DNA from: Hydrurus foetidus
Lineage: Eukaryota
Length of the DNA: 64,000 bases
Direction of reading: 5' to 3'
NCBI GenBank assembly: GCA_900617105.1
Contig: UYFQ01000645.1
Coordinates: 1-64,000 of the forward strand
Shown here: piece by piece, positions 1 to 64,000 of the stretch
Numbering within the stretch: position 1 is the stretch's first letter
How the letters are laid out: each line of letters starts with the position of its first letter
Notes under the pieces: generated by a model
Databases searched by the model: none
Told to the model about the DNA's origin: nothing
Seen by the model: the letters and a program-made list of their open reading frames with translations, nothing else
Program-made: the position numbers and the translations under genes

Positions 1-37
1 TAACAGATCGGATCTCGAAGATCAAGAACTGAAAGAC

Positions 38-1911
<1,874 letters not shown>

Positions 1912-1954
1912 GTCCAAAATTCCGTATGCGGAAAATATCTCAGAAAATCGTATT

Positions 1955-4900
1955 TTGCCAAACATGCAAATGCTTTTATCAACAATCATACCTAACGAGA
2001 TTGATGATTACTTACAAGTAACAATATATCTTCCTCAGACCCAATCCCCGGCTACCGCTTTGGCGACCGAGTTGACAGCCGCGACCGCGACTCCAACCGC
2101 AAAGACGACTCGCGCCAAGCGGAAAAGGACAAAGACAAAGATCGCCGCGATCGAGACCGGTCCCCACCCAAATCCTCCTCCAGCTATGGACCAAAATAAC
2201 GGCATGGCCGCCTTAGCCCAAATCGACACCGGATGTCAAGTTGGGGACGTAATCAATCGTAGAGTCCTTCGGGGCCTACGTGGTGAACCCCAACTCCGCA
2301 CCACCGACTCTCCCATATGGATGTGTTCGGGTCTAAATAATCAATGTATTGAATCCACTGCTGTCCTTGATATTGTTGTATCATTTAACAAAAACGATTT
2401 AAAATACACTTTTTCTCTTCCGGTGCGAATTGCAGAAGATTCCAAAGTCGACCTAATCTTAGGATTGGAGACCATAAAAAACTAAATTTGGTTAAAATCA
2501 TTCCGGAATTCTTCCAATCTCCGGAAAATATCCAAAATGAAAAAATTCACTCATTACAAAAACTGAATCAATCCACAAACATGGTATTAAACCACGTGGA
2601 CGTTCCACTCATGCTAGAAGCAGAGTCGGACACAGTTACGAGTATTACAAGTCCAACCTTACCTCCGGTTATAACTAGCCGAGAGGGGATAAAACCCTCA
2701 GACACAGACAGTCGATGGCAAGACGACCTGGTGGCTCGAGGTGCTTGTACAAGCAAGACATGCACTCCTTCATGTGGGTGTCCCACTAGCTTAGCTGCGG
2801 CAGCGGCTAGGCTAGATTCTGATGAGTTCATTTTGCACTCTACGGTCGAGGCAGCAGTTTTGTTGTCACCTCCCCGACAAAATGATTTAGGTGTAACAAC
2901 CGACAGGAGTCCGGAATTAGCTACTCCTACTCCCTCATCCAAGGCACCAGCCCAAACACGTGGTTTAGTTGCTGCTCTACTCCGGGAGCGTGAAGAACTC
3001 CCAGAGGTTCAACCCTTCGGACCCGAAGAGATTGACTACAAGTCGAAGGATACCTTCGCTCCTTTCCAAGACAATCCAACAGAGGACAAAATGTACCTCA
3101 TCGATCTCATACAAATCGATGGTACCCCTGAACAACAAGCAAAAATTAGAGCAATTTGTGTCAAACACATAAAGCTATTCAACAACAAACTCGGACCAGA
3201 GCCCGCGCGAATTCCCCCTTTGGACTACCCGTACGGGATCCAGAGTGGAAAGTTTTCAAAAACCGCGTAGCACCACGACCAACGTCTACACGAAAACAAG
3301 TCGAAATCCGAAAACAAGTTGAAACTATGCTTGAACAGGGTATAATAGTCAAATCAGAGGCATCATACTATTCGCAAGTAACACTCGCGGCAAAGCCAGA
3401 CGGTTCATACCGATTCTGTATTGACTATCGTCACCTCAACGACGCAACGGAATCAGCAAGCTGGCCAATCCCTAATATTAAACAAATGTTAGCAAGATTA
3501 GGTTCACAAAAAGCAGACACATTCGGTGTAATAGACCTCACAGCAGGATATCACCAAGCACCGTTAACTCTAAGTACACGTGTGTATACAGCTTTCATAA
3601 CATTTATGGGCATCTACCACTTTACCCGACTACCTTTCGGACCCAAAAGAGCCCCCTCATATTTCCAAGAAATGATGGCCTCAATAGTCCTTTTAGGACT
3701 AATATACCAAATCTGTGAAGTATACCTCGACGACATCATCGTTTATGGTAATGGATTTGATCAATTCTGCGAGCGATTAGAAATCCTTTTTCAACGCCTA
3801 GAAAACAAAAACATTTCACTAAAAGCCGCAAAGCTAAAGCTAAATGTGCGAATAGTTGAATATGTCGGTAGACAAATATCTAAAGAAGGTATAACTATGA
3901 GTTCCAAAAAATAAGAGGTGTGACCGACTTTCCTATGCCACGAAAGACGACTGAACTTAGATCGTTCCTCGGACTCACCAATTATTTTCGGGATCATGTA
4001 CCAAATCACTCCAACGTGGTAGCACCACTGCACAAAATTATAGATCACGCCGCGAAAAAGCAATCAATGCTAATCTGGACAGATGACGCCGCAAATTCTT
4101 TTCAAAAGATAAAAGATCTAATTGCAAAGAGTCCTTTATTATATTTCATACACGATACAGCGCCCATTACCCTCATGACCGATGCGTCAGATTACGGGAT
4201 CGGCGGCTATTTGTATCAAGAAGTCGACGGAGAAAAACAACTCGTCGCTCTCGTAAGCAAGTCTCTTACCAAGACTCAACTGAAATGGTCAGTAATACAA
4301 AAAGAAGCCTTCGCGCTATACTATTGCTGTACTTATCTCGACGCACTGCTGCGAGACCGTAAATTCACAATCCTAACAGACCACAAAAATCTTACGTTCC
4401 TAGAAAAGGATAAAAACGAGATGGTCGGCAGATGGCGTATGGCCCTGCAGGAACTAGAATATACGATAGGGTACATCCCGGGAAAACAAAATGAAATTGC
4501 TGACGCAATGTCTCGCCTATGTTTAAACAGAATGCCTCCTAAAACAGGAATAATAGCAGCAATTCTGACACACAAACCAATAACGACAGAGCAATATAAC
4601 CTAATTGCAACGTGCCACAACACGATAGTCGGACATGGTGGTGTACAACGCACACTGCGTAATTTAAAAAAAACAAATAACATATGGCTGGGAATGCGTG
4701 ACGCAGTAAAAACATTCATTAAAAATTGTCCGTGTTGCCAAAAGATGTCGGCAATGAAATATCCCATCAACGCATACCGGTACACAACCTCAACATACAA
4801 ACCAATGGAATGCCTTAACATAGACTTCATTGGTCCATTTCCCGATAAAGGATATATCCTTGTTATGATCGACACCTTCTCAAGGTTTGTCGAACTCTAC

Positions 4901-5880
4901 GCAACACCTGATGCAACAGCCAAATCAGCGTGCACAGCACTTGTAGAACACGTGGGACGCTACGGCTCACCATGTATACTTCGATCAGATAATGGACCCC
5001 ACTTCGCAAGCCACATCATAGATGAGTTTGTGAAGATTGTTGGAACAACACACAACAAAATATTACCATACTGTTCAGAAGAAAACGCTATCGTCGAGCG
5101 AATCAACAAAGAAATCAATCGCCATATAACCGCGTACGCATACGAACGCGCAACTACGGAAAACTACGCGGAAATATTACCGTTTGTACAAAGAATACTA
5201 AATTCAACCGTAAATGACCGGATGAAAGTGTCTCCAGCACAACTCATCTATGGCAACGCGATCGACCTCGACGCAAACATCCTCCTCCCGAGAGATGAAA
5301 TTGATTTAGATTTCGACTCACTCACACGGTCAACTGATAAAATGTTAACGTTGCAAGATGAACTCATCGAAATCACCGCACGTCTACTCAAAGAATCCGA
5401 CGACTTGCACAATGCACAACAACTTCCCAACGTCACACAGTTCGGAGTCGACACATTTGTACTTGTCCAACAAAGAACATCACCAGAAACGCGCATGCAC
5501 ACACTGTGGCGCGGCCCAATGCGAGTTGTCAGCCACAACTTCGCAGAGTATACATTACTCGATCTGGTAACACACAAAGAAAAGTTGTACCACATGACCC
5601 AACTAAAACCGTTTCACTTTGATCCTACGCATGTCGATCCAACTGACATCGCTCGTAGAGATTATCTAGAATTCTTCATAGAGGAAATCCTAGAAATGAA
5701 AGGAAACATAAGAGCATACAAATCACTCACATTTCATGTGAAATGGCTCAACTACACCCATGAACACAACACATGGGAACCGTGGACACACATGCGTAAA
5801 GCGCAAAAGTACATGAGTTCTTAATCAAAAAGAACCTCAAACACTTAATACCACGCGAATTCATCGCAAACTACCGTTAA
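1955..5880 (+). CDS. pol: G1 Pol (protease, RT, RNase H, integrase, chromodomain), split by several frameshifts
   Basis: QIDTG protease; RFCIDYR, LPFG, YLDD RT; TDASDYGIG RNase H; CHN..GH..CPCC and DDE integrase; WRGPM; FHVKWLNYTHEHNTWEPW chromodomain. Confidence 0.93.
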
Positions 5881-6089
5881 CCGGTAAAATAAAAATAAAA
5901 ATTGATTAACTAAATCATAAAGATTCCTCCTAAATTGGATCCTCAGGGATTTTAGGGAGGTTTATTCAGTAAGGAACTTTCAGTTCTTAGTCTGAAATAG
6001 TTATTCAATAAGTTAGTTACTTACTCATAGTTAGTATTTTGATGATGAATTTTGTCATTTAGTACACCCCTTTAGAGAGAGAGGGGCAC

Positions 6090-6306
6090 TGTGACCCGCA
6101 CACCCGTACGGGCTGTACGGGTACAGGCGTACGTTCGGACCGGATCGAGGACGATCCGATCCATCCGATTCATTGCCATGATACCTGCTGTGTTTACCTG
6201 TAAGCTAACCACATTGTTTCCATAGCAATAGCTCTCCCAGCTTCTTTTCCCTTGCTCCCGCTCCCAGCCGTCCCGCTCCCAGTGCCCAGATCCTGGCAAG
6301 GCCACA
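6090..6306 (+). repeat. 3' LTR of G1 (217 bp)
   Basis: Follows PPT at 6074-6086; TG...CA with imperfect terminal inverted repeat TGTGACC/GGCCACA; partner LTR not in window. Confidence 0.8.
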
Positions 6307-9300
6307 GTTTGTCATTAATAACAAGTCTCTCAGATGGAGGAAGAAATATTCCTCTGTCTAATTTGAGTATATTGCCGAAAAGCAATTGAGATGCAGAGAT
6401 TTTTAAACGATCACTGTGATTAGAATTTAAAATTCTTTGCACAAATGGTAGTGATGTTGAATAATCATCAAGCGTTACGATATCGTAAGTTAAAGCACGA
6501 AGGTGTCTATTAACTTCTTTATTCATGCGTTCAACAATGGCGTTTTCTTCTTTAGAATATGCTAAAGTAAGACAATGTTGAGTGCCGATAAGAGTTAGAA
6601 ACTCTTTGATTAAATCGGAAATGAAGTGTGGCCCCTTATCAGAACGGAGTTGGAGAGGTGCGCCGAAACGACAGAAATGTTGCAAAAGGCATTGAGCTGT
6701 CGAAAGTGCCGAAGCATCTTTAGTATGAAACAGCTCAACCCACCTTGTGAACGTATCGATAATTACGAGTACGTACCCCCCGTCTGGAAACGGTCCTATG
6801 AAGTCTATGTTAAGGCACTCCATAGGTGTGTAAGTAGAAGTCGAAAAGCCGTGAGCATGAATTGGGATCTTTAACATGCTCATCTTTTGACAACACGAAC
6901 AGTGATCTATGAACCACCTGACATGCTGTCGTTGAAACTGCCACACTTTGTTGTTGTCTTTGAGACGCTTTAAAGTGCGCTCAAGACCAAAGTGACCAAC
7001 TTGTGAATTGTGTACATTACTTATAGTATTGTATTGTTCACGAGTCAGTTTGAACTTTTCAATAATATTGGCAGACATGATTGTCTCAAGTGAATATTCT
7101 TGAGGATGGTCAATCATGTTGTTACGACAGAGTCGAGACATCGAATCAGCTATGTCATTGTTAACACCAGAAATGAATTCAATTTTAAATGAGAATTCTG
7201 ATAAAGCCATAAGCCAACGAACAATCATTGGATTTGAATGATTTTTAATGTATAACAAGTTACGATGATCGGTGCGTAAAGTAAACATCCGATCACGTAA
7301 TAGCGATTTTAAATACGTGCACGCAAAGAAAATAGCATATGCTTCTTTCTGTATAACTGCCCACCTAAGTTGAGCTTTGTTAAGCGATTTACTAACAAAT
7401 GCTACGGGCGTCTCTTTTCCGTCAACTAACTGAAAAGATAAGCACCTACACCGTAATCCGATGCATCAGTGTGCAAGTAAATCGGATCGGTGTCACTTAA
7501 AAAGTGCATTGTCGTGCATTTTGCAGTTTCAGATTTAATTAACTCAAATGCTGAGTCAGCTTCTGGTGTCCAAACTATTTTTTAGATTTATTATAATCAA
7601 CAAGCAACTGGTGTAACGGATATGTACACTTGAAGCATTTTTGATAAAATCGTGAAAATAGTTTACCAAACCTAAAAAACTTTTAAGTTGTTTAGATATA
7701 TCTGGTTTTGGAAAATCTAAAACTTGCCGTATTTTTTCTTGTGACATTTTTAGTCCTTCAGCAGAAAGGACTTTGCCAACATAATCAATTTCGGAATAGC
7801 CAAGATAACATTTATTTGGTTTAAGAAATATTTTATGTTGTCGAAAGCGTTGAAAAACAAGACGGAGTCTAAAAACTAATTCGTCAGTGTCTTTGCCGAA
7901 AACATTGCAATCATCAATGTACATTTCGCATATAGTGTAAATCAATCCAGCTAATACAACAGTTGCCATGGTCTGTTGAAAATAAGAAGGAGCTCGTTTA
8001 GGCCCAAAGGGCAGACGAGTGAATTGATACACGCCACAGAAAAGTATGAATGCAGTGTATGCGCGTGCTGCAAGTGTAAGCGGTGCTTGATGATATCCTT
8101 GAGTGAGATCAAGTGTAGCGAATACTTTAGCTTTATGAGCACCAATTCGACGTAACATTTCATTTATGTTAGGAATGGGCCATGATGCATCTTCGGTACA
8201 ATCATTAAGATTTCGATAATCTATACACATGCGTTTGGTTCCGTCAGATTTTGGAACCATAAGCACTTGGCTGTAATAAGCCGCATTTGATTTCTCGATA
8301 ATCCCTTGCTCTTCAAGTTTCGCGAGTTGACGTATAATGTCAGCTTGATTTGCAGTGGATTGAGGTCGAGGAGGTGTTCTATTACGGGAGACTTTCCATT
8401 TTACGTCATCCACGTTAAGTTCAAACGGTGGGATATCAGCAGGGCTAGCCGGAAGCTCACTGCTAAATATATCCCTAAATTCGTTACATAGTAAACGGAG
8501 TTTATTTTTCTGATCTTCATCACCTGCTATGTGTATTAGCGAGAGTGAATCTGTATCAAGAAATTCATTAATCCATGGTGAAAAGGAGTCATTTAATGAA
8601 TCATCAATTTCATCTTCATCAGGCGGCACAACTCCAAATAGTTGTTCCGACTCTTGAATTAACGAAGCTAGTATGACATGTGTTTGGGTGACTGCCGGAT
8701 CTTTCATTTGGGTTAATGAAAGATCTTTTGGGGTTCCTTTAGAGGTTTGCAAAGTCTCTTCAGGCTGACAGCCACATGTCATGACCACATCTTCAGAAGT
8801 CGAGACTCCCTTTATTGGGGTTGGTCGCGATGAAGTGCTGGATTTTATTTGATCTGGGAAAATCGAGAAGAGATCTAAATCTCGTATAATTTTTCTTCCC
8901 ACTATCAGATCAATTTGTGTTTGTTCTAAAACATAAGCCGTGATTTGGAAAGAAGAATAATTATTTAAATCAGGGCAAAAATAAGAAAGGTTTAAGTCGA
9001 TGGTTTCAGAAATTTCATAGCAATGATTATCTAAACCACTACAAACTTTACACGCTTTCTTAGATGATTTAGAAACATGTTGTGTTAAGTTAAGATTATT
9101 TATAACACGCCTAGCTATGAAATTGCTGGCGATCGATCCCGTATCCAATAGAGTGAAGACTCTATTTTTCTCTTCCAGCGAAGTTTGCTGAGAAATATGA
9201 GAAATAAAGAAAGGGATAAGATGTTTATCCGATGAAACGGAAGGGTTGTCAATTGACGACATATTAAGGTTGTAAACGTAGTCACCTTTTTGTTTCTTCG

Positions 9301-9424
9301 CGACACGAGTAGTGTCTGCTGACGAAGCAGCGGTCTTAGAAGACGCAGAAGAAGAGGAGGAAGCGGAAAAGGAAGATGTTCCGTACGCGTTTGGAATGAA
9401 CGTCGCTTTGGGATCGATCTTCAA
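6307..9424 (-). CDS. pol: G2 Pol (PR-RT-RH-IN), frameshifted and truncated by the G1 insertion
   Basis: ORF 7556..9424 (LLDTG, RMCIDYR, LPFG, YIDD) and ORF 6194..7288 (TDHRNL, HHCC, DFIGP, RSDKG, VERMN); homology stops at RLVINDKL. Confidence 0.92.
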
Positions 9425-9479
9425 AAGATCTTTGCCTCCTTCCGACTGAAGGAAAGGTTTCTCGGTACTGTTAAAGTAC

Positions 9480-10686
9480 GGAGAAGAGCCGAACCGACAA
9501 GTGGCTACTAAGTGGCCAAGTCTCCCACAGCCGGAACAGTGGGGTTTGTCAGATTGCTCAGGCTTCTCGTCCTCTCGTTGCCGTTTTTAATTCGTGGCTC
9601 TTGAGGAGGACGGTTAGAGTTTTTGATCTGGCGAGAATGATCGCCATAAGTCGGGTGAACGTCTACAAACCGTAAAGCATCAATTGCTTCTCGTAGCTTT
9701 CTTAGTTGCGCACGCCACACGAATCGAAAATCATCGACCGTGATAAGACGTGGCGTTCTATCGAGAGTGCGGTACAAAACTGACCTCCAATTAATGGGTT
9801 CAGCTGGCAACTTATCAATAAGAATTTTAGTTGCTGTTAACTGCATGGCAGCTGACACCTCAGGGAATGCATCGACAATATCAGCTAAAAGCTGGTCTGT
9901 CTTTTCTTCCACTGATGGGTTCTTCAGGTCAAATTGAATTTGAACCTGAGTAATGGATTCAATGAATCCTAGTTTATCCGTTCTGGACGTAGCAGTTGCA
10001 GGAATTGCCAAATTCAATTCTCTACAAAAATTCTGATTAGTCCAGTTTCTCCAGTTGTTACAACTGTCTCGACGATCAGGGTCGGTTGCAAATCGAAGTT
10101 GCAAAAGGGTTTTAAAAGATTGGAAGTTGCTGTGATGAACGACATCAACTGGCCGAAACGGCGTTCCATTCGAGAGGAGAACCTCTGAAACTCTTTGAAC
10201 TTCTTGCCAAGACGGCTTGGCGCTCAACTTAGGAGCTTTCTCACCAACTTGCACGTACTGAGTTGGTGGTGCCAAAGCACGTTGATTAGCAGATCTATCG
10301 ACCGAAGTCGACGTGATCTCAGCCGAAGCTGGTGTCGCAGCCGAAGCTGGTATCGCAGCCGAAGCTGGTGAAAGCGATAAAGCAGACAACGCAGAAATGA
10401 CAGGCACATCAATAGCAGACACGACCGCAGGCCCCGACGTCGGCTGAGACGCCGGCGCAGACAGGTCTCCGGCGGGGTCCTGAATCGCAGGTGATCCAGG
10501 AGACTCTATGTCTTGGACATTGCGCTGCGTATGCTTGAGATACGCCTTCCGTGCTGCGACGGCGACAGCGCGCGGCTGAGCTCGTCTTAAGATGGCGCTG
10601 GTGTTGTCGGTGGTGTTGGTGGTTGCCTTAGCGTTGGTGGTTGCCTTAGCCGAGGCTTTGGCACGGATGCGGCGAATTGCCATGAT
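9480..10686 (-). CDS. gag: G2 Gag, with the CCHC knuckle in a shifted frame
   Basis: Part of ORF 9508..11295 from MAIRRIRAK; minus strand near 9495-9545 reads KPHCSGCGRLGHLVATC. Confidence 0.75.
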
Positions 10687-10759
10687 CCGAAAAATTTCCC
10701 GAGAAAAGATGGATGAGTAGAAAGAAATAATTTTGGTCGTAGGAACCAAATATCGATAT

Positions 10760-11044
10760 TGTGGTCGTTGGTGACCTGAAGTGGTCGTTGGTGACCTGAA
10801 GGCGAAGGACGAGGACGATGGACGAGGACGGAGGGCGAAAAACGAAGATGGAGAAGATGGAAGAGTAGTCTTATAGTTTACAGCGAGAAACAAGCAGTAG
10901 TATCTACAGTGATGTGTACTCGCGTGGAAACGAAAAGAAAAGAAAACTGTACCGGACTTTGGGTCCGTTCTAGAATCTACAGTACAGGTATAGTATACAG
11001 TCACAGTGTATCCGTACATGCAGTACAGATGCAGTGAGGCTACA
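10760..11044 (-). repeat. 5' LTR of G2 (about 285 bp)
   Basis: Minus-strand TG...CGACCACA, the same 8-nt end as the G3 LTR; internal 20-bp tandem duplication at 10761-10800; abrupt junction to Copia coding sequence at 11045. Confidence 0.78.
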
Positions 11045-14000
11045 CCCGTATCAGCACCAGCTTCAGCGAGGTCTAGTAGTGCAGCTGCTGCGATACTTGT
11101 TTGGAACGTATCATTATTTAACGAACTTGCTGGTGCTGAACTTGCTGGTGCTGGCACTGTAGCCTGAAACTGGGACTGCAATGTCGACGATGTCGATGTA
11201 GAGGGTACAGCTGGCTCAATCACCCCTTCATTGGACATATAGTTGGAAATATCGGCCAAATGAATTACATCAGCATCGTCGTGTAGAGCCATCATAGTTG
11301 GTAAAGGTGAAAGGATGTCAATATTGCGTGGATCGGTTTCCAGGAGACCGATGTCGGGTCCGCACCGCGGGAGTAGCCTTCGCTGATTGCTTTTGACGTA
11401 ATATAATTGACAATGATATCAGGCATTGGAACTATTTTGAACTGGTCTCTTGTCACGACATGATCGGTTGATAAGCACCACATTTTGACGCTTCCCGTCA
11501 AGTTCCCTGTAGGAAGGAGAGCAACGCAATCCTGCGTGCGAGATGCCATAGAGTTGTCGGTATTTGGAACAGTCGCGTGGAGGTAGTCGCCGAAGTCAAT
11601 TCGTAGGTCCTTAGAAGTATCGAGTTTTTTACCAGTAAATTGCTCTAACGGGCTGATGCGATCGTGAGACGTTCGAGACGGTTGTATGTTCAGGCGAGAG
11701 ACGCAGAACTGGACGCACATGATCAGCAATAGCTTTGTCATGACAAATGGCAGAGAGTTTTCGTACGAGCGTACCCGTTGCTTTATAGTCTGAATTTTTC
11801 GTTCTACAACTGGAACATGCTGGCCTGGTCCTGATGTATCGATGACGATTTTAAAGCTGTTGACATCGCCCCGATTGCTCCCTCTCCTTCGCTTTTTATC
11901 AACACGCAGTCAAACCCTCTACTTGAGGCGGTGGAGAGAAATGATGTAAGCGCAGAGGACATACACTCCACGCCTCTATTCTTCAATTGCACACAGAATG
12001 ATAGCCCCAAGGGAGATAGGACACTGAGAAGGAATTGAAGTTTCTTGACGAAGAAAACATCTACTACCACGACTTGCTCAACTTGCGTCACGCGTGGTGC
12101 GAGAATATTCGGACTCACTGCAGAGACTTGTTTGGCAGTTTTCCCTTTCAAGGATGGGATAGACGGCCCGAATATGGCGTCGGCGTGTATATCCATTTTT
12201 GTCACAGTGCAGTTCAGGATTCCAGAGTCTAACATATCCATAGTCGCTGCTGACGACGCATGAGCTAAGTTGAGCATTAGTTAACGTGCGGCTCGAGCCT
12301 GCAACACTTCTCATGTAATTTCTCATGTTATTGGCAACTGTTGTGATGAGTGCATTTTCTGCTGTCATATCGCATGTATACTGACTCGACAGTTTGCCAC
12401 CCACGTACATATCTATTCTGGAGAATAGATATGTACTACCAAAGACTCCCAGCGTGTAGACATCATCTGGAGAGCTGTACACGACGGTGCATCCTCTGTC
12501 GAGAGCTTCTGCGACTGATATAACGTTAGCGGCCGCATTAGGTTCAAAGGCTACATTCCCGTAATTGTCGAAACACCCCCGATGCTTGACCAACATTCCC
12601 TTCCACGATGAATCGATTCCTCCAATGTAAAATGGAGTTGAGTCTTTGATGCTTGTTAGAATTTGACTGTTTCAAAAGATCGACCGCGAGGCCTGATTGT
12701 CTAGGAGGATGTCGGTGCTCGTGAAAAAAAAACTGCGTCTTCTTTTCCTGATGTGCAAATAAACGCTGCATCGTGCGTGCTCATGTCGTCTTCGTAATCA
12801 GGGTCTTCGGTGGTGACCATAACACCTTGTGTACTGTCAGGGTTGTCGGGACAATTCGCCCAAAGGTGTCCCTTTGTTAGGTAGCCTCGGTAGGTTCTAT
12901 TCTCGATGACAGGTGGTTGCTGTTAAGGTGGCGGTGCCTTTTGGTTTTGTTGAGGTGGCTATCCCTTCTGGTTCCATCGTTCGCCTGGCCCTCTTTGTCC
13001 CCCGCCATCTCTACCACGCCCACCCCGTCCTCTACCACGGTCAGGCTTTTTGCAGTCATCGTCAGCCAGAGTGAATACGGAGTACATTTCGCCTCCTGGC
13101 AGTTGCTTGGATACAGCAGCCTTCCAACTAGAGGCAATCGTCCATGCGGCATGGAGCGTTTGCGGGAATGGAATTCCAATAGTCGCGTTGTTGGTTAGAT
13201 GGGCCATCATCGATGCGTATCGGGTAGGGTCCAGTCTTGTCAAGAATAGAATAGCCAGTTCCGGTTGTGGAGGCGGGTCCCGTGATCACACTGATCTGAT
13301 CATCGAATACCTTCTTAATCTTTCCTGTCCTCACGTTGGGCTTTTGTCTGATGGCGTTGAATTTCGTCTTGAGTGTAACGATTTCAAGCTTTCACGTCTC
13401 TCGTCCAGCACCATGAATCGCTGTCGTGTGGGTTTCCACAATAATTGTCCATAAGGTGTTAGGATTTTGGGCCAGGTCCGCCTCTTCGTAATTTTCTTCT
13501 CTCGATTCCAGCGACAGTGTTTCCCAAAGTGTTACAGCTTGGGTGCATCATCCTTTAGCTTTGAGATCGCCTTATTTCTCAGTTTTTCTGCATCGAGTCT
13601 GAGTGCAGCTATCGCTGCCGCTCCAAGTGCCGGCAATTATTCGTCGCCTTCGTCTGCGGCGAATGGCATATAGTCTGCTGGTTGGACTGGATCGGGTACG
13701 TAAGGCTCATTGGTTTTTAGTACGTTGGCCAGGAATCCGAATTCTTTGCAGCATACGTTCAGTCTTTCTGTCTTCCATGCCATAAAATTGTTTAATCTTC
13801 CGAATAGTAGCATGGTTGGACCGTCCTTGGCAACCGACTTCAGGCTTGCCATTTCATCTTCTTCTTCTTTAATTTTGCGTTGTACACACAATCCTTTGTT
13901 GTAGTCCCTCTCGCGGATGCGTTCTAATTATGTTGGAAATAAGAAATTTAGCCGCGCGAATCTCCGATATCAAGGTGTGATAATCGTGAGTGAAATTCCG

Positions 14001-14223
14001 CGCTACAATCTCACCAAGGCTCGTAACACGAAGCAACTTCGGAATTAAGGTTACTTGTTATTTAGAACTGAGGTAACAGCAGTATGTAGCTAGTCATGTT
14101 AATGTCGACTCCGATTGGAGTTCAGTCTCCACTCGTCAAATATCTTATACCGTTTTACTCTCGTTACCCTCAGATGGTTATCGGTTTCATCCACTTAGAA
14201 TCTCATAATTCATAATTCCAACA
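11045..14223 (-). mobile_element. Degenerate Ty1/Copia retrotransposon C1 (5' LTR, gag, PR, IN; interrupted by G2)
   Basis: Fragments: gag (MASLKSVAK..., RLDPTRYASM, RGG repeats), LLDNQA protease, integrase (DVFFVKK, SEGEGA, FGDY, PTGNLTGS); Copia domain order; many frameshifts. Confidence 0.85.
13931..14223 (-). repeat. 5' LTR of C1 (293 bp)
   Basis: Perfect 8-bp terminal inverted repeats TGTTGGAA/TTCCAACA, about 80 nt upstream of the gag start. Confidence 0.8.
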
Positions 14224-14284
14224 TGACATCGTAGAGTACCGTACGTACTCCAGTGTAATGTACGCACGCACAGAGGGTAACCAC

Positions 14285-14898
14285 TGTCCAGGATTCAAGG
14301 TTTAAACTTGCATGGTTGTATGTATTACAATAATTTCGCTCTGACAACATCGACACCAGACCAATGCGCGCCACGCCTGTCGGGTAGAGGACCTGTGGCC
14401 CGGATTCCTGACGATACAGATGCCTTTTTACTCTGCCGAACGTACACAAAAAGGACTCGAGTTCGAACTCGTGACAGCGTGACGATATTTTGATTTATCC
14501 AACAGACGTATACTTTTGAATCCTGTTTTGAATGAATGATGCGTACGACTCATGAAGTAAATGATATGAACTTCAAAACTGGTACCTAGATAGATAAAAG
14601 ATGACATGTATGGTTGTAGTCTCCTGTTCGACGATCAACGCATACTTCTTTATCTCGTAATTAAGAAGCCACACTAAGTGCAACCACCCAACCTTCAGCA
14701 AAGGAAGATCTTCTGTCGACAGGAAAGCGCGCCTGAAGCCACAAGAACTTTCCTGCTAAAGGTACCAGCTTATATTACAGAAGGATAAAGGATAGAAGAC
14801 GACTTATTCTGAATTTGGTCCAACCTTCCCAGTTTCACCGTATCAGTGAAACGGTTGTAACCAACGAACAAGTCCACGGATTTGGAAAATCCCAATCA
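14285..14898 (+). repeat. 5' LTR of C2
   Basis: TG...CA direct repeat of 20078-20691. Confidence 0.93.
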
Positions 14899-14978
14899 TA
14901 AAGAAGTAACTTACTTAAGCGAAGACATCGCTTAGCACAAAGCCCAGAGAGCATCTGGCCAGAGAGGATCTGAAGAAA

Positions 14979-17900
14979 ATGTCCGGACGCGGACTTGAAC
15001 ACGATCAGAGAAATCGTCTACGGCGAGGAGGCAGAGGCCACGGCAGAGGACCACCTCAAATCGCCCGCGAGGCTCCAAAGCCGGAGCCGAAATTTAAGGG
15101 AAGTAATCCGGAACTTCCTTCCCTAAATTATGGTGCCTCACCAAAGGAGAATAGGCCCATCGAATTTTTGCAGCTCTTCGGTGAGCACTGCGCAATAAAC
15201 TACAAGTCTTGCATTGCGCAAGCTTTTTGGACGTCACCTCCGGCATACGGAGATGTGGAAGAAGAGCCAACCATGCCCGAAACAATCCCAAGCACAAACG
15301 TCGGAAAAGCAATATTGGCTGAATTTACAAATGACAGAAAGGAATGGAAACTAGAATCGAAGAAAATCGCTGAGCATAAAAGATCTGTATTCGCCCTCGT
15401 CTACGCCCAACTGAGCGAGTCGTCAAGGACGGAGGTTAAAGACGATGAGGACTGGGAGCAGAGCTTCATTGACCGTGACCTACTATACCTCATTCAAAGA
15501 ATTAAGGCGACTCACATTGCGCGTCAAAGCGGTAACCCCGGCCAAGACATGGAGAGAGTACGGACCGCTTGGGCACTTATGAGAATGACCCCGTACGAAA
15601 CAAGCTTCACTTTCAGGAAAAGAGTCGAGGACTACCAACTTGAAAGAACATCGGTCGGCCTACCAATAATCCCCGATGATGAGCTTGCCATCGGGATCCT
15701 AAACCGATTGGACATGTCTCGCTACTCATCACTGGCCAGAGATTACTTAGACAATGAGCGCAGAGGCATTTTCCGAGCTACCCGAACTTCCTTCTACATT
15801 GTGGAAAGAGATTAAGGATACCCAAATCGTACGTTTCAGGGGTATCCAGAACGCTCAACTTCACGGAGTGTATTTGTCCAGAGCTGATGATGTAGCAGAA
15901 AAAGGACCAGCTCGTGGTAAAGGTCGTTGTGAACATGGTGGTCGCGGCGGTAGAGGTGGAGGACGAGGTGGAAGAGGCGGTGGAAGAGGTCGCGGAAAAG
16001 ATTTTCCTTACCGCCCTGCGACAACACCTTCTGCACCTATCAAGCCAGCTGATATCATTTGTTGGACATGCGGCTTGAAAGGTCATAGGTCCACAAACTG
16101 CCCCAATAAACCACTTAAGTCCTCAGAATCTCTAGCTGAGAGCAATATTTTCCTGACCACGGTGACCAATTTCACTCCAAACGCTGAAGGCGATTACGAT
16201 TATGATGCATCTCATCCAGATGCCTCAGACACCCAACTGTTCTTGACATCTCGATCCCCGCAAACTAAACACTCCATACTTTTGGACACTCAATCCGCCA
16301 TACACCTTGTGTCCGACCGCGACTTGCTCATTGGAATTAACTCAACCTATCTCAGCACAAGGCATCACTGGTGATAAAATCACAGTTGTCTTTGAAGGAT
16401 TGATCAACAAGTTAGGCATTAAGGCCTATCATAGCACCAAGGTCGCCGCAATTCATTTTGAGCTACCACAAGCTCCAGGAGTCTCACTCCGTCACATACT
16501 GCGAGCACGATGATACCTTCGTAGCCATTCCGTTTCTAATTGGACCACACCTTAATTTTACTTGTGTCAATGGCCACTATACACTCGACATGAGTACAGT
16601 AGTTCAAGTGTATATGACAGCTCGAATCTCAAAGCCATGAAATACACCAAACGCCAGTTGCAGACGCCAGCGCAGCCTACGATTTCATAGTTCGAATGGG
16701 ATTCATTAGCTACAAAGCAGCTGCAGAAGTTGTCCAACGAGGCAGCATTACCAACCTTGGTTTCACAAGAGCAGACCTTGTCAACGCTCAAGATATCTAC
16801 GGCACCCCTGCCGCATACCAACTTGGCCAAGGTACAAACAAAACACTCAATCAATCTCAGGAGACCTTATTCCATTCATGAGTCAGTCAATCAAGAGCTC
16901 CAAGTCGACTGTTTTACTTCCTTGGGAATGTTTTCTTCCTGAGTATTTCTGTGCTGATTGGACTAATCATGATCACACATCTTGGTTCCGGCATCGAACG
17001 TAACAAAGACAAAGCTGCTACTGACAAAGGTGATGGATTTCGTTCCAAAGCAGGACAAGCTTTACTCCAACACATTCAGCAATACCAAAATAAGGGCTTC
17101 TCCATCACACGTGTCACCACAGATGGTGAGTCATCCATCACAGCTACTCGACCACACATTGAAGCCCTTGGAGTAGACCTCAATGTTCTAGGTCATGGAT
17201 CGCATACCCCACATGCTGAGTCGGCAATAAGGCATGTGAAGAACAAAGCACGTTCTACTATGCATAGCTTGCCCTACATCCTTCCAGGAAAGCTAGCAGT
17301 TGCTCTTATCGGTTTTGTCGTTCACACGATCAATATGGTCCCTAAAATCAATTCCCCTGGTCATCTCACTGCTCATACAGCGTTCCTAGGCCGTATACCC
17401 AATTTCAACCGAGATGCTCCCTACTCCTTCGGTACTACAGGATTCCTTCAACGTGCGCATCATCCTCAGTATAACGCAGTATCTCCACGTGCTGACTATT
17501 GTATTTGGATTGGGACCACGCACAATCTCGCTGGAACACACCGATGCTTTAACCTAGATACTTTACGCGAAGTCAGAGGGGATGTCTTTCGTCCAACACA
17601 CATCACCCCTGCTGCTATCGCACGCCTGACTACTCTCGCGGGAGCTGGACCACCATCACAAGATAACACACACTCGCATCCTCAAGAGCCTCTACTTGAA
17701 AATCCAAATGCATCTTATCCACTGCCTCCAGATCGAGGGGTAGACTCCGACGTTCCTGAAGTCAGTGATGACATATCAGCCGATATTATCATGGCAAACG
17801 AACTGGACTCAGAGGACAATATGCTAACACTACCACTTGAGACTCCTACTACTGTCGACCACACAGTAGAGGGTTCTCAGCCAACACTCGACATACCCGC

Positions 17901-19640
17901 ACTATCAACAACTGTCGAGGTTAACGCATCCGAAGATGAAGAGCAATATTTTCCACTCCAAGAAGTAGCTCGTTCACAGGCCGCCGAATTAGTTAACATT
18001 CGAAACTCCAACCGATATGAGTTGCGTCCTTCAACACAAATCAAACATGTGTACTCAACACTATCCATCAAAGCTGCAAGAAAATTATATGGAGAAGAGT
18101 TGTCAGACAAAGCTACTAGAGATGAGCTCATGACTTGCATCCAGAAAGATGTGTGGGAATGTCTTGACCCAACTTACGTTACAAAGAACGCCATCCCTTC
18201 AAAAATGTTCCTCACGCCCAAGTCGCTCCCTAGTGGCAAGTTGGATAGAGTTAAAGGCAGGATAGTGGTGGGTGGACACAGACAAGACAAATCACTGTAC
18301 GAAGACAAAGAAATCTCATCTCCTACAGTCGCAATGACCTCAGTCCTAATCACAGCCGCACTTGCAGCCAAAGAAGGCAGACATGTGATGACACTTGATC
18401 ACAAAGCCGCATATTTGAATGCGGGTATGAAGGGACCACCAGTGGAAATGCTGATATCCCCTGAAGTCGCTGAGATCCTCTGTGACATCGACCCAAAGTA
18501 CCGAACTTTCTGAAGAGCAGACAAGAAAATTGCAGTCAGACTCAAGAAAGCGTTGTATGGATGTGTCCAAAGTGCCATGCTGTGGTACGAAGAACTTACA
18601 TCAACGCTCGAGCAGATGGGATTCATTCGGAATCCATATGACGCATGCTCGTTCTTAAGACTCCATGATGGATCACATGATCGCATCCTCGTCTACGTCG
18701 ACGACTTGTTCATCACTTCGGCTTCAGAAGAGAGACTCCAGGAAATAGCAGAAAAGTTGCAGTCCAAATACGACTCCGTCACGTACAAGACCGGAAAGCA
18801 GCACGATTTCCTCGGCATCCATTGGGATTTCTCTATCCCTGGCCAAAGCAATCTGTCAATGGATGGATATATTCAAGATATTATCACCAAGTACAATGTA
18901 ACAAAGCAGTGCAGAACACCAGCAACAGACAGACTATTTCACACAACGGCAGACAGCCCACTCCTCACCTCCTGACAAGAAAGAATTGTTCCGCTCATGC
19001 GTGATGACACTGTATTATCTCGCCAAGCGATCAAACCAGAGATCTGACCACGATTTCCTATTGTGCAACAAGGATATTAGGACCGACTGAGGAAGACGAA
19101 TCAAAACTTGACAGATTATTGTCCGACCTTCTGTTCTCTAAAGATCACAAAATGATCCTCCGAATCGGATCTGATGTCACCCTCAACTCTTTCGTTGATC
19201 TCTCCTTTGGCCTCTATGAAGACGGAAAGTCTATCACGGGAATTGCTATCAGACTCGGCGACGCTACCATCTACGTGAAATCTGGGAAGCAGAAAATTGT
19301 CACAAGATCATCAACTGAAGCAGAGTTAGTTGGAATATCTGATGCTCTATCTCAAGTATTGTGGACACGCGAGTACCTTATTTCTGCGGGAATCAACATC
19401 GGTCCCGCGATCATGTATCAAGATAATCAATCGACCATCTTTCTCGCCACCAAAGGCCGCTCTACAAGTGAAAGAAGTCGACACATTAAAATAAGATATT
19501 TTTTCGTGGCACATTACATTGAGACCAATGAGATCAGATTGGAATACCTACCTACTGGACAAATGGTCGCGGACATCCTGACTAAGCCGCTCCATGGCAC
19601 GCTTTTCAACAACTTCGCCAAGAGATTGACAGGCAATTGA
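14979..19640 (+). CDS. gag-pol: C2 Gag-Pol polyprotein, broken by multiple frameshifts
   Basis: CWTCGLKGHRSTNC knuckle; LLDTQS protease; TTDGE/AESAIR integrase; KGRIVVGGHRQ, DHKAAYLN, LYG, YVDD RT; SSTEAE, DNQS, ADILTKPL RNase H. Confidence 0.9.
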
Positions 19641-20077
19641 CCTCAACGAAGGACACGACAACTCTTACTGCAACATGGAGGTCTAATCATTTCAACTACC
19701 GGATGGGGACTCACTCAGATTCCTCTAGACAGTCAGAACACCCACGCGGAGGAAGGGAGGTGTATCACCGGTGCCGCGTGTTAGACCCATTTAGAATAAG
19801 AGCACTGCGGAGAACATTTGCAGAAGTTAGATTGGAGTGTCAATGACAATCGTGCTGGATCAGAGTTGTCGTGTCGTATCGCGTTGGCCAAGTCTGTCAC
19901 TCGTGTACTACTACTCTATCGTATCGGATTAATATATGTACTGTTTTCAACGAGACAGCTTTGAAAGAACCGGATTATCGAATAGCGCAGCGGCGCAAAT
20001 TTTTTTAAGCTACAAACGGCCAAAGCCACGAATTTGTTTTACTGAATCTTCAGAGAGTACGTCCGCATCAGGGGGTA

Positions 20078-20691
20078 TGTTCAGGATTCAAGGTATAAAC
20101 CAGCATGGTTGTATGTATTAGAGTAAATTCACTAAGATGCTACAAATTCAAAGAACCGCGTGCCACGCCTGCTGGTCTGGGGGGCTGCGGTCCAAAGGCT
20201 TTCTGAGACGGACCCCCGTTTTCCCTGCCGAATGTACGCAGAAAGGAGTCGAGTTCGAACTCGTGACAGTGTGACGACTTTTTGATTTATCCAACAGACG
20301 TTATACTTTTGAATCCTGTTTTGAATGAATGATGCGTACGACTCATGAAGCAAATGATATGAACTTCAAAACTGGTACCTAGATAGATAAAAGATGACAT
20401 GTATGGTTGTAGTCTCCTGTTCGACGATCAACGCATACTTCTTTATCTCGTAATTAAGAAGCCACACTAAGTGCAACCACCCAACCTTCAGCAAAGGAAG
20501 ATCTTCTGTCGACAGGAAAGCGCGCCTGAAGCCACAAGAACTTTCCTGCTAAAGGTACCAGCTTATATTACAGAAGGATAAAGGATAGAAGACGACTTAT
20601 TCTGAATTTGGTCCAACCTTCCCAGTTTCACCGTATCAGTGAAACGGTTGTAACCAACGAACAAGTCCACGGATTTGGAAAATCCCAATCA
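20078..20691 (+). repeat. 3' LTR of C2
   Basis: Preceded by AGGGGGTA, followed by TSD ACCAC. Confidence 0.93.
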
Positions 20692-20948
20692 ACCACCTCC
20701 ACTTGTTGGGAGGATGCCAGATGGTGGGACGCCCGCCATCAATGCAATCCAAATAATTTCAATTTTTGACCGACAAGAACTGGCGAATGTCATAATCGAC
20801 TAACTGTGAGGATCCATACGTATGAATAACCGAAAAGTTTAATGGAAACAATGTGCAGCGCGATGGTCAAAATCAAACTGCAAATCGGAGGGCGCATTTT
20901 GTGTTCTTTTTGAAGTAACCCACTTCGAGATCAGTCATTGTCAAAGTG

Positions 20949-21774
20949 ATGATCCTGAGTGAAAGGAACCACAGTAGGACTAAGTTCCTGAAAGATGGTG
21001 CGCCAACATTATCTTCCCAACATTGCACTCGCCAAAAAGTAGGTGCACAGCATTATCAACTGCACGAAGTCTTACCCGTGATACAACGAAGGGAGATTGA
21101 GCAGAAAAATTTACATCATAATGCAATTGATCCAAAGGTCATTCAAACAGTATTGCCGCTCGACGAGTTGAATTCTCTTCCAACGAGATATCCGACTGTT
21201 AGATCATGCAATTCTGCGGAAAATTCTGAACTGGCACCAATTGAGACAGCTGGCAGACTGACGGCAACAATTCTAGATAACTCAGATATGCCAACTTGCA
21301 GTCCATCTATTGAAGAACATCAGTCATTCTTCCCATCGCCCGCCCCAGTATCTCACTCTGCAAATTTTAGTAGCAGGAAGGGTAAGTTTGGATTTTCTTC
21401 TATCACATTTTACTTCGTTTTGCAAAAACAATATTCGTTAATGAAAATATGAATAAGGAATGCTTCAAATTCTGTAGTTCGATACCATAATTAGTTGCTT
21501 TCATTCTTCATGTCTATCAGATGATACAGATGTAACGTCCTTAACAGTCGGAGCCAGCGCCTTCGGTGCTCTAATAATCTTCGCAATTGTTTTCTATACG
21601 GCATGTTATTACCACAGAAAATGCAGAGGACAACGATTTCTCACCCCGGCAGTTATTGCATGTGAAATAACAGAGAACAATCAAGATCTCCCGATAGCTG
21701 TGATATACTGTCCTTCTCCAGATCTACCGAATGACACAGTTGCCACGCAGGCGCATTATACGTATCAAATATAA
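20949..21774 (+). CDS. Hypothetical single-pass membrane protein, 2 exons (about 20949-21381 and 21521-21774)
   Basis: GTAAGT donor at 21382 and CAG acceptor at 21520 join in frame; exon 2 encodes VGASAFGALIIFAIVFYTACYY followed by basic HRKCR. Confidence 0.55.
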
Positions 21775-23222
21775 CTTATTTTGATGAATTTTTCCGATGA
21801 TAGACATCTATCACGTTTCATCCGTTTAGAATTGAATATTTTCAAAAAATAGATTTAAGAAAGAAAAATAGAAGATACGAATAGATTATATATACTAGAG
21901 TATAATTTGTTGGTAGTCTATTTAAAGCTGTCCGTATATTCAGCAATTTACAGCGAACACAATCCCTTTCGCGATTCATACATCGCTTCACTTTGCTTGT
22001 GCAAAATTAGTCGGTTTTCTTTTTGTAGTTATTTATTTTCGTCTCTTTTACTTGGTGTACAATAATTTAAAGAGGCCATCATTTATAGTACAAGATTCTA
22101 CATTTTTATGAAATGGAATAGGACCGGACTGAACAATCTCTGCGACACTTTTCTTCCCGCATATTTATTATTTATACTTTCAAACATTCAATGCATTGAG
22201 TGCACTGTGTGCTGTTCGTCTACAAGATTGAAGCAACCATACTATCTACCCTCAGATACTACTCAGCACGACAAATCGAATAGTAAATCAACAAGGTCCA
22301 CTCCATATTTCTTTCTTACGGCACGGTAGTTTCCTTAACGCGAAATCGGGAAAAGAAAGATATATTTCATTTTAAAGATGGTTAATTTCATTGAATTAAA
22401 TCTTCGTGACAGAAAGAGGCATGTAGCGTACGAATTCGTTTGTTATGTGCAAGCAAAAATACGGAATGCAGTATGATAAGCGTTGAAACCGATTCATAGG
22501 ATAATAGAATACGTCTTTCCTTTTTGTATGACAACCGTTCGGAATGAAACGGTGTTGAATAGAGTAAATAAATGAATGAAACTGAAAGTTTTGAAAAAAT
22601 AGATTGGATTTTTAGAAGATGCCAAATGCAATATTGGCGATAATCTAAAAGAAAATGGAAATGATAAGAAAGTGAAATATGTTAAGATGGTGGGAGTCAT
22701 AATTGGTCAGATAAACCATCATCTGATCTTAATGTTTAAATCCTCCTGTTTCCCCTGTCTGAAATTTTCTAATAAATGTTCGGTACTATATTGTAGCACC
22801 AGCTGACGATAGTATTTCGCGATAAATGTAATTCGATGATAATAAATCGAATCAAATCAAATCAAATCAGATCAAATCGGTTGAGTGCAGTAAATCGGTG
22901 ATATAATTGCATCAAATGAAAGCAAGTTTCTTTCTTTCTTTCTTTTCTATATGATGATAGAGGTATCTCCTTGCTCTGCTATTGCACATTCCATTCGCTG
23001 AAGTATTCATCATCCCAGACGATTTATAGTGTTCAGAATATATGAATATGTCCAATATTCCCTCTCCCTAAATTCCTGTCCCTCTTTTTCCCCACTTTTT
23101 TTTTTTTTATCTTTTTTCCCCACCCTATTTTCTTTTTTTCTCTCTTTCTTTTTTTCTACACCTTTTTTTCTTTTCTTACTGTATTGCAACAATGTACGTA
23201 CACGATAATACACGTACATCCA

Positions 23223-26200
23223 CTATATATTAATGTGCGCTGAAATGGGCTTCGATAAGTTATGAAAGGACGGTGAGGCTGGATCGATGAAAATTGATGC
23301 GTCCAACTCAGGAATATTATCGTGGTCTGGTCCAATGTCAACGTCATGTGTGTAAACAGCTCTTCCCTTTCTCAGACTATTGGATTTCCAGATAACGCAG
23401 AGACAGGCGAATATTATTATAACGATAGTGGCGAAAAACGATCCTACTACAGATGCCGTTATCACTGTGACAGATGTGCCTGAATATATGTTAATATTGA
23501 GTAGAAACAAGTGAAAATATTTTTAACATGCAAGCAGTATCTTATGCAGTTATTATTGAATAATTAAACTTTTATGAACATGATGTAAACACGTAATAAT
23601 CATTTATAATTCAATTATGAAACCATCGCTATACCCCTTACAAACACACTATGTAATACAACAAAACAAAAATAGAACAAAAATAAACAGAAAAAAAGAT
23701 GATGACACTAATAGAATTAGATGCAATAAGAAGAAAATGCACTAACCTTCAACAGCACTAAAAAGCGACACCACAGATGGACTGGGATCAAATGTTGGAA
23801 ATGCTGTCGTGGGAAATAATGTCGGTATAAAAGTAGTTGGGAAGAAAGATAGCTGTAAAGTGGTTGGAGAAGCCGGGGGAGGGAGGGTTGGAAGATAAGA
23901 CGGGGAGAAAGATGGAGTTGTAGTTGGTGTGTGGGATATACTAGGCTTGACTGTTGGATATAGAGTAGGACCCATCGTTGGATTCGTCGGACTACTGGAC
24001 GGTGTGTTAGTTGGCTTGAGTGTTGTGGGGACTGATGTTGGTTTGGCAGTCGATGTAGGTGTGTATGACGGTCTTTGTGTGGGATAAGTAGATGGAGTAG
24101 AAGTGGGTTTTACTGTCGGTGTTGGTGTTGGCAATCTACTAGGTATTGAAGTGGTGGGAGAAAATGTTGGCGCTACAGCTGCACCATTTATAGCACTGCC
24201 TAATTTGACTAAAATCTGATGCATTTTCCCGTAATTTGGTGATCCTAATCCACAAGCAGGGTCCCATCCTGGTGCCGCGTAAAACCCTTGGGGGCAACAA
24301 GTGCCTCCTATCACACATTTGTTGTGACCTGAAGTAATGTCATTCATAAAAGATGCTCCGTGTGCGTAGAGAGCAGGATTAACCCATCCAACTGACCCTT
24401 TTCCTATAGCCATTCGAGCCGCATTTATATTGGAAAAAAATCCAGCAACAGCTGGGCTTGAGGCTGATGTGCCGCACACAGTTCCCGTCTGACCACCCAT
24501 ATACACCGCGTAATTCACACCAGCAAGAGATATATCCGGAAACCCACGGCCAGATACGGCATACCCGGCCACTGGGCTTTGATTGGCAGCAGCAGCTGAT
24601 GTGAAGTATGAAGAAATTGCGTTTGTTTGCCAATAGGGCATGGGGTAGTAGCCTGAGAAACCACCACCTGTGGTGATAACTCCGTCTGTGTCGCCTTGAC
24701 AGACTTTCTCAGGTTGGATTGGCTCAAGCTGTAATCCCTATGGAGGAGAGGAGAGAGGAGAGGAAAAGTGGCGAGAACAAAAGAGGAGTAAAAGTACAGA
24801 CGATGGAAGAGCAAGATAGGAAGGAGTGTATGACAATTGGAGATACTAGAATAGGGAGGGGATGTGGTAAATTTGGTAGATGAGGCAGAAAGCGGTGGGG
24901 GGGGGGGGGAGAAGGGAAAGGACAGGAGAGGAGATACAAAAAAGGGAAGATAATAAAAAAGGGAGGGAAGTAAAGTGATAAAAGATAAGATAGGAGATAA
25001 AAGGAATCAAAAACACGAAAGAGACATCATCTGTGCAGTCAAGCAAAACAATCATGAAAACTATAACAATGTCATTGCAAATAATGACTCACCGATGTTG
25101 CACCAACGGAAACGATGTAAGGGTTGGTGGCCGGCCAGGACGGACGATAGCCGCATTGAGCCGTATTATCCCGGGCATATCCGCTATTCGCTCCATCATC
25201 TCCTGAAGCAACAAATATCGTGATACCCATCACACCTAGTTTAATCGCTTGAAATGTAAAGGCGTCATGCCCGCCTGGTGATACCAAATTTTCATACGCA
25301 CCCCAACTAATGCTCAGCACTAAAGGAGGATTAACCATTTCAGCAACGAGAATCAAGAAGTACGTGAAGTCTCCCGGCACATACCAATGATAGCTAGGAG
25401 ATGCTTGAGATGTTGCCATAATGTACTGAATATCTAGATTGCTCTCACCGCACTGAGAATGATTTACTACACACACAGTGTCATTATCATGCCCATTTAT
25501 TGGAATTGCGCTTTGTATCTTCAAAGAATATTCGGTCTGCAACCGTGTCAAATCCTTAGGGCTGAAATTTTGCCCTGCTGTTGTGTAGATTGCTTGTGTT
25601 GATTTTTCGCTTCCTTGATAATTTGACATATTGTAGAAAATACGAATTTTCCTAGGACTGACTGCTTGCCAGTCGCCAGCTAAGCGAAATTTACTCTTCT
25701 CTGTTTTGGCAGTAGGTTTCTTCACCCTATGCGATCCGTCTTTACTGCTGTGCGTGATGAGCGGTGTGTCGATTGTGTTGAGAACGTGCATGACGTGTGG
25801 CCCTAGTTCCACTGGAATAGAATAGTCCTCCGCTCTAATAATTGCCTCAACTTTCCCATCGGTCTGAGTCTGATGAAAAGTGTAGAAATCAGTGTTGAAA
25901 AGTCTCTCCCAGACTGAAATCGGTGCTGTGGCAGTAATATATTCGCCGTTTATTGTCTCAGATATCGTAGTAGCTCCATTCATTTGGAGGTATGACAAGA
26001 CAATATTGCGACCTTCCGGATTAGAAGTCATTTCCACTACTTCTTTCATCGTCATGTGCTGACCATAGTTCTCGCTCTCTGGATCTGAGACGTCGTGGAG
26101 TATGCGAGTCAGCTCATCCATATTTCTTTGTTGAATCATAAACACGACTTCGTGTAGATGATCATGGTGCACACGTTGTCCTTTGAGAAGATCATCTCGG

Positions 26201-26271
26201 GAGGATATTAGCGGTATACTATCTTTGAGGATGTGTGTTTCGGCAGCATGTTTTTTGCTCGATGGCCTCAT
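23223..26271 (-). CDS. Sedolisin/tripeptidyl-peptidase-like serine protease (family S53) with P/T/S-rich stalk and C-terminal TM helix; exons about 26271-25093, 24737-23747, 23479-23223 (5' exon(s) probably further upstream)
   Basis: Prodomain (VSDPESENYGQH); GESNLD Glu/Asp; ASGDDG; SVGAT|..TGGGFS joined by a GT-AG intron; GRGFPDIS; GTSASSP catalytic Ser; GWDPACGLGSP; PT repeats; hydrophobic VVGSFFATIVIIIFACLCVIW. Confidence 0.9.
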
Positions 26272-27163
26272 TCCGGTTGATCCTGTACTTGGCTCTGATG
26301 CACTTATCTGGATTATTTGATGTGAGTCACTGATGCGATTATAGGTCTCAGAGAAAGTAGCGCATGTTGAGAACGCGCAATGAGGGTAGATGCATCTTGA
26401 TCAAATCGGCACTGCCCTCACTGAAGTCTGGTAGCCATTGTCTTCATGGTAGAAGCTCAAGTCGGTATGTCTACTTTTTGTGAGTTGACTGCAGCTCCAC
26501 CAGAGGTTGGAAGAGGTGGAGAAAGTCGGAAGTTGGAGGTGATCTGAAATTCAACGTATCTCAATCGCATGAAAATCATTCCATCCTTGAAATGAACTGG
26601 ACGTTCCACATAAAAGTCGCACCACCGGTTTCGTTTCGTCGGAAGTAGAAACGGGGAGTCAGATGGATCCTGGATCCAGATCACACCTAGAAACGAGATT
26701 CTTACCGTTGAAAATTAAATCAATTTGCCTTTTTTCTTTATTCCCTGTACTGTAGTTCTGCTGAACCAATACTGGACACTGAAAATTATAGAATTTGCTA
26801 AATATCAATTTGCCGTGATAGTAATGCACGTCAAATTATTGGCGCTGTGTACAATGTCACGAATTTGAATTCTTCAGTACTTCTGAGTGAAATAAAATAT
26901 AGACTTCGATTGTTGTCAACTAGTTGTTAATATATTTAACGAATCGATTGTAATAATTAAAGTAATATTAAATAACATCAAAACAACTTCGTTCACATCA
27001 TATCGTTTCTTTTCCTAATTCTAACTTTTTTTTATGTTCTTGTAGTAGAGCAATTATTGCGCTTCTATTTCTCGCAACCTTGAGAGCCGTCAATCCTTTC
27101 TGAAAACGCGTAAAGAATAATACAAAATAAAATGAGTACTCACGATAATTACATATCAGCGTA

Positions 27164-30100
27164 TTAATGGTCTACTAATTTCTGTTCGAAAAATTCGAAT
27201 TAAAATGTTCATCGTCTCGGTCACAATGAAATAGCAGTTCAAGGGTGGTGTTTAATTCAATTGTCGTTTTTAATCGGGTACCAGCCCCCCACACAACAAC
27301 ACACAGCATTTTTTATGACTCAAAGTAAAACCATCCCCCTGGGGGGCCGTCCAGCATGAAAAATGCTGTGTGTGTTGTTGTGTGGGGGGGCTGGTACCCG
27401 ATTAAAATCGACAATTGAATTAAACATGACCCTAGAGTTCGAAGATGATCTTGGATGTATATGTCTGAAGAATGTATACTGATAAATGGTCTTCTCCGGG
27501 GTTATTTTCGTACACAAAAATACTGAATCCCTGTTTAGTTGTGACCTCGACACTATTCGTAATATACAAATTGCATCAAAAAATACATACAAAATAAAGT
27601 GACAATACGCAACAATCAAACAGAATCTAGTGCATTAATGGACTACTACATAACACTACAGAAGAATCTAATAAACAGTAAGTTTTACCTTGTCGATAAC
27701 ATCCATATTTGCGTTGGCCGTAAGTAGCAGTTTTACGGCTTCTTCGTGTCCCCCTCCTGCGGCCATAATTAGCGGTGTTCCGCCATCCTATATAGGTGTG
27801 TGAAGATGTTCAGATCTGACTATTTATTTTTCAGTAGACTTTTTTCTTGTATATAGATTGACATGCACTGTTTGTTTTATTGTTATTAATTGTAATTATC
27901 ATCGTAATTAAATCGTTTGTTGCCGTCAGTGGTGTCCCACCATTCTATGTAAAGATGATAACTTTTATTTATCGTGTTTTAATTGCAATTGTTATTGAAA
28001 GCGTTACTGTAAGCGGCAGAGTAATTGTTGTTTACAAACGATGAGATAGCGATTCATTGAGCAGTTATCATCCTTAGTGCTACTAGAGTGTTTCTGTAAC
28101 CGATTTAACACACTTTCGCACCACACGGATTGAGCAGCGTGCAGTAACGGTGAATTTGAATTTGAGTGCACAGAAGACAAGAAGCCGTGCGAAAAATGAG
28201 CGAAATCGGGTTGGCAAAAACAATCTATTATAATTGTTTTTGATGTTGCAGTTTCTATAAGTACACTCGTTTCTGTTAGGGGTCTTCCATCATCCTATAT
28301 CGAGGTAGGAGATTTACTGATTTATTTTGTAGTAACAATAGTTGTTGTACGCTTTACTTTTAGTGCAATTAAAATTAAAATTAAAATTGAAATTAAAATT
28401 GAAATGGCTAATAGGTGAGATGTTGATTAAATACTATTTATTATTATAATTCGTTTTGTAGACTTTCTTATTATTGTGTATTATATTATATTATATTATA
28501 TTATATTATATTATATTATATTATATTATATTATACTATATTAGTTTTCGTTATTACATCTCTTGTCATAATTATTTATAAATGTTGTTGTTACAGTCAT
28601 TTTTTTAGTTTCCGATGTTGTGTTATGAGAGTTGTAATGTTATCATTTTGGATTTTATAAAGCTTAGGAGACCGTTTTATCGCTGTTAAAACTATTACAT
28701 TTGTCACTGTCATTATTGTTGCATCTACTTTTAATCTTACTTCAACGATACTGTTTTATGTAACTTATGTTATCATCATGTTCTTTTATTATGTGATCAT
28801 TACTTCCATCAGGTGCCTGCATACTACTCCATGATTGTTCTTACACTACTTATCTACATCACATTGATACCCTCTTAGATAGATCATGTCATGTCATGTC
28901 ATGGCATGTCATGTCGGTCGTTCAATATCACATTGCACTGTATGATTTTACCAGGAAAGAATAGAATGCCCAATAAGTATGAACGAATTCAAGGGGGAAA
29001 TGAAATGGTGATTTCAACTATGCTCAAACCTCTTTTCGTTCTATGTTTTGGACATTTTATTCTGTCCTGGTAATATATCAGCCATTGTGCGTAGCTCCGC
29101 ATTACGTGTTATTGTGTTGCATCGTAATAGGACATATCAAGACCCTTCCCCTCCTCTGTCTTGACCACCCTCCATGCACACACGTAACACACACACTCTC
29201 TCACGCACACAAACTCACTCATATACATACACACAAATACACTCCCTCACACTCACATACAACCCCACGCACACTCATATCCACACGGGACAATCTCACA
29301 CGCACATACACACAAGTACACACACGTACGTGCATGCTCCAGCACATACATCCCATCCCATCATCGCACCTCATCCCACACTACACTACACCACCCTATA
29401 TCACATCACACCACACTACCCCTCCCCACACTACACTGCACCACACCCCAACCAGCCCCACCACCCCTCAAACCACTCCCTCACCTTATCTACCGTTTCC
29501 ACGTCAGCCCCCGCCTTTATCAACGCATCCACTACTTCATGGTGACCGTGATATGCAGCGCTAAATAAAGGCGTGTAGCCCATCTAACATGTGATGTTTT
29601 TATAAATGTGATTAGAAATGTTAAATGGTTAATATACAGTATGTCTAAGTGCAATTAGAAGTATTAGATGCTAACTAAAATGTAGCATACAATTGTAGAT
29701 ATAGTTACAGTATAAGATGATTACTAAAATGTAGCATACAATTGTAGATATAGTAACAGTATCAAATGTTTGATAAAAATGTGTCCGTAGATAAGATAAG
29801 AAGTACTACATGTGTAATATGAAATATGTATGTAGATATCTTAATTAAATAAGTAATCTAAAACGAAATGTTATTGAAGATATGATTAGAGGTGTAATAA
29901 AAAGATGTAAGATATAGATCAAGGGACGTGTTTAACTGCTGACACACTTCTAATCTGGACCCATCCCCTACACACGACAATCCACACACACTATCTGTAC
30001 CGTACGTTTTCAGTTTTCAGTACTGTACAGTCAGTGCGTGTGGATTGTCGTTTATAGGGGTGGGGGGGGATCCAGAAGATCAGCAACTAAACACGTCCTT

Positions 30101-33100
30101 TCAGACGCATTTAAAGTCAAGGGCATTGATATATAATATGTACATGTCTAAGTAGTGGTCTAGATGTTTTTATGCATACGTGTACTTTATTTGACTCCAT
30201 TTTTTTAATCCGTAAATGATAATATTTGCGTTAAGATATCAATGCATAAAATAAATGTATTCTTCCATATTTTTTTGTGCTATTTCATTTCAACGTGTAA
30301 ATGGTGTTTTTCACAGTCATGAGCCATCATAAAAAATCATTGTGGGCGTTTTATTTTATTTTTAATCTCGTACCCTATTTTTCATTTCCAGTGCTGCCCC
30401 AGCTTTTATCAGAATTTCCACTGCATTTAATTTGTTTTCAAAAGATGCGAGTAGCAGTGCTGTCGCTCCCTCCTATGATTGAAAATATCAACGAGTTCCA
30501 GTAAAATTTGAGAAAGATGAGATTATTTATTAGATATGTTAGTCTCCCTTTAGTTAATTAGTCAGTCAGTCAGTCAGTCAGTCAGTCAGTCAGTCAGTCA
30601 GTGTATCAGTCAGTTAGTCAGTGCATCAGTCAGTGTGTCAGTCGATCTGTCAGTCAGTCAGTGCACCAGTCAGTGAGTCAGTTGATCTGTCAGTCAGTGC
30701 ATCAGTCAGTTAGTCAGTCAGTCAGTCAGTGAATGAGTCAGTCAGTGCATCAGTCAGTTAGTCAGTCAGTCAGTCAGTCAGTGAATGAGTCAGTCAGTGA
30801 GTCAGTCAGTCAGTGAGTTAGTCAGTCAGTCAGTGCATCAGTCAGTTAGTCAGTCAGTCGGTTAGTCAGTCAGTCGGTTAGTGAGTTAGTCAGTCGGTTA
30901 GTCAGTCAGTGCATCAGTCAGTGTGTCAGTCAGTGAGTTAGTCAGTCGGTCAGTCAGTCAGTGTATCAGTCAGTATATTAGTCAGTCAGTCAGTCAGTCA
31001 GTCAGTCAGTCGATCTGTCAGTCAGTGCATCAGTCAGTGTGTCAGTCGATCTGTCAGTCAGTGCATCAGTCAGTTAGTCAGTCAGTCGATCTGTCAGTCA
31101 GTGCATCAGTCAGTGTGTCAGTCGATCTGTCAGTCAGTGCATCAGTCAGTTAGTCAGTCAGTCACTTAATGTATCAGAAATCACTATATGCCCTCCCTCC
31201 CTCCCTCCTTCACTTACCTTGTCTTGTGCATCCACTTTGGCGCCAGCTGAAATCAGTAAATCCATCACACCTTCATATCCGTTAGCAGCTGATAACATCA
31301 ATGACGTTATTCCCTCCTACAGGGAAGAGGAAAGACAATAAGAGGAGGATAGAAGAGAAAAAGAGAGATGACGAGAGGAGAAGAAGAGAGAAGAAGAGAA
31401 GTGCAGTGTCATATAATGCAATTAAATATAATATAACATCGTATTATATCATGTAATTTCAATCTTATTTCTTCAGGACATTTTGATGCTCATAAAGTGT
31501 AGTTTACTATGACTTGCTGAAATGCTGAATGAAAGGACGTGGTATCGCAACATAATGTCATAAGAAAGAAATCAAAAAAATTCATCTGTTGGCAAAACAC
31601 TAGGATGATCGTTAAACAAAACGAATCTTATCGACAATCGCACACGTCCTTTCCTCCTTTCATCTGCCTGTTTGTGCGTCCTCTCTTTCTTTAGTATGTT
31701 TGTACACGTATTTTTCCACGCACACACGTACAGTGCAGCACTGTGCAAAACAGTACAGTACAGTATAGTGTAGTATAGTACAGTACAATGCAGTACAGTA
31801 CAGTATAATGCAGTACAGTACAGAGCAGAGCAGTGCAGTACAGTACAGAACGTACTTTATCGACAACGTCTACATTGGCTCCTCCTTTCAAGAGGGAGGC
31901 AACAATATCTTCATGCCCTCCTCCCGCAGCTCCAATCAGAGCAGTGAAACCGTTCTGGAGAGTAGAGAATAACGGAATAAAATGAGATCGGATCAGCGCT
32001 GTGAAGGCATCCCGATGAAGTGGGTAAATTGCGTCATCACAATCACGCAAAATAGAGTGACTCACTGCATAATTATACCGGAACAGAATAATCCATTAAA
32101 AATTAGCCGGATTATGCAGTGAACTACGGAGACTACTCAGACAGAATAATTACTACTATGTATCAAAATAAAATTAAATGGAATAGTTGAGATAAGATCA
32201 ATGCTGTAAAATTGTTCTGGTGACGAGAGAAATGATGTTGAGTAACATCTTATAAAATTGATCTGTCGTGTTAAAATGGCGTATGTGATTCAAATTTATG
32301 ACAGGCAATGTGATGTGATATTTTAGGACTCTTTTTTATCGCATCGTTTTATGTCATTCAGTTTCTTATATCATAAATGTTAAATATTGGTATAGGAGGA
32401 GATGTAACGAAGGTCGATGAAATGAGATAAAAAGAAACGAAATAGGATTATATTAATCAGTATTAAACACGATAAGATAAGATTAGACGAAATAGGATTA
32501 GATAAAATAAGAGGAGATGTAACTAAGTGATATGAAATAATACGAAATGAAATGAGATAAGAAAATTTAATATTTATGAGATAAAAAATTAAATGACGTA
32601 AAAAAATTACGATAACTTTTTTTCGTCACATCACATCATAAAATGGAATCACATACGTCATTTCATCATACATAGGTCATCTCATACGTAAGAAATAATT
32701 TTTAAACACATCATTTTATCAAGCGAAAATGCTCCACAAACATCGCTGCATCGAATCAAGGCTCCTCATCTATTGCAGATCCATTTAATCTGAACCTATC
32801 CCCTATACACGACAATCCACACATTATTTGTACCTTACAATTTGTGTGTGTGGACTGTCGTTTATAGGGGTGGGTTCAGATTAAACGGATCTGCAAAGAC
32901 GAAGAGCCTTGAAATCGAGTTGCATATACCATTGAATTAAATGGAAATGATCAACACACAACATTGCATCATGGTCACTTACTCTGCATAGGTCATCATA
33001 TCACATGATGTCTCCACACACATCATCACATCACATCACATCCATATAATCTTCACACATCCTTGCACCATACGTCATTACATACGTACTTCTTTCTCAG

Positions 33101-34218
33101 CCACATCAGTTTTTGCCTTTGCTCTAACTAGCGCATCGACAACTGCCGGGTGGCCGAATGAAGCCGCGGCATAAATAGCCGTAAACCCGTTCTGTACATA
33201 CGGTTAAAAGATAGTGCATGCGGTTAAAAGATAGTGCATGCGGTTAAAAGAGTGGTGCTGCAGAAGTCAAAATAAAATAAAACAGCAATTATAGAAAATT
33301 TCTTGAAGCATATTTGACAAATGTAAAGTGACAAAAATTGTTGTCAGCGGTCATTTTCGAGTACAAAAAAATGGTATTTCTGTTGAGCTGTGGATTGAAC
33401 AATATTAATTAGATGGCGTATGTCAAAGAAAGAATCGTGATTGCAAAGTTGAATCAACCGATGAATTTGACGAGGTCAAATATGACAATGCAATTGAACG
33501 CAGTTGATAGTGAGCACACGTATATACATTGTGAGGGTAAATTTATAAATGAAAGGCATGAAATAAGGCGTTAAATTGTAACTTACGTTATCGATTAGAT
33601 CTACATTTGCTCTTGATTTAATTAGCAGCGCAACTACTTTCAAATGTCCACCAGCAGCAGCAGCTAACAGGGCAGTGCCACCATCCTTTTATGAGAGAAA
33701 AGTAATTCAGATAAGCTGTGACTGTCTTACTCGAACGAGAAATCTTGTCAGAAGTATCAAGAGAGATAAAAATATTCGGAATCTTACAGAGTCGGTTTGA
33801 TTAACTTTTTCTCCTGCTTTGAGCAATTGCTCCACAATTTTGAGTTCTCCTTCGCCAGCAGCCATTACGAAAACAGGAGGTAATGGCACCTGAGCATGCA
33901 CAGACGGTGACGATCACCATGAATTTCAGTTAGAAAGTGACAGATCACGGTGACTGAATATAGATTATTACTACTCACATCAATGTCTTCCGCCATCTCT
34001 GCTTCTCTTGCGGAAATATCTGCCATAGGATCAGAGGCAGCTTTGACGACAGGTTTTGCAGCCCTTGGAGCAGGATGACTGCTAGTCTTACGGGTCATAT
34101 TCCGTGCGTAGCGCACAAACTGAGTCTGAGCAGTAGCAGACGGCTTTTGGACGATCAAAGTCTGACGTCCTAGCAAGCAAACAGCCCTCATATTGACTGC
34201 GAACTTGAATTTCAACAT
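27164..34218 (-). CDS. Ankyrin-repeat protein, one repeat per exon: 34218-33979, 33889-33788, 33685-33587, 33191-33090, 31954-31856, 31316-31218, 29583-29485, 27787-27689; tentative last exon 27181-27164
   Basis: Seven 99/102-bp phase-0 exons bounded by AG/GT, e.g. NGFTALIGAAGGGHEDIVASLLKGGANVDVVDK and MGYTPLFSAAYHGHHEVVDALIKAGADVETVDK; Arg/Lys-rich, acid-free N-terminus resembles a mitochondrial presequence; 3' end uncertain. Confidence 0.88.
27243..27432. mobile_element. Hairpin MITE (Tourist/Harbinger-like termini)
   Basis: About 75-bp inverted arms GGGTGGTGTTTAATTCAATTGTCG... / ...CGACAATTGAATTAAACATGACCC; no clean TSD. Confidence 0.7.
28480..28542. repeat. (TATTA)n microsatellite
   Basis: Direct reading. 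Confidence 0.9.
29922..30100. mobile_element. Hairpin MITE with 3-bp TSD TCA
   Basis: AGGGACGTGTTTAACTGCTGA / TCAGCAACTAAACACGTCCTT termini; TCA on both sides. Confidence 0.7.
30558..31164. repeat. Degenerate (CAGT)n tetranucleotide array, about 600 bp, intronic
   Basis: Direct reading; higher-order variants (GTGCATCA, GATCTGTCA) recur. Confidence 0.95.
31750..31848. repeat. (CAGTA)n-type pentanucleotide repeat, intronic
   Basis: Direct reading. Confidence 0.85.
32759..32909. mobile_element. Hairpin MITE sharing its inner arms with the 29922 element
   Basis: AGGCTCCTCATCT..TGCAGATCC / GGATCTGCA..AGACGAAGAGCCT; near full-length palindrome. Confidence 0.7.
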
Positions 34219-34442
34219 GTTCCTCGACAGAGTATTCTTTGATACGAATTTGATTCAGTCAACAAAAAATCACAGATGTAGCGACTAATGCAGATCTGCT
34301 AGAGATGACAGTCTCAGAGATGGTTTTGACAACAAAAAAGCGCTGGTTATCGAAAAGATCATCACCGATAGAGGGGATGCTGGTATAACTTAGAGTAGGT
34401 TGGAGTTACTGAACGTGCACTGTACTTACGCCAACATCAGTA

Positions 34443-35207
34443 CAGTGGGCGTCACATTTAGCCTACAATAATTTTGGCGACTGCCACATCAAAATGAGAA
34501 AGTTGATGTGGACAAGACGGCAAGTTCGATCCGTCAGCCCTATGGGTGTCTCCGCAACTGTTCACCACTGTACAACGTGTACTTGGTGACTGCGAAGGAA
34601 AATTTTATTACTACATACTGCTATATAATTATGGTCTCTATTCCCACAGCAAACATCAATTTCATCAATTTTTTGTCCACCTCAGGAGCATTGTTGGTTT
34701 GGGGAGCCCAATTAGCCACAGATTTTTCGTTTTTTCTCTTCTAATACGAGAGATGAAAATTTTTTAAAGATTTTACGATGAAAAAATACAAAAGTCATCG
34801 CTCCATACCGTCAGGAGTTAAGACGCTTCTTGAAGCTGATTACAAGAAATACTTAGACATAAAGAAAGAGAGCAAAAAGAAGAGTTGAGTATCAATTAGA
34901 CAGTACATTCTTATTGAGATTTTCCCTGTGATCATTTTTATGTACTTTAAAGTGATTTTTAAAAAAGTGTACCGTACGTTCACAAGTACGTACAGTGACT
35001 GCCACATGCAACCTTTTTGAGTGTAAAAATGAAAAAGGCTTCAACTCCCTCAAAAAAAAAAAAAAAATCTAACGAGTTCATATTATCAGTCATGGTGGTA
35101 TCTACCGTTTCTACACGATAATAAGATACTTTAAGATGGTTGATAACGATTGATGTATTTTATACGGTGCCACGGTCAGCATTGTCGGCTAAAGGTGACG
35201 CCCACTG
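34443..35207. mobile_element. Non-autonomous Tc1/mariner-like DNA transposon, TA TSD
   Basis: About 26-bp TIRs CAGTGGGCGTCACATTTAGCCTACAA / TTGTCGGCTAAAGGTGACGCCCACTG flanked by TA; no recognisable transposase ORF. Confidence 0.8.
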
Positions 35208-35300
35208 TACCTCATTGTACAGTGCAAACCAGTCCCTTGTTCTTTGAACCCTACAGCAAGGGGGTATTAAAGGAGAGGGGGCAGTTCTACCCCATCCCCC

Positions 35301-35808
35301 TGTCAGTCCAGCATATTCATGCTTGATCTGTTAGCATAGTTTCATCTGTAGATTAGCATTCACATGTCACAAGTAGTGTAGCGCTTCCTCACCCAAAACA
35401 CCTCCATACACTGTTGTGTACATACGCTAATCGTTCTTCTAGCGATATCCCCCTTCGGGGCCATCACCAAGCATCCGGTTTTTCACCACCAAGCATCCGG
35501 ATTTCCACCAGGTATCCGGTTTCCACCAAGCATCCGATTTCATGAGCAGCGAGGGTTCCGCCCATTGCTCAATCGCCAACTTGAATATTCGCTGAATATG
35601 TTTCCACTTCGGCGATCACCATTTCATGCACAATGGATGCTTTGCTTTGCTTCTTTGATGGTTGTCTTCTCTGATATCATCGCCAGTTGTTTTACTACTT
35701 GATCGTTGTAAGTAAACACGTCTTCCGAGACCACTTCCATCAGCCAGTCTTTCCTTTGCGCTTCCGCAGCCAACAGGTAGCTCGCTTCACTCCACAGTCT
35801 GACTCACA
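35301..35808 (+). repeat. 5' LTR of C3 (contains about 4 tandem CACCAAGCATCCGG-like units)
   Basis: Direct repeat of 41778-42285. Confidence 0.95.
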
Positions 35809-35819
35809 TGGTAGCGATT
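35809..35819 (+). promoter_or_regulatory. Canonical tRNA primer-binding site of C3 (probably initiator Met)
   Basis: TGG complements tRNA CCA; TGGTA implies A73/U72 as in eukaryotic initiator tRNA; tRNA identity is inference. Confidence 0.65.
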
Positions 35820-35898
35820 GCATAGAAAGTTCAGCAATCATCGATATAGTATCAATATATCAACGGTATCTCATCACAACAGATATCTCAAGTCGGCC

Positions 35899-37677
35899 AT
35901 GATGCTACGATCGTCCGACAACACAGACCAAAACAACGAGGAATACCATGACCCAACTGGGCTAGAGACTCCCAGCCGCGCCCAGCTGCCGCGCATGCTC
36001 TCCATGACCCTCGCAGAGTTCGATCAACGTGTCGCCGAGGCCATAAGAGCCCAAACTCAAAATTTGGTCACCAGCTCGACGGCAAATCGGCAAAATCCTT
36101 CCACACCAAACCGACCTCGACGAGGCTCCCATGCAGAGGAAGCCACGCCACCGCGCCAAACTTTGGCAGAAGTTTCAGCACATGGGCTATCATATAATGC
36201 CGCGTTGGAATCCGTTTTGGAGCTCAAACGGCTAAAACTCGATCTCGTTCTGACGACCTCTTCCGAAATGGATAGCATCAAGCAAAACCAGATCACCACA
36301 ACGACTGTGGGATCTAACAAGCGCTTCAAAGCTCTCGACAACATGCTCCACGTCGTTGGACTCTACCCAATGGCGATGGGCACGCGTCGCGAGCCAATCC
36401 CAACGAGGCACAACCCATCAGGATACTCGGAGCCTACAACGTCGGAGAATCTTGATGGAACATTCAACTATGTCCCTGCCGACGATGTTACACGATGGGC
36501 CCACGACAAGAAACGTTTATACAACGTCATGTTGAACGCTTTCAGCGAGTCTACCCATTATCTATGTGCCGATGCCTTTACCTCTCGCGATGGGATCGCT
36601 ATATATAAACGTATGCACAAGCACTACTACGGACATACTGAAGCAGACATCAACCGACTTCGGCGGCTTCTACAAAACTTCAAGGGCTCTACGGCTACTT
36701 GTTTTCAAGAGGATTTAGTGAGGTTTACAACGTTGATGACAGAATTCGAGTATGCCCAGGCCAGACCGAGCACCGAGCAGGAGCGCCTTCAATTCCTTCA
36801 CAACGCCTTCATGAACGACCACCGCCCCAACACAAAATCCTACTTTATGTCCTGCCATAGCAACATGCTCACCTATCACCAAACTTTGGAGAGAGCTGTT
36901 GTCTATTCCGAGTATGCCCTCCTCCAAGACAAGCCGGTCAAGATAGCTGCCTTGTCCACTACCCCTGAAGCCTGCCGCAAGTTCCTCGCTGGTACCTGCC
37001 TTCTCGGTAACAAGTGCAAGTACTATCATGCTCCTGCTAAGCCACCGGCAGCGACACCTCCCTCTGGCAAAGCACATCCTCCTGCCCCACCTGGATCCGC
37101 TCCAGTCACGGACAAGAACCGGATCAAAGCCAAGGGCAAGTACCCTCCCAAGCAGACCTTCCCAGTGACGAGTATCGATGGCCGCGTCCCTTACCTCAAG
37201 AGCAACATCCCCATGAAGCTTCTTACCAACGGACCCAACATCAACCCTGAGGACGGATGGCAGAACAACACGCTTTTGGATAACGCCGAACCCTCCGGGT
37301 ATGTGCGCTTCTCCCTCAACATGTTCCGAGTCACCGACACTGACCCAGCACCTCCTCCGGATACACCGTCTAATCCTCCTCTCGAGTTAGCACTTCCGCC
37401 AGGACTCCCTCCATCAGGACACTCACCACTGCGATCTCCAACTCGTCCATCTTCTAATGCCGCCTCTCCCATAATGCTCCGACCGTACGTACGTTCCGAA
37501 CATACTCAACCAGCATCTACCCCAGTAGTCCTGGGTACCCCCGACTCCTGTCGCCCCAGAGAATGCTACAGCATGGGACACGCCGCGCCATCAGAACATC
37601 TCTTCGCCAACATATGGGACCCCAATGCAAGAAGAAGTCGATGCCTTCACACGTACCTGGGCCTTCCTCACCAATGA
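35899..37677 (+). CDS. gag: C3 Gag-like protein with a CCCH zinc finger and Pro-rich tail
   Basis: Position after the PBS; Copia-gag-like SRDGIAIYKRM...; CRKFLAGTCLLGNKCKYYH = CX7CX5CX3H. Confidence 0.75.
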   Translation: MMLRSSDNTDQNNEEYHDPTGLETPSRAQLPRMLSMTLAEFDQRVAEAIRAQTQNLVTSSTANRQNPSTPNRPRRGSHAEEATPPRQTLAEVSAHGLSYNAALESVLELKRLKLDLVLTTSSEMDSIKQNQITTTTVGSNKRFKALDNMLHVVGLYPMAMGTRREPIPTRHNPSGYSEPTTSENLDGTFNYVPADDVTRWAHDKKRLYNVMLNAFSESTHYLCADAFTSRDGIAIYKRMHKHYYGHTEADINRLRRLLQNFKGSTATCFQEDLVRFTTLMTEFEYAQARPSTEQERLQFLHNAFMNDHRPNTKSYFMSCHSNMLTYHQTLERAVVYSEYALLQDKPVKIAALSTTPEACRKFLAGTCLLGNKCKYYHAPAKPPAATPPSGKAHPPAPPGSAPVTDKNRIKAKGKYPPKQTFPVTSIDGRVPYLKSNIPMKLLTNGPNINPEDGWQNNTLLDNAEPSGYVRFSLNMFRVTDTDPAPPPDTPSNPPLELALPPGLPPSGHSPLRSPTRPSSNAASPIMLRPYVRSEHTQPASTPVVLGTPDSCRPRECYSMGHAAPSEHLFANIWDPNARRSRCLHTYLGLPHQ

Positions 37678-39001
37678 CGAAGTCACCTCCTCCACTGTCT
37701 TCCAGGGTATCTGCCGACAATGCTCCACGTACATCCTTCAGTACTACACTGTGGTCCACCACCGCATTCATCAGCAGCCCCTCTCAGCAAATGACTTCAT
37801 CATCTATGTGAACCGTCCCGCCTTGCCTGGATCCCCTACACCGGCGCCTCATATATACCTCGCTATTTTCGGCTGGGTATCCCCAACCACCCTCAGCAAC
37901 TGCCGCGCTGATGTCAGAGACGGATACTCTCGGTATATGAACCTCATCCACAAGATTGCTCGCAACCTGCTGCTCGCCAACACTGAGCCGCCGACTCCAC
38001 CCAATCTTGAGTATGACCCAGGGCACTACCGCACCTTCAATCCAACCTTGATTGAAGACATCACCACCTATCAGTCCACAGTCGGGAACATTTTCTTTTA
38101 CTTCCTCGTCCACACTGCTCTGTACCTCGACGACCAGATCAGTCCAGACCACATGGCCATATTTGAAAGTGTCCTCATCTACGACTGTGCCTCCTGGGTC
38201 GCAGCACAGCTTGCCCGATATGCCAATGCACCCGGCAACTCCTGGCACAACATTCCCACCCTTCGCCTCCTCATGCTCACGGAAGTTGATGCACACGTTG
38301 ACGGTCTTATGACACGAACTGGATCGAACGAGTCATTCATCCAAGCTATTCGAGTCGTAATCCAGCATGTCCTACCCGACGCATTTCATGTTACACCCAA
38401 CAGCCTCTTCGTCGGACCCGATCCTGTTGAGCCCACCGAGTCACACTACCGCACAGTATCTCTCGCCAGGGACCTCGCAGCATCTACTGCCCCACAGAAC
38501 ATACGTAAACGATACACTTTGCGGAACTATGAGAGTGATTCAGAGTCCTCTGTCGAAGACTCCATCTGTTTCCTCCCGTACAACATGTCCTGTCCAACCC
38601 ATAACATCAGTGGCCCTCGCTGCGCCCTCTCTTATGTTAACTACCTCCATGGCGCCGTCACACATCTCATCGTCCCTCCATCAGACGCATCCCCATGGGT
38701 ACCACCGGACGCATCGATGGAACTTCAGCGGTACAACGCCAGGAAGCGCGGCATCGCATTCCAACAAGACCAGGCTCAAGGGGACACTAAGCGTCAAGAC
38801 ACCACCTCATCCTCGTCCGCATCCTCTTCCGCATCACCGTCACCGTCGATTCCCACTACGCTTCCGGAGTTCAATACTCCTCTACCACCTGTCCCATCGA
38901 CACCCTCTGACCCTCTTACCGGGTCACTCAAGCCGCGCAACCACTTGCATCCGACTCGCCTTTCACTATGCCTATACCCACTCGACTCCATCATTCCGTA
39001 A
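37625..39001 (+). CDS. Uncharacterised 458-aa ORF between gag and pol of C3
   Basis: Long open frame overlapping both neighbours; no protease or integrase HHCC motif recognised. Confidence 0.5.
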   Translation: MQEEVDAFTRTWAFLTNDEVTSSTVFQGICRQCSTYILQYYTVVHHRIHQQPLSANDFIIYVNRPALPGSPTPAPHIYLAIFGWVSPTTLSNCRADVRDGYSRYMNLIHKIARNLLLANTEPPTPPNLEYDPGHYRTFNPTLIEDITTYQSTVGNIFFYFLVHTALYLDDQISPDHMAIFESVLIYDCASWVAAQLARYANAPGNSWHNIPTLRLLMLTEVDAHVDGLMTRTGSNESFIQAIRVVIQHVLPDAFHVTPNSLFVGPDPVEPTESHYRTVSLARDLAASTAPQNIRKRYTLRNYESDSESSVEDSICFLPYNMSCPTHNISGPRCALSYVNYLHGAVTHLIVPPSDASPWVPPDASMELQRYNARKRGIAFQQDQAQGDTKRQDTTSSSSASSSASPSPSIPTTLPEFNTPLPPVPSTPSDPLTGSLKPRNHLHPTRLSLCLYPLDSIIP

Positions 39002-41570
39002 CTACCGTTACACACACATCCTCACCGACCTCGCGTCGGGACAATACTATCCTATATATACAAAAGACCGGTCCGCCTCTGAACTCTGTGCCCGCATTGC
39101 AGCCTTCTTCGACCTCACCCCCCAATGGAACCACAATACCCCTGGGGTTGATCGCTTCATCCGGCATGACCCAGAGGCCAACTACCGATCTGAAGAATTT
39201 ACTGCGCTTTGCGCCCGATACCGATACCGACTTGAGCACACTGCACCTCGTGACAAACATGCCAACGGCATCGCTGAGCGAGCAGTCGGCATTGTAGCTC
39301 TCAAGACAAACGTTGCCATGATAACCCCTGTTCCGCATGTGCCAATGAAGTTCTGGGACCTTGCAATGTCCTATGCATGTGTTACTCATTCCTTTAACCT
39401 TAACAAGCGTATTGGTACTTCTCCGTATCACTTCACTTCTGGGCAACACGTGGACATCAGGATGCTTCGACCATTCTGGGCACCCTGCTATGTCAAGCAC
39501 GCACCCAAAGATCAGAAAAGTAAAGTTGGGTCACCTCGTGCCTACCGTGCTCGGTTCGTTGGTTATAGTTTTACATCTATACTAGTACCACAATATTTAG
39601 TATTAGAAATACTACCCAAGAACACCTACGGTACTGTTCGAGTCAGTAAGGATGTCATCTTCGACATGCACAACAACTTCAAGCATGACTCAGATGCACA
39701 CTTCCCTACCGACGAGGCCTTCGCCCTCATCCCGTCCCTCTACTATACTGATAATAATAATGACCCTATTGTGGTGCCTGAGCGAGTCGACCTACCCGGC
39801 CTCCCCTCACCTGCACCCCTTATCGACCCCGACTATATAACCCCTGTCGCTGAGACAGAGCACTCAGTCAACGATGACATGATATACTGGTCCACCTACA
39901 CCAGTTCTTCCACATGCTTCCCTGTTCACCTCTTCCGTGTCCTGCACTACAACATAGCAGTCCAAATCAAGGATCCCTACATCCCCAAAGACTTCTGGAC
40001 CGCAATGCAGTACCCAGAGTGGGAACAGGCCATCAACACTGAGCGAACTAAGTTTGAAGTCAACAACTGCTTCCGGTCTGTTCCCTTCACCGGACAGCAC
40101 CTCGTACCAATGATGTGGCTCTTCAGTATCAAGACTGACGGCACCAAGAAGGCCCGCCTCGTAGGTCGTGGTGATCTCATGATACCCTGGGTCGACTTCG
40201 ACCCCTACGCAGTATACTGCGGTAATGTCAATGCGTCATCGATCAAGATTGCACTCGTCATAGCCGCAACCTACAAATTATCCATGCGGGGAGGAGATTT
40301 AGTAGGCGCCTACTTAATCACACTCGCTAACCCCGACTTTCCCGTTCACATCAAGACACCTCAAGGTTACACCACACCTTTTGGCACATGCTTTCAAGCC
40401 ATTGGCAACCTCTACGGTTTTCCACCAGCAGGCCAGAATTTCTCAAAGGAATTCGACAAATGTGTACGCGAATGTGGATACGAAAACACACCGTGGGACT
40501 TAAAGTTCTTCTTTAAGTGGGTCCAAGGTCAACCACTGATACTGATAGCACACTCAGACGACTTCAGATGGTTCGGACCACTTGCACTCATTAGCGAATG
40601 GGATCTCCTCATCGCTACATTCAACTCCCACAAGTATGAAGTCACCGACGCGACCTCCAAAGAGTTCGTCGGCATCCGCATTACATGCGATGAACACTTC
40701 AACTACTACATGGATCAGTCACGCATGATCACATCCATCGTATCGGAGGCCAACCTTGCTGGCGCCGCCGATGAGCATCTACCATATCCACCTTCTGGTG
40801 AGAGTCTGTCCAAGGCGGACAACTCTACCGATCTCGATAGGCACATGTATAATAAGTATCCCTACCGACGGGTAGTTGGTCAACTTATGTACGGAATGGT
40901 ACACACATTGATCACAATCATGTACGCTCTCAACATACTATCAAGATATAGTAACAGTCCAGGTGCAAGACACATCAAGTTCCTTAAGCACTTACTTCGA
41001 TATGTCAAGTACGCCAAGATGGATAGACTGAAATTCACCACACACGACGGTCCCACCGACATCGCTACGATGACCAGTCTACTGCAGTTGAAGTTCCAAT
41101 GCGACGCCGACCTCGCCGGTAACAAAGACAACCGTCACTCCCAGACCTCCTACATTGGCTACCTCGCCGACAATGTCATCTGCTGGAAGAGTACCGACCA
41201 AGGCAGCATCTCCTCATCAACTGCGGAATCCGAAATCAAGGCAGTTAATCACGCACTAAAATCCGATGTCATTCCCCTCCGGGGCATACTAAACCACATG
41301 GGATGGACACAAGCTCCTACAGTCATCGAAGAAGACAATTCTGCTTGTGTTGATGCTTCAAATCATACACACATGACCAAGAACCTTCGTCACATTGACC
41401 TGAGCGAAAACTACTTTAAGGACAAAGTCGCCGATGGTACCTGTGTCATTGTTAAAATCCCTTCGGGCGAAAACAACTCAGACATAGGTACGAAAAGAGT
41501 TCCACTACCACTTTTCGAATACCTAACGCACAGGCTCGTTGACAAGTCTTTACGAACTAATATTAAATAA
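38940..41570 (+). CDS. pol: C3 Pol: integrase core, RT, RNase H (uninterrupted)
   Basis: RHDPEANY, HANGIAERA, FVGY, SKDVIFD; KARLVGRG, GNLYG, HSDD; DADLAG, STAESE, EDNSAC, SDIGTK. Confidence 0.92.
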   Translation, partial: TTCIRLAFHYAYTHSTPSFRNYRYTHILTDLASGQYYPIYTKDRSASELCARIAAFFDLTPQWNHNTPGVDRFIRHDPEANYRSEEFTALCARYRYRLEHTAPRDKHANGIAERAVGIVALKTNVAMITPVPHVPMKFWDLAMSYACVTHSFNLNKRIGTSPYHFTSGQHVDIRMLRPFWAPCYVKHAPKDQKSKVGSPRAYRARFVGYSFTSILVPQYLVLEILPKNTYGTVRVSKDVIFDMHNNFKHDSDAHFPTDEAFALIPSLYYTDNNNDPIVVPERVDLPGLPSPAPLIDPDYITPVAETEHSVNDDMIYWSTYTSSSTCFPVHLFRVLHYNIAVQIKDPYIPKDFWTAMQYPEWEQAINTERTKFEVNNCFRSVPFTGQHLVPMMWLFSIKTDGTKKARLVGRGDLMIPWVDFDPYAVYCGNVNASSIKIALVIAATYKLSMRGGDLVGAYLITLANPDFPVHIKTPQGYTTPFGTCFQAIGNLYGFPPAGQNFSKEFDKCVRECGYENTPWDLKFFFKWVQGQPLILIAHSDDFRWFGPLALISEWDLLIATFNSHKYEVTDATSKEFVGIRITCDEHFNYYMDQSRMITSIVSEANLAGAADEHLPYPPSGESLSKADNSTDLDRHMYNKYPYRRVVGQLMYGMVHTLITIMYALNILSRYSNSPGARHIKFLKHLLRYVKYAKMDRLKFTTHDGPTDIATMTSLLQLKFQCDADLAGNKDNRHSQTSYIGYLADNVICWKSTDQGSISSSTAESEIKAVNHALKSDVIPLRGILNHMGWTQAPTVIEEDNSACVDASNHTHMTKNLRHIDLSENYFKDKVADGTCVIVKIPSGENNSDIGTKRVPLPLFEYLTHRLVDKSLRTNIK

Positions 41571-41777
41571 CATAAATACTTAATATCCATATTTCTAACA
41601 TACGTACTAATTTTACTATCTTATATGAGTGCACGCATATATTATAACTAACTTTTTACACTTTTTGCCAAATCTCCCGTACGGGGAGTACATCCTCAGT
41701 ACGGGGAGTATATATACACATATCATTCATTTCGATACTCTCAATAACACGTTCAGCTACATCTTCACTACGGGGAG

Positions 41778-42285
41778 TGTCAGTCCAGCATATTCATGCA
41801 TGATCTGTTAGCATAGTTTCATCTGTAGATTAGCATTCACATGTCACAAGTAGTGTAGCGCTTCCTCACCCAAAACACCGCCATACACTGTTGTGTACAT
41901 ACGCTCATCGTTCTTCTAGCGATATCCCCTTTCGGGGCCATCACCAAGCATCCGGTTTTTCACCACCAAGCATCCGGATTTCCACCAGGTATCCGGTTTC
42001 CACCAAGCATCCGATTTCATGAGCAGCGAGGGTTCCGCCCATTGCTCAATCGCCAACTTGAATATTCGCTGAATATGTTTCCACTTCGGCGATCACCATT
42101 TCATGCACAATGGATGCTTTGCTTTGCTTCTTTGATGGTTGTCTTCTCTGATATCATCGCCAGTTGTTTTACTACTTGATCGTTGTAAGTAAACACGTCT
42201 TCCGAGACCACTTCCATCAGCCAGTCTTTCCTTTGCGCTTCCGCAGCCAACAGGTAGCTCGCTTCACTCCACAGTCTGACTCACA
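41778..42285 (+). repeat. 3' LTR of C3
   Basis: Direct repeat of 35301-35808, followed by CCCCC. Confidence 0.95.
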
Positions 42286-44292
42286 CCCCCCATACAAACC
42301 CTTTCTCACATGGCTCTCACCCAAAATTCGAAAAGTTGAAATACCAGACAAGGTGCTAGCCCGCTTGCATCACACTACTACTTACCTACACTTAGAGTTG
42401 AACGATCATGAGAGACCTGAGTTACGATGTTTTCTTTGAGCCTGGTGGCATTTTGAAGTCTATCATTGCAGACCTTTTTGATTGCAACGGATTTCTTTTC
42501 TAGAAGAAGAATCTATTCGTGACTTTCTTCAAATCTTGCATGTCAAATCCAGATCATTGTGGTGATATCATTTCGTTATTACACAGCTTGGCATGCTGTT
42601 ATTTAAATATCTATGAGAAGCACGTATCAATCCCCAGTGGTTGCATTGTGAAAAGATTGAAATTGGGAATGTTAATGATTCTGAAGTTCGAATCAAATTG
42701 AGATGTTCATGTGGCGGAGCATTCTACGCAATTCAAAAAACTGCCTTGCATCCGAAATTTTATTGAGCGGGAACAGACTGACGTAAACGACGAAGGCATG
42801 CACGAGGACAGCGATTTACTGTATCTATTTCTTGAAAAGTTTCTCTACAAGAACTTTTGGAGCTGGTTAACAAGAGAAAAAGGGACTAATGTAAATGATT
42901 ACATTAAAGAGAGACCAAATGATGTTAACTATCCTTATTCTCTTGTCCTGCTTGACAAAGTGTATGATATTACGGGCTATTTGTGCGGTCATCGTGTCTT
43001 GAGTCTTTGAAAACGGATTACAAAGTTGTTTTTCAGGAGTTCTGGGAATCATCACGATATCCTACTGCAAATATGGCAATTGATGCATGTTTGCCAGCTA
43101 AGTTCTTACTATTTCGTCAGCATTCTGAGGGGTTTTATTTTGCTCGTGATGGAAATTATCAGTTTATTAAAATCATTCAGGCTATTTACATGCAGTCACA
43201 TTCAACTGATGTAATGATATTATTTAATTCTCTGGAACCGGTGAAACTTGTGGAACAAGTTATTTTGAAGTCATCTGTGGTACATCGCGCATTTCAGCAA
43301 TCGTGTTTCATGCATGCTGATCTTTTCTTTCCAGGGTTAGATCTCTCAACCGATAAGGGCATAACCGTGGCATGCGCTGCAATTATAGAGCAGATTTGGC
43401 GCACGAACTTTGCAACTTGAATCGACAGAAACGGTGATTGCACCAAGGATCTCCTCGCGTGTGAGATGAGCGAAAACAAGAAATTAAATGTAGGTGATTC
43501 ACAATGACTGGCTGAATTTTGCGGAAACTCACTGTCAATGTAATGTTGGTGATGTATGAAGTCATCTGGTATTTGGGTTTTGAGTGAAAGGCATGTGAGA
43601 AATATTTGAATCAGGGAGGGGTCCCCTCTCTCTACATACCCCCTTACCTACAGTACCTTCCTTGTACCCTACAGCCTGCAGTACCGCATCTTTTTTTTAA
43701 TCGGACTCTTGTTTTGATATCGCAAGTTGAATTGTGTACCAAGTGTGAAACGAATGGACTTGTTTCACGGGTGTTTGAATTAAATTAGGTGTGAGATGTG
43801 AAATTGCAAATTGACTATCTATGGGTGCGTTCGGTAAACTTGAAAATCCTACATTTCCCACGATTTTGGCAAAATGTCTTCATTTCCGACGATACAAGGT
43901 TTTTTACTGGACTGAGCGTTCGGTAAATTTGTTGCAGCGTGAGGAATCACGGAAAGTTGGGGGTTGAAACGATCCATGTTTTAAGTTTTAAAATGAATCG
44001 TGAGAACTGCAAGTTTTGAGATGAAGCTTTTAGGCCACCCGAAAAATTTGCTGTGTCTGCCTATACGCAGTACGCGCATATAAACGCAAACTGGATTTTT
44101 GCGTATATACGCGCGCATATACGCGCGCATATACACGAGCTTTACATATAAAATGCGTATGCATATATACGCAGTTCTCGGAAATGTGCGTATTGCGTAC
44201 ATATTTTTCCAATTTTTTGCGCATGGGCAGACGCAGAAAATTTGTGCTGTGGTTTTGTGCTGTAGACCCCTCAAAAATTTCGGACTAACCCT

Positions 44293-44501
44293 CGTGATAG
44301 TACCGGGTCCAGGGTCCCGATCCTACCGGGTACCGACTCTACCGGATCCTACCGGGTACTACTACTGTACACTACAGTTAGGCTGTAGTATCGTCGTAGC
44401 CTTCTGCAGCGTCCACTAAGAAGTTAAGTAGCTTCTAGCCTAGCGACTCTGTAACTAAGCCTACCACTCCTCGACCCCTTTCTCCATCTCTCCCGACCAC
44501 A
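44293..44501 (+). repeat. 5' LTR of G3
   Basis: Near-identical to 50897-51105. Confidence 0.93.
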
Positions 44502-45075
44502 ATAGATCTATTATCCTCGGGGAAATTTCTACTGCCCCTAATTCCCTCTACTCGTCCAAACTTTAGTTACGACTTCCAACACCTGAGTATTATTACTCAC
44601 GACATCTTCGGAGTCGAAATTCTTGCTGAGCTACGCTCCAAGAACTTAGTTTTAAGTTAGCGAAAGTTGGGCTTAGCCTCTTTCCTCTTGGAACCCATTA
44701 TTGGTGTCTCCAAAGTTCGTAGTTGGTTGAATTCGCGAAAGCCTTCACCACTCGACATTCTCAAACTCGTCGGTTTGCAATTTGAACATTGGATTCATTG
44801 CTAACGACACCAAATTAGTCTAAGGACTTCTTTTGGCTGGTGGGAATTACTTCCTTCATCCTTTACGGACACCAAAAATTTTCTCCACTCAAAAATTGGC
44901 TTTCACGCCTAAGAGATTTTCTCAACAAGAGTTGGTTGAAATCGACTTATTCGCTGTTACTTGCGTAAAGTACCCTCAAAGCTAACAAGGCGAAGCTCTG
45001 GCAAAATTTTTTGACGCGGAGATCCCTTCGTTGCTTAGACTTTGACGGATTTATAACGTCTTGAAGTCATATACC

Positions 45076-47303
45076 ATGGCAGATGACGAAGAAGCATCTT
45101 ATCCTCGTTACGACGATGAGGGTAACCTCATCGAACATCCTCCAGTTGTTGACACTGAGGAAGAGGAAGTGCTAGAAGAGGACGGGGGTATTTTAAATGC
45201 CACCCAAACCTCACAGTCTTCGGTGGCGCAGACTATCCTGTTTCCACAGACTATGCAGATGCAGCGAGAGATATTCGTCCTAAAAGGCGATTACATCACT
45301 CCGCAAGACGCTGAGAGCTTCTTTGAGCAAGCTCAGCGGCTGCCTCGCTTACGCATTAATGAATGCATGCAACGTCAAGCGATTGACTTGCTCCACGTCA
45401 AGATTATGACAGACGCCGCTCCTTCGTCCTGACACTAGAACAGAGGTTCGAATGGCAGAATATACTTGACATTGATTATGTTGCGAAACTAATCATGCAG
45501 TATTTTGGCTCGAATAAACAACGAGACCATGCAGATCATACCCTCGCGGAACTTTTCGCTAAGGTACCATTTCATTACTCACTAAATTCCGATGAGGAAG
45601 AGTTGAGCACGTACATGGCGTACAAAGAATTGGTAACCAATTACGAGCGCACCCGCCGTATCACTCCCAACCAACAGTTGATAACGATTTTGGAGAAACG
45701 ACTTGCTCGTGGCAGTCGTATCCAATCAGACTACTTTGAGTCTAAGAGGGTCGACACACAGTCACCCCCTACATGGGAGTCCGCCATGATGCGCGTCATC
45801 TCTGTCGTCTCCGCGGCACGCGAGGCTATTCGAATGAGCAGGAGCTACGGCAATCCTGATCTCATCTACTCGTTTCCGAGTACCGCAGTACCTCCTCTAC
45901 GTGCATCACAGAAGAGGGAGAGTACACTCGCGATTCGCGATGTGGATCCACCTAGCGGCAAAAGCACCCTAGCGGTTCGTACCTCATTGGATGTACCCCC
46001 AGTGGCTCCTCGAGTCTGCCGCTCGTGTGGAAATCCTGCACACATGCTTCCTGCATGCCCTGTGTTATATTACACTGACACAAACAACGATCACTCCATT
46101 CAATGGTCTGAATCAGCTGTTGGGCAGGCATGGTTAGCCAACGGTGAATCCATGTGGCAGGAAAGGTTAATCCTTCCTGGTTACGAAAACCGTCAGCGGC
46201 ACCACCCCGCTGGTTCCCCTCCTTTCTTGATGTTCACTAACAAGAAGTCAAAGAATAACCATGGGTCGGGTAACCAAAACAACCCCAACCAAGGGAACCA
46301 AGGTAATAACCGCGGTAACCAAGGTAATAACCAGGGTAACCAAAACAACCAGGGTAACCAAGGTTACCAAGGTAATAACCGCGGTAACCAAAATCAAGGT
46401 TATGGTAACCAGAGTGCTGGTAGAACCCCCCGTGGGGGTAAATACAACCCACCCCAGGGGGGACCCACCTCGTCTTCCGATTCAGCGGGACAAAACCAAG
46501 GTATAAATGATTATGATGTTGATTCATCTGACATTTTAAACCTACCGGATGTTGTGTCGTTCATTTCACATGTCGATACACTTCCAACGCTTATTCAAGA
46601 TGAATATTTGCATGACCCGTCTACCCTTCCTTCTAATTACTTAAACGTTACTGTTTCGGTACAGGATAAGGATACGGAGAACCAGACTAGCGTACGACGC
46701 ATTGTGGGCAAGGCCGTGTTGGACACCGCCAATTATTCTGAGGATTTTATTTCTTTCATTATGATTCAAAAATTAAATGCTATGCATCTCTGTTATGAGG
46801 CTCCTAAAGCCATAACTGTTTGCTCTGGTCTTGATGGCCATTGCTATATAAATAACGAAATTATTAATTTGACTCTCCAGTTTCATTCTTATGATGGCGA
46901 ATGTCACAAAATCCCTTTAACCTTGCGAGTTAATCGGAATACAGATATTGAACTTTTGTTAAGTCGCAACACTGTAAATAAATATGATTTTATGTCATTA
47001 ACACCTTTTGCTTTTGGTATCTCTCCTGAGCTCAGTGCGGAGAACAAAAGGAAAAGGGATATTCGTTGGCGCGAATTTGAAGAAAGGGAAGCGATAACAA
47101 AGCTTGACCCACTTCACTGGAGCAAATACACCAGGCGTATGATATCGGAGGGATTCCAACCCGAAGAACCAGAGGTAGAGTCGATTACCCCAACATATGA
47201 CTTGTTGAAGGGAATCACTAAGACGAAACTCGCTCTGAAAAGAGACCATACGGCCTTTGCCCGAAGCCAAAACCAAAGAAGGCCATTTTGCACGCACCTT
47301 TAA
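45076..47303 (+). CDS. gag: G3 Gag-protease (frameshift near 45430)
   Basis: CRSCGNPAHMLPAC knuckle; NQG-rich tract; VLDTA protease site and VCSGLD motif shared with G1/G2. Confidence 0.82.
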
Positions 47304-50300
47304 CCAAGGAAGTCGTGGGGTCAGGTTGTCATGCAACGTTCACGTGTAGCGTTACCCAGGTTGGTTCCGAGGGAGTAGCTACCCAAAGTCCATGTGGTGA
47401 TGTGGGTTGTGAGCGACTGGCTAGTGTCACGACTAGACTCGCAAAACGTACGGGTGATACCCCGCACCTAGGTGGTGACTCGATTCCCACCCTCACACAT
47501 ACCTCTGGGGACTCTGTTACATCAGACTATGACGTGGAAGCCGTATGGCCAAGCGGTGTCGCACTCTCCGTTGACGAGATTGACAATGACAAGACTGACA
47601 CTTTCGCACCTTTCTTGCGTGACAAGACGTGCCGAAATGTACCGCCCAATGGGCCGGATGATTTTTTGTCACAAATCCATTTTGAGGGAGATGAAAGCCT
47701 TCAGAAGGATTTGCGTACTCTCTGTTCAGAATTCGCTGATATTTTCAGTGATAAGCTAGCCCCGCAAGCTGCACATCTCAAGCCGTTTGAGATCAATTTG
47801 CCTAGGCAAAAATGGGAGGTTCCATCGAACCGCACACCAGTGCGCCCACAATCCTCTAAAAAGGAACATTACCTCCGCACTTCAATTGAAGAGATGCTGG
47901 AGGATGGTGTGATCGAGAGGTCGAACGCTGCATACTACAGTCATCCTGTAATGGTAAATAAGACAGCCGATACGTATCGAACCTGCATCGACTATCGTGC
48001 ACTCAATGAATGCATTGAGCCGGCCTCCTTTCCCCTACCCAATATCAAACACCTCTTTGAGAGGATCGGTAATAAAAAACCGGATATTTACGGAGTGATG
48101 GATTTAACCGCGGGTTACCACCAAGCACCTCTGTACACACCCCACCGAATCTATACCGCATTTATATGTTTCATGGGGGTGTTTCAGTTCACGAGATTGC
48201 CTTTTGGCCCTTGTCGAGCCCCCTCTTACTTTCAAGAGCAGATGGTGACAACGGTCCTTTACGGTCTTATATACAGCTGTTGCGAGATGTATCTCGATGA
48301 CTGTATCGTATATGGCCGGGGCGAAGCAGAGTTTCTCAAGAATCTGCGCAGCGTTTTTGAAAGATTTCGACTTAAAAATCTTAAGCTCAAAGCAAAGAAA
48401 TGCAGATTCGGTCTCAAACGTATCGAATACGTGGGACGAGTCATAGACAAAGATGGTTTATCCATGTCTAAAGAAAAGATTGAGACAGTACTCAACTTCC
48501 CTCTTCCTAAAGAAGTAACATCCCTTCGTGGATTTCTTGGCTTAGCCAACTATTTTCGTCAATTTGTACCGTTTCATTCGGACATGGTCAAACCACTTCA
48601 AATGATGGTGGACCCAAAGGCACTTAAACGTTCCCCCATATATTGGACCCCCGAGGGGACTTTGGCATTTAATGAGACTAAAATCGCGGTATCGCGTTGT
48701 CCTTTAATGTACTTCATCAATGATGATTCACCCATCAGATTATATACTGATGCATCCGACTATGGCATCGGTGGTGTACTCTTCCAAATTGTCGACACCG
48801 TGTGGAGACCAATTGCCTTCATCAGCAAATCTCTCTCGGCAACACAAATTAATTGGTCGACAATACAGAAAGAAGCTTATGCTATCTTTTTCTGTTGCCA
48901 ACAACTCGATTATCTCATTCGAGACCGTAAGTTCACTATTCATACTGACCATATGAATTTGACTTATATGAAACAAAACCCTACCTCAATGGTAACACGG
49001 TGGTTCATTGCAATGCAAGAACTTGATTTCACCGTACACTTTGTCAAAGGGACAGATAATGAACTTGCCGATGCTCTGTCACGGTTATGTCCAAACCTTA
49101 CCGAAATTGCTCTGCCTAAGACAATCAGGTCCGAGGGTGATACTTCATCATCATCTTCTTCATCGTCATCTTCTGCAGTTTCGGCTTTAACGGTTATTGA
49201 ACCGCCGACAGATGAACAGAATGTTTACATTCAAATGTGCCACAATGCAATTGTTGGTCACAACGGCGTCGACCGTACCCTCACTCGACTCTTTAGTCTT
49301 AACCACGTGTGGAAAAATATGAAACAGCACGTACGCTCGTTCATACGAAACTGCCCATGCTGTCAGAAATTGAGCGCAGTTGATACAAAAATCAGCGCTG
49401 CTCATTTTTCAACTTCAACGCATGCTATTTTCGATACATTAAATATCGATTATATTGGCCCATTCCCTGATAAAGGGTATATCCTTGTCATAATCGACAC
49501 CTTCTCCAGATGGACAGAAATGTTCTGGTGTAAGGATGCTACGGCTCAGTCTGCATGTGAATGCTTACTGACTCATTTTGGTCGATTCGGATCGCCAAAT
49601 ATGATTAGATCCGATCGAGGATCCCACTTCGCTAATGATCTCATTAAAGAGTTCTTAGACCTTACGGGGACACCCCATAATCTCACTTTGGCTTATTCCT
49701 CACAAGAGAATGCCATTGTAGAAAGGGTCAACAAAGAAGTGAATAGACACTTACGCGGTCTCGTGTTTGATACACCATCTCTTGAACACTATGCTAAATG
49801 CATACCATTCGTTCAACGTATCATTAACAGTTCAGTTAATCGACGAACAAATGCAAGTCCTGCTTCGATTTTATTCGGCAATAAACTTGATTTGAATCGG
49901 GGTATTTTAACACCTCATCTATTACCAACGTTGACATCTTCGAATTCAACATACATCACAGATCTCATCGATATACAGGACAAGGTCCTCGATGCAGCAA
50001 TCGGTTCTCTTCAGAAATGTGATGACAAACACAAAAAGTCCACACAAGGTGTGACAGTGTTCCCCATAGGGTCATATGTTCTTGTAAAACAGGAACACCC
50101 TCCTACTCGATTACACACAAAGTGGAAAGGTCCTTTCCGTGTTGTCTCCTTTGAGGGATCCGAGTATGTTCTCGCGAACTTAATTACACACAAGCACAAT
50201 AGTGTACATGTGAAGAATCTTAAGATTTTCAATTATGACCCATCGCTGGGCATACCTGCTGATACAGCACGTCGCGATTACATGGAGTATTTCGTTGAGA

Positions 50301-50503
50301 AAGTTCTTAGTCACACTGGTGATTCAAAGAAACCGACATCCATGTCGTTCCATGTTAAATGGCTCAACTATGATAACTCACATAATACATGGGAGCCTTG
50401 GAAGAATCTCCGGCTCTGTGATGCACTCCATGTATACTTGCGGAATAATAACATGTCACGTTTTATTCCCAAGAATCTTGAGGGATCAACCGATGAGGTT
50501 TGA
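47288..50503 (+). CDS. pol: G3 Pol: RT, RNase H, integrase, chromodomain (open 1071 aa)
   Basis: RTCIDYR, LPFG, YLDD; TDASDYGIG; HHCC; DYIGP/RSDRG/VERVN; WKGPF; YFVEKVLSH...FHVKWLNYDNSHNTWEPW. Confidence 0.96.
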   Translation: MHAPLTKEVVGSGCHATFTCSVTQVGSEGVATQSPCGDVGCERLASVTTRLAKRTGDTPHLGGDSIPTLTHTSGDSVTSDYDVEAVWPSGVALSVDEIDNDKTDTFAPFLRDKTCRNVPPNGPDDFLSQIHFEGDESLQKDLRTLCSEFADIFSDKLAPQAAHLKPFEINLPRQKWEVPSNRTPVRPQSSKKEHYLRTSIEEMLEDGVIERSNAAYYSHPVMVNKTADTYRTCIDYRALNECIEPASFPLPNIKHLFERIGNKKPDIYGVMDLTAGYHQAPLYTPHRIYTAFICFMGVFQFTRLPFGPCRAPSYFQEQMVTTVLYGLIYSCCEMYLDDCIVYGRGEAEFLKNLRSVFERFRLKNLKLKAKKCRFGLKRIEYVGRVIDKDGLSMSKEKIETVLNFPLPKEVTSLRGFLGLANYFRQFVPFHSDMVKPLQMMVDPKALKRSPIYWTPEGTLAFNETKIAVSRCPLMYFINDDSPIRLYTDASDYGIGGVLFQIVDTVWRPIAFISKSLSATQINWSTIQKEAYAIFFCCQQLDYLIRDRKFTIHTDHMNLTYMKQNPTSMVTRWFIAMQELDFTVHFVKGTDNELADALSRLCPNLTEIALPKTIRSEGDTSSSSSSSSSSAVSALTVIEPPTDEQNVYIQMCHNAIVGHNGVDRTLTRLFSLNHVWKNMKQHVRSFIRNCPCCQKLSAVDTKISAAHFSTSTHAIFDTLNIDYIGPFPDKGYILVIIDTFSRWTEMFWCKDATAQSACECLLTHFGRFGSPNMIRSDRGSHFANDLIKEFLDLTGTPHNLTLAYSSQENAIVERVNKEVNRHLRGLVFDTPSLEHYAKCIPFVQRIINSSVNRRTNASPASILFGNKLDLNRGILTPHLLPTLTSSNSTYITDLIDIQDKVLDAAIGSLQKCDDKHKKSTQGVTVFPIGSYVLVKQEHPPTRLHTKWKGPFRVVSFEGSEYVLANLITHKHNSVHVKNLKIFNYDPSLGIPADTARRDYMEYFVEKVLSHTGDSKKPTSMSFHVKWLNYDNSHNTWEPWKNLRLCDALHVYLRNNNMSRFIPKNLEGSTDEV

Positions 50504-50896
50504 GTTCGAACGTATTATCTTTTGAAGATTTTTTTAGCCTAATTTTTTGCCCTTTTCTAAGGGATTTTTATGGTTTTTTAGTCAGTAAAAATCTAACATA
50601 ATTACGTTTTCGACCCTCGTACAACAGTACTCTACTGTTTTTGTACAACCCCACCTTATCTTTCGACATCGAACCCCTCTTCTCTGCACCTTTTCTTTTG
50701 TAAAACTTTTTATGTTCACTTTTATTATTATTTTTTCAAATTTTCGATTTTGCAAATTTGTCAATATTTTTATTTTTGTTTTTATTTTTATTTTTATTTT
50801 TATTTTGCATGTTAAGTTTTGCAAAGAAACAGGGGTTTCGATTTAGTTCAGATTTAGCTTAGATTTTTTAGAAAGAAAGAAAGATAAGTGGGGTAA

Positions 50897-51105
50897 TGTG
50901 GTAGTACCGGGTCCAGGGTCCCGATCCTACCGGGTACCGACTCTACCGGATCCTACCGGGTACTACTACTGTACACTACAGTTAGGCTGTAGTATCGTCG
51001 TAGCCATCTGCAGCGTCCACTTAGAAGTTAAGTAGCTTCTAGCCTAGCGACTCTGTAACTAAGCCTACCACTCCTCGACCCCTTTCTCCATCTCTCCCGA
51101 CCACA
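50897..51105 (+). repeat. 3' LTR of G3
   Basis: TGTGGTA...GACCACA after the PPT. Confidence 0.95.
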
Positions 51106-51276
51106 CCCTAACCGCTTTGCAATACCATCCAAACTGTATTAATAGTATCAAATAGTGCTATGAGCATCTTAACCTCATGTAATTCGATTTTGACATTTTT
51201 ATTATGAAATTTTCGGAGTGCCTCTTTCACTGCAGGATGAGCTAGTATCTCGGTTACACCTAAATCAAGCACTGGT

Positions 51277-51857
51277 TGCACGATCGTGCGACCGGGTCCA
51301 CACTCAAAGTGGAATATTAGATACAGTGGTGTACACCCAAAATATTACTTCTTGATGGGGTCATTACAGAGCCAATTTTCACAACAGCGATTGCTTGCAT
51401 AGGAGAATCCATTTCCGGCAACCGTTGGCAATCAAGCTGCTTTAACGGAGAGGCTTTGAAGCGCCAAGGCGTGGTACAAGAGGGTAAAAAGTTAACTTTT
51501 TCCCAGCGCAATTCAAGTGCGCCAGCTATCATGGAATGATTCTGCTGCCAAACTAGAGAAGAAACAAGCTTTTAATAACTCGCAATTGCTCTGCTTGCAA
51601 ATTTATGACCATATATGTCATAAAAATATGCATGCACTCTATGGATATCCACGTAGCAATTTTTGGAAGCAATTTTATAAAAAATTAAATACGCCATTAA
51701 ACTCACCGTGGTCGAATTAGCCTAGTCGAGCTGACTGCTTGCTGACTCAAGCAATCGCTGTTGTGGAAATTGGCTCTGAAATGACCCCATCAAGAAGTAA
51801 TATTTTGGGTGTACACCACTGTTTCAAATATTCCAAAGTTGGCCGCACGATCGTGCA
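51277..51857. repeat. Inverted repeat, arms about 51277-51397 and 51748-51857
   Basis: CAGTGGTGTACACCCAAAATATTACTTCTTGATGGGGTCATT occurs on opposite strands with a spacer of about 350 bp. Confidence 0.85.
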
Positions 51858-53099
51858 TGGCCATTTTCATCATCGCCAGAGATCTTGCGATGCACAGCTT
51901 CGAAATTGCTCACGCTTCTCGACGCTGACTCTTTCATTGCTTCATTGATGTACACTGTTGGTGACTCATCAACAGCGCATATGCGGCTCGATGCGCACTC
52001 GAATACTTGTTTCCCATACCTATCCATCTGCTTGTAAACAATATCTGCACCTTTCTTTTCCCGTTTGTTTGAAGATGCTCCTTCGTCCACATCACGCATT
52101 TGATCCAGCCATTAAATACCACAGATTTGGCTAATTGAAACGTATTGAGATATTGTTTTGATCGTTCTACTCAACAATATATTTGCTGTCTTAAGAATCT
52201 CTGTAACTAAGCAGTCACGTGATGTGTGATCACATAATATCGCAGTGTTAAAGATTATTTCTGCTCCGCTGCTATTATCGGGTAAGTCCATAAAGGCCTT
52301 GATGCATTCGTTCCCTTTAGAGGTGATCATGAATACAGTACATCCAAATTGATCTATAGTGTCCTTAAAAAGACTCAGGCCTTGATGTAGAGTGCATCGC
52401 TTCAATCGGAAATTATGGTTTTCGTATCGTTCAAAACGTTTCAGCTCGTCGCAGAGATCATCGATCGACCACTGATAATTTGTGGTAGGATTCGGACGAC
52501 AAACAAGTGCGATTGCGACCGAGTAAGCGCACAACTCAATGGAAATAGAGGTCATCTGCAAAATTCTAGTGTGACAGTTTCAAAATTGAATTCAGAAATG
52601 ATACAATCATGCAGGCGGCTAGTAGGTTTTGAATAATCTTTACATACGTACCTAAAGAAGTCTATAATGATCTCTGAAGACTGTTAGTTCTCAAAGACTG
52701 CTCATCATCGATTAATGCACATGGTCGGCTCAGAAATTGGTAGGTGGAATGTTTGCAGCGAAATCTAAATCATTTTTCACCTTCTCAATTTTCCCTTGCT
52801 GGTCAGCAGAGAAGATAAGCGGACGATTCGGAGACATCAGAGGTCGTGCAAATGCATAAGCGGATGACTGATATCTAGTCAACTGAATGGCTGGTGATCC
52901 ATATTTGTACAGTAACTCAATGATTGAACAGAAAGAGGTCCTATGTCCAGAGTTCACACTCAACCCCCCGGAAACAGAGGGTGGGCGACAGTATTCAACT
53001 TTAAAAAAAAAGAAGTTCTCTCTGCGAAATCTATCGGATGCTCCCTGCGACTGCGCTGCATGTGTTTGAGTCCAATAGCGTACGACATGGGGTGTACGA

Positions 53100-54090
53100 A
53101 CTGTGCAAACGTACGTACTGTGTACCCATCCAGTACAGAGATGAACATGTACTGGGCACCTGTGCGTGATCTGACAGGGAATCTGCCCATGAGGTTGGAG
53201 ATTAGAGTCTGTGACACCAGTATGATTCGGGTGTATATACAATTAATGGTGTCTCCAGAAGCTAGCGGCGGACTTTCAGTGGCGATGTTGTTGGAGCATT
53301 CGTCTGTGTAGAGTAGGCCGTCGACCTTGACGCTGCTGATCGAGATAAACTGATTGTGTTAAACTACAGTAGGCCTACACATGACAGTCAAGTGTAGAAT
53401 CCGTCCCTACATGCCAAAGGCGATTGGTTGATCCACCGGCAATGTCCAAGTGTGAGGTGACAGTATTTTTGTCTGCGAAGAATGCTTGCGCAAGCATGTG
53501 ACGGCAATCTTTGGTGTGATGACTGTCGTATCCGTGGTGAAAGCAGCACGTCCGAGTTTTAGGTGGTGGACGAGGATGATCGCGACGTGTTTGTCGAGGT
53601 GCGGGACGAGCGGCTTGTACAGCGGACGTAATCAATGCTACAAGCGCAGGAGAAGACAGGAATGCTTCTAGAGGTATAGAGGCGTGGTCGATGAGGTAGG
53701 ATCCGATAGCATGTTTGACATGCAATTGTGTTTTAACATTCTCACGAAAATGATGGCATTTGTCAAGTCCGTACAGAGGTTGTTTGGACTCTGAGAATTG
53801 ATCAAGCAGAAATTGATGAGCGCTGATGAAATCTTGAACTGAATCTTTAGAGTTCATTGTGACGAGGAGATGAGCGCGTAAGAGTTCGAAATCCATGAAG
53901 TATGGTGACATAATTCATGATGCTTAATGCGGGGGACATTGAGCGAGCCGAAGACGGGATCATGCAAAGCGACAAGGTCTGCGGGTGGAATACTGGTAAT
54001 GAGAAGTTCCTTGAGCCGGCGTTGTCGGTAGTGAGCAAATTGTCTGCTATTTTGCGTTCCCAAACTTTAAGCTCTCGTCTCCAGACTTTT
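53100..54090 (-). pseudogene. Internally deleted Copia relic (gag and integrase fragments)
   Basis: CCFHHGYDSHHTKDC knuckle-like motif; LMGRFPVRSRTGAQYMFISVLDGY resembles the start of a Copia integrase core. Confidence 0.55.
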
Positions 54091-55475
54091 CGGTGCACAG
54101 GTGCACCAAGAATTTGATGCACGCGTGCGCCGAAAATCGAAAAAAATTACCCTATAAAAAGCATCGTACTATAGTTGAAAAACGGTTTTCAAACTTCTTC
54201 GAAATTTAAGATTTATTTTCCCGTGTAAAATTTTCGGTGGATCTTAAAATTTTTCCGAAAATAGAACGAAAAGTTAGATGATTGACCCTATTGTTGGGTC
54301 CAAGTTCCCTCTATTGAATCATCTAACCAGCAAAAATAACACTATATTCGAATGTCAAAAAATGATGCACCTGTGCATCAAATGGTGCACAGGTGCATCA
54401 CTTGGGAGACGGGAGATCAATTGTTGGCGAACTCGCGTTGACAATGGGTTTGGGTGGATTGATAATTAGGGGACGAGACAGGACTGCCGGTGGTGGTCAA
54501 CATCGTTATCTGAGATGAGATTACCAGGAAGTCGGATCCATTGAGCGTCACTGACAATGAAACAAAGTAGTTCATCTGTTGTAGTCGGGTAGAACATCCA
54601 GCCTAGATAGCCTGAAGTGCAACGTCACACTACCCCCACTTATCCTCGCCTCAACGAGAGTGTCCTCTTGGATCAAAGACAAGAACCACCAATGGGGAGT
54701 CGAACTCGCTCTCTAGCCGGGCGAGGTTCTAGCGTCGGTGTTCTACCACTTACCGTTGAAGTGGTAGATATGGCGTGGGAAAGCGGACCGCTGTTTTTGC
54801 ACCGCAAACGTTTTGTTATTTTTCCCGCATGGTTGAATATTTTTTGAGTTCCCGTTTCCCCTGTCAGTGAATTATCTTCAAAAAAGATTCTCTGTACTCC
54901 AGCCGTTAGAGCACTCTTCAGTAAACCAAGACCGAAGAATTCACAATTCATCCTACGATACAGGTAGTTTGCACAACTGCCATTAAGGCACGGAGGCACT
55001 TTGTGACGTGTTCTCGCGGATAGAGTCTTTGGAACGGGGGTAAACTTTTGCTGACTGCTTGGGGCTGCAACGCCATTCCTATCTCATCTCTGACTTATGC
55101 TCTAATACTTCACAATGATTCTCATGACCCGTGCACGAACTTCATATCAATCGCGGCCATTCGAAAATTTCCGAGGGATAACCGCGATCAGGAATAAGTT
55201 CAAGGACGTCGCAGATTGCCGAAAGTGTTTTTGTCATTCGGAGCTGACTTTCTACATCATTGAGATCAATCCATACGGTTGGACGAAATACGAAATACAA
55301 AATAGAAAAACACCGTAATCCTCCGGGTCCTCGTTTGTTATGGTGACGGATCCGAAATACAAAATGAAAATTTTTGTTTTTCGTGATCCTCCGGGCAGTT
55401 GTATGACAGAATGGAATTATTCAAATTAAATTTAAGAAATCGTCAGTTTTAAGCACTAGCAACTAAGTTGCAGTT

Positions 55476-57081
55476 ATGGAGAAGTCACCAAAACTTCGGG
55501 ACTGCATTGGTGAGGATGGGTATCCAGATTTTGAAAGTTATGTCGTCTTTAAGAAGAGGTGCGATGAGCTATTAGAAGAAAACGAGGCTGCCCAACCAGT
55601 TCCACCAAAGAAAATGCCATTTCGTAACAGAAATAACGGTGGATACAATCCTAATGACTGCTTTGAGTCAGATTGGTATCGCAGATACGTCAGATTCCCT
55701 GATCATCCACTGAATAAGAAGCATATGAATCTATTTAGAAGAAGATTTAGAATGCCTCACACTGCATTCTTAGATCTAGTGAGGGAGGCTAGAGAAGATA
55801 AGTGGTTTCCTGATTATGAAAGACGTAACGCTCTTGGGGAGATGGGCATTTTACTGGAAATATTGATTTTGGGAGCACTACGTTACCTGGGAAGGGGCTG
55901 GACTTTCGATGACCTCTACGAGGCTACAAGCGTCTCTGAAGAAGTACATCGTCGATTCTTCAAAGTATTCGTTGTAGCCTGCCGCAAACATCTCTATCCC
56001 AAGTGGGTGAAGAGGCCGGAAACTCCTGAGGAGATAGAAGACTGTATGTCTGAATATGCTGAGGCTGGTTTTGATGGGTGTATTGGGTCAGCGGATGTTA
56101 CACATATCATATTGGAGAGGTGCCACTACAAGCTTAAGAATCAGAATTTAGGAGGGAAAAGTTCTCATACGACGCGTGCATTCCAAATCGTGGCCAATCA
56201 TCGACGCCAGATTATTGCGTCAACAGTTGGATATCCCGGAAGATGGAATGATATGACTATAGTGCGATTTGATGGGTTTGTGACTGACATGCAGAATGGT
56301 ACATACTTGAATGATCATCAATTTACACTGAAAGATAGCGAGGGAAAAGATGAAAATTATACTGGGGCCTGGATCCTTGTGGATGGGGGATATTTAAATT
56401 GGCCCACACTTATATGTCCCTTCAAACATTCACAGTCGAAGAAAGAACAGCGTTGGTCCAAATGGGCCGAGTCTATGAGAAAAGATGTCGAATGCACCTT
56501 TGGGATACTAAAAGGTAATAGATAATAATATATTTAAAATTTATTAATATATTTAATATATAATCACTATATTTATAGGGAGATGGAGAATTTTAAAATC
56601 GGGAATCAGAGTTCATGGGATCGAAGCTGCTGATAACATTTGGTTTACTTGCTGTGCCCTACACAACATGTTACTGAATGTTGATGGATTAGATAAGAAG
56701 TGGGAAAATGGTGTACCAAGTACTTTTGAAGGTGAATTAGGGTGGCATGCCGTAGGTGATGTTGAAACTTATGCCCCACTTATATTTCGTAGAGTAAGAG
56801 ATGAATGTGATATAAAAGAACTTGATACTTCACAATTTGCCCGAGGAGATGGATACTTCACAATTTGCCGATACTTCCATCTAAATGATTTATGTAATAC
56901 TCATTTAGACAACCGAGAGGAAGAAATAAAAAACTTACAAAATAGTGGAGAAGAAAATACTTATAAAATATTAAGAATGAAAAATAAAGATTTTAGAGAA
57001 AAATTAGTAACTAGTTTTCATAGGAGGTGGGCTGTTAAAGATATAGTATGGCCTTCAAGAACAGGCAAAATGAAAGAGTAA
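55476..57081 (+). CDS. Harbinger-type DDE transposase, intron 56515-56578
   Basis: FRRRFRM, LRYLGRG, CIGSADVTH, GRWND, LVDGGY, RKDVECTFGILKG|RWRIL, CCALHN; the GT-AG intron restores the frame. Confidence 0.92.
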
Positions 57082-57117
57082 ATTAATAAAATATTATTGA
57101 ATTGTAAATAAAACATA

Positions 57118-59048
57118 TTAAACCATCTTAGAAATTGTACTTCTTGTTACGCCTCTTGTCTTCACTTTTGAGATCGTGGAACTGGTAGTGCCGTAATGTT
57201 TCGCACATGCAATGTTGTTCGCCATGTCTCTCCTTATACGCTCTTGTGCCAGGTATTCCTCGTCTTCACGATCTCGTTGCTCTCTCTCACTTATGGTCAA
57301 GGAATCTCTTGGTGGGTAAGGATTGACGGTTTTGATAGTATTGGGATATGGCTGTGTGAACTCTACTTCCCCCTCTGTGTCTTCTCCTTCGTCTTTGTTT
57401 CGTCTGTCTTCTTCCTCTCTCTTTTCCTTCTCCCTTATCTCCTTCAATATTCTCTCTCTATTCACAGTTATAGGAATCAATTTCTCTCTTTCCGGTTGTT
57501 CCTCTACGATAAAGTCATTAGGATAATAGTACTCAGAGTCCTGGGTTAGAACAACAATTTAGCAGGTATGGTTTCCAAGTCCTTTGAAACGTATAGTTTC
57601 TTGACCACGGAATTAAGCTTAGAGGCAGAGGTTGTCTTCGTCTGAGGGATTGTTTCAGGAGCCGGGGTCGTTCGGACTGATGGTAATTTTGATGGTGGGA
57701 TAACAGTTTTAGGTAGCAATAGGGTGGGTGAAATTTCTCGAGCGTATTCATCCATGATACGATACCAATGATCTATTTCTTCCTGGGTATTAATGCGACG
57801 GCCCGCCATTTCTTTCGCCACAGTGAAACTCTCCATAAGATTCTTGCGGTAAGATTGATCCTTTATCACACTTGTCTCCTCACGGGCAATACCAAATTTC
57901 TCAATGTGATGGGCTGACATGCCCCTTCCGGGTTCTGTATCCCTGTCCTGATTGATCATCTTGATCTTGGTTGATGCGTTGTTGGCACAGTTCATGTTCT
58001 TGTATCGTTTCGCTTGCTCATCTATTCCCTTAGAGTCGATAGAGAGGCATGGAGTGATATCGAAATTGTCTGCCAGAACTCCATTAGGGCCGTAGAGGAT
58101 GAAGAATAAGGTACACGCTGGATAGAAGTTGTTTAAAGATTGTGAAATCTCTTTTTTAACCACTTTCTTTCCCTTCACATCTTCCTCTTCGTCAACAGAC
58201 TCATTGTCATTCACATCGTCATCTATAAAAGTAAGGTATAGCATGAATTAAATTTTGCCAGCGTTTTCCCTGTAAATTGACTAGATTTGAAAATATAATA
58301 ACATCAACGGACTTTGCGAAAACATCCATATGTCAAATAAAATGTTGAAATGCATACAAAATTCACTAATGAAGAAGTTTTTACCTGACGCCCCTTGATC
58401 GCCTTGATCGTCTAGATCCTCGTCATTGACATCATCTTCCACCACCTCATTGGATGTCAGAGCACGCGCTCTCTTCAAGACATGCTGTAAAGCATTATTT
58501 TCATTCGGCATTTGACCATCGATTAGAAACTCAATCCACAGTGCCAACATTTGCTTCGCTTCCATCAAACACGCTCTGCCTTTCTCAAGAATTTGTCGGC
58601 CCGTTATCAAATTTTTGCCTTTGAGCGTTGGACGAACGATGCAATAGCTCAGTTGTGCATGGGACAATCCAGACAAATGACCAAAGCCTGAAGCAATAAC
58701 GTTATCATCCCATAAGACGCCGAATCGTCCGTCGCCCTGGAGAAAACTAGCAGCTACACCGATGTTATCTTCATCGAATCCATGATAATATCTGGCACAT
58801 AATTCTCGAAGTCCCTCAGTGCTGTCCGTGATTCCTTCCAGTACAGAGTTGTAAGCTGCTGCTGACAACAGATGGTGGAAAGCTTTCTGCTGTATGGCGT
58901 TGGTCGGAGGTGGCGGACCAGATTTAGCTACGACCTTCAAAGGCTTAATTTCCTTCTTGATAACGGAAGTCTCAACGACTTTCGTCGGCTTCATTTTCTT
59001 GGACGCTCCCGAAGGATGCGTATTGCTAGGAGCGGCGGAACGCTTCAT
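57118..59048 (-). CDS. Harbinger accessory gene (exons about 59048-58385 and 58222-57546; possible frameshifted continuation to 57118)
   Basis: Lies inside the TIRs, convergent with the transposase; GT/AG sites join the two ORFs in frame; no Myb/SANT motif recognised. Confidence 0.6.
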
Positions 59049-60040
59049 CGTTTGAATAATAAAATAATGACTACGAGTATTGTCGACAGCTCACTCAGAT
59101 TGGTGTTTAGTATTTCGAAATTACATACGGAACGACAACCATACGAATTACAAAAACGATTATGAAACGATTTCGTCGTTTCATAACAAACGTGACTGGA
59201 CGAAATACGAAGTACAAAAATGGACTTTTAGATGTTTTGTATTTCGTATTTCGTTTTACCATATGGACCGACCTGAAGAGCGTAGAATATGACTACCTCA
59301 TCTCGTGGACGTAGATCGCCCACCTAAATATATATGCTTTCAAAACTCTCGCAGAAAAAATTCCAGCTAACATAATCTTCCTCTGCATTTGCAGGTGTCC
59401 TGTGAACAGAAGATCGGAGGATCAACCGTGTTCTCAATGAGAATTACTGGTGAGTATGCATAACAGTCATTGGAGACTATTTATCCTGCAATCAATATAT
59501 CTTTCATTAATCGCTGCCATAGATTTCTGTCGTTCCTGGACGCATGCCTAAATTTACTCTTGAAATAAATACTGATATATTATCTGGTGACTGACTTTGT
59601 CATCAGGATGTTAACTAACTAATACTGCACTGGTTATCATGCACTCAGGATATTTTTAATTCAACTGCGGGCGAAAAATATTTTTTTCCTCAAATTATTA
59701 CCCTGGAGATACAGCCAAGGTGCGTAAGTGAGCCAGCCATGGATACATTAATCCTTTACGTTGTCACAGATTAAGCTAAACTGAGTCATATTGTGTTTGA
59801 TATGTCACTCACCTCTCATTTAATCGTCATTTGTGCGGGATGTGAGCAGTTATGATATGAATTGTTATAATTTCGTATGATACATTTAGTGGCGTATCTT
59901 GGCATTTAATATAATAATATAGCATCTAGTAGGTAGTCAATTTGCACCCAATTCAATTGAGTATAATATATAGTATGACATATCACCATCTAATCCCGAA
60001 ATCTATTTTCTGTTCGCCTGAATATAGTGACTACATCAGG

Positions 60041-61094
60041 TATGTCATTTACAAGAGAGGAGGTCCGGCAAAGCATCGCAAGGGTGGATGCTAAAGGTCT
60101 TCAGCTCAGGTAGCATCTCATCGACAAAAAGCTTATCAGATATCTCAGTCATCTATGATTCCTTTTGATTATATTATTATTTCTTATTATATTATCAATT
60201 TATTGGCTTTTCTACGAGAGTATATAATGTGGCCAGACCCCACCACTTTGTGGCGTATGGATGGACATCATAATCTCATCAGATATGGCCTTATCACTCC
60301 GACAAGAGTACGGGGTGACAAAGGAGGTAGCATTGAACACATAATAATAATAAATAAAATATTCTAACAAATTGATTAATTATACATCGTCACCTATCAT
60401 TTATAATATTAACTTATTTGTTATCATATAATTATTGTACAGGTGAAAATGTTCTTGTTGCCGATTTCATGATAGAGCACAGAGGCTTCAACAGAGGTTC
60501 GTATATTACTGGTCCATCTAAATTTAATTCTAGGTGAACGTAAGACAGTTTAACATATTTGAATATCATTCACATGAATAAAGTCTTGCAGTAATTAACA
60601 TTCTGTTCCCTAATCTTTAGGATCGAGCACCTTTGGTGCAATGTGAGGAAGAAAGTAATTCAATTTTACATGGACCTATTCAGGTCATTCGAAAAAAATT
60701 GTCTGAAAGTAGATGATACGTGGCACAAATTTGTTTTACAGTAACTTTTTATAATTGAGATCACTTTAAAAATATTTGGAATAATGATGCTTTGTCCACT
60801 GAACAGAATAGGACACCTTTACTATTGCTCATATTACGCAGAGATAGCATAGCACCTGATGTATTCGTAGATGAAAACGAGTGTGGTCTTGATGATGATG
60901 TGGAAGATGTCGATGAGGCAGTAACAGAGCATTTTAGAGTACCATGTGATCCTGTTTTATGTCCGCTTAGTCCACATAATTTAGCCGTATTTGAAGTAAA
61001 TGTGCAACCTCTCAGTATGGAACTGTATCTAGAGGAACTGTATTTTGCTACTCTACGCTATATCTTCCGAATCAAACAAACACAATTAAATTAA
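60041..61094 (+). pseudogene. Intron-containing integrase-core transposase relic (IS3EU-like)
   Basis: Exonic pieces read WRMDGHHNLIRYG, RVRGDKG|GENVLVADFMIEHRGFNRGSYITGPSKFNSR|IEHLW; internal deletion and stop codon. Confidence 0.65.
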
Positions 61095-61906
61095 TCCAAT
61101 CAGTTTATTCCAACAAAATTTCTTTTCTTTTTTGTTCGAGAAGTGACGCTGAAATATATGAGATATGGCTCCACATTTACGAAGTCCTCTCTGCATAAAT
61201 ATTTAGTCGGACAAAGAAATTTTTTTTGAGCATTCACTAATTCAAATTAGATGAAGGTGTGAAAGATAAGTTTCTAATTGCTATCTTCAACAGGAACTGA
61301 ATCGATGACTTCTCTGAAGTCACTGTCTTCTGGGTCAGTAAAGATAAATTCCTCATCTTCAAAAGGGTTAAACACAATGTAGATAAGAGGTAGTTTACTA
61401 TAGCATACAATGGTATCAGCATCAGGAAAGTTCTTGCTCAATTGCCTTGTGGCCCTGATGGAACACTTGGCGTCTTGGACTTGGAAGTAGTATTTGCTCG
61501 CCAGCTCTTCTCCTAAGGTGCTGGACATCTTCAGCAACTTGTGGAGCTTGGCGTGAGTAGCCAGTGGCACTGCGGGCATGTAATTGGCCCCCATCTCCAA
61601 GCGCTCGAGATAACGACTTTTCGCTGTAACCGGGTACAGGTAGAAGTTTTTCCGTTTTTAGGAAGGTTACTTCTTTTTCCGTAAAAACGAAGTTGTACTA
61701 GGTAAAATTGGTCAAAAGTACCGAAATACACCGTTTACTGCCATTCTCGCTGTAACCGGTCCCGATCATAATCTCTGTAATCGGTCCCAGATTTCTGTAA
61801 CCGGTACCTCATATCGCTATTAACACAACATCATCATCAAGCACTATCAAAGGTCAGAATAGAATAAAATCACCCATCGACCCGCCAACCCGCCAACCTT
61901 CGAACA

Positions 61907-63420
61907 ATGCCGTCCATAACCGCACCTCTGCAAGACTCCCGTCTCAAGGTACTCAAAGGAGAGAAGGGCAGATTGATCACTGCTCATGACAATCCACGTC
62001 TGTTGAAGGAAGATAATCCAATGATCGAGTTTGAGAAGTGCTTAGGGGGAAAAGAGCAGGTCAAGTTGTGTCTAGAGAACTTTGTGGAGCTGAACGATGG
62101 AGACAATAGTCAGGAAATGATAGCTGACGGGATCATTTCAAATTTGATCAAGATGCACAAAATTCCGAGGCGAATTCTTGTCTTAGCGCTAAAAGTCGGT
62201 TCCGGTCACATTCAGCAGATCAGAGATGGCAAATCTAAAGTTTTTGATCATGTCCATCTGAACGGCAATCAGGTGCGCTAGGTATCTTCAAATTTTATTC
62301 TTTCGTAGTCTCCTCGTAACATTATCCTTCACAACTTAGATCGCTGATGCGGACATTGAAAATCTGAAAGATCTTGTCGACTCCCTTACCGTTGAAAATG
62401 GCTATCCTTGCTCTCACAGAAGGATGAAGTTGTATGTGGCTGAAGTTGGCGTGGACAATTTCTCCAGATTTGTCTTCCATATATGTATCGATGATAATCT
62501 AGATAATCTAGATAATATTGTGAAATCTAAGTTTATCATTGATCATGATTGATAAAAGCTGTATAAGAAGTGCTGCCAGCAAATCGGAGAGAATAGGGTA
62601 CTTTCATACCCTACCTTCATGAGGTACATGAGGTCGCACCATGTCAATGTAGCGATAGTGAGAGCCAAGGAGGATTGCTGCGACACTTGCCCCAGACTAT
62701 CTGTTGCATCACAGGATCCGGATCTGGGTGAGGAATAGAAAGAGTTAATCGCTGAATCCCAAAAAATCCACGCAAGTGATGCCCGCGCGCAGCGGATTGC
62801 ATTGAAGGAGGCCATTAAGTTATGGGGAAAAACATTGATTACCGTCACAAGTCCAGTTGATTCCAAGGCATTTGATGATGCGGTTGATTTCTTGCCTGAT
62901 TTTTTGGAAGACGAATTTCGGAAGTTATCACTCGAGGAAACTAAATACTCTCCTAGAGTAAGATTACAATGCGAGGATTACGGGGGTAATCTAACTCTAC
63001 CTCATAGCGGAAGAAATCGGCCAGGGAGAGATTACTATATTTCAAATCTATCGATTATGAATTTCAGCGTTTCGGATTTAAACACTGGATTAAATCGAGT
63101 ATTTCTATAAGACGAAAGAGCAATGGGCAAAGGGTGCGATGCCTTGTGCTCCCTTTGTTGGGTCTATCATTTTAAGTTATACATCGAATGTCGGGATAGT
63201 AATAAATTATCCGAATTTCCTGACACTTTGGATATAATAATGGATAATTGTGTTGACCAAAATAAATCTCAGGTACAACGTAAATCATACATTTAAATTT
63301 TATTTCATTTTATATCATATTATATTATATTATATCATCACATATTATACTTTCACTCAGGCTGTCTTCATGCTTATGTCGCTATTATCAATGACATTTT
63401 AAAAGAGGGTAATTTGTCAC
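61907..63420 (+). pseudogene. Sola-like DDD transposase pseudogene
   Basis: EDCCDTC, DYGGNLTLP..DYYISNLSIMNF, DERAMGKG.DALCS, IMDNCVDQNKSQ motifs; in-frame stops; upstream repeated CTGTAACCGGT motifs (61623-61808) resemble subterminal repeats. Confidence 0.6.
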
Positions 63421-63567
63421 TTGATTATTTTTCCGAAGAAAGTGTGGCAAATGGGGAAAAAAATATTGAAATTTTTCATAAACAATCCAAAAGATGCTAT
63501 GTTTAAGCTTGGGCAATTTTATGCAATAGAGACATTTTATATGTTTCTATTATATCCCAACTTTTAA

Positions 63568-64000
63568 TCAAATGATGAAAACGATATTTTAAGAACACAA
63601 TATAATCTGAATAAGTATTGTCCTCTAGAATGTAAAATGCATGGTATTACTAAATTTAGGGGTCATGGTCTATTTGAAGAAAATATCGCTCTAGATGAAT
63701 CGTGTGCGGCGACAACACAAATACTTATTGATGCATATTTTGATAAAAGAATACAAACCTGTTCAAATTGTCTCAAAGAACTTCTACTAATCCCGACATT
63801 TCTTGATGTACCAAAAGTGATAGGAGTGAGTACTTATGGTAGAAGTACGGAAATCAATTCTGAGATTGATTATAAAGAATTGAAGTATCAACTTTTTGCG
63901 GTAGCCTATAAAGGAACTAATTCTGAACACTTTCTTGCTTTATTTAACCTTCCAAGTGGTATATACGGATACGATGGTATGATTGCAGAAGGAGCATTAA
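63568..64000 (+). pseudogene. USP/C19-peptidase-like C-terminal fragment, open to the window edge
   Basis: CPLEC and CSNC pairs, DVPKVIGV, then YQLFAVAYKGTNSEHFLALF..IYGYDG resembling a USP His box; stop upstream at 63565. Confidence 0.4.

Follow-up and report, generated by a model that had tools for sequence, protein, structure and literature searches.

The window, by which we mean the whole 64,000-base stretch of DNA analyzed here, is a nest of LTR retrotransposons that includes three gypsy elements, designated G1, G2, and G3. Pfam matches place reverse transcriptase (RT), RNase H, and integrase in gypsy order in the pol region of all three. A chromodomain follows the integrase in G1 and G3 and in most of the 120 homologues among the matches listed; the end of the G2 integrase lies beyond the window. 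Because their RNase H-integrase regions are 50-55% identical, G1, G2, and G3 are assigned to one lineage. The 3' LTRs of G1 and G3 and those of relatives are of the TG...CA type with a polypurine tract, the exceptions being a CG start in the G3 5' LTR and a TA end at 6 of the 53 junctions surveyed below.

The preliminary description of this DNA had seen no obvious similarity between the LTR bodies or the Gag proteins of G2 and G3. This holds for the LTR bodies, among which no significant similarity was found in comparisons of G1, G2, and G3 (best E 0.084), and for N-terminal Gag; it fails on the protease side, where a stretch of G2 matches G3 (36% over 83 aa). The features that carry the argument are these:

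10749-10760, minus strand: perfect 12-bp palindrome of G2 at the primer-binding-site (PBS) position, beginning at the terminal A of the 5' LTR
10760-11044, minus strand: 5' LTR of G2, 285 bp, TG...CA, with a putative 3' end
10744-10748, minus strand: G2 bases 3' of the palindrome, with predicted pairing to the LTR end at 10762-10766 across a bulged C (a weak signal family-wide)
9508-10683, minus strand: gag reading frame of G2, its ATG 77 nt past the LTR end
6307-9586, minus strand: fragmented pol of G2 (protease motif, RT, RNase H, integrase), with frameshifts and a break at 6306/6307 made by G1
6090-6306, plus strand: 3' LTR of G1, which in other copies runs on into 12-bp palindromes
3150-5824, plus strand: pol of G1 with RT, RNase H, integrase, and chromodomain (Pfam)
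44293-44501, plus strand: 5' LTR of G3, its end fixed by the twin 3' LTR
44501-44512, plus strand: perfect 12-bp palindrome of G3, from the terminal A of the LTR
47222-50503, plus strand: pol of G3 with RT, RNase H, integrase, and chromodomain (Pfam)
50897-51105, plus strand: 3' LTR of G3, with no palindrome in the flank beyond it

G1, on the plus strand, is inserted head-on into the G2 integrase, and G2 copies free of this insertion have contigs that join at 6307. G2 is itself surrounded by a copia-like relic, other copies of which begin at 11046. Two further copia elements are present: a young one at 35301-42285, with 508-bp LTRs that are 99% identical and a TGG-type primer site at 35809, and one at 14260-20691 with mosaic LTRs (the first part about 76-86% alike, the last 390 bp or so near 100%), in which neither TGG nor a palindrome follows the 5' LTR. 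A MITE-like sequence at 51278-51856 has inverted arms of 88 bp (95%), and one and the same 12-bp palindrome closes it at either end. A Harbinger-type DNA transposon with degenerate inverted ends (55250-59287) encodes a Plant_tran/DDE_Tnp_4 transposase at 55467-57081 and also holds two opposite-strand ORFs without a Pfam match.

A host gene resembling sedolisin/tripeptidyl-peptidase I (Pro-kuma_activ) lies at 25072-26400, and its close relatives among the 120 matches listed are metagenomic only. Simple and short tandem repeats (ATTAT, GTACA, 8- and 12-bp units) at 28470-33000 are possibly subtelomeric or centromeric. A search for tRNA genes within the window found none. DNA of the window occurs in freshwater, biofilm, and sediment sequencing runs, and RNA runs contain 6-11% of its words. 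Relatives among the matches listed come from metagenomes, and the host is presumably a microbial eukaryote.

Palindromes at the LTR ends of G1, G2, and G3

The preliminary description had reported a palindrome overlapping the terminal A of the G2 LTR, with a counterpart in G3, and both lie where it placed them. In G2, the perfect 12-mer palindrome is AATATCGATATT at 10749-10760. Read on the minus strand, it comes after ...CGACCAC, and its first base is the A of ...CGACCACA, with which the 5' LTR closes. In G3, AATAGATCTATT at 44501-44512 starts from the last base of the 5' LTR, the end of which is set by the 3' twin (44294-44501 matched to 50898-51105). Because the window holds 22 perfect 12-mer palindromes, a single one means little; position is what counts, and relatives are therefore needed.

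For G2 we infer an LTR 3' end at 10760. This LTR starts with TG at 11044, shows 4 of 5 terminal inverted matches, and ends in a motif that agrees with the (G/A)(G/A)CCAC-A of its relatives. In all four sequencing runs the bin within the LTR exceeds the bin straddling its end 4-11 times in contig depth, and the flanking copia relic has contigs that begin at 11046 in three of the four. An exact 20-bp tandem duplication, which the preliminary description did not record, occupies the G2 LTR end (10761-10800). Contigs of run X4 depart from the window at 10779 with letters resembling those past the second 20-bp unit, so other G2 copies likely have one unit. An exact search of viral contigs returned no match to the G1 LTR end and one to the G2 LTR end; the latter (L082) was rejected as a chance, unrelated phage sequence without a palindrome.

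A palindrome of 10-12 bp had also been predicted to follow the G1 LTR, and public contigs do continue this LTR into perfect 12-bp palindromes. Contigs leaving it at 6306 read ATACCGGTATT in X1 (15 contigs) and X3 (8 contigs), with agreement near 0.75, and ATAGATCTATT in X8 (2 contigs, agreement 0.95), each a perfect 12-mer when the terminal A is counted. In run X4 the majority line of 7 contigs is mixed and not palindromic (agreement 0.6). These continuations, drawn from two studies, are all majority lines at a likeness of 85%, in which subfamilies may be mixed.

The junction across relatives of the three elements

A query alignment of 30 pol proteins led to 81 loci, 80 of them the best of 163 from a metagenome scan and one from viral contigs. 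The 5' LTR end was located in 55 of the 81. Among the 26 loci left out of the junction table, most have contigs that stop inside gag, pol, or the LTR, three (L017, L027, L053) end in a 3' LTR plus flank, and two (L059, L060) are ambiguous. With G2 and G3 added to the 55 relatives, the curated LTR-end junctions total 57. In 54 of them a perfect palindrome of 10-16 nt runs from the terminal A (10 nt in 9, 12 nt in 34, 14 nt in 7, and 16 nt in 4), and these 54 comprise 32 different sequences. The three imperfect cases (L003, L009, L035) are each broken at the outer pair alone. Some loci are near duplicates, and the distinct junctions number 53. The terminal A is paired in 51 of 53 cases, and the position one step further out in 10 of 52.

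For most junctions the palindrome was already in sight when the end was located, which makes the inner pairs there circular evidence; four independent checks therefore matter, namely twin LTRs, a blind rule, core symmetry, and the G1 continuations already described. In G3, L023, L042, L044, and L051 the LTR end is set by a twin LTR; the palindrome is present in five of five, and the flanks of the corresponding 3' LTRs have none. Two of these palindrome-bearing LTRs are very short (L023:124-198, 75 bp; L044:157-237, 81 bp).

The blind rule takes a purine tract plus TGT, then 60-540 nt, and scores palindromes after CA or TA; it selects 41 loci. At a threshold of at least 10 nt it finds a palindrome in 35 of them, compared with a mean of 4.7 in 200 shuffles (maximum 12), and at 12 nt or more in 31 compared with 1.3. 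One of the 35 matches (L027) is a chance match in flank. The six misses are four loci consisting of 3' LTR and flank (L017, L042, L051, L053) and two with a broken outer pair (L003, L035). When only the four outer pairs are demanded, cores of at least 4 nt are symmetric at 24 of 28 sites in the LTR stretches so selected compared with 2 of 18 sites in pol, and among four-base cores 17 of 18 are symmetric. The LTR-end palindrome is thus a lineage-wide rule that is selected or mechanistically maintained.

That symmetry rather than sequence is kept, as first proposed from G2 and G3, is borne out by the 32 distinct palindromes and by sister elements that differ in matched pairs. The sisters L070 and L074 (91% identical protein) carry AATTGCAATT and AATCGCGATT, and L051 and L054 (84%) have TATA and ATAT cores; paired differences also separate L006/L008 (83%), L016/L024 (80%), and L022/L030 (79%), the sister relations all being read from a tree without an outgroup. 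Central 4-mers come in 13 versions, every one symmetric. The suggestion that cores serve as family-specific labels finds no support: G1-type LTRs carry two cores, CCGG in two runs and GATC, the core of G3, in another, and the exact 12-mer of G2 recurs on separate branches in L007, L030, L061, and L067. Computed duplex energy is -1.4 kcal/mol for G2 with G3 compared with -10.9 and -11.6 kcal/mol for the self pairs. Because different cores pair so poorly with each other, incidental discrimination between unlike cores is possible according to these calculations.

The variety of sequences bears on two other explanations. The site could bind an internal host tRNA fragment or another small RNA, its symmetry being incidental. 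Priming by half tRNAs without TGG does exist in copia lineages, as the available portion of a plant survey records (PMC6317226). A fixed primer, however, would fix the sequence, whereas at least three cores occur in one host and 32 sequences overall, all symmetric; we regard this explanation as extremely improbable. Alternatively, the palindrome could work once DNA has been made: it might serve plus-strand transfer, or help integrase to process the U5 end by forming a snap-back or two-fold site. It does overlap the CA end recognized by integrase, and in the established pathway plus-strand strong-stop DNA would end in the palindrome sequence. A protein site would nevertheless be expected to fix the sequence, in conflict with 32 sequences in four lengths, and minus-strand priming would stay unexplained, which leaves a DNA-stage role improbable.

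The priming site and its possible operation

The TGG-type PBS against which the preliminary description had set its reading did not appear in G2, G3, or their relatives: TGG lies within 0-5 nt of the 5' LTR end at 0 of 53 junctions, whereas the young copia element in the same window has one. A displaced TGG site after the palindrome, seen at 3 of 53 junctions and in G1, was considered and rejected; pairing with the CCA of the LTR explains it better, and the loss of the base at 10742 in other G2 copies also counts against it. A Tf1-type self-primer in the LTR was not detected across 40 junctions, where the mean best match is 7.35 of 11 compared with 7.41 in shuffled sequences; G2 (7 of 11) and G3 (6 of 11) score as shuffles do, and a single junction reaches 10 of 11. 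Nor does any of 49 junctions have a downstream inverse complement (the CHSeq2 of GalEa elements) reaching 8 of 9 within 60 nt, the mean again being that of shuffles.

Predicted folding favors two molecules over one. Palindromes alone give a mean of 0.0 kcal/mol as hairpins and -10.3 kcal/mol as dimers. The central bases stay symmetric, which would be needless in a hairpin loop; since in addition the dimers fold and the hairpins do not, the palindrome likely pairs two RNA molecules. At every length its left edge sits on the last base of the LTR, where minus-strand synthesis must start, and the duplex therefore likely marks the priming site.

One RNA could nonetheless prime in cis by folding back into a hairpin with a 4-nt loop and a bulged stem, to be cut 3' of the hairpin or otherwise opened. 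G2 with its flanks is predicted to form just such a bulged hairpin, of nine pairs (-3.9 kcal/mol), and a weak outer stem across the bulged C recurs family-wide (79 of 208 pairs compared with 62 when permuted, p 0.0015, for the best of 20 offsets in related loci); the authors of the GalEa study also propose hairpins (PMC5445492, available portion). This outer stem may faintly echo the duplexes that flank the Tf1 PBS. Yet a loop needs no complementarity, and 17 of 18 four-base cores are symmetric; the palindromes alone form no hairpin, and cleavage in cis would sever R-U5 from the genome. Priming in cis accordingly has a distinctly outside chance.

A palindrome that pairs two RNAs might also dimerize genomes for packaging only, in the manner of Ty3 and retroviral dimer signals, with priming left to another primer or site. 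Core symmetry fits this explanation equally well, and short 5' palindromes drive dimerization in Ty3, Ty1, and HIV-1 (PMC11381356, in the part available). Known dimer signals, however, sit in loops and are additional to a PBS (PMC5445492, likewise in part), whereas here the palindrome takes the PBS position with its edge fixed at the LTR end, the searches above revealed no other primer site, and TGG follows the palindrome at just 3 of 53 junctions. No hairpin showing the palindrome as a loop was found in 28-nt folds. We therefore consider a role confined to dimerization rather unlikely, though it deserves more weight than the other explanations set against priming in trans.

We favor priming in trans, to which we give a probability of roughly 55%: two packaged RNAs would pair at the palindrome, and RNase H would cut one of them, which would then prime minus-strand DNA on the other. 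The palindrome would hold the two packaged genome copies together in place of a tRNA site. By analogy with Tf1, where RNase H reportedly cleaves an RNA duplex (work ascribed to Levin in 1996), the element's own RNase H would cut one strand near the 3' edge of the duplex, and the R-U5-palindrome fragment of the partner genome would become the primer. The cut may fall between the last two bases of the palindrome, such that the terminal A gets copied; this placement is suggested by the outer pair, the only one ever broken. The plus strand would then copy the partner's palindrome, so one cycle would suffice to mirror a single mutation, and matched changes would, we infer, be easy to reach.

Some points count against priming in trans. 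The duplexes, rich in AU, are of modest stability (-6.2 to -16.9 kcal/mol). Cutting one genome would also detach its 5' end, a cost that no element is known to pay in trans. The stem beside the PBS on which Tf1 depends has only the weak echo described above. If priming in trans is true, genome dimerization would be linked to priming, the element would no longer depend on host tRNAs or be exposed to silencing by tRNA fragments, and annotators would gain a simple LTR-end rule for elements that PBS-based finders miss. The lineage amounts to a natural mutagenesis series, in which sequence and length vary while core symmetry and register with the LTR end stay constant, and the question is therefore reducible to a short set of bench tests.

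Comparison with known systems

These results bear on the start of reverse transcription in LTR elements that lack a tRNA site, among them Skipper, GalEa, and the plant elements (6%) in which one survey detected no PBS (PMC6317226, available portion). In the main texts searched, which include few subscription journals, we found no description of such a palindromic site in gypsy elements, and the available portions of PMC7472051, PMC5371799, and PMC6934838 do not describe one. The papers compared below are likewise cited for the portions available.

Dictyostelid Skipper elements resemble the present lineage as protist chromoviruses that have neither TGG nor a Tf1-type complement and whose priming is unexplained (PMC5006619). 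They differ in that a polypyrimidine tract replaces the PBS, and the word palindrome is absent from the main text of that paper as available. Ty3 (DS/PAL6), Ty1, and the retroviral DIS share a short self-complementary 5' sequence that pairs two genomes (PMC11381356), but theirs are 6-nt loop sequences, additional to a tRNA PBS and out of register with the LTR end. Tf1/sushi elements come closer in kind: they are chromodomain gypsy elements that use no tRNA, their own RNA can serve as primer, and duplexes flank the PBS (PMC4600332; bioRxiv 10.1101/2022.12.06.519325). In Tf1, however, the primer is the 5' end of the transcript and the PBS is non-palindromic, and the lineage described here has no such complement in its LTR.

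The nearest counterpart is CHSeq1 of GalEa, a fungal Ty1/copia group: a 9-bp sequence, palindromic with the final A of the LTR, in elements that have no PBS and carry a downstream complement (PMC5445492). As in our lineage, it directly follows the 5' LTR, no tRNA PBS is present, variants keep symmetry, and a bulged extension occurs at the junction. GalEa belongs to the copia superfamily, whereas the gypsy lineage has RVT_1 and an integrase after RNase H. CHSeq1 is 10 nt long with two sequences in 85% of families, compared with 10-16 nt and 32 sequences here, and the CHSeq2 of GalEa has no equivalent at our 49 junctions. Its authors propose a hairpin and not an intermolecular primer, according to the text available. 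As a separate observation, the 10-mer ACTAATTAGT, identical to one GalEa CHSeq1 variant, occurs twice, 17 bp apart and after CA, at L070:5124-5150; the pair lies behind other ORFs upstream of the gypsy LTR and possibly marks the junction of another element.

Because GalEa has it, the anatomy of the site is already in print, for another superfamily and with no mechanism given in the portion available. Judged from sequence, the gypsy site may be a variant of tRNA-independent priming for which GalEa sets the precedent. We see even odds that the two represent a fourth start of reverse transcription, beside the whole tRNA, the half tRNA, and Tf1-type priming in cis: genomes paired by a palindrome, one of them cleaved to prime the other, in which the sequence would drift while its symmetry repairs itself, and which gypsy elements and the fungal GalEa copia elements would have acquired independently of each other.

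Follow-up and report, generated by a model that had tools for sequence, protein, structure and literature searches.

Self-priming of reverse transcription has been shown experimentally for the retrotransposon Tf1 and is implied for related Gypsy elements (PMC7175516, PMC4600332; available sections). In Tf1 the first 11 bases serve as primer, with the cut falling between bases 11 and 12, as set out in the available sections of PMC7175516. For Copia elements, the available text of PMC6317226 gives self-priming as a blastn prediction for plant elements of the TAR type (Houba, Osr-1) and, in a survey of plant LTR elements, for 12% of them; the criterion used there was at least 10 LTR bases complementary to a region starting 0–5 bp after the 5′ LTR. 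A further group of Copia elements lacking a tRNA site, the fungal GalEa elements, carries a Conserved Hairpin Site whose partner lies 12–41 bp downstream, with none described in the LTR in the available part of PMC5445492. The main text of PMC2806351, on the diatom CoDi elements, contains no passage on primer sites. The literature covered, largely open-access main texts, contained no report of a self-priming Copia element outside plants. The mechanism itself is thus not new, having been shown for Tf1 and predicted for plant TAR Copia elements.

The window, by which is meant the whole 64-kb stretch of DNA analysed, contains a nested cluster of LTR retrotransposons at 1–20700: a Gypsy element at 1–5824 (plus strand), a second Gypsy element at 6194–11045 (minus strand) lying inside the Copia element C1, and C1 itself inside an LTR of another Copia element, C2. 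The minus-strand Gypsy element has no identified 3′ LTR in the window. Two Gypsy LTRs end in CGACCACA, followed by a 12-base palindrome that takes in the last LTR A and replaces a tRNA site; the two palindromes, AATAGATCTATT at 44501–44512 (plus) and AATATCGATATT at 10760–10749 (minus), vary at the centre yet stay palindromic. The window also carries a sedolisin-type peptidase gene with a Pro-kumamolisin domain at 23742–26400 (minus) and a Harbinger-type transposase gene at 55467–57081 (plus).

For comparison with other copies, contigs from 7 of 21 listed sequencing runs were used, the runs containing the stretch coming from one coded organism and from freshwater, sediment and air metagenomes. 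The 5′ LTR of C1 occupies 13931–14223 on the minus strand; it is 293 bp long, runs from TGTTGGAA to TTCCAACA, the last base of which is 13931, and has an 8-bp terminal inverted repeat. Record 10 of run X2 is a contig of exactly 13931–14097 at a depth of 853, where the internal contig has 392, and a loose contig end places AAGGGG plus two bases, a purine tract, before the LTR start; the LTR ends are therefore backed by contig breaks, doubled depth and the purine-tract end. C1 was inserted in the U3 of the C2 5′ LTR, and two contigs, record 3 of X1 and record 11 of X2, run across the junction. Behind the LTR, a broken gag-protease-integrase frame at 11251–13852 (minus) is collinear with residues 19–899 of the polyprotein of an intact relative, L002, and its linker runs on to about 11046, where the Gypsy LTR begins. 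The frame carries stops and frameshifts, so that the element is decayed, as the original prediction had it, and its reverse transcriptase, RNase H and 3′ LTR are absent from the 64-kb window.

Assignment to Ty1/copia follows from a TG...CA LTR with terminal inverted repeat and a purine tract before the 3′ LTR (C1 family and L002), and from an RVT_2-type reverse transcriptase behind protease and integrase, seen through L002 with that of C1 lying outside the window. The protease, integrase and RNase H are presumed from motifs that we take to be characteristic, searches of Pfam and PDB having returned no match for these regions. The polyprotein may resemble those of diatom CoDi elements. Membership of Tf1/sushi by descent was rejected, since the RVT_2 domain stands behind the integrase region and the order is not that of Ty3/gypsy.

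The ten bases TAATTAGAAC at 13930–13921 (minus) adjoin the LTR end without a spacer, occupy the position of a primer-binding site and contain no TGG. Inside the LTR, directly behind a TCA at 14069–14071 whose A (14069) is the predicted transcription start, the putative self-primer decamer GTTCTAAATA at 14068–14059 pairs with them at nine of ten positions, the mismatch being 14061 opposite 13928. The arrangement originally described, a 9/10 match flush with the LTR end and behind CA, is thus present. When the LTR was dinucleotide-shuffled 5000 times, 1.72% of the shuffles paired at 9/10 or more at offset 0 and 4.5% when offsets 0–5 were permitted; among 18,198 window positions the share was 1.8%. 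The corresponding values for 10/10 were 0.12% of shuffles and 0.21% of positions. The chance level first put forward, about 1%, was slightly low, and the accompanying judgement that the match is modest by itself holds: because 9/10 arises in 1.7–4.5% of shuffles, the pairing of the window copy alone is weak. An origin by chance or as a side-effect of the terminal inverted repeat, with no function, would find support in these frequencies and in the LTR start, which also matches the site, at 8/10. With the family and both other elements taken into account, there is hardly any likelihood left in such an origin: the C1 family and C2 each pair at 10/10, and L002 pairs at 11/11 at a position fixed beforehand by C1, with four matched changes.

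From the LTR start, the sequence at 14223–14204 (minus) continues as TGTTGG-AATTATG, the complement of the junction CATAATT between LTR end and primer site. The window copy has this 7-mer twice and one family contig has it once; it could pair the 3′ end of the RNA near the primer site, or be a chance occurrence.

The single mismatch of the window copy had been predicted to resolve to 10/10 in the family. Six of the seven runs cover 14061 (X3 has no cover there), and all six, from five studies, carry the base giving 10/10 at full contig depth (477.8 in X1, 853.3 in X2, 13.4 in X5, 4.59 in X7, 29.9 in X8 and 5.61 in X11), which bears out that prediction and excludes the outcome that pairing would be no better; X1 and X2 may be the source of the window itself, and X7 contributes one contig at a depth below 5. 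Both sites lie on one contig in X1 record 1, which has six differences in 13880–14097 and none in the primer site, and record 15 of X5 covers the whole stretch, with none of six listed differences (of nine) in that site. In X8, a contig of depth 2 has a different base at 13929. Because contigs drop rare variants, the family contigs represent the majority state. Across 167 LTR bases the window copy and the majority contig disagree at 6, and for this reason the mismatch at 14061 is most likely decay after insertion, or else an assembly error. In the inferred U3 of C1 (14070–14223, minus, 154 nt), family copies vary by a 12-nt insertion at 14138 and a variant at 14211. Several other subfamilies match around the primer site (contigs at 13881–13940) and diverge inside the LTR; their contigs break off at 13936, 13940 and 14030, with TAACAAGTAACC retained at the break at 14030.

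A C1-like Gag alignment was used to scan metagenome contigs, giving two loci among 115 pattern matches. The two, L001 and L002, are 99.9% identical and represent one element. L002 is complete, with a 405-bp LTR and a single ORF of 1544 amino acids, in which an RVT_2 domain is found at residues 1074–1298 (E 4e-21), and its Gag is 49% identical to that of the C1 family. In all, 68 C1-like and 104 C2-like Gag proteins were gathered, the DNA being that of L001 and L002 only, and related loci numbered zero in viral contigs (five queries), prokaryote genomes (two queries) and plasmids. The N-terminal extensions of some called Gags (P0119) translate across a C1-like LTR end and primer site; these are protein only and were not counted.

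After its LTR, L002 carries TAATTGAATAT, which pairs at 11/11 with ATATTCAATTA inside the LTR, behind TC; none of 5000 shuffles reached this at offset 0. The primers of L002 and C1 align column for column, both are followed by ACAAGT(A/T)ACC, and both start 139 nt from the LTR end. Among the 11 pairs compared, 5 are invariant and in 4 both partners have changed; the remaining 2, at 14061 and at the +1 A, do not form in the window copy. With the partners slid by 1–3 columns, 27–36% of positions pair across C1 and L002, against 91% in register. A shuffle control for covariation gave 32/500; since two rows put this near the floor, the control cannot carry significance, and the L002 match has its weight because C1 had already set the position. 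The covariation rests on two alignable lineages because one diverged relative of C1 was obtained. The proposal that the pairing and not the sequence is conserved, made originally from C1 and C2, finds better support here, where the LTR is alignable and both members of 4 of the 11 pairs have changed, than in C2.

Likeness between the two LTRs was detected in R-U5 only. The R-U5 alignment of C1 and L002 scored 36, which none of 500 shuffles equalled, and 30 without the first 11 bases; that of U3 scored 13, where the shuffled mean was 16.4 and 496 of 500 shuffles did as well, so no likeness is detectable there. Homology between the LTRs begins at CA, which fits, without proving, a transcription start at that point.

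When the C1 and L002 leaders were folded together, RNAalifold gave the primer helix unprompted, together with a hairpin behind the primer and, at the LTR 3′ end, another helix in which further pairs have changed on either strand together. In C1 the predicted hairpin, P2, spans 14023–14054 (minus), pairs GTAAC with GTTAC directly behind the primer, and is also present in L002; the predicted helix P3 (13933–14017, minus) joins inner R-U5 to the LTR 3′ end beside the primer site, with double-sided changes relative to L002, and the family base at 13945 turns one of its G-U pairs into G-C. Coming from two sequences, these extra helices are suggestive only. Pair probabilities for the primer helix were 0.97–1.0 in L002 and 0.88–1.0 in C2, and for the C1 window copy 0.67–0.98 with 12–20 downstream bases and 0.03–0.07 with 30–60; forcing the helix in the C1 window leader gave −38.7 vs −42.8 kcal/mol. 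Whole-leader folding energies were unremarkable (z −1.5 and −1.6). The primer duplexes are A-U rich and weak, at −8 to −9 kcal/mol, and in neither C1 nor C2 does the predicted +1 A have a partner. Rfam returned no match over the C1/C2 LTR region, and for L002 four sub-threshold chance matches.

Since other R-U5 helices also co-vary, the C1 and L002 leader is under general structural constraint. The ten-base pairing might accordingly be one more structural helix, closing the leader for packaging, dimer formation or presentation of the site, with another molecule, for example a host small RNA, acting as primer; that the transcription start is itself predicted leaves room for this. We regard it as improbable, however, given the geometry of the helix: in all three elements it is 10–11 bp long and stops precisely where the LTR does, and it starts at a CA with which, in C1 and L002, LTR homology sets in. 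An outside primer would, moreover, have to displace the helix and would keep its binding site unchanged, whereas 4 of the 10 bases differ between C1 and L002.

C2 offers a second, more distant comparison. The part of its 5′ LTR left after the C1 insertion lies at 14224–14898 (plus), with U3 interrupted by C1, and its other LTR spans 19761–20691. At the primer-binding-site position, 14899–14908 (plus), TAAAGAAGTA pairs at 10/10 with its own LTR, where 14642–14653 (plus) comprises the predicted +1 A, the primer decamer TACTTCTTTA and one more base that pairs with the last LTR A. This decamer sits behind CA, 257 nt from the C2 LTR end, and differs from that of C1, in agreement with the original prediction. 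The same prediction had called the two elements related: the motifs LDNQA/LLDTQS and RLD..RY.S are indeed present, but the relationship exists only at depth, C1-family and C2-like Gags being 18–23% identical and forming separate lineages; the C2 reverse transcriptase is 39% identical to that of L002. The initiator-like TCAGTT described for C1 is likewise real in that element, but L002 has TCATAT and C2 has GCATAC, so that CA alone is common to all three. Measured against the full initiator, TCAKTY (PMC3601003, available text), C1 is the only one of the three to carry it.

The two C2 LTRs, compared over 14224–14898 and 20078–20691, are identical in R-U5 (257/257), match at 159/163 positions just upstream and at 149/202 further into U3; this mosaic is probably a recombinant of two subfamilies or a template switch.

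Each of the three primer sites matches best on its own LTR (9, 10 and 10 for C1, L002 and C2) and reaches 7–8 on the others. As a negative control, the young Copia element C3 (35301–42285, plus; 508-bp LTRs, 99.2% identical), which has the tRNA-type TGG site TGGTAGCG, reaches 7 on its own LTR. The C3 Gag has a CCCH-like zinc finger, according to weak Pfam matches. Priming by the 3′ end of a tRNA was rejected for the three elements, none of whose sites contains TGG. Priming by a tRNA half or an internal tRNA region, as in the Copia elements Osser, Bryco, Bianca and FunCo1, would make the LTR match a by-product; it is a known mode in Copia, likewise without TGG, and the FunCo1 site is A-T-rich. 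An anticodon loop has a pyrimidine at 32, U at 33 and a purine at 37. Under these rules the one anticodon compatible with C1 is CUA (stop); for L002 it is GAT, with 1 of 4–5 stem pairs, and for C2 there is none. The sites share no half-tRNA register. No tRNA gene was found in the 64-kb window. A tRNA matching the site is unlikely from these comparisons, and a tRNA would not explain three different sites that each match their own LTR; we accordingly give tRNA-half or internal priming very little credence.

As C1 apparently has no usual tRNA site and has ten bases that pair with its own LTR, with matched changes in a relative, it likely self-primes, and judging from the sequence comparisons we consider it probable that the C1 family uses a Tf1-like reverse transcription primed by the 5′ end of its own RNA. 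We infer the start, the folding in the cell, the cut and the priming as follows. Transcription would start at the A of CA (14069), and the folding of R-U5 would let bases 2–11 (1–11 in L002) pair with the ten bases that follow the LTR, aided by the two inner helices. As in Tf1, the cut by the element's RNase H would then fall behind base 11 and create a 3′-OH flush with the LTR end, from which reverse transcriptase would extend the primer over U5-R. Copying of the primer back into plus-strand DNA would keep both sites matched during drift.

C1 resembles Tf1 and Tf2 of Schizosaccharomyces pombe and the Tf1/sushi and Tcn1 groups in having no recognisable tRNA site, in some 11 bases of the 5′ LTR whose complement directly follows the LTR, and in further predicted RNA structure around them (PMC7175516, PMC4600332; available sections). 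Those elements belong to Ty3/gypsy, whereas C1 is Ty1/copia, by the RVT_2-type reverse transcriptase behind integrase in L002 and C2, and the start and RNase H cut, experimental in Tf1, are predicted in C1. Complementarity as defined for TAR is found in the C1 family, L002 and C2, the window copy being one base short. TAR is described from plants, whereas the host of C1 appears to be another eukaryote, and its support in the available text is blastn prediction, without paired changes or experiments, whereas C1 and L002 show paired changes. With the GalEa elements, also Copia with no recognisable tRNA site, the C1 site has TAATTAG in common (in GalEa, CTAATTAGT; PMC5445492, available part), but the C1 partner lies in the LTR. 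A GalEa-type hairpin was rejected, the best downstream match being 5/9 in C1 and 6/9 in L002.

More broadly, and with somewhat less than even confidence, we suggest that a deep Copia clade outside land plants, spanning C1 to C2, has exchanged tRNA priming for Tf1-type self-priming, independently of Tf1 and TAR. The leader would fold into several conserved helices, and the Copia RNase H would cleave within an RNA-RNA duplex. If this is true, self-priming would be a major mode of Copia priming, repeatedly evolved or ancient, and no oddity. The paired changes at homologous sites, the fixed 139-nt leader and the intact single-ORF relative make a precise target for a first direct test in Copia. The finding also bears on annotation tools that require a tRNA site, and on whether priming by tRNA is the ancestral state of LTR retrotransposons.

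What the first reader, a model, noticed from the sequence alone, without database searches (positions are those of the whole stretch)
14642..14908. Copia element C2 has self-priming geometry instead of a tRNA PBS
Seen: the 5' LTR ends ...AATCA at 14898 and is followed by TAAAGAAGTA (14899-14908), not TGG. Its exact reverse complement TACTTCTTTA lies inside the same LTR at 14643-14652, directly after CA in an initiator-like context (GCATACTT). The duplex extends to 11 bp with the LTR-terminal A, and its 3' end sits flush with the LTR end, so extension would give a minus strand starting TG. The uniform-composition expectation for a given 10-mer in 614 nt is about 6e-4, somewhat higher for AT-rich words. 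Known: S. pombe Tf1 (Ty3/Gypsy) primes with the first 11 nt of its own mRNA after RNase H-dependent cleavage, while Ty1/Copia elements are described as tRNA or half-tRNA primed. Inference: this Copia lineage primes without tRNA; I know of no such report but could not search.
Basis: partly seen in the sequence, partly recalled or inferred. Interest (0 to 1): 0.9.

Follow-up and report, generated by a model that had tools for sequence, protein, structure and literature searches.

The report
Self-priming Copia retrotransposon lineage in algae
A broken Copia-type jumping gene has no tRNA-type primer site; the ten bases there pair with a stretch of its own terminal repeat, and many distant relatives keep such pairing with different letters, so this group likely starts copying its RNA with its own predicted front end, a trick shown in fission-yeast Tf1 and already predicted for one plant Copia group.

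Summary
Observation confirmed. Element C2 (14285-20691; 614-nt LTRs, ACCAC target duplication) has TAAAGAAGTA directly after the 5' LTR. Its exact complement lies at 14643-14652, after CA (16 of 20000 shuffles give the match; 1 also has CA). A neighbouring Copia of the same broad lineage (minus strand, LTR 13931-14223) shows the same geometry at 9 of 10 bases. Among 56 distant relatives (34-44% RT identity), 32 have a perfect match of 10 nt or more to their own LTR, against 41 of 3056 swapped pairs. Their primer sites differ widely, none has TGG, and sister elements show compensatory changes. Self-priming is the likely mechanism, but the transcription start, the cut and the primer were not observed. 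The novelty claim needs correcting: self-priming is already predicted for the plant Copia lineage TAR (89% of 203 elements; PMC6317226). Not found in my searches is this divergent, probably ochrophyte-algal lineage, with 10-17-nt primers and no Tf1-like three-duplex fold predicted in C2. Its independence from TAR is inferred, not tested. The scan found the same pattern before on other DNA (32 notes, at least 6 genomes, diatom-type Copia).

The parts
14280..14284 (.). Target-site duplication ACCAC, left copy
14285..14898 (+). 5' LTR of C2 (614 nt, TG...CA). About the first 225 nt are about 76% like the 3' LTR; the last 389 nt differ at one base
14642..14642 (+). Predicted transcription start (A of CA); unpaired, faces A14909
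   Evidence: Inferred from relatives: the match begins at the A of CA in 19 of 33 and one base after it in 8 of 33, including C2. Not measured.
14643..14653 (+). Predicted self-primer region TACTTCTTTA(T), the exact complement of 14898-14908
   Evidence: identical in a contig of run X3 covering 14636-14738
14899..14908 (+). Primer-binding site TAAAGAAGTA, flush with the LTR end, no TGG
   Evidence: unchanged in X3 contig 14869-15163, whose five differences all lie elsewhere
14915..14935 (+). Predicted local hairpin just downstream of the PBS, in place of a Tf1-like long-range duplex
   Evidence: pair probabilities 0.87-1.0 for 14916-14922/14928-14934
14979..19640 (+). Gag-protease-integrase-RT-RNase H coding region in Copia order. 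Broken: frame change near 15770, several breaks in 16350-16660, a stop at 18511-18513, frame change near 18950-19040
   Evidence: intact relatives have one ORF of about 1540 aa
20070..20077 (+). Polypurine tract (AGGGGG) plus TA before the 3' LTR
20078..20691 (+). 3' LTR (614 nt), carrying the same primer site at 20436-20446
20692..20696 (.). Target-site duplication ACCAC, right copy
13931..14223 (-). 5' LTR (293 nt, TGTTGGAA...TTCCAACA) of a second, truncated Copia (C1) of the same broad lineage
13921..13930 (-). C1 primer-binding site TAATTAGAAC
14059..14068 (-). C1 partner site, 9 of 10 complementary, preceded by TCA
   Evidence: 76 of 5000 shuffles give such a site, 4 also with CA

Best explanation
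C2 is a broken copy of a Copia LTR retrotransposon whose primer-binding site pairs with its own LTR rather than with a tRNA end, and its lineage likely primes reverse transcription with the predicted 5' end of its own RNA. Shown: the geometry in C2 and in its neighbour C1, and its conservation with changing letters across a broad, probably ochrophyte-algal lineage. Inferred steps: (1) transcription starts at the A of a (T)CA motif, 14642 in C2; (2) the first ~11 nt fold onto the PBS 246 nt downstream; (3) a cut, most likely by the element's RNase H as in Tf1, frees a 3' OH after A14652 or U14653; (4) RT extends it into U5, so the minus strand begins at the LTR end; (5) plus-strand synthesis copies the primer into the new PBS. 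Step 5 would explain the near-absence of G-U pairs, the match ending at the predicted start, and the two sites changing together.
For: C2 match is beyond chance. C1 repeats it in the same genome, while the TGG-type Copia at 35301 and the chromovirus at 44293 have no site within 2 mismatches. With no CA rule, the longest inverted match is 11 nt or more in 29 of 53 relatives against a shuffle mean of 2.0; 25 of 29 are flush with CA and 25 of 29 start at CA upstream, about 20% each in shuffles. Swap test: 10 nt or more in 32 of 56 self against 41 of 3056 non-self pairs; 13 nt or more in 20 of 56 against 0 of 3056. 27 different PBS 8-mers among 33, none with TGG. Sister elements change both sites together: L003/L008 at 4 of 10 positions, L023/L039 at 4 of 12, L029/L037/L040 at 2 of 7, L058/L061 at 1. 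With G-U allowed, 4 of 465 pairs in 35 helices are G-U. A half-tRNA anticodon-loop pattern fits 9 of 33 (6.3 expected) and not C2. Both sites are intact in contigs of a second study's run, X3.
Against: No start site, cut or primer was observed. No DNA from C2's own subclade (about 48 proteins at 52-90% RT identity) was obtained, so covariation comes from relatives at 34-44%. 24 of 56 relatives do not reach 10 nt. Some are explained (Gag start mis-picked in L023 and L034, an internal G-U in L080, a non-CA end in L050, 7-bp duplexes in three sisters), but L017, L020, L022, L031, L042, L053 and L072 are not. Only 2 of 6 loci tried (L014, L023) gave an LTR end defined by a repeat end with a match there; elsewhere LTR ends were inferred from CA/CG. 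The predicted fold is fragile: pairing is 0.82-0.93 for 14642-14982 but 0.03 or less when the RNA runs to 15035-15215, where 14646-14654 pairs with 14784-14792 instead. Host tRNAs could not be compared because no genome is held.
Confidence: 0.8

Rival explanations
1. The pairing is a conserved regulatory or packaging structure of the leader (for example closing the 5' UTR, controlling translation or aiding strand transfer), and priming happens by another route.
For: The helix would close the whole leader, often within 20-40 nt of the Gag start. No RNA data show priming. Fungal GalEa Copia elements lack a PBS and carry a hairpin instead (PMC5445492, passages).
Against: One arm is flush with the LTR end and the other starts at CA. 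G-U pairs are almost absent, which fits copying better than selection on a fold. No other PBS candidate (TGG) was found.
Confidence: 0.1
2. A host tRNA fragment or other small RNA primes, and the LTR match is secondary or chance.
For: Half-tRNA priming is common in Copia (Osser, Bryco, Bianca; FunCo1). Several relatives have AT-rich PBSs starting (C/T)AATTA. Host tRNAs were not available.
Against: 27 different 8-mers among 33, and up to 4 changes between sisters. The anticodon-loop pattern is not enriched and C2 fails it (the pattern is recalled general tRNA knowledge). A tRNA primer would not explain self-specific LTR matches.
Confidence: 0.06
3. For C2 itself the match is a coincidence in AT-rich DNA, picked out of many scanned elements.
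For: The match is only 10-11 nt, and 4 of 300 shuffles of the LTR plus leader give an inverted match of 11 nt or more somewhere in the searched zone. No DNA from C2's own subclade was tested.
Against: At the fixed position the chance is about 1e-3, and 5e-5 with CA. C1 and 32 of 56 relatives show the same geometry.
Confidence: 0.04

Closest known systems
Tf1/Tf2 of Schizosaccharomyces pombe and the Tf1/sushi group (Ty3/Gypsy chromoviruses)
   Same: The PBS next to the 5' LTR is complementary to a stretch inside the LTR. The predicted primer in C2 is 11 nt, as in Tf1, where the first 11 bases pair and RNase H cuts between bases 11 and 12 (PMC7175516, passages).
   Different: C2 has Copia domain order and an RVT_2-type RT. 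Primer length is 10-17 nt across relatives, most often 15. Tf1 needs a three-duplex 'pretzel' (bioRxiv 10.1101/2022.12.06.519325, passages); C2's predicted fold has a local hairpin after the PBS instead. Tf1 is shown by experiment; this is not.
TAR lineage of plant Ty1/copia (includes Houba and Osr-1)
   Same: A Copia lineage predicted to self-prime by the same criterion, 10 bp or more of LTR complementary to the region 0-5 bp after the LTR (PMC6317226, passages and supplement 5: 89% of 203).
   Different: TAR is described from plants. Named members of this lineage's clusters come from Synura and Sphacelaria. Seven intact relatives score only 78-104 bits on RVT_2 and have no rve or gag_pre-integrs hit, which suggests distance from mainstream plant Copia. 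No TAR sequence was available to place in the tree.
CoDi Copia elements of diatoms (PMC2806351)
   Same: Divergent Copia lineages of ochrophyte algae, 5-8 kb long, some families lacking TG/CA ends; a few relatives here end in CG.
   Different: The main text has no mention of tRNA or a primer site; its supplement could not be read. No CoDi sequence was available, so membership was not tested.
Fungal GalEa Copia with a Conserved Hairpin Site (PMC5445492)
   Same: A Copia group without a tRNA PBS.
   Different: Its partner sequence lies 12-41 bp downstream, and the authors found no complement in the LTR. Here the partner is inside the LTR.

Membership tests
Ty1/Copia LTR retrotransposon | Two LTRs with TG...CA ends, target duplication and PPT | tested here: met
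Ty1/Copia LTR retrotransposon | Integrase before an RVT_2-type RT and RNase H | tested here: met
   RVT_2 hits; order read from the translation and from tblastn to intact relatives. The integrase has no Pfam rve hit.
Self-priming LTR retrotransposons (Tf1-type mechanism) | PBS complementary to a stretch of the 5' LTR and flush with the LTR end | tested here: met
Self-priming LTR retrotransposons (Tf1-type mechanism) | No tRNA-type PBS | tested here: inconclusive
   No TGG and no half-tRNA pattern, but host tRNAs were unavailable
Self-priming LTR retrotransposons (Tf1-type mechanism) | The partner stretch is the 5' end of the transcript | tested here: inconclusive
   No RNA read lay on the LTR; support is indirect, from the CA start motif
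Self-priming LTR retrotransposons (Tf1-type mechanism) | RNase H-dependent cut releases the primer | not testable with these tools
   The RNase H reading frame keeps its acidic D/E/D/D motif residues by eye; activity untested
Tf1/sushi group | Ty3/Gypsy chromovirus phylogeny and domain order | tested here: not met
   Copia order, RVT_2
Tf1/sushi group | Three-duplex pretzel around the PBS | tested here: not met
   Prediction only, on C2 alone: a local hairpin follows the PBS and no flanking long-range duplex exceeds 0.4 beyond the primer helix
TAR lineage (plant Copia) | RT-RH-INT phylogeny within TAR | not testable with these tools
   No TAR sequence was obtainable (the paper's FASTA supplement is too large to read); Pfam scores and algal relatives point away from TAR
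CoDi-I/CoDi-II diatom Copia | RT phylogeny with CoDi references | not testable with these tools
   No named CoDi sequence among the hits

The most novel reading that the evidence does not exclude
A large, ancient Copia lineage of ochrophyte algae primes reverse transcription without tRNA, independently of both Tf1/sushi and plant TAR. It uses a freely drifting 10-17-nt self-primer that is recopied into the PBS each cycle and needs no pretzel fold. That would be a third origin of self-priming, or a survival of the self-primed state proposed for the earliest LTR elements.
Probability: 0.55. Interest if true: 0.7.

Novelty: new variant of a known kind. Interest (0 to 1): 0.5.

Why it matters
Self-priming is shown experimentally for the Gypsy element Tf1 and predicted for one plant Copia lineage. 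A separate, widespread algal Copia lineage using it would show that the switch away from tRNA is repeatable and does not depend on a Gypsy RT, or that self-priming is old in Copia. PMC3601003 (passage) suggests a self-priming precursor and late tRNA priming, and this lineage would make that idea testable. In practice, LTR finders that require a tRNA PBS would miss or down-rank these elements. The match also predicts each family's transcription start to the base.

Tried and rejected
No whole genome is held, so there was no census of sister copies and no host tRNA comparison; ARAGORN found no tRNA in the window. No RNA holder was listed. The two RNA runs with the same species label gave 2 and 4 reads in gag at 90-95% likeness and none on the LTR, about 6% of each run read, so there is no information on the start site. 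Variants at the two sites across further runs were not obtained. Three scans of viral contigs and a Gag-based metagenome scan found no relative, so C2's own subclade has no DNA here. The control with other dinucleotides was discarded, because starts inside the true helix inflate it; replace it. One search misplaced C1's LTR end by one base; one search corrects it. RNA folding was not used as support because the result depends on the chosen ends. The fold test on relatives (30 of 32) is circular, since the folds were started at the matched site. The host gene search named no organism, and the Atlas gave no taxa. The tree (FastTree) has an unresolved backbone: it shows C2's subclade inside the same radiation but does not name its sister.

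Full report
Observation. The element spans 14285-20691, with two 614-nt LTRs, ACCAC on both flanks and a purine tract before the 3' LTR. The ten bases after the 5' LTR (14899-14908) are the exact reverse complement of 14643-14652, and the match extends to 11 nt with the terminal A. There is no TGG at offsets 0-5. The fixed 10-mer complement appears in 19 of 20000 dinucleotide shuffles of the LTR; in a second run, 16 of 20000, with 1 also preceded by CA. Logan contigs start at 14285 and, in two runs, at 14869, where a 31-mer graph would branch if the LTR ends at 14898. In run X3, one contig covers the primer site with no change, and another covers the PBS with all five of its changes elsewhere.

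The element. It has Copia order with an RVT_2-type RT. It is broken by frame changes near 15770, 16350-16660 and 18950-19040 and by a stop at 18511-18513; some of these may be assembly errors. About 48 metagenomic proteins at 52-90% RT identity form its subclade, many of them single ORFs of about 1540 aa. More distant clusters (about 40%) include members from Synura sphagnicola and Sphacelaria rigidula. An ochrophyte host is therefore likely but not shown; no genome is held and a host gene named no organism.

A second case in the window. Directly upstream on the minus strand lies a truncated Copia (C1) whose integrase is about 45% identical to distant members of the same lineage. Its LTR is 13931-14223 and its PBS is TAATTAGAAC. 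A 9-of-10 complement lies at 14059-14068 after TCA; 76 of 5000 shuffles give such a site and 4 also have CA. The TGG-type Copia at 35301 and the chromovirus at 44293 have no site within two mismatches.

Relatives. I used the 53 of 79 that held sequence upstream of a Gag start and added 5 of the 12; L081 was a near-duplicate and the rest lacked that region. Two identical duplicates were dropped, leaving 56. With no rule about LTR ends, the longest inverted match was 11 nt or more in 29 of 53 (shuffle mean 2.0). Of these, 25 were flush with CA and 25 began at a CA upstream, against about 20% each in shuffles. In a swap test using real LTR sequence as the null, 10 nt or more occurred in 32 of 56 self pairs and 41 of 3056 non-self pairs; 13 nt or more occurred in 20 of 56 and 0 of 3056. 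Among the 33 positives, C2 included, there were 27 different PBS 8-mers, mean pairwise identity 42%, and no TGG. The match began at the A of CA in 19, one base after it in 8 (as in C2), one base before it in 2, and had no CA nearby in 4. Primer lengths from that A were 10-17 nt, most often 15. Sister elements in the tree changed both sites together: L003/L008 at 4 of 10 positions, L023/L039 at 4 of 12, L029/L037/L040 at 2 of 7, and L058/L061 at 1 (anchors hand-picked from earlier output). With G-U allowed, 4 of 465 pairs in 35 helices were G-U (helices were chosen for 10 or more Watson-Crick pairs, which favours this result).

Against. 24 of 56 relatives fell below 10 nt, and about seven of them are unexplained. 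LTR ends in collapsed contigs were mostly inferred from CA/CG; only L014 (9 nt) and L023 (12 nt) of six loci tried gave a repeat-defined end with a match. No DNA from C2's subclade was found. The predicted duplex forms for 14642-14982 (0.82-0.93) but is lost for most longer RNAs, where a competing helix with 14784-14792 wins. The start site, the cut and the primer were not observed.

Mechanism. The most likely course is: transcription from A14642, folding of the first 11 nt onto the PBS, a cut probably by RNase H, extension into U5, and copying of the primer into the new PBS during plus-strand synthesis. All of these steps are inferred. The last one would account for strict Watson-Crick pairing, the match ending at the predicted start, and fast joint drift. 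A half-tRNA primer is unlikely: a recalled anticodon-loop pattern fits 9 of 33 against 6.3 expected, and does not fit C2. Host tRNAs could not be checked.

Known systems. Tf1 pairs its first 11 bases with the PBS and cuts with RNase H (PMC7175516, passages), within a three-duplex structure (bioRxiv 10.1101/2022.12.06.519325, passages). C2 likely works like Tf1 but is not a member of that group. PMC6317226 (passages; supplement 5) predicts self-priming for TAR Copia, 89% of 203 elements, and cites a proposal for Houba and Osr-1, whose source I did not read. Whether this lineage is independent of TAR could not be tested directly; low RVT_2 scores (78-104 bits), the lack of usual Copia Pfam domains and algal relatives suggest it is. 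PMC2806351 on diatom CoDi elements has no mention of priming in its main text; its unread supplement lists structural features and could bear on this. PMC5445492 (passages) describes a different PBS-less Copia. Nine literature searches listed no report of self-priming Copia in algae; I saw most hits only as listings, and subscription journals are largely outside the library.

Earlier scan notes. 32 notes in at least 6 genomes describe the same geometry in diatom-type Copia. They are unchecked AI notes and were not counted as support; no sequence look-alike to this element was found among them.

Verdict. The feature is real, probably functional, and shared by a broad lineage. It is a new variant of a known mechanism rather than a first for Copia. 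Interest 0.5.

Noticed in passing
window 14285-14509 vs 20078-20301: The two LTRs are about 76% alike over the first ~225 nt but differ at 1 of the last 389 nt, although the target duplication is intact. This suggests a chimera of two U3 variants (template switch or gene conversion); run X1 holds a contig identical to the 5' variant and a contig with the 3' variant's extra T.
   Followed up: partly
window 14260-14279: The 20 nt before the left target duplication resemble the 21 nt before the 3' LTR, including the purine tract (5 of 127960 window positions score as high, counting these sites themselves). Unexplained.
   Followed up: partly
window 44293-51105, post-LTR 44501-44512: A chromodomain Gypsy element has neither TGG nor an LTR complement after its 5' LTR. 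It has a 12-nt palindrome that includes the LTR's last A (AATAGATCTATT), like the palindromic site described for fungal GalEa; its priming is unknown.
   Followed up: partly
window 35301-42285: A second full Copia, very distant from C2, with a tRNA-type site (TGGTAGCGA) and a 4-copy repeat in its LTR, so both priming types sit in one window.
   Followed up: partly
window 11352-14223 (minus strand): Copia C1 stops within its integrase at about 11350, next to a minus-strand Gypsy region (6194-11418); no RT or second LTR was found in the window.
   Followed up: partly
L050 (non-coding region): A distant relative has the same 10 letters (ATAAAGAAGT) at its junction and a matching LTR site, although its LTR seems not to end in CA; probably convergence in AT-rich sequence.
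   Followed up: no
L001, L041, L049, L078: The apparent LTR ends in CG instead of CA, with 10-15-nt self-matches.
   Followed up: no
L080-L091: Contigs in prokaryotic genome bins carry these eukaryotic Copia elements, most likely as binning contamination.
   Followed up: no
window 30462-31500: Long array of 8- and 12-nt units.
   Followed up: no
window 55467-57081: PIF/Harbinger-type DDE transposase pieces (Plant_tran, DDE_Tnp_4).
   Followed up: no

Follow-up and report, generated by a model that had tools for sequence, protein, structure and literature searches.

How reverse transcription begins in an LTR retrotransposon that lacks a tRNA-like primer-binding site (PBS) is the question raised by G3, a Gypsy element within the 64,000-nucleotide stretch of Hydrurus foetidus DNA analyzed here (the window). 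At the primer-binding position, G3 carries a perfect 12-nt palindrome, AATAGATCTATT (44501–44512, + strand). Comparison with related sequences marks the palindrome as a conserved, self-complementary feature of many chromodomain Gypsy elements, a large clade in which it occupies the primer-binding position. It likely allows one copy of the element RNA to act as primer for reverse transcription of another, with no tRNA involved. Such a process would be a new form of priming independent of tRNAs, for which the literature offers a partial precedent in a different superfamily, in the Copia element GalEa.

G3 spans positions 44293–51105 on the + strand, as defined by paired LTRs, a target-site duplication, and a polypurine tract. 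The 4-bp duplication CCCT lies directly to the left of the element (44289–44292) and recurs in identical letters on its right (51106–51109), and the polypurine tract (50870–50896), read directly in the sequence, stands upstream of the 3' LTR (50897–51105). The two LTRs show 4 differences over 209 bp; the first base is C in the 5' LTR (44293–44501, 209 bp, with a CACA end) and T in the 3' LTR. Between them lie a gag and protease region (45076–47303) and a pol region (47222–50503) that encodes reverse transcriptase, RNase H, integrase, and a chromodomain, detected in the order RVT_1, RT_RNaseH, Integrase_H2C2, rve, and Chromo. The best solved relative of pol is Ty3 Gag-Pol (E 4.5e-80), and the acidic RNase H motifs, which have a catalytic role, are present. 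Because the frame changes twice relative to the single-ORF relative P0001, near 45415–45440 and near 47210–47225, this copy is probably no longer autonomously active. The LTR pair, target-site duplication, polypurine tract, and reverse transcriptase–RNase H–integrase–chromodomain order place G3 among the Ty3/Gypsy elements with a chromodomain, an assignment made by domains and structure, the tree built here having comprised only the window's Gypsy elements G1–G3 and metagenome loci; the integrase lies after the RNase H, contrary to membership in the Copia superfamily. Chromodomains have been acquired more than once (PMC5348765).

Several other features of the element and its surroundings are recorded here in their own right. 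Short palindromes, among them GTAC, CCGG, and TACGTA, abound in the 5' part of the G3 LTR (44293–44370) and likewise at the LTR starts of many loci. A conserved 3' UTR motif (50521–50614 in the window) comprises AAGATT, a 4–5-bp long-range stem, TTTAG, and then a hairpin; it sits directly behind the pol stop in L001, L002, L004–L014, L016, L020, L023, and L025–L027, shows paired changes between families, and was positive in a two-word test in 20 of 74 elements versus 2 of 80 coding controls. The G3 copy of this motif appears worn, and the motif had no match in Rfam. Directly behind G3, an 88-bp inverted repeat (51310–51397 and 51748–51835, 95% identical) looks like a small non-coding DNA transposon. 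Public-run contigs carrying the G3 element came from biofilm, sediment, freshwater, and glacier samples and from one coded organism, and an Atlas search with the element returned generic Gypsy clusters only.

At the junction itself, the 5' LTR terminates in CGACCACA at 44501, and the 10-nt core of the palindrome (44502–44511) is flush with the LTR end; the full 12 nt consist of the LTR's last A, the core, and a T. Downstream of the 3' LTR, the host DNA reads CCCTAACC and contains no palindrome. A sequence-only reading of this locus had described the palindrome and its flush core, the lack of a TGG, and the lack of a complementary site in the 209-bp LTR, and direct examination bears out each of these observations. 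No TGG was found in the first 6 nt behind the 5' LTR, the longest complement to the first 14 nt after the LTR was 4 nt within the 259 nt searched upstream, and neither G3 LTR contained a match of at least 6 nt to the junction site. The absence of both TGG and an LTR complement also upholds the argument made there that this element suits neither priming by a tRNA 3' end nor Tf1-type priming out of its LTR. Among the 40 best-supported of 217 differences between public-run contigs and G3, none falls within 44485–44521, a sample too small to bear on conservation. Rfam returned nothing at the G3 site or in 10 loci, the sole hit being a weak unrelated match (E 0.31).

The same reading had put the chance of such a palindrome at a fixed site at 4^-6. 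This figure says little for one copy, since the window holds 22 perfect palindromes of at least 12 nt and the single G3 copy is therefore weak evidence that needs cross-family support; what raises the palindrome above chance is that its position is repeated across families. A second instance occurs within the window. Gypsy G2, on the opposite strand, carries a palindrome with different letters at the same position, AATATCGATATT (10749–10760, − strand), behind a CGACCACA LTR end, and this palindrome is one of the 22. The probable G2 5' LTR (10760–11005, − strand) has a TGTGAC start, a GACCACA end, and a gag-like frame behind it; the G2 3' LTR lies outside the window, and the boundary was taken from likeness to the G3 LTR end. 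The palindrome at the LTR junction was absent from both Copia elements that have two LTRs in the window.

Positions 1–14260 appear to hold nested elements, with Gypsy G1 (+ strand) inside the integrase of G2 (− strand); the G1 3' LTR, at about 6090–6212, has an ACCACA end, and its 5' end is beyond the window. The G2 5' LTR adjoins a broken Copia-like element. A young Copia (35301–42285) has 508-bp LTRs that are 99.2% identical and an ordinary TGGTAGCG primer site. In the other Copia (14260–20691), the 5' LTR is followed by TAAAGAAGTAAC, neither a TGG nor a palindrome and possibly a site of the half-tRNA type. No tRNA gene was found in the window. The window also contains a tandem array of 8- and 12-nt units (about 30460–31300), a gene with a pro-kumamolisin (S53 peptidase) domain (25072–26400, − strand), and a DDE_Tnp_4 transposase (55467–56525, + strand).

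A protein search identified 1003 relatives at E 1e-50 or better among 7224 candidates, 120 of them listed, and an alignment of 55 of the listed relatives was used to fetch metagenome loci, of which we took the best 80 of at least 170 confirmed. Three scans of viral contigs found no relative. We examined the position of the palindrome in three ways. First, the LTR boundary was fixed as the point where the second LTR copy stops matching, which was possible within one contig for G3, L024, L038, L044/L045, and L048 and by a sister contig for L017 and L071. A perfect 8–12-nt core was flush with the LTR end in all seven of these families, the two sister-contig cases having been looked up from sites known beforehand to be palindromic and the five within-contig families not; the chance of a flush core is about 0.005–0.007 per site at the local composition. 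Second, we applied an automatic test to the 31 loci in which a script placed an LTR start behind a polypurine tract with no fewer than 310 nt of sequence beyond that start. A palindrome of at least 10 nt directly behind a CA was present in 17 of these loci versus a mean of 1.4 and a maximum of 4 in 60 dinucleotide shuffles, and in 3 of 31 upstream controls. For cores of at least 8 nt, the count was 23 versus 4.6 in shuffles. Palindromes beginning 2–4 nt ahead of the CA end were found in 2–4 loci only, which is near background.

Third, in a hand-curated list, a perfect 8–14-nt core lies at an LTR-end-like site in 54 of the 80 metagenome loci, a list built by looking for palindromes that describes their diversity, not their frequency. 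One further locus (L039) has a palindrome with one mismatch. The remaining 25 have no junction, as they begin inside gag or pol, stop before the LTR end, have no 5' LTR (L043), or contain a 3' LTR only with unrelated DNA behind it, where for L019, L047, and L069 "unrelated" means that no gag-like frame follows. A second candidate palindrome lies close by at L051, L053, L054, L068, and L077.

Together with G2 and G3, the 54 loci give 56 sites, which fall into 43 families at 85% integrase identity; the integrases of the relatives are 34–53% identical to that of G3. The letters at these sites vary widely as their symmetry persists. There are 29 distinct cores, and TGG stands at the start of none of the 56 sites. 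An outer pair between the LTR's last A and the base behind the core is kept in 53 of 56 sites and broken in 3. Among the 17 distinct 10-nt cores, pair 1 is A-T or G-C and pair 2 is T-A in 16, whereas every one of the four Watson–Crick types is found at pair 4 and again at pair 5; 13 different central 4-mers are found over all cores. Whole-pair differences appear inside one family (ATACGCGTAT versus ATACTAGTAT) and between two sister families (ATTATATAAT versus ATATTAATAT). The LTR ends in CA at 49 of the 56 sites and in TA at 7 (L005, whose 10-nt core stands behind a TA end, L008, L014, L028, L046, L050, and L057), the TA ends being either a true variant or decay. The junction almost always reads pyrimidine-A-N-T, with A at −1 in 56 of 56 sites and T two bases on in 54. 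The longest complement to an LTR stretch is 4–7 nt in 49 sites and 8–9 nt in 7, and a search for a second, inverse-complementary 9-mer gave at best 5 of 9 matches for G3 (in the next 60 nt) and at most 7 of 9 over 55 sites.

These comparisons support the palindrome as a selected feature maintained by paired changes across 43 families, and on their evidence the feature is real, clade-wide, and covarying in chromodomain Gypsy elements. Because full symmetry is kept while the letters change, we infer pairing between two copies of one sequence: the letters themselves would tend to be preserved if a protein bound here, and the loop could drift if the site were a hairpin, and neither fits the pattern. 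The annealing of two RNAs through the palindrome, which the sequence-only reading had envisaged, is supported, with centers complementary in 29 of 29 cores and a predicted hairpin energy of 0.0 kcal/mol for the palindrome alone in 56 of 56 sites. That reading is partly borne out; it overlooked the precedent in the Copia element GalEa (PMC5445492) and the pairing of flanking U5 and leader sequences.

The predicted self-duplexes of the palindromes range from −6 to −14 kcal/mol, with G3 at −11.6 kcal/mol. In G3, the palindrome is flanked, across 4-nt spacers, by the U5 arm TCCCGA (44491–44496) and the leader arm TCGGGG (44517–44522), which are predicted to pair both in the single-strand fold and in the co-fold. 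The 46-nt site gives −32.8 kcal/mol when two copies are co-folded versus −8.3 kcal/mol as a single strand; the predicted co-fold has a central 12-bp duplex with a U5–leader duplex on either side, and the predicted monomer is a stem-loop with the palindrome at the top. At position 44522, A accounts for 198,668 of 287,121 in summed contig depth (run X1), which we do not take as copy number, and is the majority letter in all 4 runs; this A would turn a G-U pair into an A-U pair and improve the predicted stem. Across the 43 families, flank pairing with the own partner averages −2.6 kcal/mol versus −1.8 ± 0.2 with swapped partners, and none of 300 swaps was as low. The flank signal is modest: 14 of the 43 families fall short of −1 kcal/mol, and among 300 letter-shuffles the observed mean was attained at least once. 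In co-folds of longer fragments, the palindromes pair between molecules at 35 of 54 sites and do not at 19, and at 34 of 54 sites the palindrome is predicted to be more accessible than the adjoining sequence. Upstream of the junction, the G3 LTR contains TGTAA (44450–44454, 52 nt upstream of the LTR end), which we take to be a candidate poly(A) signal. This motif lies within 130 nt upstream of the junction in 31 of 56 sites versus 6 of 56 downstream, mostly 48–77 nt before the LTR end, and if it is a poly(A) signal, U5 would be short.

From these patterns, we favor, with confidence somewhat better than even, a Tf1-like self-priming in trans on an RNA dimer, in which a cut at the palindrome's 3' edge of one RNA would prime synthesis on the other. 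The reasoning runs as follows. The LTR end is set by the 5' end of the minus-strand DNA, which means that a primer has to anneal at the junction site; a primer that pairs with a palindrome itself contains that palindrome; and since the host can hardly be expected to supply an RNA matching each of 29 palindromes, the primer is most likely the element's own site on another molecule. Two genomic RNAs would be held together by three duplexes, a central one of 12 bp and a U5–leader duplex to either side of it, which would make the dimer a counterpart of the Tf1 "pretzel" built from two molecules. RNase H of the element would then cut one RNA at the palindrome's 3' edge, and the 3'-OH so formed would coincide with the LTR end or lie no more than a base or two away; in Tf1, RNase H reportedly cleaves an RNA duplex, according to the title of a 1996 paper by Levin. 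A single cut would leave the primer with a long 5' tail hindering second strand transfer, so a second cut or later trimming that shortens the primer is likely needed. Plus-strand DNA would copy the primer, and because the site would be re-read in reverse each cycle, symmetric changes would be favored. Several observations weigh against self-priming in trans: some self-duplexes are weak (−6 to −7 kcal/mol), the G3 palindrome is predicted to be less accessible in the monomer than the sequence around it (0.48 versus 0.65), 19 of 54 co-folds leave the palindromes unpaired between molecules, the flank signal is modest, and there are sites with a mismatch, a broken outer pair, a TA end, or a second candidate nearby. 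A symmetric version in which both RNAs are cut was set aside, as its minus strand would lack the sequence for plus-strand transfer.

Among the rivals, the one that survives best, itself unlikely, holds that the palindrome is only a dimerization or packaging signal, resembling the kissing loop of a retroviral dimerization site (DIS) closed by the U5–leader stem, with priming occurring de novo, by a protein, or elsewhere. Retroviral RNAs do dimerize through loop palindromes, some of which lie in the PBS itself, as in MMTV and HIV-2 (PMC5874298), and the stem-loop predicted for the G3 monomer has the palindrome at its top. However, a dimer signal has no need to begin exactly on the LTR's last base, yet the palindrome does so in every boundary-defined family, and offsets of 2–4 nt before the CA stay near background. 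No other primer site is seen, TGG being absent from all 56 sites, and a DIS is described as accompanying a PBS, not replacing it (PMC5445492).

Slightly less probable still is a second, shorter transcript whose 5' end is the LTR's last A, which would make the palindrome its first 10–12 nt; annealed to the full-length RNA and cleaved in the Tf1 manner, it would give a short capped primer in trans. Such a transcript would account for the start of the palindrome on that A and would avoid the problem of a long tail, and the pyrimidine-A-N-T at almost all sites resembles an initiator. The same letters, however, would also follow from A/T-rich palindromes behind the CA end that integrase requires.

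We regard as improbable an action within one molecule, whether the site folds back on itself or pairs with a copy farther downstream, the arrangement suggested for the Conserved Hairpin Site of GalEa. GalEa elements are described as having a palindrome at the same place together with a complementary copy 12–41 nt downstream and a larger LTR-junction hairpin (PMC5445492), and a U5–leader stem is predicted in G3 as well. The G3 clade sites, in contrast, have no downstream copy beyond the partial matches given above, and the palindrome alone forms no stable hairpin; the letters of a loop could vary freely, yet the centers remain complementary in every distinct core.

A still poorer prospect is priming by a tRNA 3' end or a tRNA half, with the symmetry incidental. 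Half-tRNA priming without TGG is known in Copia lineages (PMC6317226, PMC10886601), and TGG occurs at or just behind the palindrome end in 5 of 43 families. Against this, it is implausible that tRNAs should match every one of 29 perfect palindromes that differ by paired changes; the predicted folds engage the GG that follows the site with the CC at the end of U5; and PMC6317226 reports half-tRNA priming for Copia alone. Finally, a chance palindrome in one decayed copy, which the 22 palindromes of at least 12 nt in the window and the two frame changes of G3 might have suggested, is refuted by the occurrence of different letters at the same position in 43 families and has a negligible probability.

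Self-priming in trans may also be placed in a wider frame, toward which we lean only slightly. After whole-tRNA, half-tRNA, and Tf1 cis self-priming, it would be a fourth way for LTR elements to start reverse transcription, in which two RNAs pair via a palindromic PBS, one is cut and sacrificed as primer, dimerization is itself priming, and the site is inverted and self-corrected every cycle; this mode would hold for a whole Gypsy clade and would have a separate origin in Copia, in GalEa. If true, genome dimerization would be tied directly to priming, the element would be freed from host tRNAs and any control acting through them, and annotation tools would have a new type of PBS to look for. 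The paired changes across 43 families make the priming question precisely testable. The start of reverse transcription in the absence of a tRNA site or an LTR partner is stated as open for GalEa (PMC5445492), Skipper (PMC5006619), and SM-Tcn1 (PMC2864245), and 6% of plant elements are without a detected PBS in one survey (PMC6317226).

We found no paper describing a palindromic PBS in Gypsy elements in a literature search whose coverage took in few subscription journals and no Repbase Reports. Palindromes are unmentioned in the main texts of PMC6317226, PMC5348765, PMC5006619, PMC6875170, and PMC2864245 and in the accessible part of the Helenus paper (PMC10886601). Bivalve TRIMs are described as being without a PBS and with inverted repeats (PMC6934838). 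The closest precedent is GalEa, a fungal Copia element with a palindrome directly behind the 5' LTR that includes the LTR's final A; its authors proposed a PBS role and state that no model fits (PMC5445492). GalEa and the G3 clade share the absence of a tRNA PBS, a palindrome that includes the LTR's final A (as the outer pair does here in 53 of 56 sites), and a larger stem around the LTR junction, predicted in the case of G3. They differ in that GalEa is a Copia element whereas G3 is a chromodomain Gypsy; the GalEa palindrome is 10 nt long with two variants making up 85% of families, whereas the palindromes described here are 10–16 nt including the outer pair, with 29 variants; and the complementary copy downstream in GalEa has none to match it in the G3 clade sites.

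Among Gypsy elements, Tf1 and its sushi relatives are close in mechanism, being chromodomain Gypsy elements that use no tRNA and take the primer from their own RNA (PMC4600332, PMC6317226, bioRxiv 10.1101/2022.12.06.519325). Tf1 self-priming involves a three-duplex structure in which the central duplex is that of the primer with the PBS (bioRxiv 10.1101/2022.12.06.519325), and the same layout is predicted in G3 for the dimer. A Tf1 RNA supplies its own primer, namely its 5' end, which matches an LTR stretch, whereas in G3 the longest such match is 4 nt and the partner would be the site of a second RNA. Skipper of dictyostelids and SM-Tcn1 are likewise chromodomain Gypsy elements without a tRNA PBS or LTR complementarity, their priming being unexplained (PMC5006619, PMC2864245); they have a polypyrimidine or T-rich stretch, and the word "palindrome" is absent from both main texts. 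Retroviral DIS elements, the PBS palindromes of MMTV and HIV-2, and the tRNA-mediated dimer of Ty3 resemble the G3 site in that short palindromes join genomic RNAs near the PBS (PMC5874298, PMC5371799). In those systems a tRNA still primes, whereas in G3 and its relatives the palindrome occupies the whole PBS position.
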